A DNA stretch of 64,000 nucleotides from Candidatus Komeilibacteria bacterium (GTDB taxonomy: Bacteria > Patescibacteriota > Patescibacteriia > UBA1558). Shown in pieces: positions 1 through 64,000 of this stretch. Location of the stretch: contig JBLYPX010000001.1 of the NCBI GenBank assembly GCA_048538235.1, forward strand, positions 679,554 through 743,553, in the 5' to 3' direction. Within the stretch, counting starts at the first letter, position 1, and every line of letters begins with the position of its first letter. The notes below the pieces were generated by a model. The model was not told the origin of the DNA, made no database searches, and was given only the letters and a program-made list of their open reading frames with translations. Both the position numbers and the translations under genes were made by a program.

Positions 1-603
1 TTTATCTTTATGATTAAATAAACTAAATTTTAAAACTACCTTTCTTTGTTTTATTGAATTAACAATAATTTGAGACCCAAGTATTATTACCAAAATAGCT
101 AATAATATGAACACGCTATAACGCTCAACACTATCCTTTACTATTGAATATCCTTCTCCTAAAAAATATCCTAAAGTTACATATAGTATATATGATGATG
201 TACCGCCTAAAACACTCCACTTCCAAGCATCTTTCCATTTACCCTGTATTATTCCATAGACAAGCATTAGATTGTGTCCAACGCCATAAGCAAGCTTACT
301 AATAACAATCGCCTTACCCATATGTCTATCAAACAAGTTCGCTAAATAATCTATCTTACGTCTACTTAAAAAAAGAACTTTACCTCTTTTTGCCAACATT
401 TTTGAACCAAACTTATAACCCACTAGATAGAATAAATAATCTCCCAATAGAACAAAGAACGGTCCTAATAATAATGGCCAAAAACTAAAGCCGTTTAAAG
501 ATAATAATATTCCACCTAGCCAATATGTGGGCTGCCCCTCAACCATTAATAGAAAATAGAATGCGAAGTAACCATATGTTTCTAAAAATGCTTGCCAATC
601 CAT
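1..603 (-). CDS. DedA/VTT-family membrane protein; start present, remainder runs off the window edge
   Basis: My own minus-strand translation from ATG ~603 (SD AGGGAG about 8 nt upstream) gives MDWQAFLETYGYFAFYFLLMVEGQPTYWLGGILL...FLSRRKIDYLANLFDRHMGKAIVISKLAYGVGHNLMLVYGI... with no stop down to position 1. It is hydrophobic with a DedA-like pattern. It is absent from the supplied ORF track, presumably because it is truncated. Confidence 0.45.
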   Translation of the reverse strand, partial: MDWQAFLETYGYFAFYFLLMVEGQPTYWLGGILLSLNGFSFWPLLLGPFFVLLGDYLFYLVGYKFGSKMLAKRGKVLFLSRRKIDYLANLFDRHMGKAIVISKLAYGVGHNLMLVYGIIQGKWKDAWKWSVLGGTSSYILYVTLGYFLGEGYSIVKDSVERYSVFILLAILVIILGSQIIVNSIKQRKVVLKFSLFNHKDK

Positions 604-608
604 ATATT

Positions 609-2045
609 CTACTCCCTGTAATTTTCAATATGCCAAGCTAGTTGTAATATTTTACTTTCAGCAAAAGCATCACCCATTAATTGTAGTCCTATTGGTAAGC
701 CCTTGCTATCTTTACCAACTGGTATAGATATTGCTGGTGAACCAATAATATTAGCAACTACTGTATAAATATCCGACAAATACATTGTTAAGGGATCGGT
801 TGTTAATTCTCCTATTTTAAAAGCCGTGGTTGGTGTGGTTGGTCCTAAAATTGCGTCATATTTCTGGTAGATCTTACTCAACTCATATTTCATGACTGTT
901 TGCACTTTTAAAGCTTTCTTGTAATACGCATCATAATATCCAGCAGAAAGTACATATGTTCCCATTAATATTCTACGTTTAACTTCTTCACCAAAATTAC
1001 GACCACGTGTTTTCTTGTATACATCCCACAGTTCTTCTGCAGGAGCTGGGTTTCCAAACCTAACTCCATCAAACTTAGCTAAATTAGCAGATACCTCAGC
1101 TGGCATAATAATATAATAAACAGCTAAAGCTTGATCTAAGATTGGTAAATCTATCTCATCAACAGTAACCCCCAATTTTTTCAAAACTTCTATCTGCTCC
1201 TTAATCCTATCTCCAACTTCTTTAGACAATCCTTCATTAAAAAATTGTTTTGGCACAGCTACTTTCATGCCCGCTACACCCTTTTTCATATCTTGAACAT
1301 AATTTGGCACAGGCCTTTGTATAGTCGTACTATCTTTTTTATCTTCGCCCGCTAATGCTTGTAATACAATAGCTGCATCTTCTACTGTTTTTGTAATTGG
1401 TCCTGCTTGATCAAATGAAGAAGCCATGGCTATAAGTCCATAGCGCGAAACCCTACCATAGGTTGGCTTCAAACCAACCACCCCACAAAAACTTGCAGGC
1501 TGTCTAATTGAACCACCCGTATCTGTACCAATAGCATAAACACAAAGATCTGCTGCCACAGCTGCTGCTGAACCACCAGATGAACCGCCTGGCACTCTAG
1601 TTAAATCATAAGGATTTAAAACTGGTCCATATGAACTATTCTCATTAGAAGAACCCATTGCAAATTCATCACAATTAGATTTACCTAAAACCACAACTCC
1701 ACTCTTCCTTAATTTCCTCATAACAGTAGAGTTATATGGTGGGATATAATCTGCTAAAATCTGTGAACCAGCAGTTGTCTGTATATCTCTGGTTACAATA
1801 ACATCTTTAATAGAAGCTGGAACACCTTCTAAGAAATCTACAGACTCAGAAGAAGCTATTCTTTCATCAACAACTCTTGCCTCATCTAAGGCCTGATCAT
1901 TATAGCTGATAAAAGTATTTAATTCTTTGTCTCTATTATTTATTTCATGCAAATAATACTGAGTAAGTTGCTCAGATGTTATTTCATGACTAGCAAGTAA
2001 TTCTCTTGCCTTAACAATGGTTAAATTTTTTAAATTATTTTCCAT
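609..2045 (-). CDS. gatA: Glu-tRNA(Gln)/Asp-tRNA(Asn) amidotransferase subunit A
   Basis: 478 aa with the amidase-signature block GSSGGSAAAVAADLCVYAIGTDTGGSIRQPASFCGVVGLKPTYGRVSRYGL. It overlaps gatC by 11 nt. Confidence 0.9.
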   Translation of the reverse strand: MENNLKNLTIVKARELLASHEITSEQLTQYYLHEINNRDKELNTFISYNDQALDEARVVDERIASSESVDFLEGVPASIKDVIVTRDIQTTAGSQILADYIPPYNSTVMRKLRKSGVVVLGKSNCDEFAMGSSNENSSYGPVLNPYDLTRVPGGSSGGSAAAVAADLCVYAIGTDTGGSIRQPASFCGVVGLKPTYGRVSRYGLIAMASSFDQAGPITKTVEDAAIVLQALAGEDKKDSTTIQRPVPNYVQDMKKGVAGMKVAVPKQFFNEGLSKEVGDRIKEQIEVLKKLGVTVDEIDLPILDQALAVYYIIMPAEVSANLAKFDGVRFGNPAPAEELWDVYKKTRGRNFGEEVKRRILMGTYVLSAGYYDAYYKKALKVQTVMKYELSKIYQKYDAILGPTTPTTAFKIGELTTDPLTMYLSDIYTVVANIIGSPAISIPVGKDSKGLPIGLQLMGDAFAESKILQLAWHIENYRE

Positions 2046-2340
2046 TCTTAAAAACAGGTTTTGTTTTAATTAAATCCTCATCTCTTTCTGGGGCACTATT
2101 TAGAATAGCTTGCCTACCAATCTCTGGTAATGTTTTAACAATATCTTCACGCCAAACATTAACGGTCTTAACAGGATCGTCAAACTTTGCAGTAGCTGGC
2201 AAACCCTCTAATGCTGTTAATTGACTTACATATTCTAAAATACCCTTTAATTGATGGTGTAACTCATCAATTTTATCTTCATCTATATGTAATTTAGCTA
2301 GCTCAGCTAAATATTCAATTTGTTCTTTTTTAAACTCCAT
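2035..2340 (-). CDS. gatC: amidotransferase subunit C
   Basis: 101 aa with a GatC-like sequence (EYLAELAKLHIDEDKIDELHHQLKGILEYVSQL...). It sits immediately upstream of gatA with a translationally coupled overlap. Confidence 0.8.
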   Translation of the reverse strand: MEFKKEQIEYLAELAKLHIDEDKIDELHHQLKGILEYVSQLTALEGLPATAKFDDPVKTVNVWREDIVKTLPEIGRQAILNSAPERDEDLIKTKPVFKNGK

Positions 2341-2366
2341 ATTTGTAAAATTATCTCTATTATACT

Positions 2367-5222
<2,856 letters not shown>

Positions 5223-5233
<11 letters not shown>

Positions 5234-5816
5234 AATATCTTGATGAAATAGCTGTTTGGTAACGTATCCATTCAGGTGTATCTAAATCTGCAGTTAATGA
5301 TTGTGTTGTTAGAGCAATTGTAACAAGTGGCTGCTGAGTATCTAATGCTCCGTACAAAACAAAAGGGTTGGTATCTGGTGTTATAAAAAACTTCATTGAA
5401 GTTACAGAAATATCTTCTGGCGTAACATCATAATATGTATCCAACTCACAATTTATAGCCTCACTGACATATCTACAAATCTCTATTTTATTATTTGTAA
5501 AATGGAAACGAATTGATTGATTATCTGTATTCTTTAAAGCAAGATAATTTAATGGTTGAGCGGCTAAATTATCTCCTCCACCAGTATAGAAATCATAATC
5601 TACCCTATTATTCCTAACCTCCCTTGCTATTAATTCAACCACATAACGTGTATCTGCCTGCAACTTTTCAGAATTAGCTAATCTTTTCTGTGCTCTATTA
5701 GTTTGAACAAAAATAGAAACCATAGCAGTCATAGCCATAACAAAAATGGCAGATACAACTAGCATCTCTAATAAAGTAAATCCTTTTTGTTTATTTATAT
5801 TATTCATTATCTCCAA
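5223..5816 (-). CDS. prepilin-type minor pilin / pseudopilin
   Basis: 197 aa. The N-terminus contains ...KQKGFTLLEMLVVSAIFVMAM, matching the class III prepilin signal (G|FTLLE followed by a hydrophobic helix). It uses a TTG start and overlaps its neighbours. Confidence 0.6.
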
Positions 5817-6418
5817 TCAAATATTCTATCTATTAACTCAACTCTTTTAGCATCACCATTAGAGGCTTGCCATTGAACAATAGATTTTAATTCATAACCA
5901 ACTCTAGTTCCAATACCAACACAACTTTCATCTATATCTAAAAATTTTAAGGCATTACTTGGATTGCCAATGTCTGTATCACATATATCTCTAAATTCTA
6001 CCTGCCTCTTAAAACTTGAATAGGTGCCAGTATCTGTGTGACTAAACAATGTATTAGTAACATACAACTTACAAACCTCACATGTATCTATAGCTTCTTC
6101 TACGCCTTCTAATACATAAGAGCTACCATTAATAGTGTCTGTAAACTTAACAATTTGTCTGTAATCATCTGTTGCTGGATCTACTGGCAAACCTGTATCC
6201 CAATCATTTCCAGCCACCCAATTTGAATCCCTGACATTTCTAATTACCTCTATAGCTTCTCGAGCTAAATTAGAAGCAATTAATCTTTTTTCACCATAAT
6301 CTGCAGCTGTTAAATTGTATGAAGTTAAAATCAAAATAGACACTATGCCTATTATCATAATGCCAATAGCTACAATCACCTCCATAAATCCCTGCCCTTT
6401 TTGATCTTTAATTATCAT
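5807..6418 (-). CDS. minor pilin-like protein with atypical prepilin motif (G-F-M-E)
   Basis: 203 aa. The N-terminus MIIKDQKGQGFMEVIVAIGIMIIGIVSIL has Glu at +3 after the putative cleavage Gly rather than the usual +5. Confidence 0.45.
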   Translation of the reverse strand: MIIKDQKGQGFMEVIVAIGIMIIGIVSILILTSYNLTAADYGEKRLIASNLAREAIEVIRNVRDSNWVAGNDWDTGLPVDPATDDYRQIVKFTDTINGSSYVLEGVEEAIDTCEVCKLYVTNTLFSHTDTGTYSSFKRQVEFRDICDTDIGNPSNALKFLDIDESCVGIGTRVGYELKSIVQWQASNGDAKRVELIDRIFDWR

Positions 6419-6420
6419 AA

Positions 6421-6975
6421 TTATTCTAATGTAAAATCTACCTTTCCAGATACTGGTGTAATACTAACCGTACCTGTTTTATTAGTTGCTCTACTATGAG
6501 TCAAACTTAAACTTGTTGTTGAAGATTGTAATACTGGATCAGCTGAACCAAGTACTGTATATATACTCACATTAGATGAGTATGGTTTAAACACTATGTG
6601 TAACTCATCATTTGTACCTGTAATTTGCAATGTGTTAATATCTGGAACCAAACTTCTTGTTTCAAGAACTGCACCATCAGCTGCTAATGTATAGACACCG
6701 TCTGCATTTACATCATTAAATATTACATAATCATTATTGTTCGCTTTAAACATAATTCCATAACCACCAACCCCAACAGATGCATTATTATAATCTGAAC
6801 CTGTTAAAGATAGGGTTTGAACCTTTCTAATATCACTAGCTATTTTTTGTGTTTCTAATCTTAATTCGTTTATAGATTCGCCAGATCTAAAATTAACAAT
6901 AACTATTAAAAACAAACTTAAAAAAACTCCCATCGCTACTACCAACTCTATTAATGTAAATCCTTTTTTATTCAT
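6421..6975 (-). CDS. prepilin-type minor pilin / pseudopilin
   Basis: 184 aa. The N-terminus MNKKGFTLIELVVAMGVFLSLF is a canonical prepilin cleavage/methylation motif. Confidence 0.65.
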   Translation of the reverse strand: MNKKGFTLIELVVAMGVFLSLFLIVIVNFRSGESINELRLETQKIASDIRKVQTLSLTGSDYNNASVGVGGYGIMFKANNNDYVIFNDVNADGVYTLAADGAVLETRSLVPDINTLQITGTNDELHIVFKPYSSNVSIYTVLGSADPVLQSSTTSLSLTHSRATNKTGTVSITPVSGKVDFTLE

Positions 6976-6980
6976 ATGTA

Positions 6981-7751
6981 TTATATAAAATTAAATAATC
7001 CTAAATACCAACTAAGTAATTCTGAACCATAAAGCCAAGTAATAACAGTTGCTAAGCTTAAAAAGGTACCAAAGGCAATTTGACTACCTCTTTCTCTTTT
7101 TTTAGTTATAAGTAAATATATACTAACAATTGCACCTAAGATATATGCTAAAAACAAAGCAACCACCACTCCTGGGAATCCTAATAATAATCCCATGACA
7201 ACACCTAAGCGAATATCTCCACCACCAATCCACTTACCCTTAGATATTACATATTGCCAACCAAACCAAGCTCCACCAAATATGCCAGCTAATAAATAAT
7301 GTACCCAATTTAATCCAAGTATAAATGTAAAAATAATAGCTATCACCATTAAAGGAATTGTAACCTTATCTAAGATCAAATGATGTAAGTGATCAAAAGT
7401 ATAAATAACTATTAAAAAGGAAATAGCTATTAAATAATATAGATATCCTAAAATAGTTAAAGCATTAAAATCTACAACTAAAACAAAATAGCCTAAAATG
7501 AATAATATGGCTGTAATAAGTTCAACTAAAGGATATTGGTATGATATTTTTTCATTACAATACCTACACCTACCTTTTAATAGAAGCCAACTAAAAAGTG
7601 GCACCAAATCCTTTACCCCTAATTGATGCTTACATTTAACACATTTTGACCTAGCATTAACTATACTGTCTTTACTCTTAAGTCTATAAATAACAGCGTT
7701 TAAAAAACTACCTATAATTAAGCCAAATATACCAATAAATACATAATTCAT
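6981..7751 (-). CDS. pilD: prepilin peptidase (A24 family)
   Basis: 256 aa, polytopic. It has the N-terminal tetracysteine motif CVKCKHQ...CRYCNEK and the conserved GGGDIRLG aspartate motif. Confidence 0.85.
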   Translation of the reverse strand: MNYVFIGIFGLIIGSFLNAVIYRLKSKDSIVNARSKCVKCKHQLGVKDLVPLFSWLLLKGRCRYCNEKISYQYPLVELITAILFILGYFVLVVDFNALTILGYLYYLIAISFLIVIYTFDHLHHLILDKVTIPLMVIAIIFTFILGLNWVHYLLAGIFGGAWFGWQYVISKGKWIGGGDIRLGVVMGLLLGFPGVVVALFLAYILGAIVSIYLLITKKRERGSQIAFGTFLSLATVITWLYGSELLSWYLGLFNFI

Positions 7752-7780
7752 AGGTCAATTATACCATTTTTTAGAGTATC

Positions 7781-7812
7781 AAAAAACCCGCTAAATAATG
7801 TTAACGGGTTTT
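7781..7812 (-). terminator. rho-independent terminator/attenuator after the major pilin gene
   Basis: On the minus strand the sequence is AAAACCCGTTAACATTATTTAGCGGGTTTTTT. This gives an 8-bp stem (one G-U pair), a 6-nt loop and a U-tract, about 20 nt downstream of the pilA stop and upstream of pilD. Confidence 0.6.
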
Positions 7813-7830
7813 AAAACTATAATCTAAATA

Positions 7831-8304
7831 TTATAAACCGCTACAAGTAGCTGCGCAGGTAATCGAACCTGGTTTTGCCTTACAAGCCAATCCTGTACCC
7901 CATTCAGTTCTAGCATTTTCTAATGTGAAACAAATTGCATAATCACCTGTAGAAGTACTATTGACTTGGTAGGCGTAAGAATTTGCTGCAACAGGATCAT
8001 CTGGGACTTGTGCCATATAAGTAGTACCAGATGCACTATCTGCCCATCCTGCTACGCTAGACAATGTAAGAGCTCCGCTACCGCCTAAAGCAAGAGCAGC
8101 TGTGGCTTGAGAAGGATAAGCAGCTTGATCATTATAATAAATTTCTAGAGCAGTCTGTATCTGTCTAATATCAGATGTACGACGTGCATCTCTAGCTTTA
8201 GAACGAGCTGAATTCAATGAAACAACTGCTAAAGTAGATAATAAGCCAATAATGGCTATAACTACCAAAAGTTCAATTAATGTGAAACCTTTTTGTTTAT
8301 TCAT
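7831..8304 (-). CDS. pilA: major type IV pilin
   Basis: 157 aa. The N-terminus is MNKQKGFTLIELLVVIAIIGLLSTLAVVSLNSARSKARDARRTSDIRQIQTALEIYY. The C-terminus has a Cys-rich disulfide region (CFTLENARTEWGTGLACKAKPGSITCAATCSGL). It has its own promoter and terminator. Confidence 0.8.
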   Translation of the reverse strand: MNKQKGFTLIELLVVIAIIGLLSTLAVVSLNSARSKARDARRTSDIRQIQTALEIYYNDQAAYPSQATAALALGGSGALTLSSVAGWADSASGTTYMAQVPDDPVAANSYAYQVNSTSTGDYAICFTLENARTEWGTGLACKAKPGSITCAATCSGL

Positions 8305-8338
8305 ATTTTTTTCTTAAATCTACTAAAAAGTAGTGTAT

Positions 8339-8367
8339 TTATTAAATATATAAGTTATCTATGTCAA
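8339..8367 (-). promoter_or_regulatory. sigma70-like promoter for pilA
   Basis: On the minus strand: TTGACA, a 17-nt spacer, then TAATAA. It lies within the 111-nt pilC-pilA gap, with a small inverted repeat CTACTTTTTAGTAG downstream. Confidence 0.4.
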
Positions 8368-8415
8368 TATTATATAATATTTCGTAAAATTCGTAAACAC
8401 CTCCTGTAGATAAGT

Positions 8416-9624
8416 CTAGAATTGGTTAGCTAAGTTGTACATAGGTAAAATAATAGCTGCAACCATACCACCAACTGCCACACCTATCAAAACCATAATA
8501 AATGGCTCTATTAAGCTAGTTAAATTAGCAACAATGTTCTCAATTTCTCTTGAATAAAAGTCTGAAACTTTAGCTAAAACATCATCAAGACGACCTGTTT
8601 TTTCACCAACACTCATCATCTGTGAAACCAGACTAGGAACTATAGGCGATTCAAGAAAAACAGTAGCCACAGAGTCACCATCTTCTACTGTGGTAATTGT
8701 TTCTTCAATAAGCTCTTGGTAAGCCGCATTGCCAACCACCTCATTTACAATTTTAAGGCCAACTGTTAAAGGAACACCACCAACGATTAAAGTAGATAAA
8801 GACCTAGTCATACGAACTAGATATATTCTCTGTAAAAGCTTACCAAAGATAGGTAGTCTTAAAACAATTATATCTTTTGTTTTCTTACCGGCTGGTGTTT
8901 TTACCAAAGCTCTAAAACCAACAATTAACACAACAACAATTATTATTAAAAGCCACCAGTAATTTCTCATAAAAGAACTTGTGCCAATCAATATCTGAGT
9001 CGTCATTGGTAATTCTTGACCAGAGGCAGTTAACATTTCTGTTAACTTTGGAATAACAAATATCATCATAACAACACCAACGCCAATAAGTCCTGAGATG
9101 ATAAAAGCCGGATAAATCATTGCACCCTTTATCTTACTACTTAAATCATAATCCTTTTCTAATTGATCGGCTAAATATTCAAGCACATTATCTAACTTAC
9201 CAGATGTTTCACCACTTTTTATCATACTGATATAGAAGTTAGAAAAGACATTACGATAGCGCTCAAGAGCAACTGAAAACTTTTGACCGCCTTCTACTTC
9301 ATCAGCCAGTTCAGATATGACGGATTTAAAATATTCACTCTCTGTTTGTTTAACAAGTATTCTCAAAGCTTGAACAATAGGCAAAGTAGCACTAATCATA
9401 ACAGATAGCTGTCTTGAAAAGATAACAATATCTTTTTGTTTTACTTTCTGAAATATTGCCAAATTAAAAGAAATGCCTTTGCCTTGACCAGACTCTTCTG
9501 CAATATTGATAATGGTAAGTCCTCTGTCATTTAAAATCTCAGACGCCGATTCAATATTCGGCGCCTCAACCATTCCAGAGGTTATGTCTTCACCTTTATG
9601 TGCTCTGTAACGAAATACTGCCAT
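8416..9624 (-). CDS. pilC: type IV pilus platform protein (GspF family)
   Basis: 402 aa with three TM regions and two GspF-like repeats. It sits in the pilus locus between pilT and pilA. Confidence 0.85.
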   Translation of the reverse strand: MAVFRYRAHKGEDITSGMVEAPNIESASEILNDRGLTIINIAEESGQGKGISFNLAIFQKVKQKDIVIFSRQLSVMISATLPIVQALRILVKQTESEYFKSVISELADEVEGGQKFSVALERYRNVFSNFYISMIKSGETSGKLDNVLEYLADQLEKDYDLSSKIKGAMIYPAFIISGLIGVGVVMMIFVIPKLTEMLTASGQELPMTTQILIGTSSFMRNYWWLLIIIVVVLIVGFRALVKTPAGKKTKDIIVLRLPIFGKLLQRIYLVRMTRSLSTLIVGGVPLTVGLKIVNEVVGNAAYQELIEETITTVEDGDSVATVFLESPIVPSLVSQMMSVGEKTGRLDDVLAKVSDFYSREIENIVANLTSLIEPFIMVLIGVAVGGMVAAIILPMYNLANQF

Positions 9625-10701
9625 TTAGAATTTTTTTAAACTATTTTCAAAATTAACTTTATCTATAACTTCTGGCAAAGCATCCTCTTTAGCAACCTCA
9701 CCTGTTCTAACAAGCTCAACTAAAGACACATCTAGTGCAAACATGCCTAATTCTCTATTACTCTGCAATATACTAAATATCTGATAAAGCTTATCTTCTT
9801 TAATAGATCCAGCTACAGCCTGATTCATTAATAATAGTTCAGCTGCCATCGCAAGTCCTCCACCAACTCTTGGTAATAATCTTTGGATTAAAACTGCCTC
9901 TAAATTATTAACTAGTAACTCTCTAATCCAACCACGCTCACTGTCTGGATAACAGTTAATAATTCTTTCTAAAGCAAGTGTTGATGTTTCTGTTGTCATT
10001 ACCACAAACACAAGCCTACCAGCTTCAGTATGTTTTAGTATTAAATTCCACTCTTCATAATTTGTCACCCCGCTTACCATCATAACGTCTATATCTTGAT
10101 CTAAAGATTGCTCTAAAGCTTCTTTAACACTATTTACATCTTTTCCAACCTCTCTTTGAGAGATAATACTCTTATTATTAGCAAGTAGAAACTCAAGTGG
10201 CTTTTCAATAGTTACTATATTCTCACTTCTTGTATTATTAATATAATTTAATAAAGCTGCCGTTGTAGTTGATCTACCAGAACCAAATGTTCCACCAACA
10301 ACCACTAAGCCTTTGGTTAGATTAGCAATCTTTTCAATATTGTGTGGTAAACCAAGAGTGCTTAAATCTGGTACCATCTCTGGAATTAAATGAATAGATA
10401 ATACTGGTATTCCCTTTTGATAAAAAACCTTTATCTTTAAACGCAACTGATTCATCCATTCATAGATTATGGTTGCATCTTTTTTATCTTTTAATTCAAC
10501 TAAACCTTCCTCAGAAAAAAAGAATCCTAATAATTGCTCAATGAAATCTGGAGTTACCACCTCTTCATTGTCTAAATTAACGAGCTTGCCATTAATTCTA
10601 AGTGAAGGATAATTACCAGCTGAGAAATGTAAATCTGATGCTTTTCTTTCAGCAGCAGTTCCTAATATTCTATTTATAATCAAAGTATCTGTTGTTCCCA
10701 T
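9625..10701 (-). CDS. PilT-like ATPase homolog with substituted catalytic motifs (predicted inactive)
   Basis: 358 aa with clear PilT-family similarity, but key motifs are substituted. Walker A is GGTFGSGRSTT (Lys replaced by Arg). The Walker B region is DVMMVSGVTN (no catalytic Glu). The His box is AGRLVFVVMTTETS (no His). Confidence 0.7.
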   Translation of the reverse strand: MGTTDTLIINRILGTAAERKASDLHFSAGNYPSLRINGKLVNLDNEEVVTPDFIEQLLGFFFSEEGLVELKDKKDATIIYEWMNQLRLKIKVFYQKGIPVLSIHLIPEMVPDLSTLGLPHNIEKIANLTKGLVVVGGTFGSGRSTTTAALLNYINNTRSENIVTIEKPLEFLLANNKSIISQREVGKDVNSVKEALEQSLDQDIDVMMVSGVTNYEEWNLILKHTEAGRLVFVVMTTETSTLALERIINCYPDSERGWIRELLVNNLEAVLIQRLLPRVGGGLAMAAELLLMNQAVAGSIKEDKLYQIFSILQSNRELGMFALDVSLVELVRTGEVAKEDALPEVIDKVNFENSLKKF

Positions 10702-10710
10702 AACAATATA

Positions 10711-11088
10711 TTAACTAATTATTTTTTCTATTTTACTAATAACTTCTGATGGCACAAAGTGTGCTTTTATTAAATAATCTACGGCTCCTAATTGTAAACA
10801 TTTCTGCACATCCTCCCTTTCACTCATATTACTTAAAACAATAACTGGTATGTCTTGTGTATTCTTATCTATTTTCAATTCTTCTAATACTTCAAAGCCA
10901 CTTTTTAATGGAATAAGTAAATCTAATAGTATAATGTCCGGCTTTAACTCTTTAGCCTTTTTTAATGCCTGAATACCATCACTAGCAGACTTTACTTCAT
11001 AACCAGCCTTAGTAAGCTTTGTGGTATACATTTGTAGCAAAAAAGAATCGTCTTCTACTATTAATATTTGTTTAATATTTTCTTCCAT
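10711..11088 (-). CDS. stand-alone CheY-like response regulator receiver
   Basis: 125 aa. It has ILIVEDD, the phospho-acceptor Asp in PDIILLDLLIP, a conserved Ser (VIVLSNMSE) and a conserved Lys (YLIKAH). Confidence 0.8.
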   Translation of the reverse strand: MEENIKQILIVEDDSFLLQMYTTKLTKAGYEVKSASDGIQALKKAKELKPDIILLDLLIPLKSGFEVLEELKIDKNTQDIPVIVLSNMSEREDVQKCLQLGAVDYLIKAHFVPSEVISKIEKIIS

Positions 11089-11092
11089 ATAT

Positions 11093-12865
11093 TTATTCTT
11101 CAGACTCTTCTTGTCTAGTTACACGTATAACTTCTTCTACGGTTGTAATACCTAGGATAGCCTTCATGAAACCATCTTGTTTCATATCATAATAACCTTG
11201 CTTAACCAATTCTTCTCTAAAATTATTTTTATCGAAATCTTCTGAAATAATATTTCTCATCTCTTTATTAATGTAAATAACTTCAGATATTACAAATCTA
11301 CCTTTATACCCTGTTTGCCCGCAATGATTACAACCTTCACCTTTATAGAACTTAAGATTATTCAAATCTACTCCCTCATAATGATACTCTGGTTTTATAT
11401 CACCAACGCTTTCCTTAACTAATTTTATTGCATCAGCTGGTACCTGATCTTCAATTTTACACTTTGGACATATTTTTCTAATAAGTCTTTGTGCGATAAC
11501 AAGATTTAAAGTTGAACCTAATAAAAATGACTCTACGCCCATATCTAAAAATCTAGGCACAGCACCTTCAGCATCGTTAGTATGAAGAGTAGAAAGAACA
11601 AAGTGACCTGTTAAAGCAGCGTGAATAGCAAGCTCTGCTGTTTCACCGTCACGAATCTCACCAACCATGACTATGTCTGGATCTTGTCTAAGCAATGACC
11701 TTAAACCAGATGCAAACTTATATCCAATATCTGCATGTACCTGCGATTGATTAACTCCAGGAATAAAATACTCAACCGGATCTTCTAGGGTAGAAATATT
11801 AACTTCTTCTTTATTTAAAATATCTAGAGCTGAAAAAAGAGTAGTAGATTTACCAGAACCAGTAGGACCAGTAACCAGGAACATTCCATTTGGTTTTTTA
11901 AGCTCTTTATGTAAAACATCTCTTTGGTGTCCCATAAATCCAAGATCTTCTAAAGATGGGGCTTTATCTGGTGATTCTAAAATACGCATAACCACCTTTT
12001 CTTTACCAACCAACGGCAGCGTAGATACACGAAAATCTACATCTTTATCGTGTATATTTAAACGAATACGTCCATCCTGTGGAATACGAGTTTCATCTAT
12101 TTTTAGATTGGATAAAACTTTAATACGAGTAACAATTGCTGAATGAACATAGGCTGGCAATGTAAGAGATGTGTGTAAAATACCATCAATACGATAACGA
12201 ACCCTTGAATCATCACCATATGGTTCAATGTGTATATCTGAAGCAGCGCCATCAACAGCGTGCCTAATAATAACAGATACCATTTTAGAAACTGGAGCAG
12301 ATTTAATTATTTCATCTAAATCTCCTTCTGCATCCTCAAGTTTAATACCTGTACCTTCTTTTTTCTTTTGAAATTTCTGTTCAGCAGCTCCTAACACCTC
12401 TCCCACTTCTTGGGTTAATGTTTCGTATTTCTTTATTGCCCAATCAAAACTAATTGTAGATATTACATAGTATTTAACTTGCAAATTATTCTTTCTTGCT
12501 AAATACTCAATAGCCTCTAAAGCTTGAAAGTTCGTTGGATCAACCAAACCTACTTGCAATTCATCATCTTTACTACCAAAAACAATCATCTGGTAATTAA
12601 GGGCTAAGTCTTGTGGTAAAAACTTCAAATGAGCATCCTCGATAGGCATGTCCTGTAAATTAACATAAGGCACATTAAGGACCTCACCCTTTACTCTAGC
12701 ATACTCTTCTGGTTCAACTAATTTGTCTTCTAAAATAATTTTCTCAATTGGACTGCTGGTTGATTCTTGCTTAGCCAAAATCTCCTGATACTGCTGAGAA
12801 GTTATCAGGCCACGTTCTATTAACTTATCTAATAGAGGATTATTTCCTTTTATTTTAGCTGCCAT
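11093..12865 (-). CDS. pilB: type IV pilus assembly ATPase (GspE family)
   Basis: 590 aa with an N-terminal GSPII_E-N-like domain. Walker A is VTGPTGSGKSTT; the Asp and His boxes are intact (DPDIVMVGEIRD...TGHFVLSTLHTND). The tetracysteine is CPKC...CNHC. Confidence 0.9.
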   Translation of the reverse strand: MAAKIKGNNPLLDKLIERGLITSQQYQEILAKQESTSSPIEKIILEDKLVEPEEYARVKGEVLNVPYVNLQDMPIEDAHLKFLPQDLALNYQMIVFGSKDDELQVGLVDPTNFQALEAIEYLARKNNLQVKYYVISTISFDWAIKKYETLTQEVGEVLGAAEQKFQKKKEGTGIKLEDAEGDLDEIIKSAPVSKMVSVIIRHAVDGAASDIHIEPYGDDSRVRYRIDGILHTSLTLPAYVHSAIVTRIKVLSNLKIDETRIPQDGRIRLNIHDKDVDFRVSTLPLVGKEKVVMRILESPDKAPSLEDLGFMGHQRDVLHKELKKPNGMFLVTGPTGSGKSTTLFSALDILNKEEVNISTLEDPVEYFIPGVNQSQVHADIGYKFASGLRSLLRQDPDIVMVGEIRDGETAELAIHAALTGHFVLSTLHTNDAEGAVPRFLDMGVESFLLGSTLNLVIAQRLIRKICPKCKIEDQVPADAIKLVKESVGDIKPEYHYEGVDLNNLKFYKGEGCNHCGQTGYKGRFVISEVIYINKEMRNIISEDFDKNNFREELVKQGYYDMKQDGFMKAILGITTVEEVIRVTRQEESEE

Positions 12866-12868
12866 TAT

Positions 12869-13204
12869 TTAAAACCTTTCTGGAATAAATTCTTTAACTT
12901 GGAATGGTTTTTCATTACCAATATCGTCATCTTTAACAACTGGCAAACCTACACCACCCTTCATTCTTTTATATATATCATACTCTGTAAAATTCATATC
13001 TAATGCTTTAATTACATCATCCACTTTTTTTGTTTTACGAACCTGCATAAAACCAGGAGACAATAAATCATTATCCAGTGTTTCATCATATTCTACTACT
13101 GCATTTTGACCTAATAACATATATGCCATTGCACCAAAACAGATGACTAGTATCACTATCATAATGGCATTTTTTTGTTTTGATGGTTTTTTCTTAGCTA
13201 GCAT
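12869..13204 (-). CDS. small membrane-anchored protein (possible PilP-like accessory protein)
   Basis: 111 aa with a single N-terminal TM. It sits between the pilO-like gene and pilB with overlapping or coupled boundaries. Confidence 0.35.
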   Translation of the reverse strand: MLAKKKPSKQKNAIMIVILVICFGAMAYMLLGQNAVVEYDETLDNDLLSPGFMQVRKTKKVDDVIKALDMNFTEYDIYKRMKGGVGLPVVKDDDIGNEKPFQVKEFIPERF

Positions 13205-13883
13205 CGTCTTGATCTAAATAGTAAGTTCTAAAATTAAATGAATATTTTTTAGTAGCTATTTCTTCTCCGTCTTGACCAACATAACTAGGTTCAGATAAAG
13301 CACTAAAGTTAACTGTTACTAAATTAAATAGTCTAACATTATCTTCTATTCTCTTTAGCAAACCTTTAAACTCATTATACCCTCCACCTTCAACAGATAT
13401 CTCAATATCTACTGCCTTAAGTTCTGAAGGTAGTCCGTCCCAATCCATAAAATCTGCTACTTGGAATTCGATTAATTGATCTATATCTGTTTTAACATCA
13501 TTAATAGATATTTGCTCTAGAATAAATCCACTTTCAGAAACAAGTCTTTCAATTTCCACAAACAAAGATTGTACATTAGCTTTATCTGGTAATATATTAT
13601 TTATCTTTTCTAATTCTCTGGAATTCTCCGCACTAGTAATATATGAATACTTTTCCTCAAGTGTTTTTAATTTACTTAAGTATAATTTTTTGTCATCTCT
13701 TTCCTGTCTCAATTCTGGCACCCTATTATTATTTTGATGTTGTATGTCGCTAAACTTTGGCCACAACACAAGCCAGACTCCCAAAACAAATACAATAACA
13801 ACAAAACCAATACTAATATATTTATAATATGTATTAAGGGTATAATTTAATTTACTTATTTCTTTTTCTTCTTTCTCTATCAT
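13194..13883 (-). CDS. PilO-like bitopic pilus alignment protein
   Basis: 229 aa with a single TM near the N-terminus and a coiled-coil-rich region. It sits after the pilM and pilN-like genes. Confidence 0.5.
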   Translation of the reverse strand: MIEKEEKEISKLNYTLNTYYKYISIGFVVIVFVLGVWLVLWPKFSDIQHQNNNRVPELRQERDDKKLYLSKLKTLEEKYSYITSAENSRELEKINNILPDKANVQSLFVEIERLVSESGFILEQISINDVKTDIDQLIEFQVADFMDWDGLPSELKAVDIEISVEGGGYNEFKGLLKRIEDNVRLFNLVTVNFSALSEPSYVGQDGEEIATKKYSFNFRTYYLDQDDAS

Positions 13884-13884
13884 A

Positions 13885-14742
13885 TTATTTCTTTTCTACA
13901 AAGTTTTGATCATAAAATACATCCCTGTATAAATTAACCAGGGCATTATAGCTAATACCAATACCTTCATCGAGTGATGCTTCAGCCACACTAAAACCAC
14001 CAAATATTTCTGGGAATCTCTCATAAGCAATTAATTGCTCAGCTACGGTTGTAAAACTTTTAGCATAGGATGCTAAATTAATATCTGAGTTAACTAATGA
14101 AGCGGTAAATCCACTGTAATATACTTCTGGTAAGGTGGTCTTTTCTAAAACATCAAAAAAGTTTGTCCAATATACATGACTTCTTAATAGACTATCTACT
14201 GCAGATAGTTTCAACTGCCAGCTCTCAGCATCATTTAAATCACCACTATACTTTGCTATTTCTTTATCTAACTCTTCAATCTCAACTTCTAATGCTAAAC
14301 CTTCTTCCGTAACTTTTAATCCGTAAAAAGAAATAACTGTAAATATACCAACTAAAATTATAATAGTAACAATCAACCAAACAGACATCATAGAAATTAA
14401 TTTGTTGGTTGAACGAAATCTAAAGGTTGCTGGTAATAAATTAACATCAAAACCTTTTCTAACTTTTTCTGAACCACCCTCTTCCAATTTCTTTTTAAGT
14501 ATTGGTTCTTTTTTAAGTTTTTCTTTCTTTACTTTAACCTCTTGAATAATTGGTTCTTTAATATCTTCTTTTGGCAAATCTGCCATCTGTTCTTTTGCAA
14601 CAGCTAACAAGTCTATTGATTCACCATCTTTTTTACCGTTAACAGGGTGTAATAAACTACGTAAAAAACTACCTTGCTTTTTTACTTTAGGTTTTTTTTC
14701 TTCCCTCTTTTCTTCTTTTTTATTTTGTAGAAAATCTACCAT
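13885..14742 (-). CDS. PilN-like bitopic protein with extended Lys-rich N-terminal region
   Basis: 285 aa. It has a single TM (LISMMSVWLIVTIIILVGIF) followed by a coiled coil. The start is 2 nt after the pilM stop. Confidence 0.5.
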   Translation of the reverse strand: MVDFLQNKKEEKREEKKPKVKKQGSFLRSLLHPVNGKKDGESIDLLAVAKEQMADLPKEDIKEPIIQEVKVKKEKLKKEPILKKKLEEGGSEKVRKGFDVNLLPATFRFRSTNKLISMMSVWLIVTIIILVGIFTVISFYGLKVTEEGLALEVEIEELDKEIAKYSGDLNDAESWQLKLSAVDSLLRSHVYWTNFFDVLEKTTLPEVYYSGFTASLVNSDINLASYAKSFTTVAEQLIAYERFPEIFGGFSVAEASLDEGIGISYNALVNLYRDVFYDQNFVEKK

Positions 14743-14744
14743 AA

Positions 14745-15881
14745 TTACATATCTCGCATAGCCAAGCCAACAGCTACGGCCATACGATTACCTATTTTAT
14801 CTAACATTGGTTTTAAGTCTGGAGAATACTCTAATTTATCCCATGGATTACCAATATATACTGGTACATTAAATAGACTTAAGAAATAATCTGGCAAGTT
14901 TGGTAAAAAGGCTGAACCACCAGATAAAAGTATTTTAGAAACTCCTTGTGAGGATTGTCCTCTATACATGTCAAAAACATAACGAACCTCATTAATAATT
15001 GGTCCAAGCGATGCTTCAATAGTTTTTGGTATTCCCTTCTTTGTTTCCCCTAAAACAAGACCAAAATCTCTCTTGAATTGTTCTGCCCTATCTTCACTAA
15101 TATTTAAACTTGCGGCAATTGCTTTTGTAACAGTTAAACCACCAACGTCTATGCTTCTATTAAGAACTGGCAAGCCGTTATCTACAATAGAAATATCTGT
15201 TGTTATAGAACCAATATCTACAATCATGGTTAGCTCTTTATCTTTACCAAGCAGAGCTCTAGACATTGCAAAAGCTTCTGTTTCTAAAGACAAAAGATTA
15301 AGACCTGCTCCTTTAAACACTTCTAAATATTTATTAACTAAAGCTTTTGGAGCAGCCGTTACCAACACCTTAGTATAATCTTTTTGTTGAGAAATAATCT
15401 TACTAGAACCACCCTCATCACCTAGTTCTGCACCTTCTTTAACTTCTTCTTTTTTCTTAAATAAACCTGAGCCAGTTTTTTCTTTAACAGTATCTTCTCT
15501 ATCTACCAGTTTCCAATCTAGTATCATATCCTCCAGTGGTAATGGTATGTATTTTTTTGCTTCCCATTTAATAGCTTCCGGCATTTCTTTATCTGGAAGC
15601 TTTGGTAGATTAATTAAAAGGGTAAAGACTGCAAAAGTTGGTAAAGCCGCAATAGCTTGTGTTGTAGAAGTGCCAGCTTTTTCCATTAACTTTTTTAACA
15701 CATCTATTAATCTTTGCTTACTCTCCGGAGTATTCTCATGAATAATATCGTTCGCAACATCAACATAACCAAAAGTATCCAGAATGGTTTTTTTTCCATC
15801 ATTTGTAAGTTGGACCAGCTTAATGCTGGCCGTACCAATATCCACTCCTAAATATGAATTCTTTTTAGAAAATAATCCCAT
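14745..15881 (-). CDS. pilM: type IV pilus assembly protein PilM (actin-like ATPase fold)
   Basis: 378 aa. The N-terminus SYLGVDIGTASIKLVQL is the PilM/FtsA-like phosphate-1 motif. Confidence 0.8.
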   Translation of the reverse strand: MGLFSKKNSYLGVDIGTASIKLVQLTNDGKKTILDTFGYVDVANDIIHENTPESKQRLIDVLKKLMEKAGTSTTQAIAALPTFAVFTLLINLPKLPDKEMPEAIKWEAKKYIPLPLEDMILDWKLVDREDTVKEKTGSGLFKKKEEVKEGAELGDEGGSSKIISQQKDYTKVLVTAAPKALVNKYLEVFKGAGLNLLSLETEAFAMSRALLGKDKELTMIVDIGSITTDISIVDNGLPVLNRSIDVGGLTVTKAIAASLNISEDRAEQFKRDFGLVLGETKKGIPKTIEASLGPIINEVRYVFDMYRGQSSQGVSKILLSGGSAFLPNLPDYFLSLFNVPVYIGNPWDKLEYSPDLKPMLDKIGNRMAVAVGLAMRDM

Positions 15882-15898
15882 TTATTTTTGTTATATTT

Positions 15899-17362
15899 TT
15901 ATCTACTCCACTCTGGTAAATAACCAACAAAGTTTCCTAGCCCTGGTGGTGTATTTAACAAAACACGACCATCATATTCAAATATTTCAGATGGTGACAA
16001 ACTACTAAAGTAAGTTCTTTCAAGAATAATTTCTTTAGCAACCACCACACCAGAAAAATCTAACTGAACTTTTGTCTCAACAGCATCTCCATCATCATCA
16101 CCTGTGTAGAATTTACCAGAACCAGCAGTTCCATTACCCAAAACTACAAATGCACCAACAACACTTGAAACACTCTTGTTTATATATACATCCCCTAGAA
16201 CGACCCATGATACAGAAGCTATTTCATTTAAATTATCTGGTACACCAGAACCATAGCCAGTCTTAGCATTAATGTATAGATCTCCATCAATAACTATAGT
16301 GCCAGCACCTGAGCCTGTAATTGCATCATCAAAATCTAAGGAAGAATTAATATTAAAATCTACACTATCTCTAGTTGTGCTAGTGAAATAGTATACATTA
16401 CCAGCCAAGGAATTATTATTTGGTAATTCAGTAATATTATATGTATCTGAATCTACATCATAATATTTATTATTTGCTTTAGATAATGCCTCTAAATAGT
16501 CTACATCTAACTGCACAATAGAAGTGCTATATGACTCACTAGCTGTAGGGAAATCTATATCTATACCACCAATTAAACATGACTTACTACTAGATAAAGT
16601 TATGTCATTATTTGAGCCAGAAATAATACAATAGGTGGCATTATATGCACCTTCTGGGGCTCTAGATCCTGTTACAGTTCCACCGCTATATATATCGCTA
16701 TACTGAGTCTTAATATATGGACCACCACTAAATGTCTCATCAAAATATATCCAACCTAAACCATCATCACCACCAGACCAAGCCCAGCCAGCTAAATAAC
16801 CATGTTCATTCAATCTAACACAATAGTTTGTTTCGTCAGGATCTACTGTATTACATTCCTCAGCTGCCCTAAATCTAATCCAAGCATTATTATTTGGATC
16901 AGTATCATTAAAAGTAGCTACAGCCCAACCCTCTAAATACCTACTCTCTACATCTAATTGAACAGTGTGAGCATAATTATCTCCACCACTTATTGTAGGT
17001 AATGAACCTACGCTGCCAGCACCAATTGTTGGACTAAAATCTATCCAGCCAGCATTAGTTGACCAAGCAAATCCATCCATAACGCCAGTCTCAGGATCAA
17101 GCTCTACAGCATAATCTGAATAACTTTCACTGGCACAATGTCTTGTTAATTGCGCATCATTTTCACCAGCATAAACATTAATACAATTCAAAGACACCCA
17201 ACCAAAAGTATCTGTCCAACCCCAACCAGTTAGCTCGCCATCTGGCAAAACAGCTGGTTCAGCAAAAGCAACTGGCTGCATATACACCATGAATAGAATA
17301 GATATTGTAAGTAGTATAAAAATGAATACTACATAATGATAAATGTTGGTAATAGTTTTCAT
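15899..17362 (-). CDS. secreted Gly/Trp/Asp-rich protein of unknown function at the head of the pilus operon
   Basis: 487 aa with an N-terminal signal-like segment (MKTITNIYHYVVFIFILLTISILFMVYMQPVAFA). It is rich in GW/WS motifs. It sits 17 nt upstream of pilM on the same strand. Confidence 0.6.
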   Translation of the reverse strand: MKTITNIYHYVVFIFILLTISILFMVYMQPVAFAEPAVLPDGELTGWGWTDTFGWVSLNCINVYAGENDAQLTRHCASESYSDYAVELDPETGVMDGFAWSTNAGWIDFSPTIGAGSVGSLPTISGGDNYAHTVQLDVESRYLEGWAVATFNDTDPNNNAWIRFRAAEECNTVDPDETNYCVRLNEHGYLAGWAWSGGDDGLGWIYFDETFSGGPYIKTQYSDIYSGGTVTGSRAPEGAYNATYCIISGSNNDITLSSSKSCLIGGIDIDFPTASESYSTSIVQLDVDYLEALSKANNKYYDVDSDTYNITELPNNNSLAGNVYYFTSTTRDSVDFNINSSLDFDDAITGSGAGTIVIDGDLYINAKTGYGSGVPDNLNEIASVSWVVLGDVYINKSVSSVVGAFVVLGNGTAGSGKFYTGDDDGDAVETKVQLDFSGVVVAKEIILERTYFSSLSPSEIFEYDGRVLLNTPPGLGNFVGYLPEWSR

Positions 17363-19042
17363 TTATTTAATTAAAAAGAGTAATTCTTGTAACTGACTTT
17401 CGTTTATACAAACTTTTCCAATACACAACTCATCGGCTACTATTGTGCCATCAACATTTGCATCCTGATCAAAATCTACATCACCAGCCACTCTTAAATT
17501 ACCATGAATACCAGTATCTCCATCTGCAAACTCAACTTCAAATCTTACTTGTCCGCCTTGTCTACTCAATATTTGAACACCTTTTGTAGCAGCTTCATAC
17601 CCAGTAAGTTGTAAGGCTTCACCAGTTACATACCAAGCGCCAGTGTCAGACTTGAAGTCTTTACCTATTGCCCATTGATCGTTTACAAAACGAATCCTGT
17701 CGCCGCTGCTTATCTGAATATCCCCATCAACTGTCAATTTATCATAGACCTTAACACCATAACTATTATCTCCATTTAAGTACAAATAATTTCCACTCGC
17801 ACCATTTATTTGAGAAATATCATCTGGAGATAAATCCATAGAAATTGTTATTGAGTCATTTGATCCACCAACTACACTAATGTTCGCTCCATCATTGATA
17901 TATAATCTATCTGCGCTACTATCTGCTTGAGGATCATCACCACTATCTACATCAATAAACTTAAATGCTTGCCCGCCAGATCCACCACCAGATGACCACT
18001 CTGTTATACAGCTATCATTTAAACAAATCTCATAATCTGTACCAGCACCACCAATTTGCACCTTTTTTGGATCAGAGGATTCAACTTTTAAAACCTCATA
18101 CTCTTCATATGTTGACGGCGTACCATTATAGCCTGGGTTATTCCAAAAAGTATTAGCTGTTTTAACTATAAACTCTGGATACCTTTCATGGGTTCCAGAA
18201 TATGTATACCAAGGAATCACGTCATTATATACATTATGTGTAGTTACAAAATTACTACCATTGCCAACTAGAATAGTACCTCTTAAATATGCTCCATAGG
18301 CTCCTGCATATGACCTTGTATGAAGTGCTACACCACGACTAGTAAAACCTTGGAAAAAACCACCATATGAATAAGCACAGAGATTAGTCTCATCGAATTC
18401 AGCTCCAGTAGAAGTTGTGCAAACGTCTGAAGAGTATGGATCAGAGCTAACATTTTTATCTGTAGTAACGCCCCAAATAGCAGCACTATTTTTTACTTGA
18501 GTAGCACCTGAATCATAACCCGTTAAAGATGAATGATTTAAATCTGCAGCTCTAGCATAAACAGCGAATCCATAAGATCCTTCCAAACCTCCATTAATAT
18601 ATATGCCATTATTACCAGGCATACTAATTGTCTGCCCCTCTTCTAAAGCTATACCACTACTAGCAACAATGATTTTATCAAAATATGTTGTTTCAGAACT
18701 GTATGTTCCCCAACAGTTATCCATATTACCGTAACAAGTTGGACTTATCTGAAATATGTCCTGAGTAGCATAAGTTGCACTTGGATTAACATCTATCTTA
18801 GAACCAACGACAAGGCCGCTACCCGAACTAATTGAGGTATCAAAAGTATCAACACCATCTCCCTGAACCGTCAAAGTATGACCTTCTTGAATTGTTCCAC
18901 CCTCAACAGTAATGGGTTCTGGACGATTACATCCAGGAGGAGCACAACTTGGATCACTCCAGGCAGCCTCCACAGGGCTTAAATTAATAACAAAAAATAA
19001 CAATCCGAAAAATAGAATTGTCATAATTACTTTACTGTTCAT
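17363..19042 (-). CDS. secreted Gly-rich protein of unknown function (first gene of the pilus array)
   Basis: 559 aa with a signal peptide (FFGLLFFVINLSPVEAAW) and conserved Cys pairs. It is directly adjacent (0-nt gap) to the next ORF. Confidence 0.6.
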   Translation of the reverse strand: MNSKVIMTILFFGLLFFVINLSPVEAAWSDPSCAPPGCNRPEPITVEGGTIQEGHTLTVQGDGVDTFDTSISSGSGLVVGSKIDVNPSATYATQDIFQISPTCYGNMDNCWGTYSSETTYFDKIIVASSGIALEEGQTISMPGNNGIYINGGLEGSYGFAVYARAADLNHSSLTGYDSGATQVKNSAAIWGVTTDKNVSSDPYSSDVCTTSTGAEFDETNLCAYSYGGFFQGFTSRGVALHTRSYAGAYGAYLRGTILVGNGSNFVTTHNVYNDVIPWYTYSGTHERYPEFIVKTANTFWNNPGYNGTPSTYEEYEVLKVESSDPKKVQIGGAGTDYEICLNDSCITEWSSGGGSGGQAFKFIDVDSGDDPQADSSADRLYINDGANISVVGGSNDSITISMDLSPDDISQINGASGNYLYLNGDNSYGVKVYDKLTVDGDIQISSGDRIRFVNDQWAIGKDFKSDTGAWYVTGEALQLTGYEAATKGVQILSRQGGQVRFEVEFADGDTGIHGNLRVAGDVDFDQDANVDGTIVADELCIGKVCINESQLQELLFLIK

Positions 19043-19066
19043 AATATTGAAATTAAACTAATTATT

Positions 19067-19095
19067 TTGACCATTTGGTGACTTTATTATACAAT
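19067..19095 (+). promoter_or_regulatory. sigma70-like promoter for the lemA-htpX transcript (divergent from the pilus array)
   Basis: TTGACC, a 17-nt spacer, then TACAAT. On the opposite strand there is an extended -10 (TGTATAAT) at ~19086..19093 for the minus-strand array. Confidence 0.45.
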
Positions 19096-19122
19096 ATATC
19101 TGTTAATCCGTAAACTAAATAT

Positions 19123-19395
19123 ATGAATACATTGAACAATCAAAAAACAACCTTAATAATTATTATTGCTGTTGTAGTAATAATTGCGGTTGCTCTAACC
19201 CTATTAAGCTACCAGCAGGGGTATAAAAGTGGTCTTAACGTAAAACAGGGTATATATGACAACCTAGAGGACAACCAATCCCTAGAGAGCGGAACAGAGA
19301 GTGTGGATGAAAATGGAATGCCTACATACAACTTAGATAGTTACGACAACGCCTTGCTAGAAAAGTATAAACATCTAAATAACGACGAACAATAA
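19123..19395 (+). CDS. small single-TM protein
   Basis: 90 aa with a hydrophobic N-terminus followed by an acidic tail. It precedes lemA. Confidence 0.45.
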   Translation: MNTLNNQKTTLIIIIAVVVIIAVALTLLSYQQGYKSGLNVKQGIYDNLEDNQSLESGTESVDENGMPTYNLDSYDNALLEKYKHLNNDEQ

Positions 19396-19399
19396 AAAT

Positions 19400-19951
19400 A
19401 TGAACACACTTATTTACATTATAATAGCAGTAGTTGTAGTTTTAATATTTTGGCTAATTGCTCTATACAATGGATTAATCAGATTAAAAAACAGAACAGA
19501 TGAAGCTTGGTCAGATATAGACGTACAACTTAAAAGACGTTATGACCTTATTCCAAACCTTATTGAAACTGTTAAAGGTTACGCTCAACATGAGAAAGAA
19601 ACATTAGAGAATGTTATTAAAGCTCGTAACTCTGCCATGAGTGCAGAAGGTAGTAAGAAGGCAGAAGCAGAAAATGCCTTGTCTGAAACATTAAAATCTA
19701 TCTTTGCTCTGTCTGAGAATTATCCTGATCTAAAGGCAAACCAAAACTTTTTACAATTACAAGATGAGTTATCAGATACAGAAAATAAAATACAAGCAGC
19801 CAGAAGGTTCTACAACACAAACGTTAGAGACTTTAATACAAAAATACAAACTTTTCCTAACAATATCATTGCTGGAAAATTAAAATTCACCAGTAAAGAA
19901 TTCTTTCAAGCAGATGATGTTGAGAAAGAAAATATTGCAGTTAAGTTCTAA
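19400..19951 (+). CDS. lemA: LemA family protein
   Basis: 183 aa with N-terminal TM and LemA-like NGLIRLKNRTDEAWSDIDVQLKRRYDLIPNLIETVKGYAQHEKETLENV. Confidence 0.8.
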   Translation: MNTLIYIIIAVVVVLIFWLIALYNGLIRLKNRTDEAWSDIDVQLKRRYDLIPNLIETVKGYAQHEKETLENVIKARNSAMSAEGSKKAEAENALSETLKSIFALSENYPDLKANQNFLQLQDELSDTENKIQAARRFYNTNVRDFNTKIQTFPNNIIAGKLKFTSKEFFQADDVEKENIAVKF

Positions 19952-19953
19952 AA

Positions 19954-20853
19954 ATGTATTCACAAATAGACTCAAATAAACGCAAAACATGGGCTTTAAT
20001 GCTCATTTTTGTGTTAGTTATATCTCTACTCGGCTATGTTTTTAACATGTGGTATGGCGATTCAAGCTACGGTATTTTAATAATAGCTGTAATATTTTCT
20101 TTACTTGGCGCAACCTTTAGCTACTACTCTGGAGATAAAGTAGCACTAGCATCAGCAGGTGCTAAACAAATACAAAAAATGGACAACCCTTATGTATACA
20201 GAATGGTTGAAAATCTTTGTATCACCTCTGGTTTGCCAGCGCCAAAGGTACATATCATACCAGATGATAGTATTAATGCTTTTGCAACCGGTAGAGATCC
20301 AGAGCACGCCTCTATTGCTATTACAACTGGTGCCATAGATAAACTTACTAATGAAGAACTTGAAGGAGTTATTGCTCACGAATTATCTCACATTAAAAAT
20401 TACGATATCAGATTAATGATGATAGTAATTATTTGTATTGGTATTATTACCCTACTGGCTGACTGGATGATTAGAGCTAGACTTTATGGAATAGGGGGTA
20501 AGAAAAGTAATGATAGTAATTCTGGACAACTTGGATCTATCATTTTAATAGTTGGCTTAATACTAGCAATCCTTTCACCAATATTTGCCAGATTAATACA
20601 ATTCGCTGTTTCTAGAAAAAGAGAGTATTTAGCAGATGCATCAGGTGCTATGCTTACTAGATATCCAGAAGGACTAGCAAACGCCCTTGAAAAGATTAAA
20701 CTGCAAAATAAACCATTAAAAAAAGTTAATAAAGCTACAGCTCATCTATATATCTCTAGCCCATTCCTAGGCGCAAAAAGGGGTCTTAGAAAAGCTTTTG
20801 CTACTCATCCAGACATAGACGATAGAATAGCTAAACTACGAAATATGGCTTAA
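19954..20853 (+). CDS. htpX: M48 zinc metalloprotease HtpX
   Basis: 299 aa with an HExxH motif (IAHELSHIKNYD) and four TM segments. Confidence 0.85.
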   Translation: MYSQIDSNKRKTWALMLIFVLVISLLGYVFNMWYGDSSYGILIIAVIFSLLGATFSYYSGDKVALASAGAKQIQKMDNPYVYRMVENLCITSGLPAPKVHIIPDDSINAFATGRDPEHASIAITTGAIDKLTNEELEGVIAHELSHIKNYDIRLMMIVIICIGIITLLADWMIRARLYGIGGKKSNDSNSGQLGSIILIVGLILAILSPIFARLIQFAVSRKREYLADASGAMLTRYPEGLANALEKIKLQNKPLKKVNKATAHLYISSPFLGAKRGLRKAFATHPDIDDRIAKLRNMA

Positions 20854-20895
20854 ATTAGCCATTATTACTATATATACAATAAAATACGGCAAATA

Positions 20896-20924
20896 TTGAC
20901 ATAAATGTGCTTTTCCGCTAGAAT
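20896..20924 (+). promoter_or_regulatory. sigma70 promoter for rpsF-ssb-rpsR
   Basis: TTGACA, a 17-nt spacer, then TAGAAT. It is followed by SD GAGGTAGG before the rpsF ATG at 21020. Confidence 0.55.
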
Positions 20925-21019
20925 AAGTACAGTTAATTTAATACTTAATCAAACCACACCTATTAGAATATTTCTATTAGGTCCTCGGAAATAGTCGATC
21001 TGAGGTAGGATTAATTCAA

Positions 21020-21493
21020 ATGGAACAAAAACATTACGAACTAACCTATATTATCTCAACCGGAGTTCCTGAAACAGAACATCCAGAGATAAAAAAAGCA
21101 GTAGATAAAATATTAGCAAAATTTGATGCTAATGTTACAGATACTCAAGACCTTGGCAAAAAGAAATTTACTTATGCCATTGAAAAAGTCAGACATGGTT
21201 TTTACCAAGTTGTAGAGTTTAATACTTTACCTGACACAATAATTAAGATCAGCGAGGAATTTAAGTTATTACCACAAGTTCTTCGTTTTTTAATTGTTAC
21301 AAAAAAAGAGCTTACTGCTGAAGAAAAAGCTAAAGAACAAGCTAGAAAGACAGCTAATGAAGAAAAGAAAGAAGAAGCTGTTAAAACAGAAACTTCTGAA
21401 GAGAAATCTAAAAAAGAAGTTAAAAAGGTTAGCCTAGAAGATCTAGATGAAAAGCTAGATGAAATCTTTGAAGGCGACACAATTGTTGAATAA
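21020..21493 (+). CDS. rpsF: 30S ribosomal protein S6 with K/E-rich C-terminal extension
   Basis: 157 aa with an N-terminal bS6 fold sequence (YELTYIISTGVPETEHPEIKKAVDK...FYQVVEF). It sits in the conserved rpsF-ssb-rpsR context. Confidence 0.85.
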   Translation: MEQKHYELTYIISTGVPETEHPEIKKAVDKILAKFDANVTDTQDLGKKKFTYAIEKVRHGFYQVVEFNTLPDTIIKISEEFKLLPQVLRFLIVTKKELTAEEKAKEQARKTANEEKKEEAVKTETSEEKSKKEVKKVSLEDLDEKLDEIFEGDTIVE

Positions 21494-21511
21494 TACTTAA
21501 CCAACAAATCT

Positions 21512-21946
21512 ATGAATCTTAATAAAGTAATGCTCATTGGTAATATTACAAGAGACCCTGAGCTAAGAACAACTCCAGCTGGAGATAGTGTAGCTAGTTT
21601 TTCTATTGCTACAAACTTTACTTGGAAAGATAGAGATGGCAACAAACAAGAAAAAGCTGAATTCCATAATATTGTTGCCTGGAGAAAGTTAGCAGAAATT
21701 ATTGGCCAATACCTAAAAAAAGGTAGCAAGATATATATTGAAGGCAGATTACAAACCAGAGATTGGGAAGACCAGAATGGTGTAAAACGTTACAGAACAG
21801 AAGTAATAGCTGAAAATATGATCATGCTAGATAGTAAAGGTGGTCAATCAAATGATTTCGCTCCTGCTCCACAATCTACTAATCAAGATGAACAACCAGC
21901 ACCTCCTGCTGAGGACGAGATAAATGTGGAAGATATTCCATTTTAA
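21512..21946 (+). CDS. ssb: single-stranded DNA-binding protein
   Basis: 144 aa with an OB-fold N-terminus (MNLNKVMLIGNITRDPELRTTPAGDSVASFSIATN) and an acidic C-terminal tail ending DIPF. Confidence 0.9.
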   Translation: MNLNKVMLIGNITRDPELRTTPAGDSVASFSIATNFTWKDRDGNKQEKAEFHNIVAWRKLAEIIGQYLKKGSKIYIEGRLQTRDWEDQNGVKRYRTEVIAENMIMLDSKGGQSNDFAPAPQSTNQDEQPAPPAEDEINVEDIPF

Positions 21947-21964
21947 GAAAGGAAAGTAAACACA

Positions 21965-22201
21965 ATGTTAAAAAACAATAACAATTCTGCACAACCAACT
22001 AAAAGATATTGCCATTTCTGTACAAACTCTGTCAGAGATATAGATTATAAGAACGTACAATTATTACAACGTTTCTTATCTTCATATGGTAAAATTGTAC
22101 CAAGAAAAAGATCTGGTGTTTGTGCTAAACATCAACGTAAATTAGCAACTGCAATTAAACGTGGACGTTTCATGGCTTTATTGCCATTCTCATCAAAATA
22201 A
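21965..22201 (+). CDS. rpsR: 30S ribosomal protein S18
   Basis: 78 aa with a bS18-like sequence (RYCHFCTNSVRDIDYKNVQLLQRFLSSYGKIVPRKRSGVCAKHQRKLATAIKRGRFMALLPF). Confidence 0.9.
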   Translation: MLKNNNNSAQPTKRYCHFCTNSVRDIDYKNVQLLQRFLSSYGKIVPRKRSGVCAKHQRKLATAIKRGRFMALLPFSSK

Positions 22202-22219
22202 ATTAAAAGATAAAAGACT

Positions 22220-22777
22220 ATGCTAGCAATGAACGAATTAAAATTGGGAACTGTTATTACTATTGATGATCAACCATATCAAATAACATTCACTCAACAC
22301 ATAAAAGTCGCTAGAGGTGGTGCATCTTTACGGACTAAGTTAAAAAATTTAGTTAGTGGTCAAGTTTTAGAAAAGACCTTCTCTTCTGGAGATAAAGCTG
22401 AGCCAGCAGACTTACAAAGACAAAAATCTAACTATCTATATAAAGAAGGAGATAAATACTTCTTTATGAATAATGAGAGCTTTGAACAGTTTGAATTAGA
22501 TGATAGTGAAATAGGTTTTGCTGGACAATTTTTAAAGGAAGGGATGACAGTAGATACTCTTATTTTTAATGATACTCCAGTATCTATTAAATTGCCTACC
22601 AAGATTGAGCTAATGGTAACTGACGCCCCTCCTGGAGTAAAGGGAGATACTGCTGGATCAGCCAGCAAACTTATTACACTTGAAACTGGCGCTGAAATAA
22701 AAGCACCTTTGTTTGTAAACAAAGGTGAAATGATAAGAGTAAACACAGAAACTGGAGAATATGTAGAAAGAGTATAA
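22220..22777 (+). CDS. efp: elongation factor P
   Basis: 185 aa with an EF-P KOW domain (KLGTVITIDDQPYQITFTQHIKVARGGASLRTKLKNL). Confidence 0.9.
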   Translation: MLAMNELKLGTVITIDDQPYQITFTQHIKVARGGASLRTKLKNLVSGQVLEKTFSSGDKAEPADLQRQKSNYLYKEGDKYFFMNNESFEQFELDDSEIGFAGQFLKEGMTVDTLIFNDTPVSIKLPTKIELMVTDAPPGVKGDTAGSASKLITLETGAEIKAPLFVNKGEMIRVNTETGEYVERV

Positions 22778-22792
22778 TTATATACATGATAA

Positions 22793-22826
22793 AAAAACAA
22801 CCACCTAATATTAGGTGGTTGTTTTG
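22793..22826. terminator. bidirectional rho-independent terminator between efp (+) and the convergent minus-strand gene
   Basis: AAACAACCACCTAA-TAT-TAGGTGGTTGTTTT gives a perfect 12-13 bp stem flanked by A/T runs on both sides. Confidence 0.65.
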
Positions 22827-22832
22827 TATATA

Positions 22833-23639
22833 TTATATTGCTAATTGCAAACTACTACCCAATGTCTGTAATTTATTCCAGTTAAACGAATTGTCCTTAG
22901 CATCTACATAGGCCATCAATATATATTTAGGCTTATCTTCGTCTAACATATTATCTATTATAGCCATAACCACCATAGCTGAATCTTCTTTAGACAACTT
23001 AAGCTTGTCTACTAAAACCATCTCTAAGGCTAAACTCAGCAAAGCTGGCGTAGGTTTTGCTTCTATCATGGTTTCTGCAATCTCATCTGTATATTTAACA
23101 GCTATATATTTTTTTAATATACCTTTAAACCTTGAATCTTGTTGCCATGTTTTTACTAACTCTCCCGTACGTGCCAACCAAGATAAAACAACAACAACTT
23201 CCTCTGCCTTGCCTAGTCCTAAACTTTTCCAAAGATAGTTTCTAATTCTTGATACATCGCCGCTAGAAATTCTTCCTAGTTCTTCCATAGACTTTGTTAA
23301 AGATTTTGGCTTAATAAAATCTTTCCAAATAGTATTCACTGGAACAGAAACACTTTCATCCTCTAATTCTTCTTCCTCTTCCTCAAAATCTTCGTCACCA
23401 TCTACATAAAATGGCTCGATAATATTTTCACTCAAGGCATCAATAAAATCGTTAGCTTTTTCTTCTTCAAAATTAAGATCTTCAATTAAAAAATCAACTG
23501 CTTCTTTATTACTTGCTTCGCCTTCTAAAATTGCCTGTGCTAATTCACCAGGAAAATAATTATATTTTAAAGCTAATAAATTCAAATCTCCTAGAACTTC
23601 TTTTCTATTTAAATATTCTTCTATTTCTTTATTCTTCAT
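22833..23639 (-). CDS. acidic hypothetical protein, translationally coupled to the upstream giant ORF
   Basis: 268 aa with an Asp/Glu-rich stretch (DGDEDFEEEEEELEDES). Its start overlaps the stop of ORF 23629..28722 by 11 nt. Confidence 0.5.
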   Translation of the reverse strand: MKNKEIEEYLNRKEVLGDLNLLALKYNYFPGELAQAILEGEASNKEAVDFLIEDLNFEEEKANDFIDALSENIIEPFYVDGDEDFEEEEEELEDESVSVPVNTIWKDFIKPKSLTKSMEELGRISSGDVSRIRNYLWKSLGLGKAEEVVVVLSWLARTGELVKTWQQDSRFKGILKKYIAVKYTDEIAETMIEAKPTPALLSLALEMVLVDKLKLSKEDSAMVVMAIIDNMLDEDKPKYILMAYVDAKDNSFNWNKLQTLGSSLQLAI

Positions 23640-26600
23640 CTTCTTGCTCGCTTGTATAATTAGAAACTATTTGTTCTATCTCATCGCCAGAAAGACCCTC
23701 TTCCTCTAAAATCACTTTCATATCTACATCCCCTCCACCGCTTGTATTAATATTACTAATCCTCTGATTAACATTAGCTATTTTATCTTGCATTTCATTG
23801 CTAAACGCTGCTTGACTAGCTCCCATCTTTTTAACTTGGGAAGATTGCTGTTCAAACCATTTCTTCATAGCCAAGAACTGTGCCATAGATAATGGTTTAC
23901 TTAAGAATGAACCACTACTTGTTTTGGGTATATTAATACCTCCCTTATTCGAGCTTTGCTTTGCTTTGCCAGCGTTAAGCATTCCTGGTGGTATATTGCT
24001 TAAAAATTGATCCATCTGTCCAGATATAACATTCATAGCCTCCTCGTCAGTACTGTTTGATGTATTATCTGTTTGTGCTAACAATTTTCTCAACTCTTCC
24101 AAAAACTTTTTATTATCTGGCTCGTTCTTTTCTTCTTCAGGTAAATTTATTTCTATTTCTTTTTCTAGAGCTTGTAAACTATTTTGTATCTGCTCTTTTG
24201 TACTATTCCTATCTGCTATCACTTTAGACAAATCACTAACCCTATCCTTAACTGAACTTTGAGTATCTCTGGCTGCTTGAGTGCTTCTAGTTGCTTCAGA
24301 GCTAGCAACAGACTCCTTCTCTGAATCTCTTGATGATGTTTGCTTGTCTTGGCCAGCACTTTCTGCCTTAGAAGTTGAAACTGTTTCTACAGATGAAGAT
24401 GATTCTCCTTGTACAGAACTTTGAGTATCTCTGGCTGCTTGAGTGCTTCTAGTTGCTTCAGAGCTAGCAACAGACTCCTTCTCTGAATCCCTTGAAGATG
24501 TTTGCTTGTCTTGGCCAGCACTTTCTGCCTTAGAAGTTGAAACTGTTTCTACAGATGAAGATGATTCTCCTTGTACAGAACTTTGAGTATCTCTGGCTTT
24601 TTCAGCACTGCTCATTGATTCTGAACTAGCCGTTGATCTATCTGAATCTCTTGATGATGTTTCTTTATTAGAACCAGCTTTCTCAGTATTTGTTGTTGAT
24701 CTGGACACCTCGTTTGCTCTAGCCCTTGCCTCTTCTGCTTTGGTTTTTTGCTTGCTAGCTAAAGATTCTAAACTCTTTATTTCTTTTTCATGTGATGTTT
24801 TATATTTCTGATTTTCTGTAGAAATCCTAGAAGCTTCTTTTCGTAAAGCATTTGCCTTCTTAGTAGCTTCATTATATCTATACATAGCTCCTTCTGGATT
24901 TACATAGTTTGGATCTTCATATTCCTTTTTAGCCTGGGCAGCATCTTTTTCATACGATTCCGCTCTACCAGTCAAGTCTTTAACCTTGCTATTATTATCA
25001 TTATAGCTCTTTGCAAATAAAGCTTTTGTAGCGTTTATTACATCTTGCGTTTTATAATAATCATCTTCTTTGGCTACAGCTTTATTCTCTTCAGACTGTC
25101 GCTTAATTTCTTCTTTATTCATAGCTTTGTTTACAACACTACTTTGGTAAACATCTAGAGCATCTTCATCTCTATCTGCATCATACCCCTGACCACCATT
25201 AACAATCATAAATTCTTCTTTTTGCTCATTGCTCATACTAGACCAATCATTTAAAGCTTGTTCCCTTAATCTTTCTTCCGTCTTCTGACGCTCTTGTTCT
25301 GAGTTAGCAGCTCTTATATTCTCTTTCCGCTCTTTTTTCATTGCCTTACGTTCTTTTCTTGATTCAAAGAAACTCTTCCCCTTTTCTACGCTTACACCAC
25401 CCTCACTGACTGTCATATCTTTTGCATTAATAATCCTATCTACAAAGGGTTGAGGAAGTTTAGGTTTAGATTTATCTATAACACCGTTCTTTCCAACATT
25501 GGCAATAGCGTCTGCCAAATATTCTTTTCTAATATCACCCTCAGTCATGTTTGGTTGATTTCTGTCTTCTCTAATATATTGACGGGCACTTTCTTTTTCA
25601 GCAACGGTCATACTATTCCACACATCTTCTTGAATAGAGCCATCCGAATCGACACCTTCAATGGTACTATGAGCTTTCTCATGACGAATTAACTGTTTGG
25701 CGTCTTTTCCTTTTCTTGATTTATTAACCAAAACCAAACCATCTGATTTTATTCTTTCTTCATCATTTAAATTGTTTAACAATTGATCAACACCACTAAC
25801 TCTTTCACCTGATTCAGTCTCAATTCCATGCAAGGTATCATTCTTTACTTGTTGTAAGTCTGCGTCTTTGCTTGGTTTTACGCCAAAATATTCTAAAGCT
25901 GTTCTGATATCTTCATCCTCCTCTGCTGATTCAAGCTCACTTTGATAAGCTTGCACCATTTCTTTCATAGCACTAGCTGCTTTAATAGCTTCTTCACCGT
26001 TAACAAACATACCAGCCTTTCTTTTCTGACCGGTTAAACCACCTTCTACTCTTTCATTCAGTTCATTGAAATCTACTGCTGTCATATTACCACTTCTAGC
26101 AAGCGATCCCATTGTAATACCTCCTTGAGTTGATTTACTTATTTTTGAATATTCTGAATATTGATCCTGATTTAAATATTCACTACTCTTTTCTTCCTCA
26201 CTTAAAGATTTATATTTGTCTGAGTTATAGAAACGCTCCCCTAAGACACTAGCATTATTTGCAACAAACTCATCCTTATTTACTTCTCTGGTTTCATCAC
26301 CCTTCTTAAGAACAACATTACTGTTTTCATTTCTACTAGTAGCTTCTTGATCAACCTGCCAATCTTTACCTTCTTCACTCATATCTGCTCTAACCATGTC
26401 TGTTGGCATAAGATTACTAATTTCATTTTCTACAGCTAAACCTGTATTTAAAATCTGATCGTCTGAAACTTGAGAATCTACCATATAATCTTTAGTGGAT
26501 TTCTTTACCTCTACATCACTAATCTTTTTAGGTTCTCCTTGAACACTTATACTTTCATTGGATAAATTTTGATCATAATATTTAGAGGCCTCGTTGCTTA

Positions 26601-28722
26601 CCTTTTCATCACTTAAATGTTTTAAGGCTTTGTACAAAGCGGCTCTTCTAGTCTCTGCCTTCTTCCTACCATCTGTACCAGGGTTTTGAGAATCTACTTT
26701 TTCATTAACTTGTTTAACTAATTTATCTACCTTATCATAAGGCATACTCTTAAACATTTCTTTAACAGCCTTACTCTTTATATCTCCCAAATTATCTTCA
26801 ACATCTCCAGCTTGAAATCTCTCTGGCTCATCTGCAAACACCCTACCCTTACGCTCAGCTAATCTCTTTTCTTTTATTTCTTTTTCAGCAGATTTATACA
26901 CCCTCTTAAGTGGATTAATAGAAGAAACTTCCTTCTTCTTATATTTTTCTTCTGCTCTAGTTGTTGCTTCGGACTTTTCTTTATTAATATATGCTTCTTT
27001 AAGCTTTGCACTACTTAAAGATTGATCGCTGTATAGATCTTCTCCCTCTTCAATATCATATTTAGTGCGCAATTCATTCTCAGCATTCGTTATAGCTCTA
27101 GCTTTATATGCATCTCTTGCCTCGTCTACAGTATTTACATCAAACTCTGTTATTAGTTCCTGCTTACGAGCATCATCAAAACCGTTCCATTCTGTACGTG
27201 CCTTATTCTTTGCCTGCTCAGTAACACTATCGTGTTCCTCTCTCATAAAAGACTCTCTAATGTCACCAGCTGCAACCTTACCAGAACCATCTCTAGCGGT
27301 ACCACCTTTATTCCATAACTTATTCGCACCCGCAGCATCTGCGTTAATAGCTTTAGAAATAGCTTCCCTTTTCGGAATCTCTGCTCTAGCAGCTAAAGCT
27401 GCATTAATATTATCTCCACCACCAAAAACTTTCTTTCTGATATTATCTGCTCTTTTATCTCTTGCTTTCTCTCTTCCTTTTAACTTATCTTCTGACCTAG
27501 CTGCCGCTAAATGTAATAATGACCCCTCTCTTGCTCCACCTTCTGTAGCGCCAACTCTTTTAGCATCCCACCTTAAAAGCGCTCCGCCCGTACCACCAGC
27601 CAACGCTTTTCCACCCGCTTTTAAACCTCTACCACCTGCCTTCATGCCAGACTTAATATATCCACCACCCTTCTTTATTCCTTTGTCAAAAACCTTGCCC
27701 ATTAGACCACCAGATTTACCTCCCATTTTTTGAGCCATCTGCATACCAACAACCAAAAGCATAATACCTAATAGGTAGTTAAGTAAAAATGGCGCTGAGG
27801 CTAATTGCCCACCAATAATACTATCGGGATTAACAGAACTTTCTTCAGCTGTAAAACGTCCACCAGTTTGTGACACAACAGACAATGTTAACCATAGGAA
27901 AAAAGCAATAGCCGGACCAACAATTAACTGCTCGCTAAACTGAGACCACCATTGTTTTGCCTGACCACCTAAACTTCCTGGTAAAGCTGAAGCTAAATAT
28001 GCAAAAGGAGACATTACAACTAATATCCATAGAATAACAATACGATAAGCAAGCATAGCAACAACAGCAACCAAAACCACTAACAATATTAACGAAATAA
28101 GTAGACCAAAAATCATGCCAAGGATAAGGGCAAAATTATCTTGCTCTATTTCTCCAGAGGCATCCATTGAACTTGCTAAGGATTTTAACTTATTCAAACC
28201 AAAAGCCTCTGTAAAACCAACAATAATAGAATCTCTAAAAGCAGCTACAAAAGTTAACATGATAACTTGAGAAACATCTATTAAAAATCCTGCTATTGTC
28301 TTTGAAAAGTTAATCAATATAGCCATAATAATAACTTTCCTCAAAAAGTTCTTATAACTATATGATTCAACACCTAAAACTGTACCAACAGAGATGATAA
28401 GTAATATGACTATAAAGAACATATTACATATATCTCTAACAAGCACCCAACCAGTTGTTACAGCAGCCGCTGAAGTAAATTCATTAAACTGAGCAATATT
28501 AATGAGAACGGATAACACTAAGGTTATAAGTGAGCCTATCAAACTCATCAATAAATCCAGTATCCAGGCAAATACATTAGTCATTGCATCAGCTATACCA
28601 GCTGCATGACTAATAAAAGGTACTAAAATAATTAAACTTAAAACGAAAACAACCAAGGCTAACCGTTTAGTCACCTTGGTGTTTGCAAACTTCTTTATTC
28701 TAAGAATTAGATTTTTAAGCAT
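23629..28722 (-). CDS. giant membrane protein: N-terminal polytopic TrbL/VirB6-like domain plus ~1350-aa K/E/S-rich repetitive extension
   Basis: 1697 aa. It has a signal-like N-terminus, six or more TM helices in the first ~340 aa, a Gly/Lys linker, a long charged coiled-coil-like region, an S/T/E-rich segment with a 54-aa tandem repeat, and an acidic C-terminus. The TrbL/VirB6 assignment is by topology and architecture only. Confidence 0.55.
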   Translation of the reverse strand: MLKNLILRIKKFANTKVTKRLALVVFVLSLIILVPFISHAAGIADAMTNVFAWILDLLMSLIGSLITLVLSVLINIAQFNEFTSAAAVTTGWVLVRDICNMFFIVILLIISVGTVLGVESYSYKNFLRKVIIMAILINFSKTIAGFLIDVSQVIMLTFVAAFRDSIIVGFTEAFGLNKLKSLASSMDASGEIEQDNFALILGMIFGLLISLILLVVLVAVVAMLAYRIVILWILVVMSPFAYLASALPGSLGGQAKQWWSQFSEQLIVGPAIAFFLWLTLSVVSQTGGRFTAEESSVNPDSIIGGQLASAPFLLNYLLGIMLLVVGMQMAQKMGGKSGGLMGKVFDKGIKKGGGYIKSGMKAGGRGLKAGGKALAGGTGGALLRWDAKRVGATEGGAREGSLLHLAAARSEDKLKGREKARDKRADNIRKKVFGGGDNINAALAARAEIPKREAISKAINADAAGANKLWNKGGTARDGSGKVAAGDIRESFMREEHDSVTEQAKNKARTEWNGFDDARKQELITEFDVNTVDEARDAYKARAITNAENELRTKYDIEEGEDLYSDQSLSSAKLKEAYINKEKSEATTRAEEKYKKKEVSSINPLKRVYKSAEKEIKEKRLAERKGRVFADEPERFQAGDVEDNLGDIKSKAVKEMFKSMPYDKVDKLVKQVNEKVDSQNPGTDGRKKAETRRAALYKALKHLSDEKVSNEASKYYDQNLSNESISVQGEPKKISDVEVKKSTKDYMVDSQVSDDQILNTGLAVENEISNLMPTDMVRADMSEEGKDWQVDQEATSRNENSNVVLKKGDETREVNKDEFVANNASVLGERFYNSDKYKSLSEEEKSSEYLNQDQYSEYSKISKSTQGGITMGSLARSGNMTAVDFNELNERVEGGLTGQKRKAGMFVNGEEAIKAASAMKEMVQAYQSELESAEEDEDIRTALEYFGVKPSKDADLQQVKNDTLHGIETESGERVSGVDQLLNNLNDEERIKSDGLVLVNKSRKGKDAKQLIRHEKAHSTIEGVDSDGSIQEDVWNSMTVAEKESARQYIREDRNQPNMTEGDIRKEYLADAIANVGKNGVIDKSKPKLPQPFVDRIINAKDMTVSEGGVSVEKGKSFFESRKERKAMKKERKENIRAANSEQERQKTEERLREQALNDWSSMSNEQKEEFMIVNGGQGYDADRDEDALDVYQSSVVNKAMNKEEIKRQSEENKAVAKEDDYYKTQDVINATKALFAKSYNDNNSKVKDLTGRAESYEKDAAQAKKEYEDPNYVNPEGAMYRYNEATKKANALRKEASRISTENQKYKTSHEKEIKSLESLASKQKTKAEEARARANEVSRSTTNTEKAGSNKETSSRDSDRSTASSESMSSAEKARDTQSSVQGESSSSVETVSTSKAESAGQDKQTSSRDSEKESVASSEATRSTQAARDTQSSVQGESSSSVETVSTSKAESAGQDKQTSSRDSEKESVASSEATRSTQAARDTQSSVKDRVSDLSKVIADRNSTKEQIQNSLQALEKEIEINLPEEEKNEPDNKKFLEELRKLLAQTDNTSNSTDEEAMNVISGQMDQFLSNIPPGMLNAGKAKQSSNKGGINIPKTSSGSFLSKPLSMAQFLAMKKWFEQQSSQVKKMGASQAAFSNEMQDKIANVNQRISNINTSGGGDVDMKVILEEEGLSGDEIEQIVSNYTSEQEDEE
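24257..24615. repeat. 162-bp direct tandem repeat (~2.2 copies) inside the giant ORF
   Basis: CTTTGAGTATCTCTGGCTGCTTGAGTGCTTCTAGTTGCTTCAGAGCTAGCAACAGACTCC... recurs at ~24257, ~24419 and (partially) ~24581. This encodes the 54-aa repeat ARDTQSSVQGESSSSVETVSTSKAESAGQDKQTSSRDSEKESVASSEATRSTQA. Confidence 0.85.
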
Positions 28723-28795
28723 TAAAAAATCTTAGTAATCTATCTTTATTATACTTAAAAAAAGAAATAAAATCAAGGAAAAACAATACCTAATA

Positions 28796-28824
28796 TTGAC
28801 AAAAACATAAAAATGGTGTATTAT
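28796..28824 (+). promoter_or_regulatory. sigma70 promoter for the first T9SS-CTD gene
   Basis: TTGACA, a 17-nt spacer, then TATTAT. SD AGGAGAG lies before the ATG at 28907. Confidence 0.55.
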
Positions 28825-28906
28825 ACTATATTACTTTATTATTTGATCTTTTATAACAAAATTAATAGCACATACAAAATCTCAAGGAATTGAGTAGGAG
28901 AGTAAA

Positions 28907-30139
28907 ATGAAGACTTTAAACTTATTAACTGCGTTAATGTTTGTATTTATTTCGATCGTACATGGTGACTGGATAAACATAACTAACCCAGACACTGATG
29001 ACGATGATTTAAACACAATGGTAAGAACGGAAAATGATATGTTTCACATGTTTGGAGAAGATGGTACATATATTAGGGGGATTAATTTCTCACTATCAAA
29101 TCAACCATCGCCGGCTGGACTTGAAACAGATTATTTTAAAGCTTTTGCCGTAAACAACACTATCTATATATGTGGGGAAGAAAATACTATCCTTAAATCT
29201 ATAGATAGTGGTAATAACTGGAATGTCCAGTTCCAAGGCAATGACGATGACTTATCATTTTATGCAATGAGCTTCTGGAGTGAAAACTCCGGCGTTGTAG
29301 GTGGAGACAATCTCACTATCATGCTTACAACCGACGGACAAACATACACAGAAGTGATGAGTAATCCAAACGGCGGATGCATAAAATACATTCATCAAGT
29401 ATCTTCTAATGTTTTCCTTGCTGGCGGTTGGGATTATGAGAACAATGGAATACTTTTCCGCTCTCAAGATAGGTGTGAAACGTGGAATACAGTAAATATC
29501 AATACAAGTGATGATGTTTTCCACATAACCAGTCTTGGCGAAACCGTATTAATTGCCACCAAAGGAAGCTCGCACTGTTTGAGAAGTGACGATGGAGGAG
29601 TTAGTTTTTACTACTTAAACACGCCAACAAACAACGGAGTGAACGGTTTCAAGATTATTTCCAATGATCTGATCTTTATGTACAAGGGCGTTGAGTTGTA
29701 TTCTTCAACCGACTCGTGTGCAACCTGGACGCTCGAACATGAAACCGATGACACGATTAGAGATATGTATGTTGACACAACAAACCATATTAGTTGGTTA
29801 ACTGGAAGAAATGGAATAGTTTCATACAATTCATCATTTCTAGTCTCTATCGACCCCATCAATCAACAAGTGCCAAATGGTTATGTGTTAAACCAGAATT
29901 ATCCAAATCCATTCAACCCAAACACGACAGTTGAGTATTCTATTCCTGCTGATGGAATGTGTACTCTTACGATATACGATTTCCGTGGCAAAGAAATCAA
30001 AACTGTTGTAAACGAATTCCAGTCTGCTGGAACTCATCGGGTTGCAATTGACGGTAGTAATCTACCTTCTGGCGCCTACATCTACAAGTTGCAATCCGGT
30101 GGAATTTCATTATCCCACAAAATGCTACTTGTAAAATAA
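28907..30139 (+). CDS. secreted BNR/Asp-box repeat protein with T9SS (Por) type-A C-terminal sorting domain
   Basis: 410 aa with a signal peptide and Asp-box repeats (SIDSGNNW, SQDRCETW, SDDGGVSF, STDSCATW). The C-terminus LNQNYPNPFNPNTTVEYSIPADGMCTLTIYDFRGKEIKTVVNEFQSAGTHRVAIDGSNLPSGAYIYKLQSGGISLSHKMLLVK is a textbook Por_Secre_tail. GC is noticeably above the window background. Confidence 0.85.
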   Translation: MKTLNLLTALMFVFISIVHGDWINITNPDTDDDDLNTMVRTENDMFHMFGEDGTYIRGINFSLSNQPSPAGLETDYFKAFAVNNTIYICGEENTILKSIDSGNNWNVQFQGNDDDLSFYAMSFWSENSGVVGGDNLTIMLTTDGQTYTEVMSNPNGGCIKYIHQVSSNVFLAGGWDYENNGILFRSQDRCETWNTVNINTSDDVFHITSLGETVLIATKGSSHCLRSDDGGVSFYYLNTPTNNGVNGFKIISNDLIFMYKGVELYSSTDSCATWTLEHETDDTIRDMYVDTTNHISWLTGRNGIVSYNSSFLVSIDPINQQVPNGYVLNQNYPNPFNPNTTVEYSIPADGMCTLTIYDFRGKEIKTVVNEFQSAGTHRVAIDGSNLPSGAYIYKLQSGGISLSHKMLLVK

Positions 30140-30161
30140 CCTGCATTTAATAATCAACAAA

Positions 30162-30189
30162 CCCTCACCTAATTAAAGGTGGGGGTTTT
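30162..30189 (+). terminator. rho-independent terminator
   Basis: CCCTCACCT-AATTAA-AGGTGGGGG followed by TTTT. Confidence 0.6.
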
Positions 30190-30227
30190 ACATATTTACT
30201 TATTTTAACCTCAAATATTAGTAAACC

Positions 30228-30256
30228 TTGACAAAATACATTAAATAGTGTATTAT
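30228..30256 (+). promoter_or_regulatory. sigma70 promoter for the second T9SS-CTD gene (paralogous to the promoter at 28796)
   Basis: TTGACAAAATACATTAAATAGTGTATTAT gives TTGACA, a 17-nt spacer, then TATTAT. SD AGGAGG sits within a small hairpin before the ATG at 30334. Confidence 0.55.
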
Positions 30257-30333
30257 TATATGTTATCATTAAATAGGTAACAGAACCTTGAAAAACCAAA
30301 CAAACAAAGAGGCTAAGCCTCTAGGAGGAAATC

Positions 30334-31560
30334 ATGAAAAAATTGATGATTACTATCGTGATGGCCGCTCTGGTGGCCATGCCTGTATTTGTATTTGCCG
30401 AGTGGCAAGTTGTACCGTATGCATACACATCTGACTTGCAATCAATATCTGCTACCCCCAACGGAACTGTACATACAGTCGGATGGTATGGTCTTTATGC
30501 CAGCGGAACCCTTAACGGTTTAGACGCACAGCCATATCCTGAAGGAACTAATGAAGCAACTGACTGGAATGTAGTAAGGGCTATTAACAATGATGTCATC
30601 TATATTGGTGGCGAAAGCATTGTTAAGTCATTAGATGGTGGCGAAAGCTGGACAGAACAATTCGAATTCTCCACCGACGATGCAGTATACGATATGGATT
30701 TTTGGAATCCTGACTCTGGCATCGCTGGTGGCGATAATCTAACCATACTGCTTTATACGGGTTCTGACTGGAACATAGTATATAGCATCCCTGATGGCGG
30801 GATGATTCGATCTGTCAAGCGCATTGCATATAACACGTTTCTTGCTGGCGGCTGGGATCAGAACTACGAAGGAATCATGCTTCGTTCCGACGACGGCGGA
30901 AGCAGCTGGACAGAGATTGAGCTTAGCACCTCTGATTTCGTAAACGGAATCACGAGTCTAAATTCAACAGTATATGTTGCTGGTCCAAACTCAATCCGTA
31001 AAAGTACAGACAACGGCCTCAGCTTTTTCTCCGTTCCTCAACCAACAGAGGCGCTCGGTACCACGGGTATAGCTATTGTCTCTACAGATGAACTTTACGC
31101 TTGGTCAAGTAATGCCCTCTATCACAGTCCAAACGGTGGGTTGAGCTGGGAGAGCGTGTATAGCTTTGGTTATACAATCGCTGATCTAGATATCGACACG
31201 GAAACTGGGGAAGCGTGGCTTTGTGGCGATGACGGTCTTATTGCCTACAACCAATCCCTTCCTTTGTCTGTGGACCGAGTCAGCGATGTAATTCCTAACG
31301 GATACACGCTTGAACAAAACTATCCCAACCCATTTAACCCATCAACCAACATTGAATACTCTATCCCGATCAATGAGAGTGTAAATATAATTATTTACAA
31401 CTCACTCGGTCAAACGATAGATGTTCTTGTTGATGAGCTCCAGTCTGCTGGAACTTACAAAGTTAACTGGAATGGGAATAGCTTACCTTCGGGTATGTAC
31501 TTCTACCAAATCAGCACACCAACTTTTACCAGAACCATGAAAATGGTGCTGGTAAAATAA
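30334..31560 (+). CDS. secreted BNR/Asp-box repeat protein with T9SS type-A C-terminal sorting domain (paralog of 28907..30139)
   Basis: 408 aa with a signal peptide and Asp-boxes (SLDGGESWTE, RSDDGGSSWTE, STDNGLSF, SPNGGLSWES). The C-terminus is LEQNYPNPFNPSTNIEYSIP...SGMYFYQIS...MKMVLVK. GC is roughly 42-47% by hand count. Confidence 0.85.
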   Translation: MKKLMITIVMAALVAMPVFVFAEWQVVPYAYTSDLQSISATPNGTVHTVGWYGLYASGTLNGLDAQPYPEGTNEATDWNVVRAINNDVIYIGGESIVKSLDGGESWTEQFEFSTDDAVYDMDFWNPDSGIAGGDNLTILLYTGSDWNIVYSIPDGGMIRSVKRIAYNTFLAGGWDQNYEGIMLRSDDGGSSWTEIELSTSDFVNGITSLNSTVYVAGPNSIRKSTDNGLSFFSVPQPTEALGTTGIAIVSTDELYAWSSNALYHSPNGGLSWESVYSFGYTIADLDIDTETGEAWLCGDDGLIAYNQSLPLSVDRVSDVIPNGYTLEQNYPNPFNPSTNIEYSIPINESVNIIIYNSLGQTIDVLVDELQSAGTYKVNWNGNSLPSGMYFYQISTPTFTRTMKMVLVK

Positions 31561-31581
31561 CACTTGTCCATAATGGACAAT

Positions 31582-31612
31582 AAAACCCCCTATCTCAAAA
31601 AGGGGGTTTTAT
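31582..31612. terminator. bidirectional rho-independent terminator
   Basis: AAAACCCCCT-ATCTCAAAA-AGGGGGTTTT sits between the + gene ending at 31560 and the convergent giant gene ending at 31634. Confidence 0.65.
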
Positions 31613-31633
31613 TATTAATAAAATATTTTTTAT

Positions 31634-34600
31634 TTAAGGAATTAATATAATTTCGCCATCATATCCTTCCCACCCAATAATTGCCTCAAAAATACCATCT
31701 CCATTTGTATCAACACCACAGTTACTACCACTTCCTTTACTACAAAAACCCCAATTATCCTCTACGTACACCTTTGGTGTATACACACAAGCTGGTTTAC
31801 CATCGACTTCCGTAGGCGGATTGCTACAAATATATGTGTGATTAAAACTAAAATAACCTATACCATTCTCGTAGTCATCCACACAATAATTAAGATCATT
31901 ACCGATGTTTTTTGGAACACACAAATTATTAGTTCCTGTACACTCAGCATTACTTCTACAACCCTGTCTTAACTTAAGGTTCTTTATTTGATAGCTTTGA
32001 TCAGAAGATAAACCTGGCGTATGATTCAACCTGCCAACCCCCAAATCCCTCAAACAATTACCACTTGTATTATTATCATTATAACAACTCGTTACCATTT
32101 CCTCTGGTATAGTTACTGTGCTACTGTAATGACACCAACCATCTTCTAAAGTTTCTGTACCATCTGGACAACCGGAATTAGTATTTGGTATGTAACTCAC
32201 ACCATTCACAACATTACTCAAAGAAGTTGTATCTGCGAATGGTAAATAAGGATAGCTTTCAGTCTGGCCGGGTAACAACAAGTTAGATTGAGAACAATAT
32301 CCGGTTGAATAACACCAATAATTAGCCATTGATCTTGTCGCAGTAATATTGTTACTTATTTTAAAATCATATTCTAGGGTTACAACATCTCCGGCTGTAA
32401 ATTTTTCATCTGCTATCTCTGTGTTTCTATATATTACCCAATTGTCATCCCTGCTCGATGTTTGTGTAATAGTAGTTATACCAGTTGACGTATTTTCCGT
32501 CGCAGTACCACCCCAAGATGTGGTTGGATTAAAATCATTCCAATAATTATCATCTGAAATTGAGTTGGTACAACTGTTAACACATATATTTTTGTGATTT
32601 TTCAAGCTAACAGTTTCATCATTCTCTCCAAAAATCGACGAACCATCATCCCAATCCACCATCAATCTACTTAATGGTAATTGATCACCAGTCTCATTAT
32701 ATGCATAAAACTTAACTGTTGCGTTATAGATATTCGATTCCATAAGAATGTTACCACTATTTTTATCGTTAATAGTTATCCCTGTATTTCCCTCCGAAAC
32801 TACACCGTTTGAATCTAATTCAACTTGACGTAGATCTACATTATCGCCAGAACTAATAGTAGAAATCTCACTAAATGATGCTTGTTCATATCTGTCTTGA
32901 CCATAATCCCAAGAAAATTTTTCTATAAGCCTTGCAAACAAATTCTTTAACCATTGCAATCCATTGTTATCACCTCCATTAAAATTTGAATTTATTGCCG
33001 AAACCAAATCTTGATCTTCACTATCAACTCCATAATAATGACCATCTATATTTGAAGACCCGTCTAACATACCTATAACACCTGATTGAGAAACTGAATA
33101 TGGTGTACCGGCAACTACCCCACTCAAACTAGTATTCTCATTTTCGACCTGTATAAACTGGTTATAATTATTCAAATTAAAATCTACGTTACTCATTCCA
33201 TACCAGCTATAATATTGGTCTATGTCTAAAGATATTTCATTGTCATCAACATCTTTAAATGTGGCCATACCATTTATAAAATTATTAAACTTAGGCGAGC
33301 CTACCCGAATAAAATCAGTACATATTTCTGTTGCAGAAGTGTCTGGTTGTAGATAGTTTACCGTAACGTTGTATATATAACCCTGAACTATATTATAATA
33401 ACCATCCATATACTCAAGCGGATTAATAAAAGAAACTTCATAACGAGACACGTTATCTACTCCATCAAAATCACCATCTTGAAAACCAACAATAAAAAAT
33501 GCATACATAGCATACTCATTCCAGTTATTGCAATTCGCATAACCACCAGCAAATTCATTAGCAGACAAACATCCATCCTCTCCATCTAAAAACGGGAAGA
33601 CACCCCCATTATTTCTTGTAAAATTATGCCAAATAAAAGATTCATCATCAAATGTTATGCCCGGGTTGCCGCCAACACTATCTATCGTGTAAAATGCCTT
33701 AACCCATATCTTTGAATCCTCTGGACCGCAAAAATCTTCATTAATATTACCACCAACGCAACTATATTCATCTTCACTCGTTAGCGTAATAGTGCTTGAA
33801 CCATTTATATTAAGTAACATACACTCATCTGGATCGTTACCATAAATATCATCTTGACACTTTAAAACACCATCCGTTCCTATACCATTAACAAAATAAT
33901 CGTCATGCCCTGGTATCTGCCAACCAGCCGCAACATTGTTGAATTCAATACTCTCAATGACTGATTCTTCTTTACCAAAACTATCTTCATCCCATATTTC
34001 AACATCTTGATTACTAACACCTACTGAAACATTAGGATACTGCTGACCACCATTCATGCATAAAGCTATTGTAGAATTGTCTTGAAAACCAGCATATGGT
34101 GAAACAATCTCAGGAGTTCTTGCGTAATAATCTTCCATCCAATAATAACCACAATGTTGCCAATCCCATACATAGCTCTCATTTTCTGGCGCCTGCTCAC
34201 CAAGATCTAACGAAACTGGAATAGACACGTCCCCTGCATAAGGATAATTACCTTCTGACTGTAAACAATAGTACATATTATCAAAATCCAAATTTAGGTC
34301 ATCAGCTATATTGACACCAGATGGGTTATATTCACCACTTAAAATATCTAATGGCATCCAAGTTAAACAAGGGTGTGTGCTGCCGGCATATCCAATTATC
34401 GTTCTTGAATAATCATATTCAAGACAGAAGCCCCAAAAACCGCGATAATTATTAACTGATTTAATTTGAGAATCGCCAATAGCAGTAAATCCATTATAAT
34501 TAGATCTATAATACCTAGTCTCACCTTGTGTGTAATTAACCTCTGTATAATCACACTCACAACCAGCGCCCTGAGAGCAGAAATTCGCTTGAGGCATCTG

Positions 34601-37600
34601 CAAAGGCTTGGTAATAATATTTCCATCATCATCAAACTCAATATTTAACCCTATTGTCGAAAAAGGAGCATCAGAATCAGGGAACAACCTACACGTTGGT
34701 TCAACAGTTATTCCATTAAAACCTACACCCGCTGTATCGTCACTTTCGTTGGACAACCTCAATACACCATCTTTATTTTTAGCCAACAAAGATTCTAAAT
34801 TAAACTTATTCAACAATGAGTAACCAGAATATTCTTGTCCTGACCAACCAGTTTCTCTGGCCGTATATACATCCTCAGTTAATATTTCATCACCTTTTTC
34901 TAACCAAGAAATACAAGTATTACCACTAGGAGATAACTCCGTACACCTGCCAAGGTCATAACAATACTCTTTCACACTTCCATCTATTTCTGTGGCATAA
35001 CTTGAAGATCTACAAGCTAGCCATTCGCTACACTCTCTATTTTTAGTTACTTTAATAACTTCATTACTATCACTTAAACAATCATCATCCTCTGGGGAGC
35101 ATCCTGTAACAACTGTTAAATTACCATTGTTTACTAAACTGTTATTATAGCTAGCATTACTGTCATATTGTCTTATTATCTCTCCATCACTATCTACATT
35201 AGATGTATCCAACATTAATACACAACCGCTTTCCCAAGAAACCTGTCCATTACAATCTGCACCATTTATACTGTTGCCGTTTATATAATAATATGACTGC
35301 GTCTCACTAATACCAACATTATCTAGATAGAATGTAGAATTGGTATCATTACCGAAAGCTATTGAACACCTTATGTTGTTATTACTTGAATCTGCTCTAA
35401 ATTTACCTGTAAAAGTTGAATATCTATCTGTTCTTGTTTGGGAACTTTTAATTAACATTTTATACACTCCACCACCCACACCTATAAATGAATCGTCATA
35501 TGATTCTATAGTAGCTCCTTCACAATATAGACCAACCGAATAACTACCAATACCCGTTGTACCAGCTAATGCATGAGCTACATTTATAAATCTTGGCAAA
35601 TTAAACGACATATCTTCTGCCTCCTCCTCACTTGGAGGTTGTTGGTCTCCACTAATAAATCTTAGATCAAACTTAACAGTATAATCTTTACCGCCATTTA
35701 TTGAGAAACTCTGTCTAAATGATTCATTACTACTTGGAGTATAATAATCTACATTTACAGCATTTGTATTATCCCTTCCTGATCCATTAAGATATGAAGT
35801 AAAGCCGTCACAGCTAGTATTATCTTCACACCAAAAATCTGGTATCTCTGGATCGTTATTTACATTTCCTAATTTCGTGTTTATTTCAAAATCTCCATTA
35901 AACAGCAAATTATCTCCTTGTGTTCCTTGAGGATCTATAAACTCTGTACAACCAACCGCAGCAGAATTACATTCTCCAGCAAACCCTATCCAATCAACAT
36001 CTCTTCTCTTATATAATTCACCGCTTTCATTACATGGTATTTTGTCTGCTTGGTTAGCATTATTAACGGATGATGTTAAATACCAACCAGTTAATTTCTG
36101 ACCATTAGACTCATAATTATCTAAGAAGGTACAAGTTCTTTCTCCTGGGTCTCTCATATACACAGTCTGTCCATCTGATTGATAAGCTTCACAATTTAAA
36201 GCATCCGTACCACAAAGCGTTAAATCATATCTTTCAGGATCATTTATTAAATATATATCTTCCCAAGAATCTATAACATTTGCATTATTATTATCAACTG
36301 CAAATTGAGGAGCACCCAAAACAGTACAACCCTTATCTCTACTACTGCAATAATATTGATTATCATCTACCAAATAAATTAATTCGTCTGCCTCTGTAGT
36401 TATATTTTGATCATCTGTATCCCAAGTCTGCGCACCAATTGCTTTAGTGTTTTTTGTATCAATAAACATTGAACAGCCAACAGATGATTCAGAGCACAAA
36501 CTATTGAAGCTGCTCAAATAATGAGTATTGCCTAATCTATCCTCATATTCATCACAACCCAAATCCTCAACAGTACATTGATCTGGTGTATTCCAAGAAT
36601 CTTTAACTAAATATAGATCTGAGTTGATTTCTTTCAAGACTATATTATCTATATAGTAATATGAATTATTTGCTGGGAAGTTCAAATTAAAACTAAGTAT
36701 ATTATTGGATGACGTGTCATCAAAATATACTGGACCTAGATTATACTGTTTCCATACACTCCTAACATCTAAACTGAAACTTGGGGCAAATAAATAATCA
36801 TTATCATTATTAAAGGATATCTGTGCTTGTGTTCTGGCTGCAGTACTAGCCTTTAACCAGAAAGATAATGTATATGATTTACCAGAACGAATACTTACAT
36901 TCTTTGAAAGAATTGTTTCACTATTAGCTTTGTATGAATGCCCACCTGTTACAACAGATTCTGAACTTAATGAGCCACCTGTCCAACCATGTGTTCCGGC
37001 CTCAAAATCATCGACAAACAATCTTCTGACATTACTACCATCACTACCCTTATATACTTTACAACCAACAGCCTCTGCTGAACACGAACCCGATTCAGAA
37101 GTTAAAACTAATGCCATATCTGCACTATCTATTGCTCTTCTTAACTGAACACAGCTATTACTTGCTTTAACAACACTGCTTTCTCTTACTAAATATTCAT
37201 CGTTATTCTCATCAACAAACCAACGACAGGCAGGATCATCTTCTTCTACACAAGTGTCTACACCATTAACTGTATCGTTACAAACATTAGTTGTTCCATT
37301 ATACATAACACTAGTACAAGGACCGTCGTTAATATCACTCTTTAATAAACTCCAAGATCTTAATTCAAAACCAGTTGTTTCAGATCCTTCCCAGGTATAA
37401 TATGTTGTAACGTCTGGGTCTGTATCTGGAACACACATTCTTAAAGAATTATAATACTCAACAGTTTCACCAGCTGTCATATTAGTAAAGGCTTCACAAC
37501 CAACCTCTTCTAAACTACAACTCTGAGCTGTGTCAGCAATGAAACTATCGTAAGTTATGATATCATCTGCGCCAAACCACCTATCTATTTCTGTATTTTC

Positions 37601-40258
37601 CTGTAAATATTGTTCATAACCACTACATTCAGATGAACAATAGTCACGACTACTCACTATTCCCGGTATTGATGGATCGCCATTAGTTGGAATGTATAAT
37701 TCACAACCAAGTTCATCTGCTTCACAACTTGGAGCATAATTATCACAAGCAGGAACCCAATTATTTTCACAATCTAAATAATCTGGAGCTTTTTTAATAT
37801 AGCTAATATTCTTAGATCCATAATTTACATAATTATTTGCCCTAGATCCAACTTCTAATTGAATATTATCAAACCACAAAGACCCTCCACTACTTGTCAA
37901 AACTCTGACTCTTGCTGAAGCAACTTTATCATTTGTAAAAAATGTACAACTACTCCTTTCCATATTTCTACTAACTGGAGTAAATTGTAAATCTACATTT
38001 TGTGGGTGTCCGCCAACACCAATAGAACAATCTCCCGCACCAATAGCAAAGGCTTGGCTATTATCACCACAATTTTTATTATTATCACATAGTTGCACTA
38101 TTACTCTAGCAGCAACCTCTTCACTGTTTGAAATTTGAGCGGCTGAAGCAGAAATAGTATATTGAGCATTTGGAGCTACTTTTACATTTGACTGAGCAAC
38201 ATTCCAGTTATAACTTTGTTTTATCTTACCATCTGAATATTCATCAGCTGTTCCCCAATTGTCTGGTTGAGCGCCGTCTGTGCTTTGACTAAAATCACCA
38301 TTATAAACCAAGTTAACACCTGGCTCTATTTTTATTAATTCTGAACAACCAGCATTCTGTCCCTCACAAGTACCGGCTTGAGCATTTAATCTTATCTGAG
38401 AATTTTCATCCCATATAGTTTCATTATCTCCATATGAAGAAACGGTTGTACTATACCAACGACAACCAACTTCATCTGCTGTACAGAAATCTAATGTATC
38501 TTTAATATAATAATCTGTTCCCTGATCGCTAGTATAAGAACGGCAAGAAGCATAAGCAGACAAACATTGCTCACCACCAAACTGCCATACATTTTTTTCA
38601 CGCGTACAATAACCCCACGCACCAGGTAAACACTCGCCATTACCATCTGTTTTTAAGCAAGTTTGAGCATCAACACAGATCTCACTTCTGTTTGTACTAC
38701 TTGGTGTTTCTAGAACAGGTCCATAACCACTAGCCCTACATTGAGCAGCTGGTGCTACTAATATCCAATCTGGGTCAATTAAACTTTCATAATCACTCCC
38801 AGAAACATTAAACTGGGCAATAACCTCACCTAGAGTTACTGGGCTATCTACTGGACTCTTTGATGCAGCTATTTCCCAACCCAAAGGTATAAATCTAGCC
38901 AGTCTCATCTTTTGTAAATTAGAATAACACAAAGCATCTTTGTGACAGTACTGTAAGTCACTATGTAGATGACTGTCTTTAGATATTAAAGGCGTATTAG
39001 CATCTATCAGTCTTAATTGAATTGCCTCTGCTACTGTAATTGGTTCATTCTTACTAAATGCAGAATAAAACTTTGGATCCATTACGCAATTATTCAAATT
39101 ACGAATATTTTCATCAGGACATATAACAAAATCATTAGCTGGATCATATTGTTCGATACTACTAGGTGAGACCGCAAACGCCTCTGAATAATATTTCTCT
39201 ATAGTTTGCGTATTTACAGGGTTTGCATATGGATTAACATTTAAATTCAAATCACTATTATCTGTACCGGGTGTTGAAGTGGCATAGGGAGTGCCAAATA
39301 AAAAATTATTAAGATTGAAATTTTTATATGTATTTATATCATACAAACCATTAATAAGATTTTCTAAAAATGTAGATGTTAGCGTGTTAGTAAATGTCGC
39401 TGCAGCACGAGCTAAAACAGGATGTTCAGAATTGGCAGCAACCTGCAATTTAAGACCTTGGAATTGTAAACCCATATTAGCCGGAGCTTGAGCAGCGCTC
39501 TGAACATCCTCAGCACCACTTTTCACCTGAGTTTTAGTAGTATTAAGCACTGGCCTATAGGTACTCTTTAAAGTTTGTATTATTTCATCCCTTTCTTGAG
39601 TTTCTTTTTTAGCTATTAACTTATCATTTAAAGATAGTTGGGCTGAAAAATCACTCTTACCTGGTCTAAATTGAATTTGTAGTCCTTCTACTAAAGCGGC
39701 CTGAGCTGCATCTCGCTCTGCTTGAGTACAACCTTCACCGAACAAACATGCCTGTTCTGCAACAAAAGACTCCCAGTTTCTGACAATGTTTGCCAAATCA
39801 CACCTAGGCTGTATTATTTGATCGTTCTTCAATAAAGACATTGTAATAGTAGCCTTTATATCTAAATCTGGATTACAAAGATCAATTCCTAGGTCTGACC
39901 ATTCATCACTTAAACCACCAATAAAATCACCAGCTGCTGCCCCTGCTGCATCTTTAAGAATGTTTTGAAAGACTCTTCCTTCAAATAACGTTCCTTGCCC
40001 CCTATCACCAGTGGCTAGTGAAACAGCTGTTTCGTAAGCAAATTTCTGCAAAAACATATCTGATGCATCTATAACCAATTGCTTAACTGTTAGTGTAACA
40101 AAATTTTTAACAACGTCTTTAATTTTCTGCCACGTAAATTCTATAACAGTGGCCGCATCAAAGGTCGGTAAAGCGTATGCTTGTTGCGGAGCTAGTGCAG
40201 CGCCAAAAATAGTAGTTAAAAAGCACACCGTTAAGATAATTGTTGTTATTTTACTCAT
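31634..40258 (-). CDS. giant (2874 aa) secreted Cys/Asn/Gly/Tyr-rich surface protein of unknown function
   Basis: It has a signal peptide (MSKITTIILTVCFLTTIFGAALAPQQAYA) and one uninterrupted 8.6 kb frame with no TM segments after the signal. It contains many Cys pairs. It is co-transcribed with the upstream 243-aa protein (6-nt gap). Confidence 0.7.
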   Translation of the reverse strand: MSKITTIILTVCFLTTIFGAALAPQQAYALPTFDAATVIEFTWQKIKDVVKNFVTLTVKQLVIDASDMFLQKFAYETAVSLATGDRGQGTLFEGRVFQNILKDAAGAAAGDFIGGLSDEWSDLGIDLCNPDLDIKATITMSLLKNDQIIQPRCDLANIVRNWESFVAEQACLFGEGCTQAERDAAQAALVEGLQIQFRPGKSDFSAQLSLNDKLIAKKETQERDEIIQTLKSTYRPVLNTTKTQVKSGAEDVQSAAQAPANMGLQFQGLKLQVAANSEHPVLARAAATFTNTLTSTFLENLINGLYDINTYKNFNLNNFLFGTPYATSTPGTDNSDLNLNVNPYANPVNTQTIEKYYSEAFAVSPSSIEQYDPANDFVICPDENIRNLNNCVMDPKFYSAFSKNEPITVAEAIQLRLIDANTPLISKDSHLHSDLQYCHKDALCYSNLQKMRLARFIPLGWEIAASKSPVDSPVTLGEVIAQFNVSGSDYESLIDPDWILVAPAAQCRASGYGPVLETPSSTNRSEICVDAQTCLKTDGNGECLPGAWGYCTREKNVWQFGGEQCLSAYASCRSYTSDQGTDYYIKDTLDFCTADEVGCRWYSTTVSSYGDNETIWDENSQIRLNAQAGTCEGQNAGCSELIKIEPGVNLVYNGDFSQSTDGAQPDNWGTADEYSDGKIKQSYNWNVAQSNVKVAPNAQYTISASAAQISNSEEVAARVIVQLCDNNKNCGDNSQAFAIGAGDCSIGVGGHPQNVDLQFTPVSRNMERSSCTFFTNDKVASARVRVLTSSGGSLWFDNIQLEVGSRANNYVNYGSKNISYIKKAPDYLDCENNWVPACDNYAPSCEADELGCELYIPTNGDPSIPGIVSSRDYCSSECSGYEQYLQENTEIDRWFGADDIITYDSFIADTAQSCSLEEVGCEAFTNMTAGETVEYYNSLRMCVPDTDPDVTTYYTWEGSETTGFELRSWSLLKSDINDGPCTSVMYNGTTNVCNDTVNGVDTCVEEDDPACRWFVDENNDEYLVRESSVVKASNSCVQLRRAIDSADMALVLTSESGSCSAEAVGCKVYKGSDGSNVRRLFVDDFEAGTHGWTGGSLSSESVVTGGHSYKANSETILSKNVSIRSGKSYTLSFWLKASTAARTQAQISFNNDNDYLFAPSFSLDVRSVWKQYNLGPVYFDDTSSNNILSFNLNFPANNSYYYIDNIVLKEINSDLYLVKDSWNTPDQCTVEDLGCDEYEDRLGNTHYLSSFNSLCSESSVGCSMFIDTKNTKAIGAQTWDTDDQNITTEADELIYLVDDNQYYCSSRDKGCTVLGAPQFAVDNNNANVIDSWEDIYLINDPERYDLTLCGTDALNCEAYQSDGQTVYMRDPGERTCTFLDNYESNGQKLTGWYLTSSVNNANQADKIPCNESGELYKRRDVDWIGFAGECNSAAVGCTEFIDPQGTQGDNLLFNGDFEINTKLGNVNNDPEIPDFWCEDNTSCDGFTSYLNGSGRDNTNAVNVDYYTPSSNESFRQSFSINGGKDYTVKFDLRFISGDQQPPSEEEAEDMSFNLPRFINVAHALAGTTGIGSYSVGLYCEGATIESYDDSFIGVGGGVYKMLIKSSQTRTDRYSTFTGKFRADSSNNNIRCSIAFGNDTNSTFYLDNVGISETQSYYYINGNSINGADCNGQVSWESGCVLMLDTSNVDSDGEIIRQYDSNASYNNSLVNNGNLTVVTGCSPEDDDCLSDSNEVIKVTKNRECSEWLACRSSSYATEIDGSVKEYCYDLGRCTELSPSGNTCISWLEKGDEILTEDVYTARETGWSGQEYSGYSLLNKFNLESLLAKNKDGVLRLSNESDDTAGVGFNGITVEPTCRLFPDSDAPFSTIGLNIEFDDDGNIITKPLQMPQANFCSQGAGCECDYTEVNYTQGETRYYRSNYNGFTAIGDSQIKSVNNYRGFWGFCLEYDYSRTIIGYAGSTHPCLTWMPLDILSGEYNPSGVNIADDLNLDFDNMYYCLQSEGNYPYAGDVSIPVSLDLGEQAPENESYVWDWQHCGYYWMEDYYARTPEIVSPYAGFQDNSTIALCMNGGQQYPNVSVGVSNQDVEIWDEDSFGKEESVIESIEFNNVAAGWQIPGHDDYFVNGIGTDGVLKCQDDIYGNDPDECMLLNINGSSTITLTSEDEYSCVGGNINEDFCGPEDSKIWVKAFYTIDSVGGNPGITFDDESFIWHNFTRNNGGVFPFLDGEDGCLSANEFAGGYANCNNWNEYAMYAFFIVGFQDGDFDGVDNVSRYEVSFINPLEYMDGYYNIVQGYIYNVTVNYLQPDTSATEICTDFIRVGSPKFNNFINGMATFKDVDDNEISLDIDQYYSWYGMSNVDFNLNNYNQFIQVENENTSLSGVVAGTPYSVSQSGVIGMLDGSSNIDGHYYGVDSEDQDLVSAINSNFNGGDNNGLQWLKNLFARLIEKFSWDYGQDRYEQASFSEISTISSGDNVDLRQVELDSNGVVSEGNTGITINDKNSGNILMESNIYNATVKFYAYNETGDQLPLSRLMVDWDDGSSIFGENDETVSLKNHKNICVNSCTNSISDDNYWNDFNPTTSWGGTATENTSTGITTITQTSSRDDNWVIYRNTEIADEKFTAGDVVTLEYDFKISNNITATRSMANYWCYSTGYCSQSNLLLPGQTESYPYLPFADTTSLSNVVNGVSYIPNTNSGCPDGTETLEDGWCHYSSTVTIPEEMVTSCYNDNNTSGNCLRDLGVGRLNHTPGLSSDQSYQIKNLKLRQGCRSNAECTGTNNLCVPKNIGNDLNYCVDDYENGIGYFSFNHTYICSNPPTEVDGKPACVYTPKVYVEDNWGFCSKGSGSNCGVDTNGDGIFEAIIGWEGYDGEIILIP

Positions 40259-40264
40259 ATATAT

Positions 40265-40996
40265 TTAATAAGATATTTGATTTTCATTTAAAGCCTCCTC
40301 ATACATTACCATCAAGTCCTCGTCTGAAATTACTGCTAATTCTTCTTCTGATATTCCAGAATTAAGTAGCATAGCCCTTACCTCCTCAACAGACACATTA
40401 TAAAGTCCACTCGCTGCGTCAGTCGCACCTTGTCCTGACAAAACTAAAGTGGTTTGCTCGTAAAGCTCAACCATATCCTGTGTAGACAAAACATTAATTT
40501 CACTTTCTGGATAACCTAATTTAACAAGTTCTGTGATTAAACCTTCTTTTCCACCATATGATTCAATGGTCATGTCTAAATCCGTTGGAATTTGATCAAA
40601 TAAATTAGTATTACAGCCGTCTGGATTACTGCATAATGGATCTGCACCAGAAACAACCTCTATTCTATCTCCTAAACCATCTGAATCTGTATCTTCAATG
40701 TATGCAGATGTTCCATAAACATACAATTCTAAATAATCTGACAAACCATCCCCATCTGAATCCATTTTTTTTAACTCTTCTGCGTCTTGAAGATCAACCT
40801 GATCACTCTTTTCCACCTCAACATTAGCAAATCTAGCCATGCCAATTTTAAAAGGCTCCTTAATATTACTTTGAGCCTGGTAAAACGAAAAACTAAAGAC
40901 TAATAAAGCTACAGCTAGAACGCCTAAATAGTAGTACGGACTTTCTGTATTAATCTTTAAAACTTTCTTTAGTTTTTCTAGTAAATTATTAAACAT
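40265..40996 (-). CDS. membrane-anchored protein with a dockerin-like pair of EF-hand Ca-binding loops
   Basis: 243 aa with an N-terminal TM (YYYLGVLAVALLVFSFSFY). It has two 12-residue DxDxDGxxDxxE loops (DSDGDGLSDYLE and DTDSDGLGDRIE) spaced 23 residues apart. Each is followed by a hydrophobic helix, as in type-I dockerin F-hand duplications. Confidence 0.55.
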   Translation of the reverse strand: MFNNLLEKLKKVLKINTESPYYYLGVLAVALLVFSFSFYQAQSNIKEPFKIGMARFANVEVEKSDQVDLQDAEELKKMDSDGDGLSDYLELYVYGTSAYIEDTDSDGLGDRIEVVSGADPLCSNPDGCNTNLFDQIPTDLDMTIESYGGKEGLITELVKLGYPESEINVLSTQDMVELYEQTTLVLSGQGATDAASGLYNVSVEEVRAMLLNSGISEEELAVISDEDLMVMYEEALNENQISY

Positions 40997-41018
40997 TTAT
41001 AAAGTAAAAACTACTGAT

Positions 41019-41047
41019 ATTATAACAGTAATTTACTAGTACGTCAA
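41019..41047 (-). promoter_or_regulatory. sigma70 promoter for the 243-aa plus giant-protein operon
   Basis: On the minus strand: TTGACG, a 17-nt spacer, then TATAAT (TTGACGTACTAGTAAATTACTGTTATAAT), just upstream of 40996. Confidence 0.55.
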
Positions 41048-41062
41048 AATGATAACAAACTA

Positions 41063-41908
41063 TTAAATTAGTAGTTTAGATAAGTGAATCCAATCATCAA
41101 TGCTGAGCTCTTGAGCTCTAATATTTTGATCTAATTTTAACTTATTTAACGAATTAGTAATAACCTCCTTATCTAAATGTAAACTATTACTTAAATTATT
41201 AACCAAAGTTTTTCTTTTATTTGAAAAACCACTTTTAACTACTGACCAAAAATCTTTCTCGCTTACTTTTTCTTTTTTAATAATATCTAAGAATCTATTA
41301 TCTATAACAATCTGTATAACAGCTGAATCTACTTTAGGTTCAGGCCAAAAACATGTCTTTGGTACTATTCTTACTATCTTAGGCACACCGTAAAACTGAA
41401 CACTTATTGCTAATTTACTTAAATCACCAGCTTTTGCTACTATTCTTTCTGCCACTTCTTTTTGTACAAGTAATGTTAAACTGCTTGGCTTTGGCTCAAA
41501 CGTTAAAAACTTTTGTATTATCTTTGAAGTTATTTGATAGGGTATATTTGCCACCACCATATAATCTTCTGTTAAGTGTTCAGCTATTTTATCATTCTTA
41601 ACTCTAAGAATATCTTCATTAATAATTTGTAAATTATTATTAACATCTGCTAACTTCTGAATTAAAGGTATTAATTGTTTATCATACTCTACTGCTAGCA
41701 CCTTACCAGCCTTTTTTATTAATTCTTTAGTCATAACACCAAGACCTGGCCCTATTTCTAATACATTATCTTCCTTTTGTATATCTGAAGATTCTAAAAT
41801 AGCTTCCAATATATCCTCACAAATTAAAAAGTTTTGTCCTGCGACAAAACCTGGCTTTATCTTATGAGCACGTATTAAATATTTTGTTTGTTCAAGTAGT
41901 TCTCCCAT
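41063..41908 (-). CDS. rsmA: 16S rRNA (adenine1518/1519-N6)-dimethyltransferase
   Basis: The RsmA/KsgA sequence starts at internal Met (MGELLEQTKYLIRAHKIKPGFVAGQNFL...LEIGPGLGVMT). The supplied ORF (to 42019) was extended upstream through the neighbouring gene, so I trimmed the start to 41908. Confidence 0.8.
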   Translation of the reverse strand: MGELLEQTKYLIRAHKIKPGFVAGQNFLICEDILEAILESSDIQKEDNVLEIGPGLGVMTKELIKKAGKVLAVEYDKQLIPLIQKLADVNNNLQIINEDILRVKNDKIAEHLTEDYMVVANIPYQITSKIIQKFLTFEPKPSSLTLLVQKEVAERIVAKAGDLSKLAISVQFYGVPKIVRIVPKTCFWPEPKVDSAVIQIVIDNRFLDIIKKEKVSEKDFWSVVKSGFSNKRKTLVNNLSNSLHLDKEVITNSLNKLKLDQNIRAQELSIDDWIHLSKLLI

Positions 41909-41910
41909 AT

Positions 41911-43077
41911 TTAGAGTAGAGTATATAGCCACGTAGCAATACCAGCTGTAATAAAGACAATATAGAACGGTAACAAACCACCCGTGAAGATGGATAATAA
42001 TCCAAATACCAATATACAAGTAATTAATTTACCAATAGCTAAAGATAGTTCAAAGACTAATACTTGGTGCATAACTGTATGATTCTTAGCATTCTCATAA
42101 GTTATGGCCGTTAAAGGAACAACAACTGTATTCTTAGAAATTCTAGATAAACCATCTACTAAAAATACTCCCCATTGACCTTGAATAATCATTCTTAAAA
42201 ACCAAGACAAGGAATAAAACATAGCACCACCCCTTAATATTTTCCTCTTGTCCATTTTATCTGACAACCTACCAATAACAAAGGTTACTAGCATAGTAAG
42301 AAAAGTAGTAACAGCAACCAGCCCACCAATAGAAAGCATATCTTTTACAAATAGCGATATAAATATTGGCCAGACAACTACTACTAATATTTCCTCACCA
42401 AAACCAAGATAGGCAAAAAACTTTTTTCTATTATTTTTATGGAATAGTCTTTTATAACTATACTCATAATCTACTGGATCTGAAACAAATCTTTCTTTAG
42501 TGAGCAACATCGGAACATTAGATAAAAGAAATATTGATGCTACTACAATAAATAAAACGTGAAATCCCCATTCGTGAAGAATAAACCCACCAACAACTGG
42601 TCCAATAATAAAAGTTAAAGAAGTAAGAATGTTTAGAGTGCCAATTTCTCTTCCCTCTTCTGAATCAGCTGAGTATTTAGAAAAATTTGCATGATAAGCA
42701 GGCCAATATAATGATTTCTGGGCTGCATAAAATAATGGAGTAATGTAGAAAAATATAGAATGAGCTTCAATTAAATATAAACCTAAATATAATAGTATCC
42801 AAAAAAATGTTCCATAAAACATGGTGTGTTCATAACCAAACTTTTCCGCCACTTTAGCTCCCAATGGAATACACAACACATAAAAGAAATATACCATCAC
42901 CCAAAACAACATTATTTGTTGTAATGAATAGCCCAACCTAAATAAATAAATTGGTTCAAAGATAAAAATTAAAGCTAAGCCAAAATTAAGAATTAAGGTA
43001 GCTGTAAATAGCTCCTTAATTTCTGGTTTCATTCTTTTTGGAAGAAAAGATATTAAATTATGGACTGCACGAATCAT
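41911..43077 (-). CDS. polytopic MFS-like transporter (paralog of 43930..45129)
   Basis: 388 aa with about 10-12 TM segments. It shares motifs with its paralog (FFAYLGFGEE vs FWAYFGDG; WPIFI; GRLSDK vs GDLTDK). Confidence 0.65.
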   Translation of the reverse strand: MIRAVHNLISFLPKRMKPEIKELFTATLILNFGLALIFIFEPIYLFRLGYSLQQIMLFWVMVYFFYVLCIPLGAKVAEKFGYEHTMFYGTFFWILLYLGLYLIEAHSIFFYITPLFYAAQKSLYWPAYHANFSKYSADSEEGREIGTLNILTSLTFIIGPVVGGFILHEWGFHVLFIVVASIFLLSNVPMLLTKERFVSDPVDYEYSYKRLFHKNNRKKFFAYLGFGEEILVVVVWPIFISLFVKDMLSIGGLVAVTTFLTMLVTFVIGRLSDKMDKRKILRGGAMFYSLSWFLRMIIQGQWGVFLVDGLSRISKNTVVVPLTAITYENAKNHTVMHQVLVFELSLAIGKLITCILVFGLLSIFTGGLLPFYIVFITAGIATWLYTLL

Positions 43078-43189
43078 AGAATCCTCAACTTTATTGCTTC
43101 TATTATAACACTATAAGCCCTCTGGACAAAAAAATATATATATTGTAAGACTATAGGACAGTTCGTTAACAAAAAACCTGGGAGGGGTT

Positions 43190-43900
43190 ATGAATAGATT
43201 TATAGATTATATCAGTACAGGATTATCAAGATTAAACGATTGGAGAGACACGTGGGTACAAAGCAAAATAAGGGCATATCTCCAAGATTTTAAACAAAGA
43301 TCTATTGCTAAAAAAGAGTACAGAATTGAAAAACTCTTTAAGCCGCTAATAGACAAAAAGATAACCACCGCGGCAAATCTAATATCTATATTTAGAGGTT
43401 TAATGGCTTTGCCACTTTTCATCTTTATACTAGATGAGAGGTTTGGACTGTCGCTTGCATTTTTTATCTTCATAATGATACTTGATGCGGTTGATGGACC
43501 ACTTGCAAAGGTATTAAATGAACAAAGCGACTTAGGAGAAATTCTCGATCCTACTGGAGACAAGCTAGTTTTTGCAGCAGTGTTTCTAACTCTAGGCTCT
43601 GGCTATCTTTCTACCTGGTTGTTTACCTCAATTATTATTATTGAATTAATAATTGTGGCAATGGCTCTACTGCTTAGACCAATAGGTAAAAGATTAAACA
43701 TTACGTTTAAAAAAAATGCCACCATATGGGGTAAAATTAAACTCACCCTACAAACATTTGGGTGTGGTTTTATCCTAGTAGACAAATTAGGCTTTGTAAG
43801 GATGACACCAATTGTTAGTACAATCTTTATTACTTGCCTAGTATTGGCAATAGCTTCAATCTTCAACTACTTTAAAAGTGTTGAAAAAACGACCCTATAA
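43190..43900 (+). CDS. CDP-alcohol phosphatidyltransferase family protein
   Basis: 236 aa, polytopic, with the family motif D-x2-DG-x2-A(K)-x8-G-x3-D-x3-D (DAVDGPLAKVLNEQSDLGEILDPTGDK). Confidence 0.75.
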   Translation: MNRFIDYISTGLSRLNDWRDTWVQSKIRAYLQDFKQRSIAKKEYRIEKLFKPLIDKKITTAANLISIFRGLMALPLFIFILDERFGLSLAFFIFIMILDAVDGPLAKVLNEQSDLGEILDPTGDKLVFAAVFLTLGSGYLSTWLFTSIIIIELIIVAMALLLRPIGKRLNITFKKNATIWGKIKLTLQTFGCGFILVDKLGFVRMTPIVSTIFITCLVLAIASIFNYFKSVEKTTL

Positions 43901-43915
43901 CCAGGGTCGTTTTAC
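43883..43915. terminator. bidirectional rho-independent terminator
   Basis: AAAAAACGACCCT-ATAACC-AGGGTCGTTTTAC sits between the convergent genes. Confidence 0.65.
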
Positions 43916-43929
43916 TTTTACAAATATTT

Positions 43930-45129
43930 TTATTCAGATTTTTCTAAATCATAATCCACTTGATGAAGCATGGCGTTCATTAACAAAGAAGATACAGCTG
44001 CTATTATGAATGTATAATTGATTGGTAAATAAATTGCTAAACCTATCATAAGAATAAGAGCTACCACTCTACCAAAATTTAAAATCATTTCTCTAACAAC
44101 TGTATATTCATCCATAAAATGACCCCAATCCGCAGATTGATCATACATACTAGCATCAAAAGGAGTACGCATAATAATTGCTGCTAAATTATGGTACGCA
44201 GAAATAATAAACACATGAAAAGCAGTTACTACAAAAATCTTAAACAACCAACCAATTGAATATAGTAAAGTTCCGGCTCTTAAAATTTTATTCTGATCAT
44301 ACTTATCTGTTAGATCTCCAACTACTAATCTTAAAACCATACTTACTAAAATAACCAGAGCGGTTATAAATCCAACCGACTGGTAACTTTCATCAAATAA
44401 TAGCCATATAAATATTGGCCAAATAACAGAACCAACCATAGATTGCATGCCGTCGCCAAAATATGCCCAAAAAGTTGTTCTATTCTTTTTATCAAAAACT
44501 TCTTTAACTGTTCTCTTAACTGACCAGGTAAAGCTTTCATTAACAGCTGGAAGAGTAAGCAATGGGAATATAGATAACATTTGAATAATCAAAACAAGGA
44601 TAAACAAATAATTAAATCCAAAAGTTACGATTAAGAAACTACTTACCAAAGGAACAAATATCTGAATTGTATCTGACATTAATGTTAATAATGCCATTTC
44701 CCTACCACGCCTACCAGAGTGCGAGAATGAAGCAAAGCTAGTATGATAAGGTATCCAATACATAGCCTTATATATATTAAGCAAAAAGTAAGCAAGCATA
44801 CCCATCCATAAAAAATTAATTTCTGCAAAATATAGAGTGGCATAAAAAGCACAAATAAAAGGTGTTGAAAGTATGATAGACTTCCTAATACCAAGTTTAT
44901 TCATTAATTTAGCACCTGGTATTACCATTAGCATTTGTAAACCAAAGTTCCAAACGTACAAAAGCATTACAACTACTAAAGATAAATCAAAATGAATATA
45001 CCAAAATACTGGCAAAAACAATGCCAGTAAACTTCCTGCTACAGAACTTAAAGTTCTATTTGTGTATAGTAGTGCTAAACCTTTAGATATCTTTGTCCTT
45101 TGATAATCTCCTAAAATTCTTAATCCCAT
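43930..45129 (-). CDS. polytopic MFS-like transporter (paralog of 41911..43077)
   Basis: 399 aa with multiple TM segments and motifs shared with its paralog. Confidence 0.65.
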   Translation of the reverse strand: MGLRILGDYQRTKISKGLALLYTNRTLSSVAGSLLALFLPVFWYIHFDLSLVVVMLLYVWNFGLQMLMVIPGAKLMNKLGIRKSIILSTPFICAFYATLYFAEINFLWMGMLAYFLLNIYKAMYWIPYHTSFASFSHSGRRGREMALLTLMSDTIQIFVPLVSSFLIVTFGFNYLFILVLIIQMLSIFPLLTLPAVNESFTWSVKRTVKEVFDKKNRTTFWAYFGDGMQSMVGSVIWPIFIWLLFDESYQSVGFITALVILVSMVLRLVVGDLTDKYDQNKILRAGTLLYSIGWLFKIFVVTAFHVFIISAYHNLAAIIMRTPFDASMYDQSADWGHFMDEYTVVREMILNFGRVVALILMIGLAIYLPINYTFIIAAVSSLLMNAMLHQVDYDLEKSE

Positions 45130-45140
45130 TTTTGTTTTAT

Positions 45141-47513
45141 TTAAATAACAATATTAACTAATTTATTTGGAACATAAATTACTTTCTTTGGCTCATTACC
45201 TTCCAAAAACTTTTGTACTCTTTCCGAGCTTTTAACAAGCTCTTCAACTTCTTTCTGAGTTATACCAACTTTAACATTTAGTTTATCTCTGACTTTACCA
45301 TTAACTTGAAACACTAATTCAAAACTATCTTCTTTCAAATATTTCTCATCATAATTTGGCCACTTTTCTTTAAAGATAGATTCTTTATTACCCAAGTTAA
45401 ACCACAACTCTTCACATAAATGAGGAGCAAAAGGAGCTAGTATGATTAAGAATTTTTCATACGATTCTTTATCTAAAGCCTTTACTTCATTGATTAAGAT
45501 CATCATAGCAGAAATAGCTGTATTAAATCTAAAGTCAGCAATATCTTCTCCTACCTTTTTAATGGTTTTGTGTAACAAAGAAATATGACTATCTCCTAAA
45601 TTAATATCTTCAACTTTTAATGCATTCACCTTATCTAAAAATCTTCTAATTCCAATAATACCCTTTGTATCCCAAGGCTTTGCATCCTCAAGTGGACCCA
45701 TAAACATTTCATACATTCTTAATGTGTCTGCACCATATGCTTCAACAACTTCATCTGGATTAATTACATTACCACGAGACTTAGACATCTTTTCTCCGTC
45801 AGGTCCTAAAATAAGGCCTTGGTTAATTAACTTTGCAAAAGGTTCTTCAATAGGAACATGACCTAAATCAAATAAAACCATATTCCAAAAACGTGCATAT
45901 AGTAAATGTAATACTGCATGTTCTGCACCTCCAACATATACATTTACTGGTAACCAATGTTTTAATTTCTTTTTATCTGCAAATTCTTTTGAATTAGTAG
46001 GATCAATAAATCTTAACCAATACCAAGATGATCCAGCCCATTGAGGCATGGTGTTTGTTTCTCTCTTTGCAGACGCCTTACACTTTGGACACTTAACATT
46101 TACCCATTCTTCAATACCACCCAGTGGTGATTCACCTGTACCAGTTGGTTCATACCTATCTACTTCAGGAAGCTCTAAAGGTAATTCTTTCTCATTAACA
46201 GGTAAAATACCACATTTATCACAATGTATTAATGGAATTGGCTCACCCCAATATCTTTGTCTAGAAAACACCCAATCACGTAGTTTATAATTTATAGCTG
46301 CCTTACCTAACTTTTCTTTTTCTAACCACTTAATAATTTTTTTCTTAAAATCTTGTGTCTTTAAACCATCATATTCACCAGAGTTCACAGCAATGCCATC
46401 GCCAGCAAATAATTCATCATCTCCGCCTTCAACAACTTTAATAATTTCTAAACCATATTGCTTGGCAAACTCATAGTCTCTTTCATCATGAGCAGGTACT
46501 GCCATAATTGCACCCGTGCCATAGGAAGCCAAAACATAGTCTGCGACCCAAACAGGTATCTCTTTATTATTAACTGGATTGATTGCTTTTATACCTTTTA
46601 ATTCAACTCCAGTTTTTTCTTTAGCCAAATCTGTTCTTTCTAAGTCAGATTTATTTTTAGCATTTTCTATATATTCTACAACCTCAGTATAATTATCTAT
46701 CTTATCTTTAAACTTTGTAATCATTTCATGTTCTGGAGCTACTACCATATAGGTTGCGCCAAATAAAGTATCTGGTCTAGTAGTAAACACTTTTAATAAA
46801 TAATCCTCTATCTTAAAATCTACCTCAGCTCCTTCTGACCTACCAATCCAATTCTTTTGTAAGGCCTTAATAGATTCTGGCCAATCTAATTTATCTAAAC
46901 CATTAAGCAATCTGTCTGCATAGGCTGTAATTTTTAACATCCATTGCTTCATATCTTTCTTTTCAACTTCAGTATGACATCTATCGCACTTACCTTGTAC
47001 TACTTCTTCATTAGCAAGGCCTGTCTTACATGAAGGACACCAATTAATTGGTACTACTGCCTCATAAGCAAGTCCCTTATTAAATAATTGTAAAAATATC
47101 CACTGCGTCCATTTAAAATATTCTGGATCGGTTGTATTAACTTCTCTTGACCAATCATATGAAAAACCTAAAGACATTATCTGTCTTTTAAAGTTGGCAA
47201 TATTTTTAATAGTTGTTTCTCTTGGATGAGTACCGGTTTTAATTGCATAATTCTCAGCTGGAAGTCCAAAAGCATCCCAGCCCATTGGATGTAAAACATT
47301 CATTCCCTTAAACCTTAAATACCTACAATATATATCTGTAGCTGTATAACCCTCTGGGTGACCAACATGAAGGCCTTGTCCAGAAGGATAAGGAAACATA
47401 TCTAAAACATAGACATTGTCTTTTTTTGAATCGCCATTGCACTTATTCACTTGCCATTCCTCCCACTTTGTCTGCCACTTTGGCTCTATTTCTTTGTGAT
47501 TATATTTATCCAT
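45141..47513 (-). CDS. leuS: leucyl-tRNA synthetase
   Basis: 790 aa with HIGH (LHVGHPEGY), KMSKS ([10 protein letters not shown]), and LeuRS-type CP1/Zn and anticodon-binding regions. Confidence 0.9.
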
Positions 47514-47584
47514 ATTATATTATTAATAACTACTCCAGTTTAACAGAAAAAATGGGTAAAATCAACTAAAAAATAGGGCATATA

Positions 47585-47613
47585 TTGACCACATACGCTA
47601 AATAGGGTATATT
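47585..47613 (+). promoter_or_regulatory. sigma70-like promoter upstream of the LysM/M23 gene
   Basis: TTGACC, a 17-nt spacer, then TATATT. Confidence 0.4.
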
Positions 47614-47739
47614 TTACTTCGTTATAAACTTAATAGCTTTTGGCTGGTTGTCTAAATTATTTTTAAACAAAAAACCAATTGCTATAGGATATACAATCGT
47701 ATAAGTTTACGATTTAAACAATTTGGATTAAAACTAGTT

Positions 47740-49041
47740 TTGACTTTAATGAAGTTGTTTTATTATATTGGACGCGGCTTTTGGTCCGCTTTTTTGTTTA
47801 TCACAAAACCAATAGTTTGGCTCTTTAATATTAGTTTTAAAATATTACTTGTTCCTTTTTATTCATATATAAGAAAAGTAATATTTTGGACTAGAGAAAT
47901 TTATAGGAATAAAAATAAAATATATAAAATTGCGTCAAAATATTTATCTTATTCTATTTTAATACTGCTAGTATTACTTACTGGCTGGCAAGGACTTGAA
48001 GCTAAAAATGTTACGCCTGAAGAATTTGGAAAAAACTCATTAATTTATTCTTTAACAACTACTGGTGAAGATTTTGCAGAGAATGAAGAAATAATTGAAG
48101 GACCTATTAGTGGTAATGTTGCTCCGACTGATCACTTTTTAGACGATGCAGTATTAAGTGAGAATGATTTTATTATAGAACCAGACATTCCGTCATCATG
48201 GCGAGACAGTTTAGCTATTCTAACTCCAGATGAATCTGCTTTAGAAGCTCCAGATATTAGTGACCCATCCTTAGTACAAACAAAGAGATCTGAATCTATT
48301 GAATACATTGTTGAAAGCGGAGATATATTAGGAAGTATTGCTGAAAAGTTTGAACTAAATATCTCATCATTATTATGGGCTAATGATCTAAGTTTTTATA
48401 GCACTATTAGACCTGGTCAAAAATTAATAATTCCTCCTGTTGATGGATTAAGTTATAAGATAAAAAAGGGAGACACTTTAGAATCTATTGCTAAAAAATA
48501 CCAATCAGATATAAATGATATAGTTGAATTTAACAAACTTGTATCTGTAAATGATATTGTGGCTGGTCAAGAGATTATGATACCTGGTGGTGTTAAACCA
48601 ACTGTTGTTGCACCAACTCCTACACGTACAATTGCTAGCGTGTTTACCAAACCAGTAACAACTCCTGCTACAGAAACTGGGGGTAAATTACTATGGCCAA
48701 CTAGTTGTAGAACTATTACTCAATATTATGGTTGGCGTCACTCTGGACTTGATGTCGGTTGTCCTACTGGACAACCAATCTATGCATCTGAAGCTGGTAA
48801 AGTAACAACTGCTGGTTGGAATAATGGTGGTTATGGTTATTATGTAATTATTAACCATGGTAATGGACTTGAAACATTGTATGCTCACGCATCTAAGCTT
48901 TATGTTCAAAAAGGAGAGTCTGTATCTAGGGGAGATATTATAGCTGCTATTGGTTCAACTGGTAGATCAACTGGGCCACACATTCACTATGAAGTTAGAG
49001 TTAATGGGGTAAGAAAGAATCCGCTGGAATATATTAAATAG
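47740..49041 (+). CDS. LysM-domain M23 family metallopeptidase (cell-wall hydrolase)
   Basis: 433 aa with an N-terminal TM and two LysM repeats (YIVESGDILGSIAEKF..., YKIKKGDTLESIAKKY...). The C-terminal M23 has HxxxD and HxH-type motifs (GLDVG...YAHASKL...GPHIHYEV). Confidence 0.85.
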   Translation: MTLMKLFYYIGRGFWSAFLFITKPIVWLFNISFKILLVPFYSYIRKVIFWTREIYRNKNKIYKIASKYLSYSILILLVLLTGWQGLEAKNVTPEEFGKNSLIYSLTTTGEDFAENEEIIEGPISGNVAPTDHFLDDAVLSENDFIIEPDIPSSWRDSLAILTPDESALEAPDISDPSLVQTKRSESIEYIVESGDILGSIAEKFELNISSLLWANDLSFYSTIRPGQKLIIPPVDGLSYKIKKGDTLESIAKKYQSDINDIVEFNKLVSVNDIVAGQEIMIPGGVKPTVVAPTPTRTIASVFTKPVTTPATETGGKLLWPTSCRTITQYYGWRHSGLDVGCPTGQPIYASEAGKVTTAGWNNGGYGYYVIINHGNGLETLYAHASKLYVQKGESVSRGDIIAAIGSTGRSTGPHIHYEVRVNGVRKNPLEYIK

Positions 49042-49049
49042 ATATAACA

Positions 49050-49083
49050 AAAACACCCCCGGTATATCCGGGGGTGTTTTTTA
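49050..49083. terminator. bidirectional rho-independent terminator
   Basis: ACACCCCCGG-TATAT-CCGGGGGTGT gives a 10-bp GC-rich stem followed by TTTTT. It sits between the convergent M23 gene and gyrA. Confidence 0.7.
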
Positions 49084-49089
49084 TTAACT

Positions 49090-51633
49090 TTAAACAAATG
49101 TTAATTTTGCAGCCTTATCTTCAGGATCTTTAAATTTCATTAATCTCACACCCTGTGTATCTCTACCAATAACATTAACCTGTTTTATCTTAAGTCTAAT
49201 AACTTGTCCTTTTTCAGATATAATAACTATATCTTCTTTCTCACGCTTAGCGTCTACTATAAATCCGTTAATAATGGTGCCGGTCTTGGCTGTTATCTTA
49301 GCTGTTCTAATACCAGTGCCACCTCTATGTTGAATCTTGTAAGCGTTTAACTTTGTTCTCTTACCATAACCATTAGTCATAACAACTAATAATTGTTCAG
49401 TTGAGGCTGCTTTACCACCATCTAAGATATCCATACCTACAACATGATCATCACCTTTAAGTTTTATACCCCTAACACCAGCTGCTGCCCTACCCATTTC
49501 TCTAACATCTTCTTCTTTAAATCTAATTGCTTGTCCATTGGCAGTAATTAAAACTATATTATCTTTACCACTACTTGGCTTAACCCATTGCAAAGCATCG
49601 CCATCTTTAAGTTTAATAGCAATAAGTCCAGATCTTCTAACATTAGAAAATGAATCTAAAGACACTCTCTTGATAAAAGCACCTTTAGTAACCATAACTA
49701 AGTTTTTGAACGAGGACATGTCTTCTAAAGAAAGAATTGAAGACACTTTTTCTTCTGGGGCAAGTTGTAAGAAATTTACAATAGCCTGTCCTTTAGCTTG
49801 TCTACTACCACTTGGCACTTCATATGACTTTAATTTGAATACTCTACCACGAGTAGTAAAGAACATTAAGTCTGCATGGGTATTAGTGGTGAAGAAATGC
49901 TCTACCATATCTTCTTCTTTGGTGGTTAAACCAATAACGCCCTTACCGCCTCTAGATTGAGCTCTAAAAGTATCCGGTGGTAAACGTTTAATGTATCCAT
50001 CACGTGTTACCATAATAACAGTAGGTTCATTTGGTATTAAATCTTCAGCTGAGAATTTATTAACCGCGGACTTAACAACCTTAGTTCTTCTTTCATCGCC
50101 ATACTTTTCTTTAAGATCTTTAAGTTCTTTCTTAATAATATCTAAAATCTTCTTAGAACTGTTTAATATGGCTGTTAATTCTTTAATTAAAGTTTTCTTT
50201 TCTTTCAATTCTGTTTCAACTTTAACTCTTTCTAAGTTAGCAAGTTGTTGCAACTTCATTTCTAGAATTGCAGTTGCCTGAATTTCACTAAGCTTAAATT
50301 TCTTTACCAAATTAATCTTAGCATCATCCCTATCTTTAGATTTTTTAATAGTTGTAATAACTTTATCTATATCGTGAAGAGCAAGTACCAAACCTTCTAA
50401 AATATGTGCTCTATCTTTAGCTTTATCTAAATCAAACTGTGTACGTCTTCTAACAACTTCCTGCCTATGTTTGATAAACTCTTCCAAAACCATCTTTAAT
50501 GTTAAAACCTTTGGTTGAATACCATCTACCAAAGCTAACATATTTACATGAAAGCTAGTCTGTAACTGAGTTTGTTTGTATAGAGCATTAAGCACTTTCT
50601 TTGGATAAGCATCTTTCTTTAATTCAATAAAGACTCTAACACCATCTTTATCTGACTCATCTCTTAAATCTCTAATGCCATCTAATTTCTTATCCTTAAC
50701 TAGATTAGCAATAGTTTCAATCATAGTTGCTTTGTTCACCTGGAATGGAACCTCAGAAATTACTATATTAAATCTACCTTTATTATCTTCAACTATTTCT
50801 GCCCTACCTCTAATTACAATAGATCCTTTACCAGTAGCATAAGCAGATTTAATTTCATCAATATTATATATAATGCCACCCGTTGGGAAGTCTGGTCCTG
50901 TAACAAACTGCATTAAATCATCTACTGTTGCATCCTTATTATCTATTAAATGTGTAATACCATCGATCAATTCTGTTAAATTATGTGGCGGTATATTTGT
51001 AGCCATACCAACAGCAATACCCATAGTACCATTAAGTAATAGGTTTGGAAGTTTAGCTGGTAAAACAGATGGCTCTTTTTGTGATCCATCATAGTTTGGT
51101 ATGAAATCTACAGTATCTTTTTCTAAATCATATAGCATCTCCTCAGCAACATTTCTAAGCTTAGCTTCTGTATAACGCATAGCAGCGGCTGAGTCACCAT
51201 CCATAGAACCAAAGTTACCTTGTCCATTTACAAGTGGATAGCGCATTGAGAAATCTTGAGCCATACGGACCATAGATTCGTATACAGCTGAATCACCATG
51301 AGGATGATACTTACCCAAAACTTCACCAACAACTGTTGCTGACTTTCTATGTTTTGCTCCAGCTTTCAAACCAATACTCCACATAGCATAAAGAATGCGT
51401 CTGTGTACTGGCTTCATACCATCACGAACATCTGGTAAGGCTCTTTGCACAATAACACTCATCGCATAATCTAAATACGATGTTTCCATCTCAGTTACTA
51501 TTTGTAAGCCCTCAATTCTTCCGCCTGGAGAGGAAACAACTTTAGCAGATTTCTTAACCTCCTTTTTTACTGACTTTTTCTTTGCTACTTTTTTAGGAGC
51601 AGCTTTTCTTTTGGGTTTATTCTTTGCTACCAT
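49090..51633 (-). CDS. gyrA: DNA gyrase subunit A with Lys-rich N-terminal extension
   Basis: 847 aa with the active-site Tyr motif ([10 protein letters not shown]), a QRDR-like region and C-terminal beta-pinwheel repeats. The first ~35 aa are [33 protein letters not shown]. Confidence 0.9.
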
Positions 51634-52343
51634 TATTTTATATTTGAAATTATTAATTTAATTATTGAATCTAACTCTTCATCTAGAGTATATTCTAAAC
51701 TATATACTAATTCATTCTTCTCCCAATAGATTACACCCGTATCTCTATCTTCTTTATAATCTACCTCATACATTTCTAATTCAGTATTTGTATCTATAGC
51801 TACATAACCTGTAATATTTCCTAAATCTCTATTAATCTGCTCATCTAAATATTCTGTTAGTGGTAAGGAATTAATATTGTCTGGCAAATCCTCAACAGAA
51901 TACTTATTGATTGTTAAATAGATATTGTCTTCTAAGCCCAATTTAATCATATTGTCTTCAGTGGATAATATCCAATCTGCTGGATATTTAAAGCTAATAT
52001 TCTCACCAGCATATTCAAGCCAAGAATCTAACTTTATTGTTTCTAATTTATTCTTAATTGTTTCTACTATTTCTACGTTCTGCTTCTCTTGGTTAAACTT
52101 ATTCTTTAAACTATCTGCAACATTACTTAAATTTACATCATTGCTTGAAAGTTCTGTATTAAAATTTTCTAAACTCTTTTCAAAATTAGCAAGTAGATTC
52201 TGAACAGAACCTTCATCCTTGTTCTTATCTGCGTTGAACAAAGTAAAGCTTAAAGACATAATCCAAGCAATAATTATAACAGCTAAAAACACACTGACAA
52301 TAGCTGTCATCTGTTGTCTTTTTGCTTGTCTGTCTTTTGTCAT
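51633..52343 (-). CDS. membrane-anchored hypothetical protein
   Basis: 236 aa with a single N-terminal TM. Its stop overlaps the gyrA start, and its start abuts the upstream ORF. Confidence 0.5.
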
Positions 52344-52936
52344 TAATTTTGTTGTTCTAAAATAACCATCTGCATATCTTCTTGAGGCACATCTTTCTGT
52401 TTAATAGATAGCTTATCCATTGATTCAGATTTAACTCCAATCTGCTTATTGAAATTCTCTAAAGTGTCTAGCTTATCTTTTATCTTTGGTATCTTGTAAA
52501 AAATTGGAATTACAATCTTTGGTTCAATTTGGTTAACAAGTTTTGCAGCAACCTTTGCATCTTCTCCTACTGGGACAAGTAAAACATCTACACTTTCAAA
52601 CATTTCTAATTGTTTTGCTGTTAGCTCTGCTTTACTAGAATTTCCTAAGTGCCCAACCGTAACCCCATTAACATCTAAAAAGTATAGGGTATTACCATTA
52701 TTTGAAACTCCATTAATAAATATACCCTTAACCTCATATTCGCCTGGTGAATCTATTGTAAATTTATCTCCACTAATAGAAGAGGCGGCTGCCTTTAATT
52801 TATCTGATGTTAACAATAGTATATCTGCAGCCATACGAGGAGATTTTATAGAACTCTCTTTATATGGATCAATAGCAATGGTTGTACCATTATCTTGTAT
52901 TTTTATACATGTTTGTCCGTACCAATTTATGTGCAT
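52343..52936 (-). CDS. MBL-fold protein lacking the HxHxDH metal-binding motif (probably non-catalytic)
   Basis: 197 aa. The N-terminus MHINWYGQTCIKIQDNGTTIAIDPY resembles UPF0173/MBL-fold hydrolases. The position of the HxHxDH motif reads ILLLTSDKLKA. Confidence 0.5.
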   Translation of the reverse strand: MHINWYGQTCIKIQDNGTTIAIDPYKESSIKSPRMAADILLLTSDKLKAAASSISGDKFTIDSPGEYEVKGIFINGVSNNGNTLYFLDVNGVTVGHLGNSSKAELTAKQLEMFESVDVLLVPVGEDAKVAAKLVNQIEPKIVIPIFYKIPKIKDKLDTLENFNKQIGVKSESMDKLSIKQKDVPQEDMQMVILEQQN

Positions 52937-53197
52937 AAATTTATATATTTATATTAAAAGTTAACTAAAAATAGACTCTAAAATCTAGTCGTAAATCTAC
53001 TTTATTTTAGCATAAAATAGGGGCGAAATCAAGTGCATTTCCAGCCTATTATACAAGCAAAAAGTGTAAAAAACTAGGAAAACTAGACCCTTGCCAAAAA
53101 TTAAAAAATATTGTAAGCTTATCAAGCTAAATTAATTAATAAACCCCAGAATTTGGGGGCTCAGATCACTAGATTTGGGTTAACATTTAATCATTAA

Positions 53198-54394
53198 ATG
53201 TCTAATCAACTAACAGAAAATACAAAACAAAAATCAACTGCAATGGCAGATCTTTTAGAAAAAGAAAAAGATTCTACTATTGTTCCACAAGTTGGAGAAT
53301 TAATAGAAGGTGTTGTTGTCAGTATTGGTAAAAATGAAGTTTTACTAGATATTGACGGTATTCATACTGGTGTAGTACGTGGAAAAGAAATACTAGACGA
53401 ATCAGGTGATGCTTCTAATTTAAAAATTGGAGATAAAATTGCCGCTACTGTTCTAGAACTAGATAATGAAAATGGTGAATTAGAGCTATCATTTAGATTT
53501 GCCGGTCACCAAAAAGCTTGGGAGAATCTTGAAGAGCTACAAAAAGCTGGAGATGTTGTAGAAGCTAAAATCATGGATGCTAATAAAGGTGGTCTTATGA
53601 TAAAAGTTGGCAATGTACTAGGTTTCTTACCTGTATCTCAATTAACAACTGAACATTATCCTAGAGTAGAAGGTGGAGATAAGAATAAAATATTAACTCA
53701 CTTAAAAAGTTTCGCTGGTCAAAGTTTCAGAGTTAAAATTATTGATGTAAATGAAGCTGAAGAAAAATTAATTGTTTCAGAAAAGGCTGCTTGGGAAGAA
53801 AAGCAACAAAGTGCAATTTCTAAATATAAGGTGGGAGATAAAGTTAAAGGTGTTATCACTGGTGTTGTAGACTTCGGTGCTTTTGTTGAATTCGGAGATA
53901 ATTTAGAAGGCTTAATCCATATCTCAGAACTTGCTTGGCAAAGAATAGATAATCCTAGAGATATTATTCATGTAGGAGATAAAGTAGAGGCTGCTATTAT
54001 TGCAATAGAAAACTCAAAGATTTCTTTATCTATAAAGAAACTACAAGAAGATCCATGGGAACTTGTTGCTAAGAAATATAAAGTAGGTCAGTCTGTTAAG
54101 GGTAAAGTATTAAAGGTAAATCCTTTTGGTGCTTTTATTGAACTAGATGATGACATTCATGGACTTGCTCACGTTTCAGAATTATCTGAAAAAGAAATTT
54201 CTAGCCCAACCGATGTGGTAGAAATTGGTGAAACATATAAATTTAATATCATTTCTATAGAGCCAGCTAATCATAGATTAGGATTATCTATGATTCATAA
54301 GACTGCTCCAAAAGAAGAGCCTAAGGAGGAAAAGAAAGAGGAAGTAAAAGAAGAGAAAGAAGAAACTCCAAAGGAAGAAGAAAAAACTGAATAA
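53198..54394 (+). CDS. rpsA: 30S ribosomal protein S1 (short 4-domain form) with K/E-rich C-terminal tail
   Basis: 398 aa with four S1 (OB) domains containing the typical G..V.G.V....FG.FV motifs (GDKVKGVITGVVDFGAFVEFG, GQSVKGKVLKVNPFGAFIELD). The C-terminal tail is KEEPKEEKKEEVKEEKEETPKEEEKTE. Confidence 0.85.
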   Translation: MSNQLTENTKQKSTAMADLLEKEKDSTIVPQVGELIEGVVVSIGKNEVLLDIDGIHTGVVRGKEILDESGDASNLKIGDKIAATVLELDNENGELELSFRFAGHQKAWENLEELQKAGDVVEAKIMDANKGGLMIKVGNVLGFLPVSQLTTEHYPRVEGGDKNKILTHLKSFAGQSFRVKIIDVNEAEEKLIVSEKAAWEEKQQSAISKYKVGDKVKGVITGVVDFGAFVEFGDNLEGLIHISELAWQRIDNPRDIIHVGDKVEAAIIAIENSKISLSIKKLQEDPWELVAKKYKVGQSVKGKVLKVNPFGAFIELDDDIHGLAHVSELSEKEISSPTDVVEIGETYKFNIISIEPANHRLGLSMIHKTAPKEEPKEEKKEEVKEEKEETPKEEEKTE

Positions 54395-54420
54395 AATCTT
54401 AGCATTAACATAAATAATAT

Positions 54421-56238
54421 ATGAAGAAGAATAATCTAACGAAAAACTTTTTCATCTTTTTTATTGTCTTTATTGCTATTGCTTCATTGTTTAGCCTATA
54501 CGGCTCTCAACAAGTTAAACCTGAAGAGATATCTTTGAATAAGCTTGTTACATATATTAATGATGAGCAAGTTAATAATATAGACATTAATGAAGAATTA
54601 CTTACTATTCGTTTAAAGGATGGTGGTGAAAAAATAGCCAAGAAAGAAACTGGTGAATCTTTAAGTAATACTTTGAGTAATTTAGGAGTAGACACTACTA
54701 AGTTACAACAAGTTGAATTAATGGTAGTTACAAATACGGAAAGATCTTTCTGGTTAAACACTATCTTGCCTTTCATAATTCCAATACTATTCATTGTTGT
54801 TTTCATCTGGTTCATGTTTAGACAGGTACAAGGTGCAAATAATAGAGCTATGAGTTTTGGACAGTCTGGAGCTAAAATTAGCCCTATGAATAAAAACTCT
54901 GTAACCTTTAATGATGTTGCTGGAGCAGAAGAATCTAAACAAGAATTAGCAGAGATTGTTGAGTTTTTAAAGAACCCAACCAAATTTACATCCTTAGGAG
55001 CTAAAATTCCTAAAGGTATATTACTATTGGGTTCACCGGGAACAGGTAAAACATTATTAGCAAGAGCTGTAGCTGGCGAAGCAAAGGTTCCTTTTTTTCA
55101 TATCTCTGGTTCAGAATTTGTAGAAATGTTTGTTGGTGTTGGCGCTTCACGTGTTAGAGATTTATTTAAGAAAGCAAAAAAAAGTTCTCCTTGTATTGTG
55201 TTTATAGATGAAATAGATGCGGTTGGTAGAAAACGTGGTGCTGGCCTTGGTGGATCTCATGATGAAAGAGAACAAACTTTAAACCAAATACTAGTTGAGA
55301 TGGATGGTTTTGAACAAAGTACAAATGTTATTGTTCTGGCTGCTACTAATAGACCAGATGTATTAGACAATGCTCTTTTAAGACCTGGTCGTTTTGACAG
55401 ACAAGTAATAATAGATTTGCCAGATATTAAAGAAAGAGAAGCAATCTTAAATATTCACGCTAAGAACAAACCATTCTCAGCAGATATTACTATGAAAACT
55501 ATTGCTCAAAGAACACCTGGTTTATCTGGAGCTGACTTAGAAAACATTCTTAATGAGGCTGCTATTCTAGCAGGCCGTTCTAGTCGTAAAAAGATTATCA
55601 TGGAAGATCTATTAGAAGCTTTAGAGAAAGTTACTATTGGTCCACAAAGAAAATCTCACGTATTGTCAGATAAAGAGAAAAAGATAACAGCTTATCATGA
55701 AGCTGGTCATGCATTACTAGCGCACGTTATCCCTGAAGCAGATCCAGTTCATAAGGTTTCAATCATATCTCGTGGTAGAGCAGCTGGCTATACAATGAAA
55801 TTACCAGACACAGATAAACATCTACACTCATACTCTGATCATATTGCAGACATAGTTGTGCTATTAGGTGGATATGTTGCTGAAAAAGAAATATTTGGTG
55901 AAGTAACAACTGGTGCTAGTAGTGATTTAAAAAGAGCTACTAAGCTGGCTCAGAGTTTAGTCACTCAATATGGTATGAGTAAAGATCTTGGCCCTAGAAC
56001 CTTTGGTGAAAAAGAAGAAATGGTTTTCTTAGGCAATGAAATTCATGAAAGAAGAGATTATAGTGAAGAAACAGCAACAGCCATAGATAAAGAAGTGTCT
56101 GCAATCATTAATGATGCTGCTGTTAAAGCTAAAGATCTAATCTTAAAAAACAAGAAACAATTAGAGAAAATAACTAATGAACTATTAAGAAAAGAAACTA
56201 TTGAGAAGGATGAATTCTCTGCTCTTTTCGTAGACTAG
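54421..56238 (+). CDS. ftsH: ATP-dependent zinc metalloprotease FtsH
   Basis: 605 aa with two N-terminal TM segments, AAA Walker A ([18 protein letters not shown]), SRH, and the zinc HEAGHAL motif. Confidence 0.9.
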
Positions 56239-56296
56239 TTATTATTGTATAATATAGCTGTTAAGTACAACTATTAACTTTAAGGAGGAAATCTCT

Positions 56297-57277
56297 ATGA
56301 CATCATTATATAGAACCATTCTTACTAAGGCTTGGGAAATAACCAAACGTTTTAAATTTTTGTGGTTATTTGGTTTCTTCGCAGCCTTTTTAGGAAATGC
56401 TGGTGAATACAAAGCTCTATTTAAACAAATAGATATTATTAAGAACAATCCAGACTCATTGTTTAATTTAAGCTATAAATTAGATTTATGGGGTTCTGTT
56501 TTTAAATCTATTGGAGAATTACCAACTATTAATTTACTAGCTTTGATTCTAACCCTACTATTCACACTGCTAGTTGCTTTAATCGTAATTTGGTTAATGG
56601 TTGTATCTCAAGCTGCTATTATTAACTCTGCTAGTAAAATAAATGAGGACAAGAAGGTATCTTTGAAAAAGAGTTTTCTAGATAGTGCGCCTTATGCATG
56701 GAAGGTATTTGTATTAAATGCTTTTGCAAAAATAGTTGTCTGTATACTATTATCATTATTCATTGGTCCATTACTAACAGTACTAATCGCTAAAGGAGCT
56801 AAGATATCTTTACTACTTACAATAATAGCTATTGTAATATTTGTACCAATCGCTATCATTATTGGCTTTGTAACAAAATATGCAATTGCTTATGTTGTTC
56901 TAAAAGGACAAAAATGTTGGGAAGCTCTTGGACACGGTTGGAGATTATTTACAAGACATTGGCTTATTAGTATTGAGATGGCACTAATTGTATTAGTTAT
57001 TAACCTAGCTTTAGCTTTCCTACTAATGATATTAAGCGTCATATTAATTTCACCATTTATACTTCTTGGTTTAAGTTCTGGATCTTCACAAATGCTTTAC
57101 TTACTAATGGGTGGTTCAATTGGTGTAATGGCTATTATTTTCTTGTTTGCAGCTGCAGTATTTGCAACTTGGCAAAATACAGCTTGGACATTACTATTTA
57201 TTAAACTGGAAAAAGGTGGAGTCTTTCCAAAGATAGTTAGATGGGTAGCTAGTAAAATTGCAAAAAAAGAAGCTTAA
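56297..57277 (+). CDS. polytopic membrane protein of unknown function
   Basis: 326 aa with about seven predicted TM segments. SD AAGGAGG lies upstream. It sits immediately upstream of the second GspE-family ATPase. Confidence 0.5.
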   Translation: MTSLYRTILTKAWEITKRFKFLWLFGFFAAFLGNAGEYKALFKQIDIIKNNPDSLFNLSYKLDLWGSVFKSIGELPTINLLALILTLLFTLLVALIVIWLMVVSQAAIINSASKINEDKKVSLKKSFLDSAPYAWKVFVLNAFAKIVVCILLSLFIGPLLTVLIAKGAKISLLLTIIAIVIFVPIAIIIGFVTKYAIAYVVLKGQKCWEALGHGWRLFTRHWLISIEMALIVLVINLALAFLLMILSVILISPFILLGLSSGSSQMLYLLMGGSIGVMAIIFLFAAAVFATWQNTAWTLLFIKLEKGGVFPKIVRWVASKIAKKEA

Positions 57278-57292
57278 AATATATATACAAAA

Positions 57293-57317
57293 AGACTAGT
57301 GTAAACTAGTTTTTTTG
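57293..57317 (+). terminator. weak rho-independent terminator
   Basis: ACTAGT-GTAA-ACTAGT (a self-complementary hexamer stem) followed by TTTTTTT. Confidence 0.4.
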
Positions 57318-57366
57318 TTTGTCTAATATTGTCTTAAACGCTAAAAAATAGTATCCTATACATACA

Positions 57367-59058
57367 ATGTCAGAAGATAAAACTACAAAACTAAATATTA
57401 CTTCTGGAGATAAATCTGAAGAGCTATCTAAAAAACTTAGCTCTATACATGATGCAGATCTTGAAAAGGAAGTAGAAAAACAAGCCATCGCTGATGGTTT
57501 TGACTATATTAATTTTAAAGGCTTTCCTATTGGTTCAGATGCACTAGCCTTAATACCCCTAGAAGAAGCTAAAGAAAATGGCGTTCTTTGTTTTTATTAC
57601 ACTGGCGAAGAAATGCGCTATGCAACCACAACTCCTAAGGATGAAAAAGTAAAAGAATACTGCAAAAAAAAGGCTGAAGAGCTGCATGCTAGTTTCAACA
57701 TATACCAGATATCTAAACTAAGTTGGGAAATAGCTATTAAGGCATATGAAAAAGTTCCTAAGCTTAGAAAAATTGAAAAAGGAGTAAGTATTACAGAAGA
57801 AGAGCTTGAAGAAATGAAAAAGCAGATTAATACTCATGAAGACTTACAAAAAAAATTAACAGAAGTAAGTACAACACAAGTTATTGGTTTAATAATAGCT
57901 TCTGCTCTTAAATTTGATACCTCAGATATACATATAGAAGCTGAGGAAAAAGATGTTAAGTTAAGACTACGTGTAGATGGCGAACTTGCTACAGTAGCTA
58001 CTATGCCAAAAGAAATGTGGCCAAAGATAATATCTCGTGTAAAACTATTATCTGACCTTAAACTTAATTTAACAACTGCCCCACAAGATGGTAGATTTAC
58101 TATTAAACTAACTGACGATAAAATAGACGTTCGTGTTTCTACCATGCCAACTGCTTTTGGTGAAAGTGTTGTTATGCGTTTATTAAAATCTTCAGCAACT
58201 TCTCTAGCTTTCTCAGATTTAGGTTTACAAGGAAAATCTAAAAAAGATTTAGAATATAATATTAAAAGACCTAATGGTATGATTATTACCACTGGTCCTA
58301 CTGGTTCTGGTAAAACAACAACTCTTTATGCAATTCTAAATGAATTAAATGATGAGGCTACAAAGATTATCACCATGGAAGATCCAATTGAATATAAGCT
58401 ACAAGGATTAAATCAAAGCCAGGTTGATCCAAGTAAGGGCTATACTTTTGCTGATGGGTTAAAGTCTATTCTAAGACAAGATCCTGATATAGTAATGGTT
58501 GGAGAAATTAGAGACTTGGAAACAGCAGAGACTGCTATTAACGCAGCTTTGACTGGTCACTTAATGATATCTACAATTCATACTAATTCAGCAGCTGGTG
58601 CTATACCAAGATTCTTAGCAATGGGCGTTAAACCATTTTTATTAGCTCCATCTATTAATGCTATCATGGGTCAAAGATTATTAAGAAGACTTTGTAAAGA
58701 ATGTAAAAAAGAATATACACCTGAACCAGAAATGATGGAAAAGGTTAAAAAGCTATTATCTGAAATATCTCCAGCTTCTGGTGATCAATTATCTGAAGAA
58801 GAATTAAATAATCTTAAATTCTATAAAGCTGATGGTTGTGATAAATGCCATGGTGGTTATAAAGGCAGAGTTGGTGTTTATGAAGTACTAACAATGAATG
58901 AAGAAATAGAGCAGATGATATTATCTGGTAAAGTTTCTGAAGCAGAGGCTCAAACTATTGCTATTAAATCTGGTATGGTTACTATGGTTCAAGATGCCTT
59001 AATTAAAGCAAAAGATGGCATTACTTCTTTAGAAGAAGTGTTTGACAAGACTGAATAA
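57367..59058 (+). CDS. second GspE/PilB-family secretion ATPase (motifs intact)
   Basis: 563 aa. Walker A is TTGPTGSGKTTT, Asp box is DPDIVMVGEIRD, His box is TGHLMISTIHTNSA, and the tetracysteine is CKECKK...CDKCHG. It has a GspE-N-like N-terminal region. Confidence 0.85.
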   Translation: MSEDKTTKLNITSGDKSEELSKKLSSIHDADLEKEVEKQAIADGFDYINFKGFPIGSDALALIPLEEAKENGVLCFYYTGEEMRYATTTPKDEKVKEYCKKKAEELHASFNIYQISKLSWEIAIKAYEKVPKLRKIEKGVSITEEELEEMKKQINTHEDLQKKLTEVSTTQVIGLIIASALKFDTSDIHIEAEEKDVKLRLRVDGELATVATMPKEMWPKIISRVKLLSDLKLNLTTAPQDGRFTIKLTDDKIDVRVSTMPTAFGESVVMRLLKSSATSLAFSDLGLQGKSKKDLEYNIKRPNGMIITTGPTGSGKTTTLYAILNELNDEATKIITMEDPIEYKLQGLNQSQVDPSKGYTFADGLKSILRQDPDIVMVGEIRDLETAETAINAALTGHLMISTIHTNSAAGAIPRFLAMGVKPFLLAPSINAIMGQRLLRRLCKECKKEYTPEPEMMEKVKKLLSEISPASGDQLSEEELNNLKFYKADGCDKCHGGYKGRVGVYEVLTMNEEIEQMILSGKVSEAEAQTIAIKSGMVTMVQDALIKAKDGITSLEEVFDKTE

Positions 59059-59079
59059 AACCAAAAAACAGCTAAAATA

Positions 59080-59107
59080 AACACCTTTTGAGAGGTGTTT
59101 TTGTTTT
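59080..59107 (+). terminator. rho-independent terminator
   Basis: AACACCT-TTTGAG-AGGTGTT followed by TTTGTTTT. Confidence 0.55.
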
Positions 59108-59111
59108 ACTA

Positions 59112-59140
59112 TTGACAAATAATAGATTAGATGTTAATCT
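59112..59140 (+). promoter_or_regulatory. sigma70-like promoter
   Basis: TTGACA, a 17-nt spacer, then TAATCT. It is followed by SD GGAGGG before the ATG at ~59170. Confidence 0.4.
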
Positions 59141-59169
59141 TAAACACTGTCAATATGGAGGGTTTTGAC

Positions 59170-59475
59170 ATGAACAAAATAGAAGTTTTGGGAGACAAGC
59201 TAGTATCTCTACAAGCAGAAGAGTATCGCCACTTGGCTGATGAGATTAAAAAGATCATCAAAGCAATTAAAGATAGTGGTAGAGAAATTCATGGTGAATT
59301 ATCCTCCCCACTATTGTTCACAAACCTTAACATTGGACTAAGCTTTATTTGGAGACGAGAAGGCATTTCTACTATCCAAACAATCGGCCCAGGTCCTGTG
59401 GGTACAGTACATTTTGTCTTCACTGACGGTGGCGAATGCTACATATTTGAAGACGAAATAAAAGAGTTAATTTGA
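59170..59475 (+). CDS. small hypothetical protein
   Basis: The supplied ORF starts at 59131, but the best SD (GGAGGG, 7-nt spacing) precedes the internal Met (MNKIEVLGDKLVSL...). No recognisable motifs. Confidence 0.4.
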   Translation: MNKIEVLGDKLVSLQAEEYRHLADEIKKIIKAIKDSGREIHGELSSPLLFTNLNIGLSFIWRREGISTIQTIGPGPVGTVHFVFTDGGECYIFEDEIKELI

Positions 59476-59506
59476 AAACACCGACGAGAACGCCGGTGTT
59501 TTTCTT
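59475..59506. terminator. bidirectional rho-independent terminator
   Basis: AACACCGACG-AGAA-CGCCGGTGTT is flanked by A/T runs on both sides. It sits between convergent genes. Confidence 0.6.
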
Positions 59507-60531
59507 TATTCTTTTTCTTTAATTTTATCTAAGACTTCTTGCATAGCATCTCTAGCCCTGACTATACTCCGTTCTTCTCTTTCACTAATCTTAACCTTTG
59601 AGTTCTCTAAATATTCTGTTAGTTCTTTTACACCGGTTGAAAAAATATTAATAATCCAAGCATTGTACTTTTCTTTACCCATTGTTTTCTCAAGAGGTTT
59701 AGTCTTATCTGTTAAATCCATCATCTTTCTAAAATCTATAGGATCGCCAGTTACATCATCCCTGCCATAATCTGAAGCTTTCTCTTGCAAGAAAAATCTT
59801 GGCACGTGACCATATTCTAATCTATCTGGTATAGTAACAACTGGTTTATGTATAATAGAACTTTTTTTACCCGGATCCTCGTTAGCAGATCTTTGAATAG
59901 CAAGATGAACAATATTAGCTGGATCAGATTCTTCCTTACCAGCTAGCCTGTCTGTATCAATAACTATAAACTCATCTATCTGGTCTAAATAATCCTCCCT
60001 TGGTCTTGATTCAACAGCATTAACCCCTTCAATCCCAAGCTCTCTTATTCCTTTTACAAAAACTTTACTATCATGATCACGAGATTCAATTCCATTATTA
60101 CCTTTATCTGGACTAACAAAATTAAATTTTTCTGTTAAATGCTTTGATGTTTCTCCTCTTTTATTAACAGTTTCCTGATGCAATGAATAGAAAATCTCCT
60201 GATTAGACATTCCTTTGTTTCTTCTATTAAACTTTACATCAGCATAATCTTGAAAGGTTCGATCTATCAAAGCTAGATAATCTGCCACTGTTATTTCTAA
60301 ATCGTTATGCTCTACACTCCAAGATACTTTAATAATATCATCTGCACGCAATGGTATTCTACTATCATTAACTAAAATAGGGTGTTCACAGTTATATTTA
60401 CCTTTAATAACCCTAAACTTTTCTCCATCTGGCAATGGTAGCTCTTTTCTAATAATTTTTTTTCTTACAACTATTTTCTTTTCTTGTTTAGGCTCTTCTA
60501 AATTATCTAATTTTAATCCTTCAAATCCCAT
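59506..60531 (-). CDS. hypothetical protein translationally coupled to valS
   Basis: 341 aa and hydrophilic, with no motif I can assign. Its start lies 2-4 nt after the valS stop. Confidence 0.5.
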   Translation of the reverse strand: MGFEGLKLDNLEEPKQEKKIVVRKKIIRKELPLPDGEKFRVIKGKYNCEHPILVNDSRIPLRADDIIKVSWSVEHNDLEITVADYLALIDRTFQDYADVKFNRRNKGMSNQEIFYSLHQETVNKRGETSKHLTEKFNFVSPDKGNNGIESRDHDSKVFVKGIRELGIEGVNAVESRPREDYLDQIDEFIVIDTDRLAGKEESDPANIVHLAIQRSANEDPGKKSSIIHKPVVTIPDRLEYGHVPRFFLQEKASDYGRDDVTGDPIDFRKMMDLTDKTKPLEKTMGKEKYNAWIINIFSTGVKELTEYLENSKVKISEREERSIVRARDAMQEVLDKIKEKE

Positions 60532-60535
60532 ATTA

Positions 60536-63500
60536 TTATTTTAATTTATTTAACTTTTCTTCTGCCTCCGCTAATTTTTCCTTTTCTTTATTTACAACCT
60601 CAGCAGGAGCATTGCTTACAAAATTATCATTACCAAGTTTTTTTTGCAAGGTTTCAATATATCTTTCTAACTCTTCCCTTTGCTTTGATTGCATTTTGTT
60701 GGCCTCACTCTTATCTATGTCTAAGGCAATATCTACGCCTTTAATATGTAGCTCTAACCAACTTTTATCCTTGGTTGGGACTATCTTTACTTTTGCCAAT
60801 TTCTCAATAACACCAACATTACTACTAATAACCGTGTTTAAATCTAATTTACAATTAATAACTTTAGCTGGATCTAATTTATTCTCTCCTTTAGCATTTC
60901 TAATACCTGTGATGATATCCATTACAATGTTAAATTCTTTATTTCTATTCTTTTTTAAGAAATTAAACAAACCATGTTTATTTGCTGGCCACTGACTAAT
61001 TATTAATTGACCATTATTGAAATTACTCCAAATAGCTTCTGTTACATATGGCGCGAATGGATGCCATAGTTTTAATAGCTGTCCTAGAATATATAACAAG
61101 ATATCATCCTTATTTGTTTCAACCTTACTAATCTCAATATACCAATCTGCAAACTTTGACCAAGTAAATTCATATAATCTTTCAATGGCTGGAGAAAACT
61201 TTAATTCGTCTAAATCTTTAGTTGTACTATCAACTAATAAATCCAGTTCAGATAATATCCATTCGTCTGCAATTGTTTTTGCCTTAGATTTGCTAGTTAT
61301 AACTTTAACATCTTTAACAGAGCTTAAAATATATCTAGAAATATTCCAAAGCTTATTTACAAAGTTTCTATAACCCTCAATCTTTTCTTCATAAAGCCTC
61401 ATATCATTACCAGGTGTTGCTCCCACCATCATAGAAAGTCTTAAAGCATCAGCACCAAACTTATCTATCATTTCAATAGGATCAATACCATTGCCCAGTG
61501 ACTTACTCATCTTTCTGCCTTGCTTATCTCTAATTAAGCCATGAAGATAAACTGTTTCAAAAGGAATCTCATCAAGTAGATAAGTGGTCATAATAATCAT
61601 ACGAGCTACCCAAAAGAAAAGAATATCATAACCTGTTTCCATAACAGAGGTTGGATGAAAATTCTTTAAGTCTGGGCTATTCTTTACCCATTCTTCCCAA
61701 GAGCTATATTTAGAAAAATCTTGATCAAGCAATGTTGAGAATGTCCAAAGTGCAGATGAAAACCAAGTATCTAGTGTATCTTCATCTTGCTCCCATTCTT
61801 TAAGATTATAGCTACCGTCTGGTAAAGAGTAACGAACAAAGTTACCGAAAAGTGGTTTGTAATCACTTAACTCTTTTGCATCTCCACCTTTAATTAACAT
61901 TTCTAAAGATCTAATAAATGCATTATGCGTAATAACTAATATTTTCTGTCCTGCATATTTTTCATCTACTTTCTTTAGAAATTCTTCTCCTCTTTTCATC
62001 ATTGACTCATAGGTTTCTTCTTCGTCTCCTGGAATGTCGTAATTTATTTTATCCTTATAATAATCTGGATTATCTTTTTTAATATCTTTAACAAGTTTTC
62101 CTTCAAATGAACCATAATTACGCTCAACTACTAATTCATCTACTTCATAATCTACTCCCAACTCTTCACTAATAACCTCAGCCGTTTGTCTAGAGCGCAT
62201 TAGAGGGGAACAAATAATCTTTGCTATTTTTTCTTCTTTAAGTTGAGCTACCTTATCTTTTATCTCTCCCACTTTTTTTTCATCAAGTGGTGTGTCTGTC
62301 TGCCCCTGAACGCGTCCTTCTTGATTCCAATCTGTAAGACCGTGCCTGCTAATAATTAATTCTGTAATATACCTTGGTACTAATTTTTCGTCTCCTTTAT
62401 ACCAAACTGGAATTCTATGCCCCCACCAAATCTGACGAGAAATACACCAATCATGTAAATTATTCATCCAATTAAAATATACCTTTTCAAACTTATCTGG
62501 CATTATATCTATATCTCCAGATTTTACAGCATTGATAGATAATTCTTTCAAACTCTTACCTTTACTTGGTATTTTTTTATTAACATCTACAAACCATTGT
62601 TCTGATGGCAAAGGCTCTATTGGAGTATTACATCTATAGCAAACAGATAAATTATGTTCATAATCTTCGTCAATGTGATCTATAAGTCCCATCTTCTCCA
62701 TATCCTTTAAAATGGCCTCTCTAGCATCAGTAGTTGTCATTCCTGCATATTTACCACAATTAGCCATCATCTTACCGTCTTCATCTATTATTTGACGCAT
62801 AGGTATATTATTCTTAAGCGCCATCTCATTGTCTATAAAACTATGAGCTGGGGTAACTTTAACAGCACCTGAACCAAATTCTGGATCAACTGCTTTATCT
62901 GTAATAACTCTAACTTTAAATTCTCCTAAAACACCTGGTATCATATAATCTTTACCAACCATATCTTTATACCGGTCGTCATCTGGATTAACAGCTACAG
63001 CCGTGTCACCAAGTTTTGTTTCTGGGCGAGTAGTGGCCAGTACAAAAGGACCATATTTTATCCAATACAGTTTTGTTTTCTTATTCTCATACTCTACTTC
63101 ATCATCAGCTAGGGTTGAATGACAACGAGGACACCAATTAACAATTCTATGACCACGGTAAATTAAACCATCATCATACATTTTCTTAAAAGCCATATTA
63201 ACAGCTTTAGACAAACCATCTGAAAATGTATAACGTTCTCTACTCCAATCTACAGAAGAACCCATTCTCCTTATCTGATTACGAATAGTATCTTGTGATT
63301 CACCAACATAGGTTTTAACTCTATCTAAAAACTTTTCTCTGCCTAAATCTTCTTTAGTCTTATTATCTTCCTGAGCAATAATCTTTTCTACTTTATTCTG
63401 AGTGGCAATAGCTGCATGATCTGTACCTGGTACCCATAGAGTGTTTTCACCAAGCATTCTATGATAACGAACCATAGTATCTTGGTAGGCGAGCATAGCT

Positions 63501-63670
63501 GCGTGTCCTAAATGTAAAACACCAGTTGCATTTGGTGGTGGCAGAGCTACTGAAAAATGTTTTTTCTTTGTTTTAAGATTATCTGGATTAAATAATCCAG
63601 AATTCTCCCACTGACTATATATATCTTGCTCAAATTCTTGAGCATTATAGTTTTTAGCTATTTCTTTCAT
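60536..63670 (-). CDS. valS: valyl-tRNA synthetase carrying an inserted histidine-phosphatase (PGAM-like) domain
   Basis: 1044 aa with HIGH (HLGHAAM), the ValRS signature TRPETKLGDTAVAV, WCISRQIWWGHRIP, DTLDTWFSSALW, KMSKS (GRKMSKSLGN) and a C-terminal coiled coil. Residues ~433-628 form an extra domain carrying RHGLTDWN, SPLMRSRQTAEV, ERNYGSFEG and VITHNAFIRSL. Confidence 0.9.
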   Translation of the reverse strand: MKEIAKNYNAQEFEQDIYSQWENSGLFNPDNLKTKKKHFSVALPPPNATGVLHLGHAAMLAYQDTMVRYHRMLGENTLWVPGTDHAAIATQNKVEKIIAQEDNKTKEDLGREKFLDRVKTYVGESQDTIRNQIRRMGSSVDWSRERYTFSDGLSKAVNMAFKKMYDDGLIYRGHRIVNWCPRCHSTLADDEVEYENKKTKLYWIKYGPFVLATTRPETKLGDTAVAVNPDDDRYKDMVGKDYMIPGVLGEFKVRVITDKAVDPEFGSGAVKVTPAHSFIDNEMALKNNIPMRQIIDEDGKMMANCGKYAGMTTTDAREAILKDMEKMGLIDHIDEDYEHNLSVCYRCNTPIEPLPSEQWFVDVNKKIPSKGKSLKELSINAVKSGDIDIMPDKFEKVYFNWMNNLHDWCISRQIWWGHRIPVWYKGDEKLVPRYITELIISRHGLTDWNQEGRVQGQTDTPLDEKKVGEIKDKVAQLKEEKIAKIICSPLMRSRQTAEVISEELGVDYEVDELVVERNYGSFEGKLVKDIKKDNPDYYKDKINYDIPGDEEETYESMMKRGEEFLKKVDEKYAGQKILVITHNAFIRSLEMLIKGGDAKELSDYKPLFGNFVRYSLPDGSYNLKEWEQDEDTLDTWFSSALWTFSTLLDQDFSKYSSWEEWVKNSPDLKNFHPTSVMETGYDILFFWVARMIIMTTYLLDEIPFETVYLHGLIRDKQGRKMSKSLGNGIDPIEMIDKFGADALRLSMMVGATPGNDMRLYEEKIEGYRNFVNKLWNISRYILSSVKDVKVITSKSKAKTIADEWILSELDLLVDSTTKDLDELKFSPAIERLYEFTWSKFADWYIEISKVETNKDDILLYILGQLLKLWHPFAPYVTEAIWSNFNNGQLIISQWPANKHGLFNFLKKNRNKEFNIVMDIITGIRNAKGENKLDPAKVINCKLDLNTVISSNVGVIEKLAKVKIVPTKDKSWLELHIKGVDIALDIDKSEANKMQSKQREELERYIETLQKKLGNDNFVSNAPAEVVNKEKEKLAEAEEKLNKLK

Positions 63671-63900
63671 AAATATATTATACCTTTAATAAATAAAAAA
63701 ATCCCTACATATATAAGGACTCTTATTTAAGAGCGGTACCACCTTATTTCCCTATTTATTAACAGGACTCTTATTAACAGCTATAACAGGCTTACCTGGT
63801 CAGTTCTACTCGTCTAAATAACTTTCTTCTGACAGCTTGCCGGGGGACATTAAATCCCGACTTTTAGCGCTTTTATGTAATAATAAGTTAACATATATAT
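63671..63900 (-). promoter_or_regulatory. T-box-like leader (tRNA-sensing riboswitch) upstream of valS
   Basis: On the minus strand, GGGAAATAAGGTGGTACCGCTCTT (plus ~63731..63753) closely matches the T-box consensus AAUUAGGGUGGUACCGCG. An antiterminator-style arrangement is visible. UAGGGA...[bulge AAUAAGGUGGUACC]...GCUCUU-AAAU-AAGAGU...UCCUUA competes with the terminator UCCUUA-UAUAUG-UAGGGA plus U7 (plus ~63694..63719), about 25 nt before the valS SD/ATG. Confidence 0.55.
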
Positions 63901-63906
63901 TAAGAT

Positions 63907-63935
63907 TTGACAAATTTTAACATGCAGCGTAATAT
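63907..63935 (+). promoter_or_regulatory. sigma70 promoter pointing out of the window (divergent from valS)
   Basis: TTGACA, a 17-nt spacer, then TAATAT. A possible SD GGAGGG plus ATG at ~63974 begins a plus-strand ORF that runs off the window. Confidence 0.35.
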
Positions 63936-64000
63936 GGCTAACACAGTAGCGAACCATGAACCATGGAGGGACAATGTTGTTGATACGGAAGTTTCAACTC

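Follow-up and report, generated by a model that had tools for sequence, protein, structure and literature searches.

A PilT look-alike with substituted catalytic residues in the retraction-motor position of a Patescibacteria type IV pilus locus

Introduction

In the textbook account, type IV pili are retracted by the motor PilT. The ultra-small, host-dependent Patescibacteria have few conserved surface machines; these pili are one of them and have been invoked in host attachment, twitching and DNA uptake. What, then, is to be made of a pilus locus in which the protein in the PilT position has the fold and length of PilT and nearly all of its catalytic positions changed? The locus lies in a 64-kb stretch of DNA (the window in what follows) taken from an 860-kb contig of a Candidatus Komeilibacteria bacterium, and the protein is referred to here as PilT'.

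In genome reconstructions, such as those for the class ABY1 type species, the gene appears as 'PilT (retraction ATPase)' with no further remark (PMC11809585). The automated labels of related proteins range over PilT, TadA, generic ATPase and hypothetical, an inconsistency that hides the loss of catalytic residues. Our literature search found no published description of a catalytically inactive or degenerate natural PilT, and the papers on Patescibacteria pili that it brought up make no mention of one. The catalytic residues have been reported to be completely conserved across the PilT/VirB11-like family (PMC5424180), and the PilT paralogs of Myxococcus and Geobacter are all reported to have intact motifs. 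The PilT of the T4P-1 system of Nanosynbacter lyticus TM7x, a member of the Saccharibacteria, likewise has Walker A and B boxes that are reported to be conserved (PMC11623550).

The pilus locus and the identity of PilT'

The genes and motifs under discussion are collected in Table 1. The stop codon of PilT' and the start codon of pilC are contiguous (TAAATG); on the other side lies the gene of a CheY-like receiver, whose acidic pocket (D13, D14 and D56) is intact on a reading of the sequence and in which S86 and K108 are also present. The gene order of the block extending from pilM to the small conserved gene (12869..15881) is repeated in the related loci L001-L012. The original prediction described PilT' as a protein of 358 residues with good conservation of fold, flanked by a CheY-like receiver and pilC, and in these respects it was accurate: the ORF is intact, the modelled structure has the PilT fold and the domain matches of both neighbours agree.

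Table 1. Features of the pilus locus, motifs of PilT' and the second PilB-type gene (window coordinates)
Feature	Position	Strand	Remarks
PilT', PilT-fold protein, candidate pseudo-ATPase	9625..10701	-	358 aa, intact ORF (ATG to TAA); catalytic residues substituted
N-terminal-domain segment with two putative arginine-finger positions	10390..10437	-	K89 (PaPilT R82), H104 (PaPilT R97)
Walker A/P-loop GGTFGSGRSTT, aa 136-146	10264..10296	-	Lys to Arg (R143); P-loop Thr (PilT_Gm T133) to Phe139
Asp box TIEKPLEF, aa 164-171	10189..10212	-	Asp to Lys (K167); both Glu kept (E166, E170)
Atypical Walker B region DVMMVSGVTN, aa 205-214	10060..10089	-	Gly to Ser (S210), catalytic Glu to Gly (G211), MRD triplet gone
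His box AGRLVFVVMTTE, aa 227-238	9988..10023	-	T220 to A227, H222 to R229, H229 to T236 (PaPilT numbering)
CheY-like single-domain response regulator	10711..11088	-	Pfam Response_reg, 87 bits
PilB1, canonical extension ATPase	11093..12865	-	MshEN N-terminal domain; every motif intact
Small conserved gene, 111 aa	12869..13204	-	Gene order
PilO-like gene	13194..13883	-	Weak Pfam PilO match
PilN-position gene	13885..14742	-	Gene order
pilM	14745..15881	-	Pfam PilM_2
PilC platform protein	8416..9624	-	Two T2SSF domains
Pilin and prepilin-peptidase cluster	4370..8304	-	N_methyl matches; includes two further genes
Major pilin	7831..8304	-	Pilin cluster
PilD prepilin peptidase	6981..7751	-	Syntenic L001 genes annotated A24 peptidase and N_methyl
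Minor pilins	6421..6975 and 5223..5816	-	Pilin cluster
PilB2, orphan second PilB/GspE-type ATPase	57367..59058	+	563 aa; all catalytic motifs and CxxC..CxxC intact

Phmmer searches of the PDB align residues 9-352 of PilT' with Aquifex PilT (2EWV) at E 8.7e-64 and find the Pseudomonas aeruginosa protein (3JVU/3JVV) at E 4.3e-55; the alignments have 30-37% identity and zero gaps through the motif region. The AF2 monomer model is of high confidence (pLDDT 91.8, pTM 0.87) and its top Foldseek matches are PilT structures, with TM scores of 0.80-0.87. The match to Pfam T2SSE (PF00437) is at 60 bits, above the cutoff of 24.9; the score with the NCBIfam pilT_fam model (TIGR01420) is 279.5 bits against a cutoff of 319.1 (P0097, a canonical Patescibacteria PilT, scores 440.7, and the PilT'-like P0033 and P0064 score 288.9 and 336, respectively). 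An extension ATPase of the PilB/GspE kind was considered as an alternative identity and rejected: PilT' has 358 residues against ~560-590, no MshEN match and no CxxC pairs, and its E-value with PilB structures is 1e-11, against 1e-64 with PilT. PilT' is thus a two-domain, ~350-residue protein lacking the N-terminal extensions of PilB and GspE, and its gene belongs to a type IVa pilus locus that also has pilB and pilC.

The substituted catalytic site

The comparison was made on an eight-site signature consisting of two putative arginine fingers, the Walker A Lys, the Asp and Glu of the Asp box, the Walker B Glu and the two His-box His residues. The canonical baseline, comprising 82 fetched PilT genes from ~80 genomes of many phyla, reads RRKDEEHH in all but one case, and the lone exception is RHKDEEHH. 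PilT' reads KHRKEGRT. Seven of the eight positions are therefore changed, the sole survivor being the Mg-binding Glu of the Asp box, and the Walker A Lys, the Walker B Glu, both His and both putative fingers of the PilT/PilU family are missing. In P. aeruginosa (PaPilT) numbering, K136 has become R143 in a P-loop (GTFGSGRST) that keeps its glycines and its Ser/Thr, D160 has become K167, and E204, the catalytic Glu, has become G211; E159 (E166) and the Mg-coordinating E163 (E170) are retained. The identification of K89 and H104 as arginine-finger equivalents is inferred from their 15-residue spacing, which is that of R271 and R286 in PilB_Gm (PMC5424180); the corresponding positions are Arg in 45 and 44, respectively, of 45 canonical PilTs from CPR bacteria.

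The replacements extend beyond the eight sites. In the Geobacter metallireducens protein (PilT_Gm), T133, R195, D161, T221 and H230 are residues of the closed subunit interface, and H230 contacts both the gamma-phosphate and T221 (PMC6858323). The PilT' equivalents of all five are replaced, with A227 standing at the T221 position. In the C-terminal region, the AIRNLIRE-type motif, by which PilT is told apart from PilU, reads AVAGSIKE in PilT', AVRSxIRxG in its wider clade and AVRxVIREGK in canonical PilTs of CPR bacteria. Set beside the canonical structures (Aquifex 2EWV/2GSZ, P. aeruginosa 3JVV, G. metallireducens PilT4 6OJX and Thermus PilT2 5FL3), PilT' thus has the same two-domain fold, the same length and the same slot between pilB and pilC, and it shares the P-loop glycines, the Asp-box Glu, R81 (Gm numbering), the QRLLP..GGG segment and part of the AIRNLIRE region; in contrast, the catalytic residues, the P-loop Thr and the closed-interface T221, R195 and D161 are gone.

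Could a misplaced alignment have generated these substitutions? A shift of register that restored the Lys, Glu and His is ruled out by the gap-free phmmer alignments and by invariant anchor columns around each motif: a MAFFT alignment of nine sequences (canonical PilTs, PilB1 and PilB2 included) places G137, G140, G142, T146, E166, P168, E170 and D203 on their flanks. The three substituted motifs of the original prediction (GGTFGSGRSTT, DVMMVSGVTN and AGRLVFVVMTTE) are in the sequence as quoted, and they stand in the multiple alignment with PilT and PilB for which that prediction had called. The changes of D160, R82 and R97 (to K167, K89 and H104) were not on its list.

One clade of degenerate PilTs

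PilT' is far from alone. About 240 distinct relatives of the same degenerate kind, from Komeili-, Falkow-, Buchanan- and Kerfeldbacteria, form one clade, and 63 of the best 150 clusters at 50% identity are stand-alone representatives of it. Long contigs with a PilT' gene include JBGCVJ010398870.1 (443 kb), contig_23211 of ERZ25039549 (823 kb) and others of 881, 802, 710, 609, 579 and 565 kb. Their length is steady, at 345-363 residues, across these diverged members. A neighbour-joining tree computed without the motif columns separates 76 degenerate from 45 canonical sequences perfectly, on a branch of length 0.216, and this supports a single origin of the degenerate PilTs. Elsewhere in the Patescibacteria, where pilus loci are similarly compact, the PilTs that were fetched are conventional: those of Doudna-, Berkel-, Wolfe-, Yanofsky-, Davies-, Taylor- and Kaiserbacteria and of Saccharimonadales each present the full RRKDEEHH.

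The order pilM-N-O-x-pilB-cheY-pilT'-pilC recurs in Komeilibacteria, in Falkow-/Buchanan-bacteria and in further relatives, and Doudnabacteria have a canonical PilT in the same pilB-cheY-pilT-pilC slot. By synteny, PilT' is the positional ortholog of PilT, the type IVa retraction ATPase, and the CheY-like receiver, occupying an identical position in CPR loci of both kinds, is not peculiar to the degenerate version. The sister clade of canonical PilTs was considered as a source of second-locus paralogs and discarded, because its member P0107 sits in a pilN-O-x-pilB-pilT-pilC locus of its own.

The clade is not uniform in what it has lost. Orthologs in related genomes, to which the original prediction had pointed as a check, share the Walker A substitution (Arg in 65 of 76 members of the first set, all within the single clade), but the Walker B Glu persists in much of the wider clade, in 45 of the same 76 and in 50 of 98 in another set; P0064 is one of the proteins that keep it. 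The Walker A Lys, too, survives in some 10-40% of the wider clade. Residual activity may therefore persist in part of the membership, and function may differ across the family. Other features are nearly constant: the P-loop Thr position is Phe or Tyr in 215 of 240 sequences of the clade (Thr in 122 of 133 canonical PilTs) and E170 is retained in 238 of 240. Conservation within the clade also extends to the N-terminal domain and the C-terminal helices, to the glycines and Ser/Thr of the P-loop, to both Glu residues of the Asp box and to the R81-E164 contact. A compensatory exchange of charge between K167 and D201, replacing the canonical D161-R195 interface salt bridge, was examined in the 240 sequences and rejected as a general feature, because D/E is the pair most often seen and the two positions are negatively associated (odds ratio 0.44).

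Candidate partner ATPases

Three T2SSE-family genes are found in the window by phmmer and tblastn: PilT', PilB1 and PilB2. The description of PilT' as the only PilT homolog of its pilus locus accordingly extends to the 64 kb, in which neither method finds a second PilT-type gene; tblastn with three canonical PilTs returns just these three genes, and on this result a canonical PilT concealed in the window, for instance by a frameshift, was also discounted. Both PilB1 and PilB2 are fully canonical by their motifs, as the original prediction had it for PilB2. A protein 100% identical to PilB2 is present at NCBI in a Candidatus Komeilibacteria MAG, on a contig of 860,445 bp.

The first alternative to be weighed is that PilT' docks on the pilus machine as an adaptor and recruits a canonical ATPase of the PilT or PilU type that is encoded elsewhere. 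The precedent is an engineered one: in Vibrio cholerae, ATPase-dead PilT (Walker A K136 and Walker B E204 variants) still supports PilU-dependent retraction (PMC6762196). The likeness is that a non-hydrolysing PilT remains a component of the machine, with the same two residues hit (in PilT', the inactivity is predicted); the difference is that the V. cholerae proteins were made by point mutation in the laboratory and have PilU encoded in the same genome, while PilT' is natural, altered at many sites, ancient and clade-wide, with no PilU or second PilT seen in the window. Nature offers a parallel in tandem PilT-PilT fusions (P0257, P0308 and P0275), in which one module has a Walker A of the GSGR type and lacks the His box. 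In P0257 and P0308 the other half is canonical, which indicates that dead and live PilT modules can cooperate; unlike PilT', the dead module is there joined to a live one, in a protein of ~700 residues that falls outside the stand-alone clade. The window, moreover, covers 64 kb of the 860-kb contig, and the absences within it extend to those 64 kb. Several negative results speak against such a partner: ten related loci show no second PilT up to 10 kb away from PilT', and none of 45 canonical PilT clusters matches a PilT'-bearing contig in length. The matches listed from species-representative genomes (at least 80 loci) are solely canonical PilTs of other lineages, with none from Komeili-, Falkow-, Buchanan- or Kerfeldbacteria among them, and the closed genomes of the ABY1 type species, those of Patescibacterium danicum among them, yield just one K02669 pilT match, of the degenerate or the canonical type (PMC11809585, Table S5). 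We consider an adaptor of this kind unlikely.

The second alternative takes up a proposal of the original prediction and assigns the work to PilB1 or to PilB2. One of these would be bifunctional in the manner of the Tad ATPase CpaF, and PilT', as a switch factor or as its partner in a hetero-oligomer, would reverse or release it. PilT and PilB, however, are unlike each other in N-terminal architecture, and we know of no description of mixed PilT/PilB rings. That both PilBs are canonical is in favour of this proposal, as is the finding, in two relatives, of orthologs of PilB2 and PilT' on the same contig (443,492 bp in one, 110,939 bp in the other), which shows co-inheritance within Komeilibacteria. 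On the other hand, PilB2 lies between ftsH and a DUF7544 gene, with no pilC or pilM nearby, and the ABY1 type genomes show only one pilB match (PMC11809585). Bifunctionality itself is documented for CpaF (PMC11300603). The resemblance of CpaF and of motor-independent retraction of the V. cholerae competence pilus (cited in PMC11623550) to the present case is one of pilus dynamics without PilT-catalysed hydrolysis, but those systems lack PilT, while the organism considered here keeps a PilT-shaped protein under strong selection. This proposal also strikes us as improbable.

Selection and site-wise constraint

The estimates of dN/dS, from diverged pairs that are not free of saturation, are 0.054 for PilT', 0.055 for pilB, 0.053 for pilC, 0.052 for pilM and 0.10 for ligA, and show purifying selection on PilT' that is, by this measure, as strong as that on its pilus neighbours. 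It is the distribution of the constraint that sets PilT' apart. The ratio of entropies between degenerate and canonical sequences is 3.6 from Walker B to the His box, but close to one at either end of the protein (1.07 for the N-terminal domain, 1.08 for the C-terminus). Within the close subclade, variability is among the highest at 167, 211, 213 and 214, all once catalytic positions, the last three with 1.8-2.2 bits against a protein mean of 0.53, although R143, F139, K89, H104 and T236 are fixed. In PilT' and its close relatives the position of the catalytic Glu is occupied by Gly, Arg, Gln, Asn, Ser or Glu, and thus evolves freely. The region past the His box is also relaxed in the degenerate clade, including the canonical Gln cluster (Q255, Q256, Q258 and Q262 in window numbering), so that docking may be altered as well, if this region contacts PilC.

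These patterns bear on a third alternative, that PilT' is still an active retraction ATPase with a non-canonical chemistry, in which Arg takes the part of the Lys in the P-loop and the catalytic base is a different acidic residue. The invariance of the P-loop glycines, of the Ser/Thr and of both Asp-box Glu residues would fit such an enzyme, as would the conservation of the Arg itself and the retention of the Walker B Glu by many members of the clade. But an essential base is hardly to be reconciled with free variation at the catalytic-Glu position, the alignment of the degenerate clade has no new conserved acidic residue near position 211, and both His-box His residues, both putative fingers and the closed-interface residues are lost. 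The lost residues have been reported to be fully conserved in the family, and proteins mutated at them lose both activity and function (PMC5424180, PMC5065972, PMC6762196). We hold continued catalysis to be very unlikely. That PilT' is a decaying, functionless relic, for which loss of catalytic motifs and a score under the pilT_fam cutoff would be expected or at least congenial, is rejected on its low dN/dS and region-specific constraint, its intact ORF and constant length in ~240 diverged sequences and its conserved synteny abutting pilC, and we give it practically no credence.

A proposed role for PilT'

PilT', then, is in our judgement probably a non-catalytic PilT ortholog that has been retained because it forms a ring with a structural or regulatory function in the pilus machine. 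The pseudo-ATPase of the original prediction, with a PilT fold and a non-catalytic role, is in keeping with what has been found: seven of eight catalytic positions replaced in an intact fold, under purifying selection, in a large monophyletic clade. Fold kept, catalytic residues lost and selection maintained are also the marks by which pseudo-enzymes are recognized.

How such a protein might work can be sketched from its pattern of conservation and loss. PilT' is predicted to be unable to hydrolyse ATP, because it has lost the Walker A Lys and the catalytic Glu, along with the His that senses the gamma-phosphate and the two putative arginine fingers, and unable to form the canonical, ATP-dependent 'closed' subunit interface, because the equivalents of PilT_Gm T133, R195, D161, T221 and H230 are replaced. 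It may nevertheless still bind nucleotide or phosphate, since the Arg-containing P-loop and the Mg-binding Glu are conserved. PilT' would still assemble as a ring and dock on the PilC/PilM platform in alternation with PilB, and this static ring would act as a gate that displaces PilB. The displacement would lead either to slow, motor-independent disassembly of the pilus or to a locked pilus, and the neighbouring CheY-like receiver is a candidate input to the gate.

Pilus retraction in this organism may consequently not be powered by PilT, a matter that hinges on whether an active PilT is encoded elsewhere in the genome. A more sweeping version is that the whole branch, comprising Komeili-, Falkow-, Buchanan- and Kerfeldbacteria and their relatives, is without an active PilT, that a nucleotide-insensitive, PilT-shaped ring sits on the PilC platform and works passively, as a clutch or a brake, and that retraction is driven by something other than a retraction ATPase. 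We entertain this tentatively, as a conjecture that may well prove too broad.

Implications

A well-conserved look-alike in the slot of the retraction motor suggests, as far as sequences can, a branch-wide mode of retraction that operates without a working PilT motor. If there are lineages that have only a degenerate PilT, functional models of Patescibacteria pili would need revision, and these bacteria would provide a natural system for finding out what PilT does beyond hydrolysing ATP and how motor-independent retraction works. Should the branch have no active PilT at all, it would amount to a natural experiment separating the structural role of PilT from its role as a motor, with a bearing on DNA uptake and host attachment.

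Catalytic residues and alignment register

In a phmmer search of all PDB chains, the closest family of PilT', the degenerate PilT-fold protein of the window, is PilT (Aquifex 2EWV, E = 8.7e-64; P. aeruginosa 3JVU/3JVV, 4.3e-55); PilB and GspE structures, in contrast, are matched at only ~1e-10. The alignments with the PilT structures are gapless from the N-terminal domain to the His box. When PilT' and two clade relatives are aligned (MAFFT) with four canonical PilTs (two from Patescibacteria, the others from Streptococcus sanguinis and Corallococcus) and the ATPase cores of PilB1, the extension ATPase of the locus, and PilB2, a second PilB/GspE-type ATPase, invariant columns (G137, G140, G142, T146, E166, P168, E170 and D203) lie on either side of every motif. 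Thus the register is fixed, and it does not place Lys, Glu and His at the catalytic positions. In the numbering of P. aeruginosa PilT, the Walker A Lys K136 is R143 in PilT', the Asp-box Asp D160 is K167, the catalytic Glu E204 is G211, and the His-box H222 and H229 are R229 and T236. Two further positions, 15 residues apart, are changed (R82 to K89 and R97 to H104); this spacing, which matches that of the PilB arginine fingers R271/R286 (PMC5424180), suggests that they are former arginine-finger positions.

The sole survivor among the eight catalytic positions is the Mg-coordinating Asp-box Glu (E163, which is E170 in PilT'). The original prediction had three PilT signatures substituted; they are, with seven of the eight positions changed. 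Written as two putative arginine fingers, Walker A Lys, Asp-box Asp and Glu, catalytic Glu and two His-box His, the signature is RRKDEEHH in 81 of 82 canonical genes (from ~80 genomes of many phyla, among the matches listed), RHKDEEHH in the remaining one, and KHRKEGRT in PilT'. According to McCallum et al. (PMC5424180), the Walker motifs, catalytic Glu, two arginine fingers and Asp-box Glu are completely conserved in the family. The substitutions are therefore real and far beyond normal variation, and PilT' fails on five sequence features that define active PilT family members. It was also correctly taken for the only PilT homologue of the pilus locus: searches of the 64-kb window with phmmer and tblastn turn up no further gene of PilT type, whole or fragmentary.

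Fold and family scores

The AlphaFold2 model of PilT', built on 76 clade sequences (mean pLDDT 91.8, pTM 0.87), resembles Thermus PilT2, Geobacter PilT4 and the P. aeruginosa and Aquifex PilTs in the PDB (TM 0.80-0.87), with P. aeruginosa PilU at TM 0.74-0.77. This bears out the earlier impression of good fold-level conservation; as modelled, the fold is intact and the protein is no wreck. PilT' passes the Pfam T2SSE threshold, but scores 279.5 bits against NCBIfam pilT_fam, for which the curated cutoff is 319.1 and a canonical Patescibacteria PilT reaches 440.7. Because of that sub-threshold score, its relatives carry mixed public names: PilT, TadA, 'T2SS/T4P/T4SS ATPase' or hypothetical.

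The pilus locus and orthology

The window is AT-rich (~33% GC), and its compact type IVa pilus locus reads, in order, pilM, a PilN-position gene, a PilO-like gene, a small conserved gene, pilB, a CheY-like receiver, PilT', pilC, the major pilin, pilD and minor pilins. The PilT' ORF is intact (358 aa) and lies, as predicted, between the receiver and pilC, its TAA stop directly adjoining the pilC ATG. The phospho-acceptor pocket of the receiver is intact (D13, D14, D56, S86, K108); no histidine kinase was found within the 64-kb window.

Coordinates of features in the window
Feature	Position	Strand	Remark
Type IVa pilus locus	4.4-15.9 kb	-	
ligA + gatCA	to ~0.6 kb		low-coordinate side of the locus; gene names follow L001, an annotated relative locus
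pilC	8416..9624	-	next after PilT'
PilT'	9625..10701	-	intact ORF, 358 aa
CheY-like receiver	10711..11088	-	between pilB and PilT'
pilB (PilB1)	11093..12865	-	N-terminal MshEN-type domain
Small conserved gene	12869..13204	-	no Pfam match
pilD (prepilin peptidase)		-	after major pilin, before minor pilins
Giant ORF	23629..28722	-	1697 aa
BNR-repeat paralogue	28907..30139	+	
BNR-repeat paralogue	30334..31560	+	
Giant ORF	31634..40258	-	2874 aa
PilB2	57367..59058	+	563 aa
Valyl-tRNA synthetase	60536..63670	-	1044 aa

All loci retrieved (from the relative at 92% identity, from Komeilibacteria with a 350-aa form, from Falkow-/Buchananbacteria and from one further genome with an 823-kb contig) have the degenerate gene in the arrangement pilM-N-O-x-pilB-cheY-pilT'-pilC, with pilins, pilD and, as a rule, ligA after it. 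Doudnabacteria have a fully canonical PilT in this slot, receiver gene included, and the canonical clade that lies closest to the degenerate one in the tree is located in its own pilus locus. PilT' is thus the ortholog of PilT rather than an additional paralog, and its catalytic site was dismantled in place.

Some other features of these loci may be recorded. The small gene (91-118 aa) holds its place between the PilO-like gene and pilB throughout the relative loci L001-L012, and is found in Patescibacteria pilus loci with dead as well as canonical PilT. The MshEN-type domain of PilB1 (Pfam E 9e-12) has a weak match to the MshE-related c-di-GMP-binding motif; PilB2 has no significant MshEN match. 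Genes of the bAvd/23S_rRNA_IVP family lie within the minor-pilin cluster of a Falkow-/Buchananbacteria locus (L007, 15608-15955) and, on another contig, beside a canonical PilT (L014, 1197-1574); bAvd is an accessory protein of diversity-generating retroelements.

A clade of degenerate PilTs

Ten near relatives (67-97% identity) carry the same set of substitutions, as had been thought worth checking, and dozens more at 35-46% identity have a related pattern: a GP[FY]GSGR[ST] P-loop, an IE[KQRN]PIE Asp box, a Walker B lacking Gly and MRD, and no His-box histidines. Canonical Patescibacteria PilTs, lower in the same match list, have GPTGHGKSTT, IEDPIE, VGEMRD and ETGHLVFATLHTN. With all motif columns deleted, a neighbour-joining tree still splits perfectly into 76 degenerate and 45 canonical sequences (internal branch 0.216), which points to a single origin of the degenerate PilTs. 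When 1.84 billion representatives were searched with a clade profile, the best 150 clusters (50% identity) included 63 degenerate proteins that stand alone and measure 345-363 aa, and a search seeded with a Falkow-/Buchananbacteria member yielded ~96 further degenerate sequences. The comparison in total took in 240 distinct degenerate sequences and 133 canonical ones. The degenerate sources are named Candidatus Komeilibacteria, Falkowbacteria, Buchananbacteria, Kerfeldbacteria and 'Parcubacteria/Patescibacteria group'; these correspond to GTDB class ABY1. Elsewhere, three canonical PilT genes stand in tandem in a genome of the Fimbriimonadales (Armatimonadota; L091, 8903-12137).

Selection and site constraint

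Comparing the window with the 92%-identical relative gives a dN/dS (Nei-Gojobori) of 0.054 for PilT', 0.055 for pilB, 0.053 for pilC, 0.052 for pilM, 0.077 for gatA, 0.10 for ligA and 0.30 for the pilin, ratios that are approximate because dS is near saturation (~1.0-1.3), although their ranking is clear. The ratio of degenerate to canonical entropy is 1.07 in the N-terminal domain and 1.08 in the C-terminal helices, 1.6 from P-loop to Asp box, 2.1 after the His box and 3.6 from Walker B to His box. In the eleven nearest sequences, positions 167, 211, 213 and 214 vary almost freely (1.8-2.2 bits, the mean over the protein being 0.53), and R143, F139, K89, H104 and T236 are fixed. Freed ex-catalytic sites beside fixed ones are the signature of a protein that, by this measure, has lost catalysis and retains a different function.

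Alternative readings

A serious alternative is that PilT' is an adaptor for an active paralog, so far unseen, encoded in another part of the genome, since an ATPase-dead V. cholerae PilT still serves as an adaptor for PilU (PMC6762196) and the representative library holds tandem PilT-PilT fusions with one half dead and the other live. Weighing weakly against it, no active paralog was found in the window or ten flanking loci, and the closed genomes of the ABY1 type species have a single pilT hit, which may be of the degenerate or the canonical type (PMC11809585, Table S5). The fusions themselves (P0250-P0257, P0275, P0305, P0308 and P0318) are ~700-1000 aa long; in P0257, P0305, P0308 and P0275 one half is degenerate (e.g. 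a GSGR Walker A and no His box) and the other canonical; each such polypeptide would be a natural pairing of a dead and a live PilT.

PilB2, correctly described as an intact GspE-family ATPase, is a complete canonical PilB/GspE-type protein with all motifs and CxxC..CxxC pairs and 40% identity to PilB1. It lies beside ftsH and a gene for a DUF7544 membrane protein, and neither pilC nor pilM is nearby to partner it; in two relatives it shares a long contig with the PilT' ortholog. A protein with 100% identity to PilB2 comes from an 860,445-bp contig of a Candidatus Komeilibacteria MAG, which places the source organism in the Patescibacteria (candidate phyla radiation). As partners of PilT', PilB1 and PilB2 would be candidates at most. 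Residual ATPase activity of PilT' itself is unlikely, but clade members in which the Glu of Walker B and the Lys of Walker A are retained may have some. That PilT' is a functionless relic is contradicted by a dN/dS on a par with pilB, pilC and pilM.

Other genes of the window

The valyl-tRNA synthetase has a complete His_Phos_1 (histidine-phosphatase) domain (aa 438-626) inserted into its catalytic tRNA-synt_1 domain. Neither giant ORF matches Pfam (E<=1e-4). The BNR-repeat paralogues also carry Por_Secre_tail, the type IX secretion C-terminal sorting domain, in an organism that is thought to lack an outer membrane.

Mechanism and proposed role

A literature search over 8 million full texts yielded no description of a naturally inactivated PilT ortholog. 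Unlike PilT', the PilT of TM7x (Saccharibacteria) is reported to have intact Walker boxes (PMC11623550), as are all characterised PilT paralogs of Geobacter and Myxococcus to have intact motifs; other Patescibacteria pilus papers simply label the gene retraction ATPase. PilT' belongs to the PilT family by descent and acts inside it, on this reading as a lineage-wide PilT pseudo-ATPase.

In PilT, the ATP-dependent 'closed' interface is made by contacts H230-T221, T221-T133, R195-D161 and P271-D32 (Geobacter metallireducens numbering); only H230 touches ATP and only E164 Mg (McCallum et al. 2019, PMC6858323). T133, T221, H230, R195 and D161 are essentially invariant in canonical PilTs (n=133). 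In the degenerate set (n=240), the T133 position is F/Y in 215, T221 is G/S/A, H230 is N/S/T/D/E, R195 is mostly E/Q/D and D161 is variable, with R81, E164, L269 and P271 kept. K167/D201 of PilT' was considered as a charge-swapped D161-R195 inter-subunit salt bridge, but a general swap is ruled out, the pairing occurring in only 16 of the 240 sequences, the window and its closest relatives included.

The original reading of PilT' as a pseudo-ATPase is supported by catalytic losses, intact fold, selection and clade-wide sharing. Judged from its residues, PilT' should be incapable of hydrolysing ATP or of linking the open/closed cycle of the interface, by which PilC is turned, to nucleotide state, and it probably forms a static ring. 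There would be room for binding nucleotide or phosphate without hydrolysis, since the P-loop glycines and Ser/Thr are invariant, a conserved Arg stands in for the Lys and the two Glu of the Asp box are present; Walker A Lys-to-Arg mutants often bind and do not hydrolyse. The most likely role of PilT' would then be that of a non-catalytic ring. Such a ring may compete with PilB for the PilC/PilM platform and, by that competition, gate pilus disassembly or hold the pilus, with the receiver protein, adjacent and with its phospho-acceptor pocket intact, as its plausible input.

What the first reader, a model, noticed from the sequence alone, without database searches (positions are those of the whole stretch)
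15899..19042. Two large secreted Gly/Trp-rich proteins are the first genes of the 19-kb pilus array
ORFs of 559 and 487 aa abut each other and then pilM, with 0-nt and 17-nt gaps, on one strand. Both have N-terminal signal-like segments. They are rich in Gly, Ser, Asp, Trp and Tyr, with short W-containing repeats (GWGW, GWAW, AGW) and paired Cys, and have no enzyme motifs. They lack prepilin signals, so they are not pilins. Their position ahead of pilM, behind an extended -10 promoter (TGTATAAT), suggests pilus-associated surface or tip proteins, or an exported substrate. This gene pair is not part of any canonical type IV pilus operon I know.
Basis: inference. Interest (0 to 1): 0.5.

Follow-up and report, generated by a model that had tools for sequence, protein, structure and literature searches.

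The report
Pilus-linked secreted protein pair in Patescibacteria
The two genes are real. They open a type IV pilus operon of an ultrasmall (Patescibacteria) bacterium: the second belongs to an unnamed family that almost always sits directly ahead of pilM and has a fold like known pilus-tip proteins, and the first is a fast-evolving fibre-like partner, so together they probably link the pilus to whatever the cell grabs.

Summary
Two abutting minus-strand genes, A559 (17363-19042) and B487 (15899-17362), precede pilM with 0-nt and 17-nt gaps. Both have Sec-type N-termini, neither is a prepilin, and neither has a Pfam or NCBIfam hit. Corrections: only B487 is Trp-rich and carries the W repeats. 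TGTATAAT is one base off the extended -10 register. The pilus genes span 14.7 kb, not 19 kb.

A559 diverges much faster. Its only broadly conserved part is a roughly 35-aa module at the mature N-terminus. In the DNA searched, that module occurs only in genes upstream of B-family genes on the same strand.

Best reading (about 0.45): B is a free-standing, Sec-exported version of the beta-solenoid pilus-tip plug or adaptor, and A is a variable target-binding fibre docked through its N-terminal module. Main rival: B is a machine or cell-wall anchor at the pilus base. This is a new variant of a known kind.

The parts
19086..19114 (-). Promoter-like site TTTACG-17-TATAAT upstream of A559.
   Evidence: 10 of 12 matches; TG not in the extended -10 register; such sites are not above chance in this region; for the sequence.
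17363..19042 (-). A559: secreted, fast-evolving, probably fibre-like protein and first cistron of the operon.
   Evidence: There are 8 homologues, all in or near Komeilibacteria. No Pfam, NCBIfam, PHROG or PDB sequence hit. The AF2 model failed (pLDDT 31).
18965..19042 (-). A559 residues 1-26: Sec-type signal peptide (MNSKVIMTILFFGLLFFVINLSPVEA|A).
   Evidence: Sequence inspection. The N-terminus is conserved in L007. No SignalP was available.
18860..18964 (-). A559 residues 27-61: conserved mature-N-terminal module (A-W-S-D-P-S-C-A-P-P-G-C-N-R-P-E-P-I-T-V...). The general pattern is W-x-x-P-x3-PP-x1-2-N.
   Evidence: An HMM of this module gave 19 locus hits in 18 loci plus A559 itself. All are on the same strand and upstream of the B-family gene (17 end within 1.3 kb of it; in L038 and L012 the hit lies further upstream). 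No other ORF of the 64-kb window matches.
17828..17971 (-). A559 residues 358-405: one copy of a widespread ~50-aa repeat (F-K-x-I-x-V-x2-G-x-D-P-x-A-D-x3-D-x-L-x4-G-x-N-I-x3-G-x3-D-x-I-T-I).
   Evidence: The A2 profile found 1055 representative proteins, and in the 150 listed nearly all match through this stretch, with up to 17 copies per protein. Such proteins hit PHROG 677 'baseplate wedge tail fiber protein connector' but no Pfam family.
17366..17431 (-). A559 residues 538-559: invariant C-x4-C knot (LCIGKVCI) followed by a C-terminal amphipathic helix. A second invariant C-x4-C (EICLNDSCITEW) lies at residues 338-349 (17996..18031).
   Evidence: Alignment A2: C340, C345, C540 and C545 are invariant.
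15899..17362 (-). B487: member of an unannotated Patescibacteria family that is genetically locked to pilM.
   Evidence: 65 homologues; 71 loci, 65 of 70 evaluable next to pilM; AF2 model with pLDDT 77.
17261..17362 (-). B487 residues 1-34: Sec signal peptide or N-terminal anchor. The hydrophobic stretch is 18-22 aa and ends in AFA|E.
   Evidence: Sequence. AF2 predicts a helix at 2-27. Most family members have AxA-type sites. Whether it is cleaved was not testable.
16733..17242 (-). B487 residues 41-210: four W-hairpin repeats (G-W/F-x-W-x3-10-G-W-I-x-F), each about 45-50 aa with a disulfide pair.
   Evidence: W47, W49, W100, W106, W146, W161, W195, W204 and F207 are at least 90% conserved. 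Strand pairs appear in the model. No Pfam hit, including the cell-wall-binding repeat families.
16523..16732 (-). B487 residues 211-280: conserved inter-domain segment (PYxxTxYGDIYSxGxIxG...YNATY...FP). AF2 confidence is low for residues 236-275.
15977..16522 (-). B487 residues 281-462: beta-solenoid with a flanking helix (287-296), of the ice-binding-protein / ComZ type.
15902..15976 (-). B487 residues 463-487: invariant C-terminal tail Y-D-G-R-x3-N-T-P-P-G-L-x2-F-x3-L-P-x-W.
   Evidence: Alignments A1 and A3. The pattern YDGRx[LVI][AVL]NTP retrieved 71 confirmed loci. It is present even in the Saccharibacteria members L072 and L077.
14745..15881 (-). pilM.
   Evidence: TIGR01175 6.7e-54; PF11104 9.7e-46.
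12869..14742 (-). pilN-like (13885..14742), pilO (13194..13883) and a conserved small 111-aa membrane protein (12869..13204).
   Evidence: PilO has a weak Pfam hit. The position is conserved in related loci.
4370..12865 (-). Remaining pilus genes: pilB (11093..12865), response regulator (10711..11088), pilT (9625..10701), pilC (8416..9624), major pilin (7831..8304), prepilin peptidase (6981..7751), and four small minor or pilin-like genes (6421..6975, 5807..6418, 5223..5816, 4370..5233).
   Evidence: Pfam hits T2SSE, Response_reg, T2SSF, N_methyl and Peptidase_A24; translations.

Best explanation
A559 and B487 are the first two cistrons of a type IVa-like pilus operon of a Candidatus Komeilibacteria (Patescibacteria/CPR) genome. 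Both are exported by Sec and neither is a pilin.

B487 is a small member of a family seen only in Patescibacteria. Its conserved core is a W-hairpin module, an ice-binding-protein/ComZ-like beta-solenoid and an invariant C-terminal tail. I propose it is an extracellular accessory subunit of the pilus. It would be a free-standing version of the beta-solenoid 'tip plug/adhesin' module that Thermus ComZ and cyanobacterial PilX carry inserted in a pilin fold. In this model B docks to the pilus through its conserved C-terminal half and serves as the adaptor for variable binding parts. The docking partner would most likely be the complex of the four small minor pilins, or alternatively PilN/PilO.

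The variable parts are either B's own N-terminal extension, which reaches more than 3,000 aa in relatives, or a separately encoded partner. A559 is such a partner: a fast-evolving, probably oligomeric fibre. Its conserved 35-aa mature N-terminus would dock to B or the pilus, and its variable body would bind the surface of the host or prey cell. PilT-driven retraction would then pull the cell onto its target.

Shown here: the genes are real, the operon arrangement, the synteny, the fold class of B487's C-terminal domain, and the divergence rates. Inferred: export and cleavage, docking, location on the pilus, and adhesin function.
For: 1. Linkage of B to pilM. The B-family gene is directly upstream of pilM in 6 of 6 protein look-ups and in 65 of 70 evaluable loci. 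Three more loci have one intervening gene, and one exception lies next to pilT. The loci span Komeili-, Buchanan-, Kerfeld-, Falkow-, Parcu- and some Saccharibacteria.
3. Architecture. The C-terminal core is conserved while the N-terminus varies from 490 to more than 3,600 aa. One giant member has Laminin_G_3, fn3 and Kelch hits. This is the same layout as PilY1.
4. Minor pilins. All four in this operon are small (184-287 aa) and none has a bulky domain. Cultured Saccharibacteria lack a B gene ahead of pilM in the Southlakia T4P1 locus, and their tip pilins carry bulky extra domains.
5. A559. Every homologue with known context keeps the order A, B, pilM. Its N-terminal module was found only in genes upstream of B-family genes on the same strand: it ends within 1.3 kb of B in 16 of 37 evaluable loci, and there are 19 locus hits in 18 loci overall. 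The rest of the protein is hypervariable and has a tail-fibre-type repeat. A conserved N-terminal dock with a variable body is the layout of receptor-binding fibres.
6. No terminator-like site lies between A, B and pilM, and the gaps are 0 and 17 nt.
Against: - Known tip proteins (PilY1, ComZ, PilX) are encoded with the minor pilins. B is at the opposite end of the operon, next to pilMNO, 9-13 kb from the minor pilins.
- B diverges as slowly as PilN and PilO (0.27 against 0.25 and 0.25 bits per residue). That fits a machine part as well as it fits an adaptor.
- B487's hydrophobic N-terminal stretch is long (18-22 aa) and could be an uncleaved membrane anchor, which would keep B at the cell surface.
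- The fold similarity is to a general beta-solenoid class that many unrelated adhesins share. There is no sequence-level link to ComZ or to ice-binding proteins.
- The invariant tail may simply be the solenoid's C-terminal cap.
- The complementary-distribution argument rests on two or three genomes.
- No structure could be obtained for A559.
- The reverse census, the fraction of Patescibacteria pilM genes preceded by a B gene, could not be run.
Confidence: 0.45

Rival explanations
1. B487 is a structural part of the pilus machine at the cell envelope. It would be a collar, stator or wall anchor sitting on the PilN/PilO ectodomains, doing the job that PilP, PilQ or TsaP do in diderms. It might use the aromatic W-hairpin repeats to hold the peptidoglycan or S-layer. 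A559 would be an associated surface protein.
For: B is strictly adjacent to pilMNO at the operon head. Its divergence rate equals that of PilN and PilO over nearly full length. The long hydrophobic N-terminus could be an anchor. The W-hairpin pattern (G-W-x-W...G-W-I-x-F) looks superficially like the hairpins of choline/cell-wall-binding repeats; this comparison is from my own knowledge and was not supported by any search.
Against: The essential T4P1 locus of Southlakia has no such gene ahead of pilM, so the pilus does not generally need it. Family size ranges up to more than 3,600 aa, with lectin, fn3 and Kelch domains, which is odd for a basal part. Most members have ordinary cleavable signal peptides. 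No Pfam cell-wall-binding family is hit even at E<=1 in 28 members. The fold neighbours are adhesins or tip proteins, not secretins or PilP.
Confidence: 0.28
2. A559 and B487 are cargo: exoproteins released or displayed by the pilus-like system acting as a type II secretion-like exporter.
For: They are encoded in the same operon as the machine. They carry Sec signals and are not pilins.
Against: In a cell without an outer membrane, Sec export already places a protein outside the membrane. This rests on general knowledge of monoderm envelopes, and the envelope of this organism was not examined. T2SS substrates are rarely locked to one position next to pilM across a phylum. B evolves like a machine part. 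Neither protein has an enzyme or toxin domain.
Confidence: 0.07
3. B487 is an enzyme, a beta-helix glycan lyase or hydrolase. It would open the bacterium's own wall for the pilus or attack the host envelope.
Confidence: 0.06
4. The two genes are ordinary surface proteins that merely share a transcript with the pilus genes and have no functional tie to them.
For: No experiment links them to pili. Patescibacteria genomes are rich in large surface proteins (PMC8080830).
Against: Adjacency is conserved in 65 of 70 loci across lineages whose B proteins are only 24-35% identical, while the flanking genes differ (LemA-M48 in some, recJ-RNase H in others). Chance hitch-hiking would not survive that much rearrangement.
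Confidence: 0.08

Closest known systems
ComZ of Thermus thermophilus (PDB 6qvi), a competence pilus tip pilin
   Different: The ComZ solenoid is inserted into a GspK-like pilin fold, and its gene lies among the minor pilin genes. B487 has no pilin fold or prepilin motif, has a Sec-type N-terminus and lies upstream of pilM. There is no sequence similarity. ComZ binds DNA; nothing is known for B487.
Cyanobacterial PilX minor pilins with a beta-solenoid 'tip plug' (bioRxiv 10.64898/2026.02.12.705559)
   Same: They carry a bulky triangular ice-binding-protein-like solenoid. They are proposed to replace PilY1 in lineages that lack it, and some are greatly expanded.
   Different: They are pilin fusions, whereas B487 is free-standing.
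PilY1 / PilC tip adhesins of proteobacterial type IVa pili
   Same: They are non-pilin, Sec-exported and large. Their conserved C-terminal domain docks to the minor-pilin complex, and their variable N-terminal part binds targets. B-family proteins have the same layout.
   Different: The PilY1 C-terminal domain is a beta-propeller (Pfam Neisseria_PilC), and B487 has no such hit. PilY1 is encoded between minor pilin genes.
Tapirins of Caldicellulosiruptor
   Different: The structural match is much weaker than to ice-binding proteins. There is no sequence similarity. Tapirins bind cellulose and lie at the other side of the locus.
DUF3494 / type-1 ice-binding proteins (3wp9, 7bwx, 5uyt, 6bg8)
   Different: No Pfam hit even at E<=1. 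The organism and gene context give no reason to expect ice binding. B487 has an extra W-hairpin domain and the conserved tail.
Phage tail fibres / receptor-binding proteins (compared with A559)
   Same: They have a short conserved N-terminal attachment module and a hypervariable body. A559 contains one ~50-aa repeat, and relatives built from that repeat hit PHROG 677, a tail-fibre connector.
   Different: A559 itself hits no PHROG. It has a Sec signal peptide and lies in a cellular pilus operon with no phage genes nearby.

Membership tests
Type IV pilins / pseudopilins | Class III signal peptide (short leader, G at -1, F/M at +1, E at +5) with an N_methyl motif, followed by a ~50-aa alpha-1 helix | tested here: not met
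   Neither A559 nor B487 has an N_methyl hit, while the operon's true pilins do. Their N-termini are Sec-type and end in AxA. In the B487 model the helix ends at residue 27.
ComZ / PilX-type solenoid tip pilins | Ice-binding-protein-like triangular beta-solenoid | tested here: met
ComZ / PilX-type solenoid tip pilins | Solenoid inserted in a GspK-like pilin fold, with the gene among the minor pilin genes | tested here: not met
   B487 has no pilin domain. Its gene lies upstream of pilM, 9-13 kb from the minor pilins.
ComZ / PilX-type solenoid tip pilins | Location at the pilus tip and binding to a partner minor pilin | not testable with these tools
   This needs complex prediction or experiment.
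PilY1 / PilC | C-terminal PilY1 beta-propeller domain (Pfam Neisseria_PilC) | tested here: not met
   No Pfam hit at E<=1 in B487 or in any of the 28 family members.
PilY1 / PilC | Non-pilin, Sec-exported, with a conserved C-terminal and a variable N-terminal part | tested here: met
   This is an analogy of layout, not homology.
DUF3494 / Ice_binding (Pfam) and choice-of-anchor A (TIGR04215) | Sequence match above the family threshold | tested here: not met
   No Ice_binding hit. Choice-of-anchor A is hit in 3 of 28 members at best E 0.0017, and DUF7305 in 4 of 28 at best 0.0015. DUF7305 scores 18.9 bits against a 27-bit cut-off; the choice-of-anchor A bit score was not shown.
Tapirins | Sequence or close structural homology to the tapirin C-terminal beta-helix | tested here: inconclusive
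Secretin (PilQ) / PilP | Secretin or PilP domains | tested here: not met
Choline / cell-wall-binding repeats (CW_binding_1) | Tandem ~20-aa GW...WYY hairpin repeats detectable by Pfam | tested here: not met
   No hit at E<=1 in 28 members. The repeats in B487 are 45-50 aa apart.
Phage tail-fibre connector-like repeat proteins (PHROG 677) - A559 | Match to the PHROG profile | tested here: not met
   A559 has no PHROG hit at E<=0.01. Only multi-repeat relatives found with the A2 profile hit it, at 4.9e-09 to 9.2e-23.

The most novel reading that the evidence does not exclude
Many Patescibacteria may build a modular host-recognition device on their retractile type IV pilus. A conserved, Sec-exported solenoid adaptor (the B family, marked by the tail YDGRxxxNTPPGL) would plug into the pilus. 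It would carry interchangeable, hypervariable binding fibres, either fused to it as giant N-terminal extensions or encoded next to it as A-class proteins that dock through a 35-aa N-terminal module. This would be a cellular counterpart of the phage adaptor and tail-fibre system, and a determinant of which host an episymbiont can attach to.
Probability: 0.3. Interest if true: 0.75.

Novelty: new variant of a known kind. Interest (0 to 1): 0.55.

Why it matters
Patescibacteria make up a large share of bacterial diversity. All cultivated members live attached to other microbes, and in Southlakia most type IV pilus genes are essential (PMC10633639; PMC11623550). What decides which host they bind is unknown.

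This work points to an unnamed protein family that is locked to pilM across much of the phylum. It has a pilus-tip-like fold and a hypervariable partner or extension. That makes it a concrete candidate for the host-binding end of the pilus.

It also gives a simple sequence handle, the tail motif YDGRxxxNTPPGL, for finding these genes in metagenomes. It would further extend the idea that ice-binding-type solenoids are recurrent pilus-tip modules, adding Patescibacteria to Thermus and cyanobacteria and adding a non-pilin format.

Tried and rejected
- A559 structure. AF2 with the 8-sequence alignment gave pLDDT 31, so no fold search was run on it. A profile search for deeper homologues added only one protein.
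- Sequence searches of A and B. Both found nothing in the PDB, apart from chance-level hits at E>0.09, and nothing in PHROGs.
- Viral structure search with the B487 model (BFVD). It found nothing, so B487 is not a prophage tail spike.
- Foldseek against afdb50. That library was not installed.
- Reverse census starting from PilM in metagenome contigs. The fraction of Patescibacteria pilM genes preceded by a B gene therefore remains unknown.
- The first genome scan with the 28-sequence alignment. It failed for lack of a conserved stretch. A smaller alignment worked.
- Ideas rejected. Prepilin or pilin identity (no motif). Secretin or PilP. Choline-binding repeats (no Pfam support). Glycoside hydrolase or lyase (fold matches are far weaker than to ice-binding proteins). 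Paralogues of A or B elsewhere in the window (none). An extended -10 promoter as evidence of regulation (wrong register, and such sites are at chance frequency).
- Literature. No description of this gene family was found in the Saccharibacteria pilus papers or other Patescibacteria papers read. 'DUF7305' returned no paper.
Full report
**What is in the sequence.** The window comes from a Candidatus Komeilibacteria (Patescibacteria/CPR) genome. Both proteins are 100% identical to NCBI entries ACKKL6_03410 and ACKKL6_03405 on an 860-kb contig. On the minus strand, A559 (17363..19042) is followed by B487 (15899..17362). The A stop TAA abuts the B start ATG. A 17-nt spacer then precedes pilM at 14745..15881 (TIGR01175 6.7e-54).

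The genes that follow are, in order:
- pilN-like, pilO and a conserved 111-aa membrane protein
- pilB, a single-domain response regulator, pilT and pilC
- a major pilin and the prepilin peptidase
- four small minor or pilin-like genes, ending at 4370

After these come ligA, gatC and gatA. No terminator-like site separates A, B and pilM.

A promoter-like TTTACG-17-TATAAT lies at 19114..19086. The TG of 'TGTATAAT' abuts the hexamer, so it is not in the extended -10 register. Such sites are no more frequent here than in shuffled sequence (73 against 69.8).

**Composition.** Gly, Ser, Asp and Tyr are enriched in both proteins relative to the window's other long ORFs. Trp is enriched only in B487 (2.5% against 1.4%), and all GW motifs are in B487. 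Cys residues are paired in both. Both N-termini look like Sec signals ending in AxA-type sites (VEA|A and AFA|E). Neither has a prepilin motif. No SignalP was available. B487's hydrophobic stretch is long (18-22 aa), so an uncleaved anchor cannot be excluded. Neither protein hits any Pfam, NCBIfam or PHROG family or any PDB sequence.

**B487: family and synteny.** A search of 5.8 billion proteins found 65 relatives. Every relative that a source names is from Patescibacteria (Komeili-, Buchanan-, Uhr- and Kerfeldbacteria); most carry no name. They range from 310 to 833 aa. The alignment shows the following parts:
- Four W-hairpin repeats (G-W/F-x-W...G-W-I-x-F, residues 41-210), with nearly invariant aromatic residues and paired Cys.
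- A conserved inter-domain segment (YGDIYS...YNATY).
- A C-terminal domain that ends in an invariant tail, YDGRxxxNTPPGLxxFxxxLP.

In all six contigs looked up through individual homologues of 26-64% identity, the gene lies directly upstream of pilM.

A scan of one genome per GTDB species with the tail pattern gave 71 confirmed loci, all small-genome MAGs. Most are labelled Patescibacteria. Some carry what look like placeholder 'uncultured Gammaproteobacteria' names. In 65 of 70 evaluable loci the pilM ORF begins within 700 nt of the B-family stop. Three more loci have one intervening gene. Of the two exceptions, one lies next to pilT.

Family members run from about 490 aa to open reading frames of more than 3,600 aa. 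Only the part matching B487 residues ~190-487 is shared by all. One giant member has Laminin_G_3, fn3 and Kelch hits in its extension. Two loci are labelled Saccharibacteria and keep the tail motif. The Southlakia T4P1 locus has pilM as its first gene with ychF upstream, so it has no B gene there.

**B487: structure.** The AF2 model (28 sequences, mean pLDDT 77) is confident for the C-terminal domain, with 10-residue block means mostly 84-96 over residues 290-420. The results of the structure searches were:

| Search | Result |
|---|---|
| Foldseek against PDB | ComZ is the top hit (E 0.11, probability 0.99) |
| Foldseek against viral structures (BFVD) | nothing |

The ComZ paper reports that its solenoid is closest to an ice-binding protein and argues that ComZ caps the pilus (PMC6561018). 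A 2026 preprint reports the same kind of solenoid in all cyanobacterial PilX minor pilins and proposes that it replaces PilY1 as a tip plug.

At the sequence level there are only weak, recurrent, non-significant hits to two surface-protein solenoid families: DUF7305 (4 of 28 members, best E 0.0015, 18.9 bits against a 27-bit cut-off) and choice-of-anchor A (3 of 28, best E 0.0017). The W-hairpin domain found no convincing structural or sequence relative.

**A559.** Only eight relatives were found, all in or near Komeilibacteria (31-74% identity). AF2 failed (pLDDT 31). This could reflect the shallow alignment or an obligate oligomeric fibre.

Every homologue whose context is known keeps the order: LemA and a small gene on the opposite strand, then A, B and pilM (window, L006, L007, L008, L078).

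A profile search of 1.84 billion representatives gave 1055 hits. In the 150 listed, nearly all match through one ~50-aa stretch (A559 residues 358-405). That stretch is a repeat present up to 17 times in other large proteins. Such proteins match PHROG 677, a tail-fibre connector, but no Pfam family.

The more telling feature is the mature N-terminus, A-W-S-D-P-S-C-A-P-P-G-C-N-R-P-E-P-I-T-V. In other lineages the gene upstream of the B gene encodes a large secreted protein that cannot otherwise be aligned with A559. It begins, right after its signal peptide, with the same module (W-x-x-P-x3-PP-x-x-N...).

An HMM of this module was searched against all ORFs of the 71 loci and the window. It gave 19 locus hits in 18 loci plus A559 itself. 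All lie on the same strand upstream of the B gene. Seventeen end within 1.3 kb of it, and in L038 and L012 the hit lies further upstream. A module-bearing gene ends within 1.3 kb upstream of B in 16 of 37 loci that have enough upstream sequence. The remaining loci, typically recJ, RNase H, B, pilM, have no such gene.

**Rates of change.** Against the same set of loci, median BLAST bits per residue are:

| Protein | Bits per residue |
|---|---|
| B487 | 0.27 |
| PilN | 0.25 |
| PilO | 0.25 |
| PilM | 0.86 |
| PilB | 0.96 |

A559 is detectable in only two loci. B therefore evolves like the extracytoplasmic machine parts, and A evolves like a receptor-binding protein.

**Interpretation.** What is shown: the pair is real, it forms the head of the operon, B is tied to pilM across much of a phylum, and B's C-terminal domain has the fold class used by known pilus-tip proteins.

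What I infer: B is a free-standing, Sec-exported form of the solenoid tip plug or adaptor. It would dock to the pilus through its conserved core. It would carry variable binding parts, either as its own N-terminal extension or as A-class fibres that dock through their conserved N-terminal module.

Further support:
- The layout resembles PilY1, with a conserved C-terminus and a variable N-terminus.
- The operon's four minor pilins are all small.
- Cultured Saccharibacteria have bulky domains on their tip pilins, and the Southlakia T4P1 locus lacks a B gene ahead of pilM.

Points against:
- B lies next to pilMNO rather than with the minor pilins.
- B changes at a machine-like rate.
- B's N-terminus may be an anchor.
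- Beta-solenoids are a generic fold.

The main rival is that B is a basal collar or wall anchor on PilN/PilO (about 0.28). Cargo, enzyme and hitch-hiker readings are each below 0.1.

**Comparison and novelty.** B is not a member of the pilin, PilY1, secretin, tapirin or DUF3494 families by any sequence test. At fold level it resembles ComZ and PilX solenoids, and in layout it resembles PilY1. No family model names it, and I found no description of it in the Patescibacteria pilus literature I could read. I rate it a new variant of a known kind: a pilus accessory solenoid protein in an unusual format (non-pilin, upstream of pilM, with a modular hypervariable partner).

**What could not be done.**
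- A reverse census from pilM.
- Any complex prediction.
- A usable model of A559.
- A fold search restricted to the W-hairpin domain.

Noticed in passing
window 23629..28722 (-) and 31634..40258 (-): Two giant ORFs of 1697 and 2874 aa have no Pfam hit at E<=0.001. They share no detectable similarity or motifs with A559 or B487. They are probably further large surface proteins.
   Followed up: partly
window 19123..20853 (+); also L001, L006, L007, L008, L010, L017-L024, L035, L036, L039, L043, L054, L076, L078: A divergently transcribed trio sits next to the pilus operon head: a small 90-aa protein, LemA (PF04011 4.3e-62) and an M48 peptidase (1.4e-30). LemA was detected by homology in 18 of the 71 scanned loci and M48 in 15. 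LemA and M48 are much better conserved (about 1.2-1.3 bits per residue) than the pilus parts.
   Followed up: partly
window 12869..13204 (-): A 111-aa protein with one N-terminal membrane helix is encoded between pilO and pilB. A gene of similar size (103-117 aa) holds the same position in L001, L003, L005, L006 and L078, with no Pfam family. It might be a PilP-like fourth alignment protein.
   Followed up: no
window 8369..8397 (-) and 19086..19114 (-): The promoter-like site upstream of the major pilin gene uses exactly the same hexamers and spacing (TTTACG-17-TATAAT) as the one upstream of A559.
   Followed up: no
window 10711..11088 (-): A stand-alone receiver-domain response regulator lies between pilB and pilT. 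It is detected at that place in 33 related loci and is well conserved (about 1.0 bits per residue).
   Followed up: partly
A559 residues 358-405 (window 17828..17971); proteins P0078-P0220: A ~50-aa repeat (FKTIxxPxGTxPxADxxxDTLTLxxGxxIxITGDxxxDxITI) occurs in about a thousand representative proteins, with up to 17 copies each. No Pfam model hit it in the 10 proteins scanned, and only PHROG 677 (tail-fibre connector) touches it. One carrier (P0074, L079) sits next to a 2026-aa Peptidase_S74 protein.
   Followed up: partly
L045, L047, L049, L055, L056, L059-L069, L074, L075: In many Patescibacteria the B-family gene upstream of pilM is a giant ORF of 2,000 to more than 3,600 codons. It often runs off the 7-kb flank, so its N-terminus and any upstream A-like gene were not seen.
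   Followed up: partly
L011, L017, L018, L022, L027, L028, L050-L052, L061, L067, L069, L075, L076: Several MAG records titled 'uncultured Gammaproteobacteria bacterium' (SRP..., ERP... and binchicken isolates) carry this Patescibacteria-type pilus locus. The one complete chromosome among them (L022) is 886 kb. The organism name looks like a placeholder or a mislabel.
   Followed up: no
L036 5867.. and L046 1292.. (B-family proteins): Two Kerfeldbacteria-type B proteins (about 870-890 aa) start their mature chain with A-(V)-D-W-S-D/Q-C, which is reminiscent of A559's A-W-S-D-P-S-C. This may be an A-module-like N-terminus fused to B. The module HMM did not score them.
   Followed up: no

Follow-up and report, generated by a model that had tools for sequence, protein, structure and literature searches.

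The locus described here raises the question whether a very large VirB6/TrbL-like membrane protein, encoded apart from other T4SS genes, is a true component of such a secretion system, and what its long hydrophilic tail and its acidic partner protein may do. We analysed the window, i.e. the whole stretch of 64,000 nucleotides of DNA that carries the gene. All features that an earlier note on this DNA had described for the 1697-aa ORF and its 268-aa partner were found at their positions. The locus comprises the following features:

23629..28722, minus strand: whole VirB6-like ORF, 1697 aa (ORF list)
27718..28722, minus strand: N-terminal polytopic membrane domain with VirB6 fold, residues 1-335 (conserved motifs, helices)
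27538..27717, minus strand: Gly/Lys-rich linker, residues 336-395, directly after the last TM helix (translation)
25438..26490, minus strand: conserved tail domain with a zincin-like signature, residues ~745-1095 (L002 identity, iterated HMM)
25669..25683, minus strand: HEKAH, the HExxH motif with H1014, E1015 and H1018 (translation)
25510..25524, minus strand: EYLAD with E1067, candidate third zinc ligand in an ExxxD motif (translation)
24254..24598, minus strand: S/T/E-rich tandem repeat of 162 nt, i.e. 54 aa (Tandem Repeats Finder)
22833..23639, minus strand: acidic partner ORF, 268 aa (ORF list)
22872..23309, minus strand: conserved C-terminal domain of the partner, residues 111-256 (iterated HMM)
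23629..23639, minus strand: 11-nt overlap of the large-ORF stop with the partner start, ATGAAGAATAA (sequence)
28748..28776, minus strand: promoter-like site TTGATT-17-TATAAT upstream of the VirB6-like ATG (consensus match alone, 10/12)
22794..22825, both strands: bidirectional hairpin terminator with a 14-bp stem, between the partner and the convergent efp (terminator scan)
31634..40258, minus strand: secreted, Cys-rich, acidic giant protein of 2874 aa (conserved upstream neighbour)
40265..40996, minus strand: single-TM protein of 243 aa with a bacterial TSP3 (Ca-binding) repeat (Pfam TSP3_bac)

The 1697-aa protein consists of a 335-aa core and a hydrophilic tail of about 1350-1360 aa. For the core the earlier note had expected six or more TM helices; residues 15-331 contain 8-9 hydrophobic segments, and the AlphaFold model of the membrane domain has 7 long helices (pLDDT 84). 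The Gly/Lys-rich linker that it had placed behind the TM region corresponds to residues 336-395, with 27 Gly and 15 K+R per 100 aa. The tail is charged and repetitive, as had been described: 35-45% of its residues are charged, the part at 1301-1500 is rich in S/T (36-38% S+T), and the 54-aa tandem repeat is present in 2.1 copies that are 98% identical. A long tail is the norm in this family and not exceptional. The family comprises 85 ORFs from 85 loci, with a median protein length of 912 aa (range 406-1807), and each of the 85 loci holds one VirB6-like ORF without tandem paralogs.

To judge the identity of the membrane domain, we compared it with known VirB6 proteins. The match to the TrbL/VirB6 profile PF04610 that the earlier note had named as a check is absent: neither the full-length window protein nor its N-domain alone matched PF04610 at E ≤ 10, and NCBIfam TrbL gave no match either. 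Its relatives all stayed below the PF04610 gathering score of 25.9 bits, with a top score of 19.5 bits (E 8.7e-4). The profile was matched by 5 of 33 family members (best E 5e-5, profile positions 27-208 of 215) and by 3 of 32 full-length homologs in a separate Pfam scan. Some of the 32 database homologs, which belong to Patescibacteria without exception, carry a precomputed TrbL-type Pfam domain. Within the family the N-domain shows the conserved motifs GWxxVRDxCNMFF and LINFSKTIxGxxIDxSQV together with R227, S238-P239 and W258. Alignment of the family profile with six canonical VirB6 proteins using hhalign yielded a probability of 81.3% and an E-value of 1.2e-5 over 128 columns, which cover the C-terminal half of the domain only. 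This alignment pairs S238-P239 with G180-P181 and W258 with W199, where the Pro and the Trp are invariant in both families. A search of PDB sequences with the family profile retrieved no VirB6 chain. The AlphaFold model of the N-domain found its best natural PDB matches in TrwI/VirB6, the only natural protein family that reached a Foldseek probability of 1.0. With the PF04610 test failing on the window protein, homology is thus based on the profile-profile comparison, the fold and the synteny with VirB3, TrsD and VirB4 (see below). On these grounds the core of the earlier reading stands, and the 1697-aa ORF encodes a genuine, though divergent, VirB6/TrbL homolog of a Patescibacteria-type T4SS, a system akin to the conjugation apparatus of monoderm bacteria.

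The tail contains a conserved domain of its own. Residues 640-1089 are 30% identical to the tail of the L002 homolog, and an iterated HMM of this module matched family tails alone; in 1.84e9 proteins it has 36 representatives, nearly all of 1000-2300 aa. Across 32 of 32 full-length homologs the sole invariant tail positions are H1014, E1015, H1018 and E1067, the latter 49 residues after H1018, and a conserved hydrophobic segment, L-x-L-x-N, stands ahead of the HExxH. HExxH occurs in 12 of 82 family tails compared with 0.61 expected from composition. The motif, which the earlier note had considered possibly fortuitous, is therefore not a chance occurrence. The L053 tail has lost the first His together with the +4 acid of ExxxD. 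Gluzincins carry a thermolysin-like HExxH and a downstream Glu ligand, and a 49-residue spacing between the two lies within their range (anthrax lethal factor, for example, has about 45). The tail domain shares with them the invariant HExxH and the invariant Glu in an ExxxD/E motif downstream. It differs from them in its placement inside the tail of a secretion-system membrane subunit and in lacking a peptidase-family match: Pfam searches with 32 full-length and 18 domain sequences revealed no peptidase family, the domain profile found no sequence relative among PDB chains, and no similarity was seen to the zincin-like protein of R388. By its motif, HExxH...E is a candidate zinc-peptidase site of the gluzincin type.

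The partner ATG starts within the large ORF, 11 nt before its end (...GAAG-ATGAAGAATAA), and the 268-aa protein contains 54 D+E versus 31 K+R. Both the overlap and the acidic composition claimed earlier are thereby borne out and are consistent with the translational coupling proposed from them. In relatives, 2-12 nt separate this gene pair. In the window the pair forms a bicistronic unit of its own, closed by the hairpin terminator at 22794..22825. A composition and hydropathy scan of the partner revealed neither a signal peptide nor a TM segment, and its structure model is poor (pLDDT 57.6). Its homologs P0033-P0041 (42-100% identity) are always encoded directly downstream of a VirB6-like gene; the database protein that is 100% identical is annotated as Candidatus Komeilibacteria bacterium. 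Using an iterated HMM, the C-terminal domain of the partner was found in 12 loci in the gene that immediately follows the VirB6-like gene, and in L059 the VirB6-like protein carries it as a C-terminal fusion (residues 1378-1508 of 1509).

We then considered the genomic surroundings. As the earlier note had stated, VirB4, VirD4, VirB3, TrsD, VirB2-like proteins and a relaxase are missing among the window ORFs. This was obtained with Pfam on all ORFs of at least 150 aa, with phmmer on ORFs of at least 50 aa using CPR PrgI/TrsD/VirB4 queries, and by inspection of gap ORFs; VirB4 in particular was found neither within 23 kb downstream nor within 35 kb upstream of the VirB6-like gene. The gene is nonetheless not really isolated, as the giant and 243-aa genes share one conserved locus with it in relatives. 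In 45 of the 56 loci whose flank was long enough, a giant homolog (E down to 3.5e-164) is encoded upstream of the VirB6-like protein. The window giant has a signal peptide, 97 Cys and no further TM segment, and it gave no Pfam match; CBM_4_9 is recorded in the giant homologs of L082 and L084. Homologs of the 243-aa protein (TM at residues 20-42) occur in 21 loci, and the position of its gene upstream of the giant is conserved. On the downstream side of the VirB6-like gene, 53 loci were available, with VirB4-like genes in 41, PrgI-like in 44 and TrsD-like in 43; the order PrgI-TrsD-VirB4 is fixed in orthologous loci, and Pfam detected PrgI, TraC-like, DUF87 and AAA_10 among the L001 genes. The usual order in orthologs is thus the 243-aa TSP3 gene, the giant, the VirB6-like gene, the partner or others, PrgI/VirB3, TrsD and VirB4. 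In the window lineage this locus is split. Its front half (243-aa gene, giant, VirB6-like gene and partner) is kept, with an opposite-strand BNR/Por_Secre_tail gene inserted, which is duplicated in the window, and a convergent efp-rpsR-ssb-rpsF operon stands where orthologs have the ATPase module. The ATPase module is probably encoded elsewhere in the genome. All VirB6-like homologs come from Patescibacteria MAGs; the window copy most likely lies in a Komeilibacteria-like genome of the class ABY1.

Since the helix count differs between the model (7) and the hydrophobic segments (8-9), the side on which the tail lies has to be judged from the charge bias and the partner. On family average, the ~47 aa behind the last TM helix contain 7.0 K+R versus 1.7 D+E and are the part of the domain richest in K/R, which by the positive-inside rule points to a cytoplasmic start of the tail. 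Odd-pass topologies each break this rule at most loops according to family-wide charge statistics. The predicted cytoplasmic start is thus strongly favoured by the charge bias, and it agrees with a partner family that has no signal peptide, yet whose domain joins the tail end in the L059 fusion. Moreover, the tail contains 0 Cys compared with 97 in the secreted giant, and the C-terminus of canonical VirB6 is cytoplasmic. Given these data, we regard it as unlikely that a VirB6-like membrane domain holds the tail outside the cell as an S/T/E stalk presenting a zinc protease or an adhesin to the host. Such an arrangement would fit the 7 model helices, which with the N-terminus inside and one crossing each place the C-terminus outside, the S/T-rich, quickly evolving tandem repeats, which are typical of surface proteins, and the adjoining genes for secreted proteins (giant, BNR/Por_Secre_tail). 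Surface-exposed extensions have likewise been proposed for Rickettsiales VirB6 paralogs, and extended VirB6 proteins are known without a settled role (PMC12857230, PMC7648143).

The VirB6-like protein, the giant, the 243-aa TSP3 protein and the partner of the window lineage could also constitute a T4SS-independent envelope module that e.g. anchors or exports the giant surface protein, which would explain why the front half was retained without the ATPases. VirB4, TrsD and PrgI are indeed lacking in 64 kb, the split arrangement recurs stably in L002, L082 and L084, with partner identities as low as 42%, and the adjacency of giant and VirB6-like gene is as conserved as that of VirB6-like gene and VirB4. 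Each of the 39 loci with both flanks has the giant, the VirB4-side genes or both; 8 contain the giant with VirB4 not nearby, whereas 23 hold giant, VirB6-like gene and VirB4 together. In the N-domain tree, however, VirB4-linked and unlinked copies interleave, so that the window gene is an ortholog and not a separate paralog, and with the N-domain invariants kept a change of function is not indicated. Furthermore, Komeilibacteria assemblies are listed with 'Presence of VirB4: Yes' in Table S1 of PMC12102498, and dispersed T4SS genes are common: of 480 VirB6 homologues in Patescibacteria, 176 are located away from virB4, and in Rickettsia, too, the T4SS genes are dispersed (PMC12102498). An independent module is therefore quite improbable. 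That the N-domain is an unrelated polytopic helical protein, its matches reflecting generic helical-bundle similarity and hydrophobic composition, is in our view hardly credible. The missing Pfam match of the window protein, the sub-threshold scores of its relatives and the negative PDB profile search would be in line with this idea, but several members match the TrbL profile nearly end to end, the hhalign alignment superimposes the invariant Pro and Trp, TrwI/VirB6 stands alone among natural families in the fold comparison, and the synteny with VirB3/TrsD/VirB4 homologs is tight.

Among known systems, the T4SS of Patescibacteria described by Quinonero-Coronel et al. 2025 (PMC12102498) and Wang et al. 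2023 (PMC10633639) belongs to the same phylum and is the same system. The gene is chromosomal and conserved, orthologous loci contain VirB6-like, PrgI/VirB3, TrsD and VirB4 genes, and this MPF-FATA-related system likewise lacks a relaxase and a coupling protein in its vicinity. Of the published VirB6 genes, about one third do not adjoin virB4 either. Unlike the published set, the window protein is not picked up by the standard VirB6/TrbL HMM, and in the window lineage, unlike in orthologous Patescibacteria loci, the ATPase module is not adjacent. The PMC12102498 survey is silent on long tails, the HExxH...E domain, the partner domain and the giant neighbour ('giant' and 'extension' are absent). 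TrwI/VirB6 of R388 and the Ti-plasmid VirB6 of A. tumefaciens (MPF-T; PDB 7o3v, 8rtd) share the polytopic helical domain, the aligned (G/S)-P and Trp, and VirB3/VirB4 alongside in orthologous loci. Identity is 14-18%, and the window protein has an extra N-terminal signal-anchor helix as well as 1350 additional C-terminal residues compared with the 295-342 aa of canonical VirB6; its host is monoderm, without VirB5, VirB7, VirB9 and VirB10. The likeness to the extended VirB6 of symbionts suggested by the earlier note fits the build of a core with a very large hydrophilic, repeat-bearing C-proximal extension, as in Anaplasma VirB6-4 with up to 4322 aa (PMC7648143; 'extended-VirB6' is defined in PMC12857230). 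In both cases the bacteria depend on a host, their genomes are reduced and their T4SS genes are dispersed. The Rickettsiales extensions have no detectable sequence similarity to the window tail and belong to tandem VirB6 paralog arrays, whereas the window family is monoderm, shows one copy at each locus, and is distinguished by its conserved zincin-like domain and by a partner protein dedicated to it.

Taken together, the 1697-aa protein is likely the polytopic membrane subunit of VirB6 type in the T4SS of Patescibacteria (CPR), with a proposed cytoplasmic platform of tail and partner. The N-domain would oligomerise in the cytoplasmic membrane as translocon platform and work with VirB3/TrsD/VirB4 from another part of the genome. 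The tail of ~1350 residues, composed of the Gly/Lys linker, polyampholyte spacers, the ~350-aa domain with its putative gluzincin-type HExxH...E zinc site, the presumably fast-evolving S/T/E repeats and a C-terminal region, would be located in the cytoplasm. The acidic cytoplasmic partner, made in a fixed ratio to the VirB6-like protein through translational coupling, would dock on this tail, and both may serve as recruitment or processing platform for the cargo of the system, with the giant Cys-rich protein as its extracellular, host-facing part. In S. epibionticum the T4SS is essential (PMC10633639), and a relaxase is absent (PMC10633639, PMC12102498). The T4SS in question is one that ultrasmall Patescibacteria need for living on their hosts.

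The earlier note had described a large polytopic protein with a charged, repetitive tail and an acidic partner whose gene overlaps its stop codon. Both open reading frames were present in the ORF list. The elements of the gene pair are:

22794-22825, both strands: bidirectional hairpin terminator with a 14-bp stem, common to the partner and the convergent efp gene
22833-23639, minus strand: acidic partner, 268 aa
23629-28722, minus strand: VirB6-like protein, 1697 aa
24254-24598, minus strand: tandem repeat in the tail of the VirB6-like protein, 162 nt (54 aa), 2.1 copies, 98% identity
28776-28748, minus strand: promoter-like site 5' of the VirB6-like gene

Since the promoter-like site and the terminator flank the two genes, the pair forms a bicistronic unit, in which the ATG of the partner sits 11 nt inside the 3' end of the large ORF (GAAG-ATGAAGAATAA). 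Hydropathy analysis of the 1697-aa protein gave 8-9 hydrophobic segments between residues 15 and 331 and none beyond, in agreement with the six or more transmembrane helices claimed before. In the following, residues 1-335 are called the N-domain and the remainder the tail. The tail starts with a Gly/Lys-rich linker (residues 336-395) and continues as a polyampholyte with 35-45% charged residues. A stretch rich in S/T (residues 1301-1500) houses the tandem repeat, and the translation contains the HExxH sequence HEKAH at residues 1014-1018. The partner has 54 D+E vs 31 K+R and is without a hydrophobic segment. Overlap, linker, charged repetitive tail and acidic partner were thus all found as the earlier note had them.

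The direct HMMER match to PF04610 (TrbL/VirB6) suggested there was not obtained: neither the full-length protein nor the N-domain alone matched PF04610 or NCBIfam even at E<=10. For the tail, Pfam and NCBIfam scans returned nothing meaningful, and the family profile run against PDB sequences found no VirB6 chain, only noise. At the family level, the N-domain has 32 database homologs with 25-51% identity, all from Patescibacteria, several of which carry a precomputed TrbL-type Pfam domain. When members were scanned singly, PF04610 matched 5 of 33 (best E 5e-5, profile positions 27-208 of 215), under the gathering score. We also aligned the profile of this CPR family with a canonical VirB6 profile made from TrwI of R388, VirB6 of pTiC58 and four other plasmid VirB6 proteins, using hhalign (Prob 81%, E 1.2e-5, 128 columns). 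The alignment pairs CPR S238-P239 with canonical G180-P181 and CPR W258 with canonical W199, each invariant within its own family. Family-level PF04610 matches, profile-profile homology and the synteny with PrgI, TrsD and VirB4 described below uphold the proposed VirB6/TrbL-like character. The N-domain is a divergent yet genuine VirB6 homolog, formally under the Pfam threshold. That it is no VirB6 homolog, as the failed single-sequence search would suggest, we consider highly improbable in view of these matches.

Scanning species-representative genomes revealed at least 499 relatives, from which 80 loci were retained, all in Patescibacteria MAGs and mostly in the class ABY1 (Komeili-, Falkow-, Uhr- and Kerfeldbacteria). 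The 75 complete family ORFs have a median length of 912 aa (range 406-1807), which makes a long tail the norm. In most loci a fixed trio of PrgI/VirB3-like, TraC-like/TrsD-like and VirB4-like genes lies downstream, approximately 5-6 kb from the start of the VirB6-like gene. Among the 53 loci with at least 7.5 kb of flank, PrgI-like genes were counted in 44, TrsD-like in 43 and VirB4-like in 41, and comparisons among the VirB4-like proteins reach about 1000 bits. On the upstream side, homologs of the 2874-aa secreted protein of the window (hereafter the giant) were found in 45 of 56 loci (E down to 3.5e-164), a 243-aa TSP3 protein in 21 and ksgA in 10. For the 39 loci with both flanks, giant and VirB4 co-occurred in 23, the giant alone was present in 8, VirB4 alone in 8, and no locus lacked both. 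These counts provide an ancestral order of ksgA, the 243-aa gene, giant, VirB6-like gene, partner or other genes, PrgI, TrsD and VirB4.

Several peculiarities of the database records were seen. The Patescibacteria MAGs with the family (L003, L004, L006, L009, L010 and others) are often titled 'uncultured Gammaproteobacteria bacterium', also 'Binatia' or 'Planctomycetota', which look like mislabelled submissions. The 1697-aa protein itself is P0042 in the library of cluster representatives, and its homologs P0001-P0032 are mostly partial entries (200-600 aa) from short contigs that stop within or just past the membrane domain. Repetitive, low-complexity tails may break metagenome assemblies, such that the true length of the family may be under-recorded. 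In locus L001 (GCA_964214775.1, OZ173682.1, 7648-12667; 917-kb genome) the genes look fragmented: the Asp/Asn-tRNA synthetase is in three pieces, a VirB6-like ORF of 406 aa is followed by ORFs of 266 and 184 aa, and the giant homolog is broken. This could reflect frameshift errors of a long-read assembly or true decay. The 266-aa gene shows no homology to the partner.

Pfam scans of all window ORFs of at least 150 aa placed the pair among the following genes:

4370-19042, minus strand: complete type IV pilus (T4P) cluster with pilins, PilD, PilC, PilT, PilB and PilM, plus 487- and 559-aa ORFs without Pfam match
28907-30139 and 30334-31560, plus strand: two secreted BNR/Sortilin-like proteins, 39% identical paralogs
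31634-40258, minus strand: giant, 2874 aa, signal peptide, 97 Cys (3.4%), strongly acidic
40265-40996, minus strand: TSP3 protein, 243 aa, single TM, bacterial thrombospondin type 3 (Ca-binding) repeat

In coordinate order the pilus cluster is followed by LemA, HtpX, rpsF-ssb-rpsR-efp and the VirB6-like/partner pair, and the TSP3 gene by ksgA, MFS transporters, leuS, an M23/LysM peptidase, gyrA, S1, FtsH, a second PilB-like ATPase and valS. VirB4, VirD4, relaxase, VirB3 and TrsD were found neither by Pfam in ORFs of at least 150 aa nor by phmmer with CPR queries in ORFs of at least 50 aa, and the intergenic gaps of the window held no VirB2-like small membrane protein. The reported absence of VirB4, VirD4, VirB2 and relaxase from the window therefore stands. 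The LysM + Peptidase_M23 protein (47740-49041, plus strand) has a domain pairing noted in VirB1-like cell-wall hydrolases of Patescibacteria (PMC12102498); evidence tying this peptidase to the T4SS was not found here. The second PilB-like ATPase (57367-59058, plus strand) lies 38 kb from the T4P cluster. In the 1044-aa valyl-tRNA synthetase encoded by valS (60536-63670, minus strand), a complete histidine-phosphatase domain (His_Phos_1), at residues 438-626, separates halves of the catalytic domain. Read from its listed TTG, the ksgA ORF (41063-42019, minus strand) shares 109 nt with the MFS gene upstream (41911-43077, minus strand); as its Pfam match starts only at residue 60, the real start is probably further downstream.

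The arrangement of the window recurs in L002, L082, L084 and L085, four loci with partner identities of 42-61%. It comprises a giant (2926-2994 aa), an opposite-strand BNR/Por_Secre_tail gene, the VirB6-like gene (1480-1807 aa) and the partner, followed 3' by convergent efp-rpsR-ssb-rpsF, HtpX, LemA and T4P genes. In this clade the loss of linkage to the ATPase module is hence old and stable. The T4P cluster adjoining the pair is kept in L082 and L084, whose assemblies are GCA_041294365.1 and GCA_030154545.1. A neighbour-joining tree of N-domains intermixes VirB4-linked and unlinked loci, with the window clade sister to the VirB4-linked L053 and to L070 (short flank). From this interleaving, the window gene is an ortholog of the cluster-embedded VirB6 rather than a paralog in its own right, and linkage to VirB4 was lost several times. 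Table S1 of a survey (PMC12102498) marks Komeilibacteria assemblies as carrying VirB4, so that VirB4 is likely encoded elsewhere in the genome of the window. We discarded the idea of a decaying remnant (pseudogene), because the reading frame is unbroken, L002, L082 and L084 share the architecture (1480-1807 aa), and none of the family invariants has been lost.

The window copy of the giant has no Pfam match. Its homologs, encoded directly 5' of the VirB6-like gene in the 45 loci above, measure 2000-3200 aa, are conserved over the N-terminal ~1400 aa only and show CBM_4_9 matches in L082 and L084; the giant may be an extracellular arm of the T4SS locus. Because its gene precedes that of the giant in 21 loci, the TSP3 protein probably belongs to this locus too. 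Both BNR proteins end in a Por_Secre_tail (T9SS C-terminal sorting) domain. A T9SS is not expected in a monoderm Patescibacteria genome, and the domain may serve another purpose here, e.g. surface anchoring. L082 and L084 have one such gene in the matching place, and a Por_Secre_tail gene is also near the VirB6-like gene of L001.

Full-length homologs of the partner were confined to the Komeilibacteria-like clade. With an iterated HMM, its C-terminal domain (~150 aa, residues 111-256) was found in ~370-480-aa proteins encoded directly 3' of the VirB6-like gene in L003, L017, L039, L050, L052, L065, L070, L071, L073 and L078, some with VirB4 further downstream. In L059 (946-5475, Candidatus Uhrbacteria MGEP01000048.1) it constitutes the last ~130 residues of a 1509-aa VirB6-like protein, whose gene precedes PrgI-, TrsD- and VirB4-like genes. 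This fusion and the conserved spacing or overlap of 2-12 nt are direct evidence for a functional linkage of the two proteins. An AF2 model of the partner was poor (pLDDT 57.6), with helices 1-80 alone reaching ~72-88. No partner family member has a signal peptide, and one or two at most have marginal hydrophobic stretches.

The side of the membrane on which the tail resides was assessed from loop charges.

Mean charged residues per region over 82 family sequences (window residue numbers)
N-terminus: K+R 5.1, D+E 0.5
Loop 39-50: K+R 0.3, D+E 1.5
Loop 117-129: K+R 3.5, D+E 1.1
Loop 168-196: K+R 1.3, D+E 3.2
Loop 247-265: K+R 2.1, D+E 1.1
Loop 286-310: K+R 1.8, D+E 4.6
~47 aa past last TM helix: K+R 7.0, D+E 1.7

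By the positive-inside rule, all even-pass models (N-in, C-in) fit this tally far better than any odd-pass model. The tail contains no Cys vs 97 in the secreted giant. Together with the signal-less partner and the L059 fusion, these data make a cytoplasmic location of the tail likely. The membrane helix count differs by method (7 long helices in the AF2 model of the membrane domain vs 8-9 hydrophobic segments), and an odd number would leave the tail extracellular; given the charges and the Cys counts, such a location appears unlikely.

The HExxH had been thought to be perhaps fortuitous, which the following data contradict. The only phmmer match to the window tail was the L002 tail (E 2e-44, 30% identity, residues 640-1089), in which the motif is conserved (LIRHEKAHSTIEG vs IIRHEEAHQMIET). 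HExxH occurs in 12 of 82 family tails vs 0.61 expected from composition, with a flanking context common to the 12. An iterated HMM found the module in 14 ORFs, every one a family member, and HMMER, run exhaustively on 1.84 billion cluster representatives, found it in 36 proteins, nearly all of 1000-2300 aa with the module near position 800-1200; a word-indexed database search gave no match. In the tail, only H1014, E1015, H1018 and E1067 are invariant across 32 aligned full-length members (19-50% identity to the window protein, mean column identity 15%); E1067 opens E-Y-L-A-D 49 residues past the second His. Positions conserved to at least 75% (D749, T760, G868, G904, N1000, R1003, W1035 and others) mark out a domain of ~350 aa. 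L053 has lost both the first His and, with it, the acid at position +4 of the Glu motif. The succession of a conserved hydrophobic L-x-L-x-N segment, HExxH and ExxxD/E is that of a gluzincin zinc site. The domain matched no peptidase family in Pfam, only MutS2 coiled-coil noise in a PDB profile search, and showed no similarity to the zincin-like (ArdC-type) protein of R388 (Prob 0.6%). The HExxH...E motif is conserved; from its residue pattern we infer that the domain would be an enzyme.

Overall, we consider it likely that the 1697-aa protein would serve the Patescibacteria T4SS as a translocon subunit of the VirB6 type, that its tail would lie in the cytoplasm, bind the partner and possibly depend on zinc, and that its ATPase partners are encoded elsewhere. 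The absence of ATPase genes from the window and the loci with the giant alone would also suit a T4SS-independent module formed with the giant; with the window gene interleaved among VirB4-linked orthologs, this is improbable. Within the reading as a translocon subunit, a further step is tentative: the HExxH...E domain might be an active zinc peptidase that, with the partner, selects, cleaves or unfolds cargo or processes the tail at the translocon mouth, while the ABY1 giant might be the extracellular host-contacting arm of the machine.

The Patescibacteria T4SS is MPF-FATA-related and consists of VirB4, TrsD, PrgI/VirB3, VirB6 and VirB2-like pilins, usually without relaxase; VirB6 homologues were reported near virB4 in 304 of 480 cases and in only a fraction of virB4-positive genomes (PMC12102498). 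Southlakia epibionticum cannot grow as an epibiont without it (PMC10633639), and no other T4SS is known to be indispensable for growth of the cell that carries it; its function has been described as completely unknown (PMC11665869, PMC12857230). The likeness to VirB6 proteins of host-dependent bacteria pointed out earlier corresponds to a recognised class, 'extended VirB6', whose large hydrophilic C-proximal domains have no assigned function (PMC12857230), exemplified by Anaplasma VirB6-4 (PMC7648143); the window protein shares the large hydrophilic C-proximal part. The 2025 survey makes no mention of giant neighbours or VirB6 extensions (PMC12102498), and no fusion of VirB6 to an HExxH/metalloprotease domain was found in the literature searched. 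Nor did we find described there the family-wide long tail, the zincin-like domain, the partner domain, the giant linkage or the repeated locus dispersal. By this comparison the window protein is a member of a known system with undescribed features.

An ABY1 VirB6 family present in at least 499 species-level genomes thus escapes standard HMMs and has long tails as a rule. Within it, one subfamily bears an invariant zinc-site signature, and a dedicated partner domain is sometimes fused to the tail. A secreted protein of ~2900 aa is linked to VirB6 as tightly as VirB4, and the locus illustrates that T4SS genes can be stably dispersed in such tiny genomes. The putative catalytic residues, possible interaction partners and a protein that may contact the host offer testable handles on the function of this T4SS. 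If the peptidase and the giant arm are real, two overlooked components peculiar to the Patescibacteria T4SS would come to light, together with an integral enzymatic step unknown from any T4SS.

What the first reader, a model, noticed from the sequence alone, without database searches (positions are those of the whole stretch)
28907..31560. Two tandem T9SS (Por) C-terminal-sorting-domain proteins in a pilus-bearing, secretin-less, low-GC genome
Both proteins end with a canonical type-A Por secretion tail (…NQNYPNPFNP.T..EYSIP…G.Y.YKL/QIS…KM.LVK). Both have signal peptides and BNR/Asp-box (SxDxGxTW) repeat bodies, the Ycf48-like architecture typical of Bacteroidota cargo. T9SS requires an outer membrane and PorK/L/M/N/SprA/PorU machinery. 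None of that is in this window, whose other content looks monoderm or CPR-like (type IV pilus locus without PilQ, T-box, roughly 30% GC). The two genes are clearly GC-richer (about 42-47% by hand count) than everything around them, which points to foreign origin. Against contamination, each gene sits behind a host-style TTGACA-17-TATTAT promoter with a consensus SD and ends in a host-style terminator. The two promoters are themselves paralogous, so the promoter-gene-terminator unit appears to have duplicated in situ. This could be cargo acquired from a Bacteroidota-like donor or host, perhaps repurposed without T9SS, or evidence for an unexpected secretion route.
Basis: partly seen in the sequence, partly recalled or inferred. 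Interest (0 to 1): 0.75.

Follow-up and report, generated by a model that had tools for sequence, protein, structure and literature searches.

The report
T9SS-tailed propeller proteins in a CPR bacterium
Two neighbouring genes in a tiny candidate-phyla-radiation (CPR) bacterium, a group regarded as having one membrane, encode secreted propeller-shaped proteins that carry a well-preserved copy of the export tag used by Bacteroidota-type bacteria to cross an outer membrane; the genes are real, were acquired long ago from Ignavibacteria-like donors, and the tag is still under selection although its usual machinery was not found.

Summary
ORF1 (28907-30139) and ORF2 (30334-31560) each encode a signal peptide, a Ycf48/BNR-like 7-bladed beta-propeller and a C-terminal domain that passes the curated cut-offs of PF18962 and TIGR04183. 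Each has an 11/12-consensus promoter, a Shine-Dalgarno site and a strong terminator.

The window lies on an 860-kb contig of a Candidatus Komeilibacteria MAG. This is not a chimera. Independent assemblies carry the same gene between orthologues of the same two giant envelope proteins.

The 13 CPR sequences form one clade (100% bootstrap) nested among Ignavibacteria homologues, which points to a single old transfer.

The higher GC is not a donor relic. It is a C-only excess at third codon positions, and it is shared by the six relatives whose DNA I could read.

The tail evolves under purifying selection (dN/dS 0.10-0.16) and keeps the canonical B, D and E motifs. The central propeller blades are hypervariable.

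Most likely these are abundant, Sec-exported surface proteins whose tail has been re-used without a T9SS. I could not check absence of a T9SS across the whole genome. A speculative alternative is that the tail engages a host's T9SS surface proteins.

The parts
28796..28824 (+). Promoter of ORF1 (TTGACA-17-TATTAT)
   Evidence: 11/12 match to consensus. One of only 6 sites this good in the window on both strands.
28881..28900 (+). ORF1 5'UTR: small hairpin CTCAAGGAATTGAG, then Shine-Dalgarno AGGAG 6 nt before the ATG
   Evidence: Read from the sequence. The hairpin is weak, z = -0.6.
28907..30139 (+). ORF1, 410 aa: signal peptide (28907-28966), BNR/Ycf48-like propeller, T9SS type-A C-terminal domain (about 29864-30136)
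   Evidence: NCBI annotates only the last 290 aa (P0005 = MFW0862620.1).
30162..30190 (+). Intrinsic terminator after ORF1 (CCCTCACCT...AGGTGGGGG followed by TTTT)
   Evidence: -15.5 kcal/mol, z = -3.7.
30228..30256 (+). Promoter of ORF2 (TTGACA-17-TATTAT), paralogous to the ORF1 promoter and conserved in relatives
   Evidence: Alignment A2 with L001, L004 and L005.
30308..30328 (+). ORF2 5'UTR hairpin AGAGGCTAAGCCTCT directly followed by Shine-Dalgarno AGGAGG; conserved in L001, L004 and L005
   Evidence: hairpin z = -2.5.
30334..31560 (+). ORF2, 408 aa: signal peptide (30334-30399), 7-bladed propeller, T9SS type-A C-terminal domain (about 31285-31557)
   Evidence: P0001 = MFW0862621.1. AF2 model with pLDDT 83.6. 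Foldseek top hits are PorZ and Ycf48.
31565..31612 (.). Terminator region shared by the convergent ORF2 and the giant gene (two hairpins, with A/T runs on both sides)
   Evidence: -23.6 kcal/mol, z = -5.7.
23629..28722 (-). Giant protein A, 1697 aa. N-terminal polytopic membrane domain, then a long charged and Ser/Thr-rich region. Conserved left neighbour of the propeller genes.
   Evidence: Orthologues in L001 (42%), L004 (91% over 563 aa), L086 and L088. No Pfam family.
31634..40258 (-). Giant protein B, 2874 aa. Signal peptide, Cys-rich. Conserved right neighbour.
   Evidence: 55% identical to L001 and 45% to L005. Only a sub-threshold CBM_4_9 hit.
40265..40996 (-). 243-aa membrane protein with a bacterial TSP3 repeat. 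Part of the conserved locus.
   Evidence: 64% identical to the L001 orthologue. Pfam TSP3_bac hit.
22833..23639 (-). 268-aa protein of unknown function just downstream of giant A (overlapping its last 11 bases) on the minus strand. Conserved locus member.
   Evidence: 61% identical to the L001 orthologue. No Pfam family.

Best explanation
ORF1 and ORF2 are resident genes of a Komeilibacteria-type CPR bacterium. They belong to a small CPR-specific clade that descends from one old transfer of an Ignavibacteria-type cargo gene (BNR propeller plus T9SS type-A tail).

The gene became fixed in a cell-envelope locus, between two giant surface proteins. There it has been duplicated, lost and recombined.

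Inferred mechanism:
1. Each gene is transcribed strongly from its own near-consensus promoter.
2. The protein is exported by Sec through its N-terminal signal peptide. That is sufficient in a cell without an outer membrane.
3. The protein acts outside the cell as an abundant binding module. The central propeller blades are the exposed, fast-changing face.
4. The C-terminal beta-sandwich, together with the adjacent N-terminal blades, is the constant part. It no longer serves as a T9SS export signal in this cell. It is kept as an anchoring or partner-binding domain.

Shown: domain content, residency, ancestry, selection pattern, expression signals. Inferred: high expression, Sec-only export, surface location, and the anchoring role of the tail.
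For: Identity and domains.

Source: NCBI labels ORF2 as a protein of a Candidatus Komeilibacteria bacterium MAG, on a contig of 860,445 bp.

Residency:
- The order S6-SSB-EF-P / 268 aa / giant A / propeller gene / giant B / TSP3 protein / KsgA recurs in L001, with flanks 42-64% identical.
- The propeller gene is also flanked by giant A and/or giant B orthologues in L002-L005, L086 and L088.

Ancestry: the CPR clade has 100% bootstrap support and sits among Ignavibacteria sequences. The best genome hits are Ignavibacteria at 28-30% over the full length.

Selection:
- Tail dN/dS is 0.16, 0.13 and 0.10 in three pairs.
- Residues 126-300 are saturated in the first two of these pairs (dN > 1, 13-23% amino-acid identity), while the flanking gene shows dS of about 0.8-1.3.
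- The tail keeps the same conserved residues as Ignavibacteria tails: QNYPNPFNPsT, SGxYFY, KMxLxK.

Expression signals:
- 11/12 promoters as good as the one before rpsF.
- A promoter and 5'UTR hairpin plus SD conserved across relatives.
- Strong terminators.
- NNC-over-NNT codon preference, unique to these genes in the window and shared by the six relatives with readable DNA.

No T9SS, secretin or outer-membrane family in any ORF of the window. CPR are treated as a monoderm clade in 10.1101/2021.05.31.446380.
Against: - Only 64 kb of 860 kb was examined for T9SS genes.
- The review PMC10202324 states that the conserved motif residues are surface-exposed and thought to be T9SS contact sites. 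Their full retention in a lineage without a T9SS is not obviously explained by a purely structural or anchoring role.
- Ribosomal and EF-P genes in the window and in L001 do not share the C3 bias. The link from codon bias to high expression is therefore not proven.
- There are no expression or proteomic data.
- One relative (L087) carries a tandem pair in a different neighbourhood.
Confidence: 0.68

Rival explanations
1. Host-directed mimicry. The CPR cell lives on an Ignavibacteria- or Bacteroidota-type host. It displays or releases tail-bearing propellers so that the tail is bound by the host's surface-exposed T9SS shuttle and attachment proteins (PorV, PorU, PorZ, PorQ). The host sortase might even ligate the protein to host LPS. 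This would provide attachment to the host.
For: - The donor lineage is Ignavibacteria, and transfers into episymbionts often come from hosts (my own knowledge).
- The tail is the most conserved part of the protein. It keeps exactly the motifs B, D and E.
- According to PMC10202324, these motifs are modelled to contact the extracellular loops of PorV, and the attachment complex works on the cell surface.
- An N|G or D|G dipeptide matching the reported PorU site T/E/D/N|G/A/S sits just before the tail in ORF1, ORF2, P0003, P0004 and P0010.
- Hypervariable blades fit a host-interaction protein.
Against: - There is no evidence about the host.
- No interaction was tested.
- The putative cleavage dipeptide is not conserved in P0002, P0007 or P0013.
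- Conservation of the motifs could be structural.
- The literature searches found no precedent.
Confidence: 0.12
2. The genome does have its own T9SS-like machinery, or an outer membrane, encoded outside the window. In that case the pair is ordinary cargo.
For: Canonical tail motifs are under purifying selection. 92% of the genome was not examined.
Against: - The genome is an 860-kb CPR genome.
- CPR are regarded as monoderm.
- A T9SS needs more than ten genes, including a translocon of about 2400 aa (my own knowledge), plus outer-membrane biogenesis.
- The pilus locus in the window has PilB/T/C/M/D, a weak sub-threshold PilO-like hit and pilins, but no secretin.
- The full-length search found no other protein from this contig in its top 120 hits, which include tail-only matches.
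Confidence: 0.04
3. Recent foreign DNA, mis-assembly or a binning chimera, as the higher GC might suggest.
For: GC3 is 0.37 and 0.44, against 0.21 +/- 0.035 for the other genes.
Against: - The same gene sits between the same orthologous neighbours in at least six independent assemblies.
- The promoter and 5'UTR are conserved.
- The compositional shift is in C3 only and is shared by the six relatives with readable DNA.
- The CPR clade is monophyletic.
Confidence: 0.02
4. The tail is a decaying relic with no present function. The propeller alone matters.
For: None of the known partners is detectable in the window.
Against: - dN/dS of the tail is 0.10-0.16.
- Tail identity is 73-90% where the body is 13-23%.
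- 16 of the 34 invariant columns of the family alignment lie in the last 85 residues.
Confidence: 0.03

Closest known systems
Ignavibacteria / FCB-group proteins annotated 'T9SS type A sorting domain-containing' or 'photosystem II stability/assembly factor-like' (one or two BNR propellers plus a Por_Secre_tail)
   Same: Same architecture: signal peptide, a propeller of about 300 aa, and a tail of about 85 aa. Alignable over the full length at 28-30%. Tail 45-52% identical, with identical motif residues.
   Different: Those organisms are diderm. The T9SS review describes the system as found in Bacteroidota and the FCB superphylum. The CPR clade is a separate, 100%-supported branch with its own conserved locus, promoter and codon bias. 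The function of the family is unknown even in the donors.
PorZ of Porphyromonas gingivalis (PDB 5m11)
   Same: Beta-propeller(s) followed by a type-A tail. It is the top Foldseek hit of the ORF2 model, E = 1.9e-13. There is also a weak NCBIfam T9SS_PorZ hit, E = 3.5e-4.
   Different: PorZ has two propellers (748 residues in the solved chain) and is a component of the T9SS attachment complex. Identity is 14%, and the NCBIfam score of 19 bits is far below the 260-bit cut-off. ORF2 is not an orthologue.
Ycf48 / HCF136 (PDB 2xbg, 5ojp)
   Same: 7-bladed Asp-box propeller. Profile match at E = 8e-28. TM-score (target-normalised) 0.70-0.76.
   Different: Ycf48 is a photosystem II assembly lipoprotein of cyanobacteria and plastids and has no C-terminal tail. 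The host here is not photosynthetic. Only the fold is shared.
T9SS-dependent S-layer proteins of Tannerella forsythia (TfsA and TfsB; the protein names, their tails and their adjacent genes are my own knowledge)
   Same: Abundant surface proteins from adjacent genes, each ending in a T9SS tail. The S-layer's dependence on the T9SS is stated in the title of reference 83 of PMC10202324.
   Different: Those proteins are large and Ig-rich, and they are exported by a real T9SS and attached to LPS. This is an analogy for a possible role only. No homology of the bodies is claimed or was tested.

Membership tests
T9SS type-A C-terminal domain (TIGR04183 / PF18962) | Match to the family HMM above the curated cut-off | tested here: met
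   PF18962: 39.5 and 37.3 bits (cut-off 27). TIGR04183: 37.9 and 44.0 bits (cut-off 23).
T9SS type-A C-terminal domain (TIGR04183 / PF18962) | Located at the extreme C-terminus, with conserved motifs B, D and E including the terminal lysines | tested here: met
   The matches end 3-4 residues from the C-terminus. QNYPNPFNP, SGxYFY and KMxLxK are shared with 38 FCB homologues. Motif definitions are taken from PMC10202324.
T9SS type-A C-terminal domain (TIGR04183 / PF18962) | Ig-like beta-sandwich of seven strands | tested here: inconclusive
   The AF2 model shows six clear strands in 337-406 plus short bridges before them, with pLDDT 79-91. The whole-protein Foldseek top hit is PorZ. The domain was not searched on its own. 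By sequence alone it matches solved tails only weakly (8glj_D, E = 0.06).
Functional T9SS cargo | N-terminal Sec signal peptide | tested here: met
   Read from the sequence. Residues 1-20 have pLDDT below 50. No dedicated signal-peptide predictor was available.
Functional T9SS cargo | The same genome encodes the T9SS core (PorK/L/M/N, SprA/Sov, PorT, PorU, PorV) | tested here: not met
   None is found among the 46 ORFs of 100 aa or more in the 64-kb window judged to be genes, out of 56 ORFs listed. The remaining 796 kb of the contig could not be read with these tools.
Functional T9SS cargo | An outer membrane to cross | not testable with these tools
   Only indirect evidence. CPR are described as a monoderm clade (10.1101/2021.05.31.446380). 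The pilus locus has no secretin.
Functional T9SS cargo | Tail removed by PorU and the cargo attached to A-LPS or released | not testable with these tools
   Needs proteomics. An N|G site precedes the tail in ORF1 and ORF2 but is not conserved across the family.
Ycf48/BNR 7-bladed propeller superfamily | Profile similarity to solved members and Asp-box repeats | tested here: met
   E = 8e-28 to 5ojp and 2xbg. Four to five S-x-D-x-G-x-x-W/F boxes per protein. Pfam PSII_BNR scores 27.7 and 26.6 bits against a cut-off of 27.
Ycf48 proper (photosystem II assembly factor) | Orthology to Ycf48 and a photosynthetic host | tested here: not met
   NCBIfam Ycf48 equivalog scores 29.7 and 24.7 bits against a cut-off of 326. 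The host is a CPR bacterium.

The most novel reading that the evidence does not exclude
A CPR episymbiont has captured a T9SS cargo gene from its (Ignavibacteria-like) host lineage. It keeps the export tag intact because the tag is now a key to the host's own surface-exposed T9SS shuttle and attachment complex. Through it the symbiont's abundant, hypervariable propeller protein is docked to the host outer membrane, or even covalently ligated to it. That would be a new principle of symbiont-host attachment and a new, trans-cellular use of a secretion signal.
Probability: 0.1. Interest if true: 0.88.

Novelty: new variant of a known kind. Interest (0 to 1): 0.55.

Why it matters
The T9SS field treats the C-terminal domain as a marker of T9SS cargo whose distribution, 'with few exceptions', follows that of the machinery (PMC10202324).

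Here is a clean exception. The tag has been stably inherited and kept under purifying selection, with every recognition motif intact, in a lineage regarded as having no outer membrane.

At the least, this shows that automatic labels of the kind 'T9SS type A sorting domain protein' cannot be read as evidence of a T9SS, or of contamination, in CPR genomes. It also identifies a strongly promoted, hypervariable surface-protein locus in Komeilibacteria.

At most, it gives a testable handle on how a CPR cell recognises its host, and on who that host is, which is a long-standing open question for most CPR lineages.

Tried and rejected
1. Chimera or contamination. Rejected because of conserved synteny in independent assemblies.

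2. GC as a relic of the donor. Rejected because only C3 is raised and the same holds in the six relatives with readable DNA.

3. A simple link between high expression and GC3. Left open: ribosomal protein, EF-P and SSB genes do not show the bias.

4. T9SS parts hidden in the giant neighbours. Pfam finds nothing relevant.

5. Phage or mobile origin.
- tblastn against 50,697 phage records gave no hit.
- IMG/VR gave tail-only matches, plus two weak (25%) longer matches (L115, L160), to viral contigs.
- PHROGs found nothing for the two proteins and only faint hits for the L087 neighbours.

6. T-box and tRNA. None found. Sub-threshold Rfam hits at 31.5-31.66 kb are terminator look-alikes.

7. Exact look-up of ORF2 in the contig index failed, so the rest of the genome could not be fetched.

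8. Literature. No paper was found that links T9SS tails with CPR or Patescibacteria.

9. The first bootstrap run timed out. It was redone with my own distance code.

10. The context of the nearest non-CPR hit, P0015, was uninformative. It lies on a low-GC contig next to a serine integrase.
Full report
**1. What is there**

Two ORFs on the + strand occupy 28907-30139 (410 aa) and 30334-31560 (408 aa). They are 39% identical to each other over their full length.

Both end in a domain that passes the curated thresholds of Pfam PF18962 (39.5 and 37.3 bits; cut-off 27) and NCBIfam TIGR04183 (37.9 and 44.0 bits; cut-off 23).

The bodies hit PSII_BNR, Sortilin-Vps10 and BNR models only marginally as single sequences. 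A profile of the family matches solved Ycf48 propellers at E = 8e-28.

An AlphaFold2 model of ORF2 (13-sequence alignment, mean pLDDT 83.6, pTM 0.73) is all-beta. It shows a propeller followed by a C-terminal block of strands. Its best Foldseek matches in the PDB are PorZ (two propellers plus a T9SS tail) and Ycf48.

Both N-termini are classic Sec signal peptides without a lipobox (read).

**2. Expression signals**

- TTGACA-17-TATTAT promoters lie at 28796-28824 and 30228-30256, each 11/12 to consensus.
- Only six sites that good exist in the window on both strands. One of the others precedes the rpsF-ssb operon.
- Each gene has a consensus-like Shine-Dalgarno site.
- Each is followed by a strong hairpin plus a T-run, with z = -3.7 and -5.7 against shuffles.
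- The promoter and the 5'UTR hairpin-plus-SD of ORF2 are conserved in three relatives from other assemblies (alignment A2).

**3. The host**

ORF2 is identical to P0001, accession MFW0862621.1. NCBI names it 'MAG: T9SS type A sorting domain-containing protein [Candidatus Komeilibacteria bacterium]', on a contig of 860,445 bp.

ORF1 is annotated there only from Met121, as a 290-aa protein (P0005, MFW0862620.1). That call omits the signal peptide. The full ORF aligns with ORF2 from residue 1 and has its own SD.

The rest of the window is typical CPR housekeeping plus a type IV pilus locus:
- the pilus locus has PilD, pilins, PilC, PilT, PilB, PilM and a weak, sub-threshold PilO-like hit;
- it has no secretin;
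- no T9SS or outer-membrane family appears in any of the 46 ORFs of 100 aa or more that I judged to be genes (56 are listed);
- Rfam finds no T-box and ARAGORN finds no tRNA.

**4. Not a chimera: conserved synteny**

The closest relatives are 35-47% identical, about 400 aa long, and end in the same ...KM(V/L)LVK. They come from other samples.

In L001, a 61.7-kb contig, the gene lies between a 2231-aa and a 2854-aa gene. These are followed by a TSP3-repeat protein and KsgA, and preceded by S6-SSB-S18-EF-P and a 271-aa protein.

The shared genes are orthologues of the window's genes, in the same order:

| Window gene | Identity to L001 orthologue |
|---|---|
| Giant B | 55% |
| Giant A | 42% |
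| TSP3 protein | 64% |
| 268-aa protein | 61% |

The same flanks are seen elsewhere:
- L005: giant B, 45% identical;
- L004: giant A N-terminus, 91% identical;
- L086 and L088.

L087 carries a tandem pair in a different neighbourhood.

**5. Ancestry**

A scan of one genome per species returned almost only Ignavibacteria and other FCB-group organisms. Full-length matches were 28-30% identical. Tail-only matches were 45-52% identical.

In a neighbour-joining tree of 50 sequences, the 13 CPR-context sequences form one clade in 100 of 100 bootstraps. The clade is nested among Ignavibacteria sequences. Within it, ORF1 pairs with P0010 (90) and ORF2 with P0002 (89).

The simplest reading is one old acquisition from an Ignavibacteria-like donor. 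This was followed by vertical descent at a fixed position, an old duplication, and later losses.

Relative to L004, the window has an extra unit running from the ORF1 promoter to the ORF2 promoter. The paralogous promoters therefore mark the boundaries of this copy-number difference.

**6. Composition**

| Measure | ORF1 | ORF2 | Other 44 ORFs |
|---|---|---|---|
| GC | 38.4% | 44.7% | 33.1 +/- 2.5% |
| GC3 | 0.367 | 0.435 | 0.209 +/- 0.035 |
| C3 | 0.234 | 0.282 | 0.077 |
| G3 | 0.134 | 0.154 | 0.135 |

(the C3 and G3 background in the last column comes from 26 of the other ORFs.)

The whole excess is C at third positions. It reflects NNC being preferred over NNT for Asn, Tyr, Asp, Phe, Ile and His.

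The same C3 excess over the flanks is seen in L001, L004, L005, L086, L087 and L088. Synonymous sites between these genomes are at or near saturation: dS is 0.8-1.3 even for the closest one. The bias must therefore be maintained in the CPR lineage. It is not a trace of donor composition.

Selection on codons in a very highly expressed gene is the obvious candidate. However, ribosomal-protein and EF-P genes do not share the bias, so this remains an inference.

**7. Selection pattern**

| Region | Mean pairwise identity (8 members with DNA) |
|---|---|
| Residues 1-125 | 40% |
| Residues 126-300 | 28% |
| Tail | 54% |

ORF2 against P0002, whose giant A neighbour is 91% identical, gives:
- N-terminus: 50-70% identity;
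- residues 135-290: 13-23% identity;
- tail: 73-90% identity.

Tail dN/dS is 0.16 (ORF2/P0002), 0.13 (ORF1/P0010) and 0.10 (P0011/P0004). The middle region is saturated in the first two pairs.

The tail keeps the residues that are also conserved in 38 FCB homologues: P-x4-L-x-QNYPNPFNPsT, aG-Y, SGxYFY and KMxLxK. These correspond to motifs B, D and E. The review PMC10202324 describes them as surface-exposed, required for secretion, and modelled to contact PorV.

**8. Interpretation**

In a cell without an outer membrane, the signal peptide is enough for export. The tail is therefore not needed as a T9SS signal in this cell.

Its strong conservation shows that it does something. An exapted anchoring or partner-binding module is the most economical reading. 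In this reading the tail lies next to the conserved N-terminal blades, and the variable blades are exposed. Confidence for this reading is about 0.68.

The intact recognition motifs and the Ignavibacteria ancestry leave room for a more interesting reading: the tail may be a ligand for a host's surface-exposed T9SS shuttle and attachment proteins. Probability is about 0.1, and this was not tested.

A cryptic T9SS elsewhere in the 860-kb genome is unlikely but was not excluded.

**9. Literature**

Full-text searches were run for T9SS with Patescibacteria, for type IX secretion with Candidate Phyla Radiation, and for the family identifiers. None returned a paper describing such proteins in CPR.

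The only public trace found is the automatic NCBI product name.

**10. Verdict**

This is a real feature and was correctly spotted. It is a known domain and a known protein family in an unexpected kind of organism, with a selection pattern that argues for function. The mechanism is unresolved. Interest is moderate.

Noticed in passing
window 60536-63670 (-): The valyl-tRNA synthetase (1044 aa) carries a histidine-phosphatase domain (His_Phos_1, E = 1e-38) inserted at residues 438-626, inside the catalytic domain. This is an unusual fusion.
   Followed up: no
window 28907-29266: The public annotation of ORF1 (MFW0862620.1, 290 aa) starts at Met121. It omits the signal peptide and the first blades. 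The full ORF has an SD and aligns with ORF2 from residue 1.
   Followed up: yes
window 23629-28722 (-) and 31634-40258 (-): Two giant envelope proteins (1697 aa and 2874 aa) with no Pfam family. Their pairing and order are conserved across several CPR assemblies. Giant A has an internal, nearly exact tandem repeat of about 55 aa in its Ser/Thr-rich tail (AESAGQDKQTSSRDSEKESVASSEATRSTQAARDTQSSVQGESSSSVETVSTSK; read). Giant B is Cys-rich with a sub-threshold CBM_4_9 hit.
   Followed up: partly
L088 128-1007: In one relative, a GIY-YIG nuclease gene sits between the giant A gene and the propeller gene. The giant A reading frame stops after 124 aa.
   Followed up: no
L087 1-3773: A tandem pair of family members (P0004 plus a P0013-like copy) lies next to three small genes with raised GC3 (0.34-0.38) and only faint PHROG hits. 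This is not the usual position between the two giant genes.
   Followed up: partly
IMG/VR loci L089-L167: 85 stretches on viral contigs encode relatives of the query, almost all of them matching only the T9SS type-A tail at 30-50% identity. They are presumably phages or prophages of FCB-group bacteria that carry tail-tagged proteins.
   Followed up: no
L168 670-8100: The nearest non-CPR homologue (P0015, 699 aa, two propellers) lies about 4 kb from a large serine integrase, on a contig of about 33% GC and unknown taxon.
   Followed up: partly
window 59131-59475 (+): A 114-aa ORF with no Pfam family is the only other ORF in the window with clearly raised GC3 (0.357).
   Followed up: no
It is also not detected at E <= 1 upstream of leuS.
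   Followed up: yes
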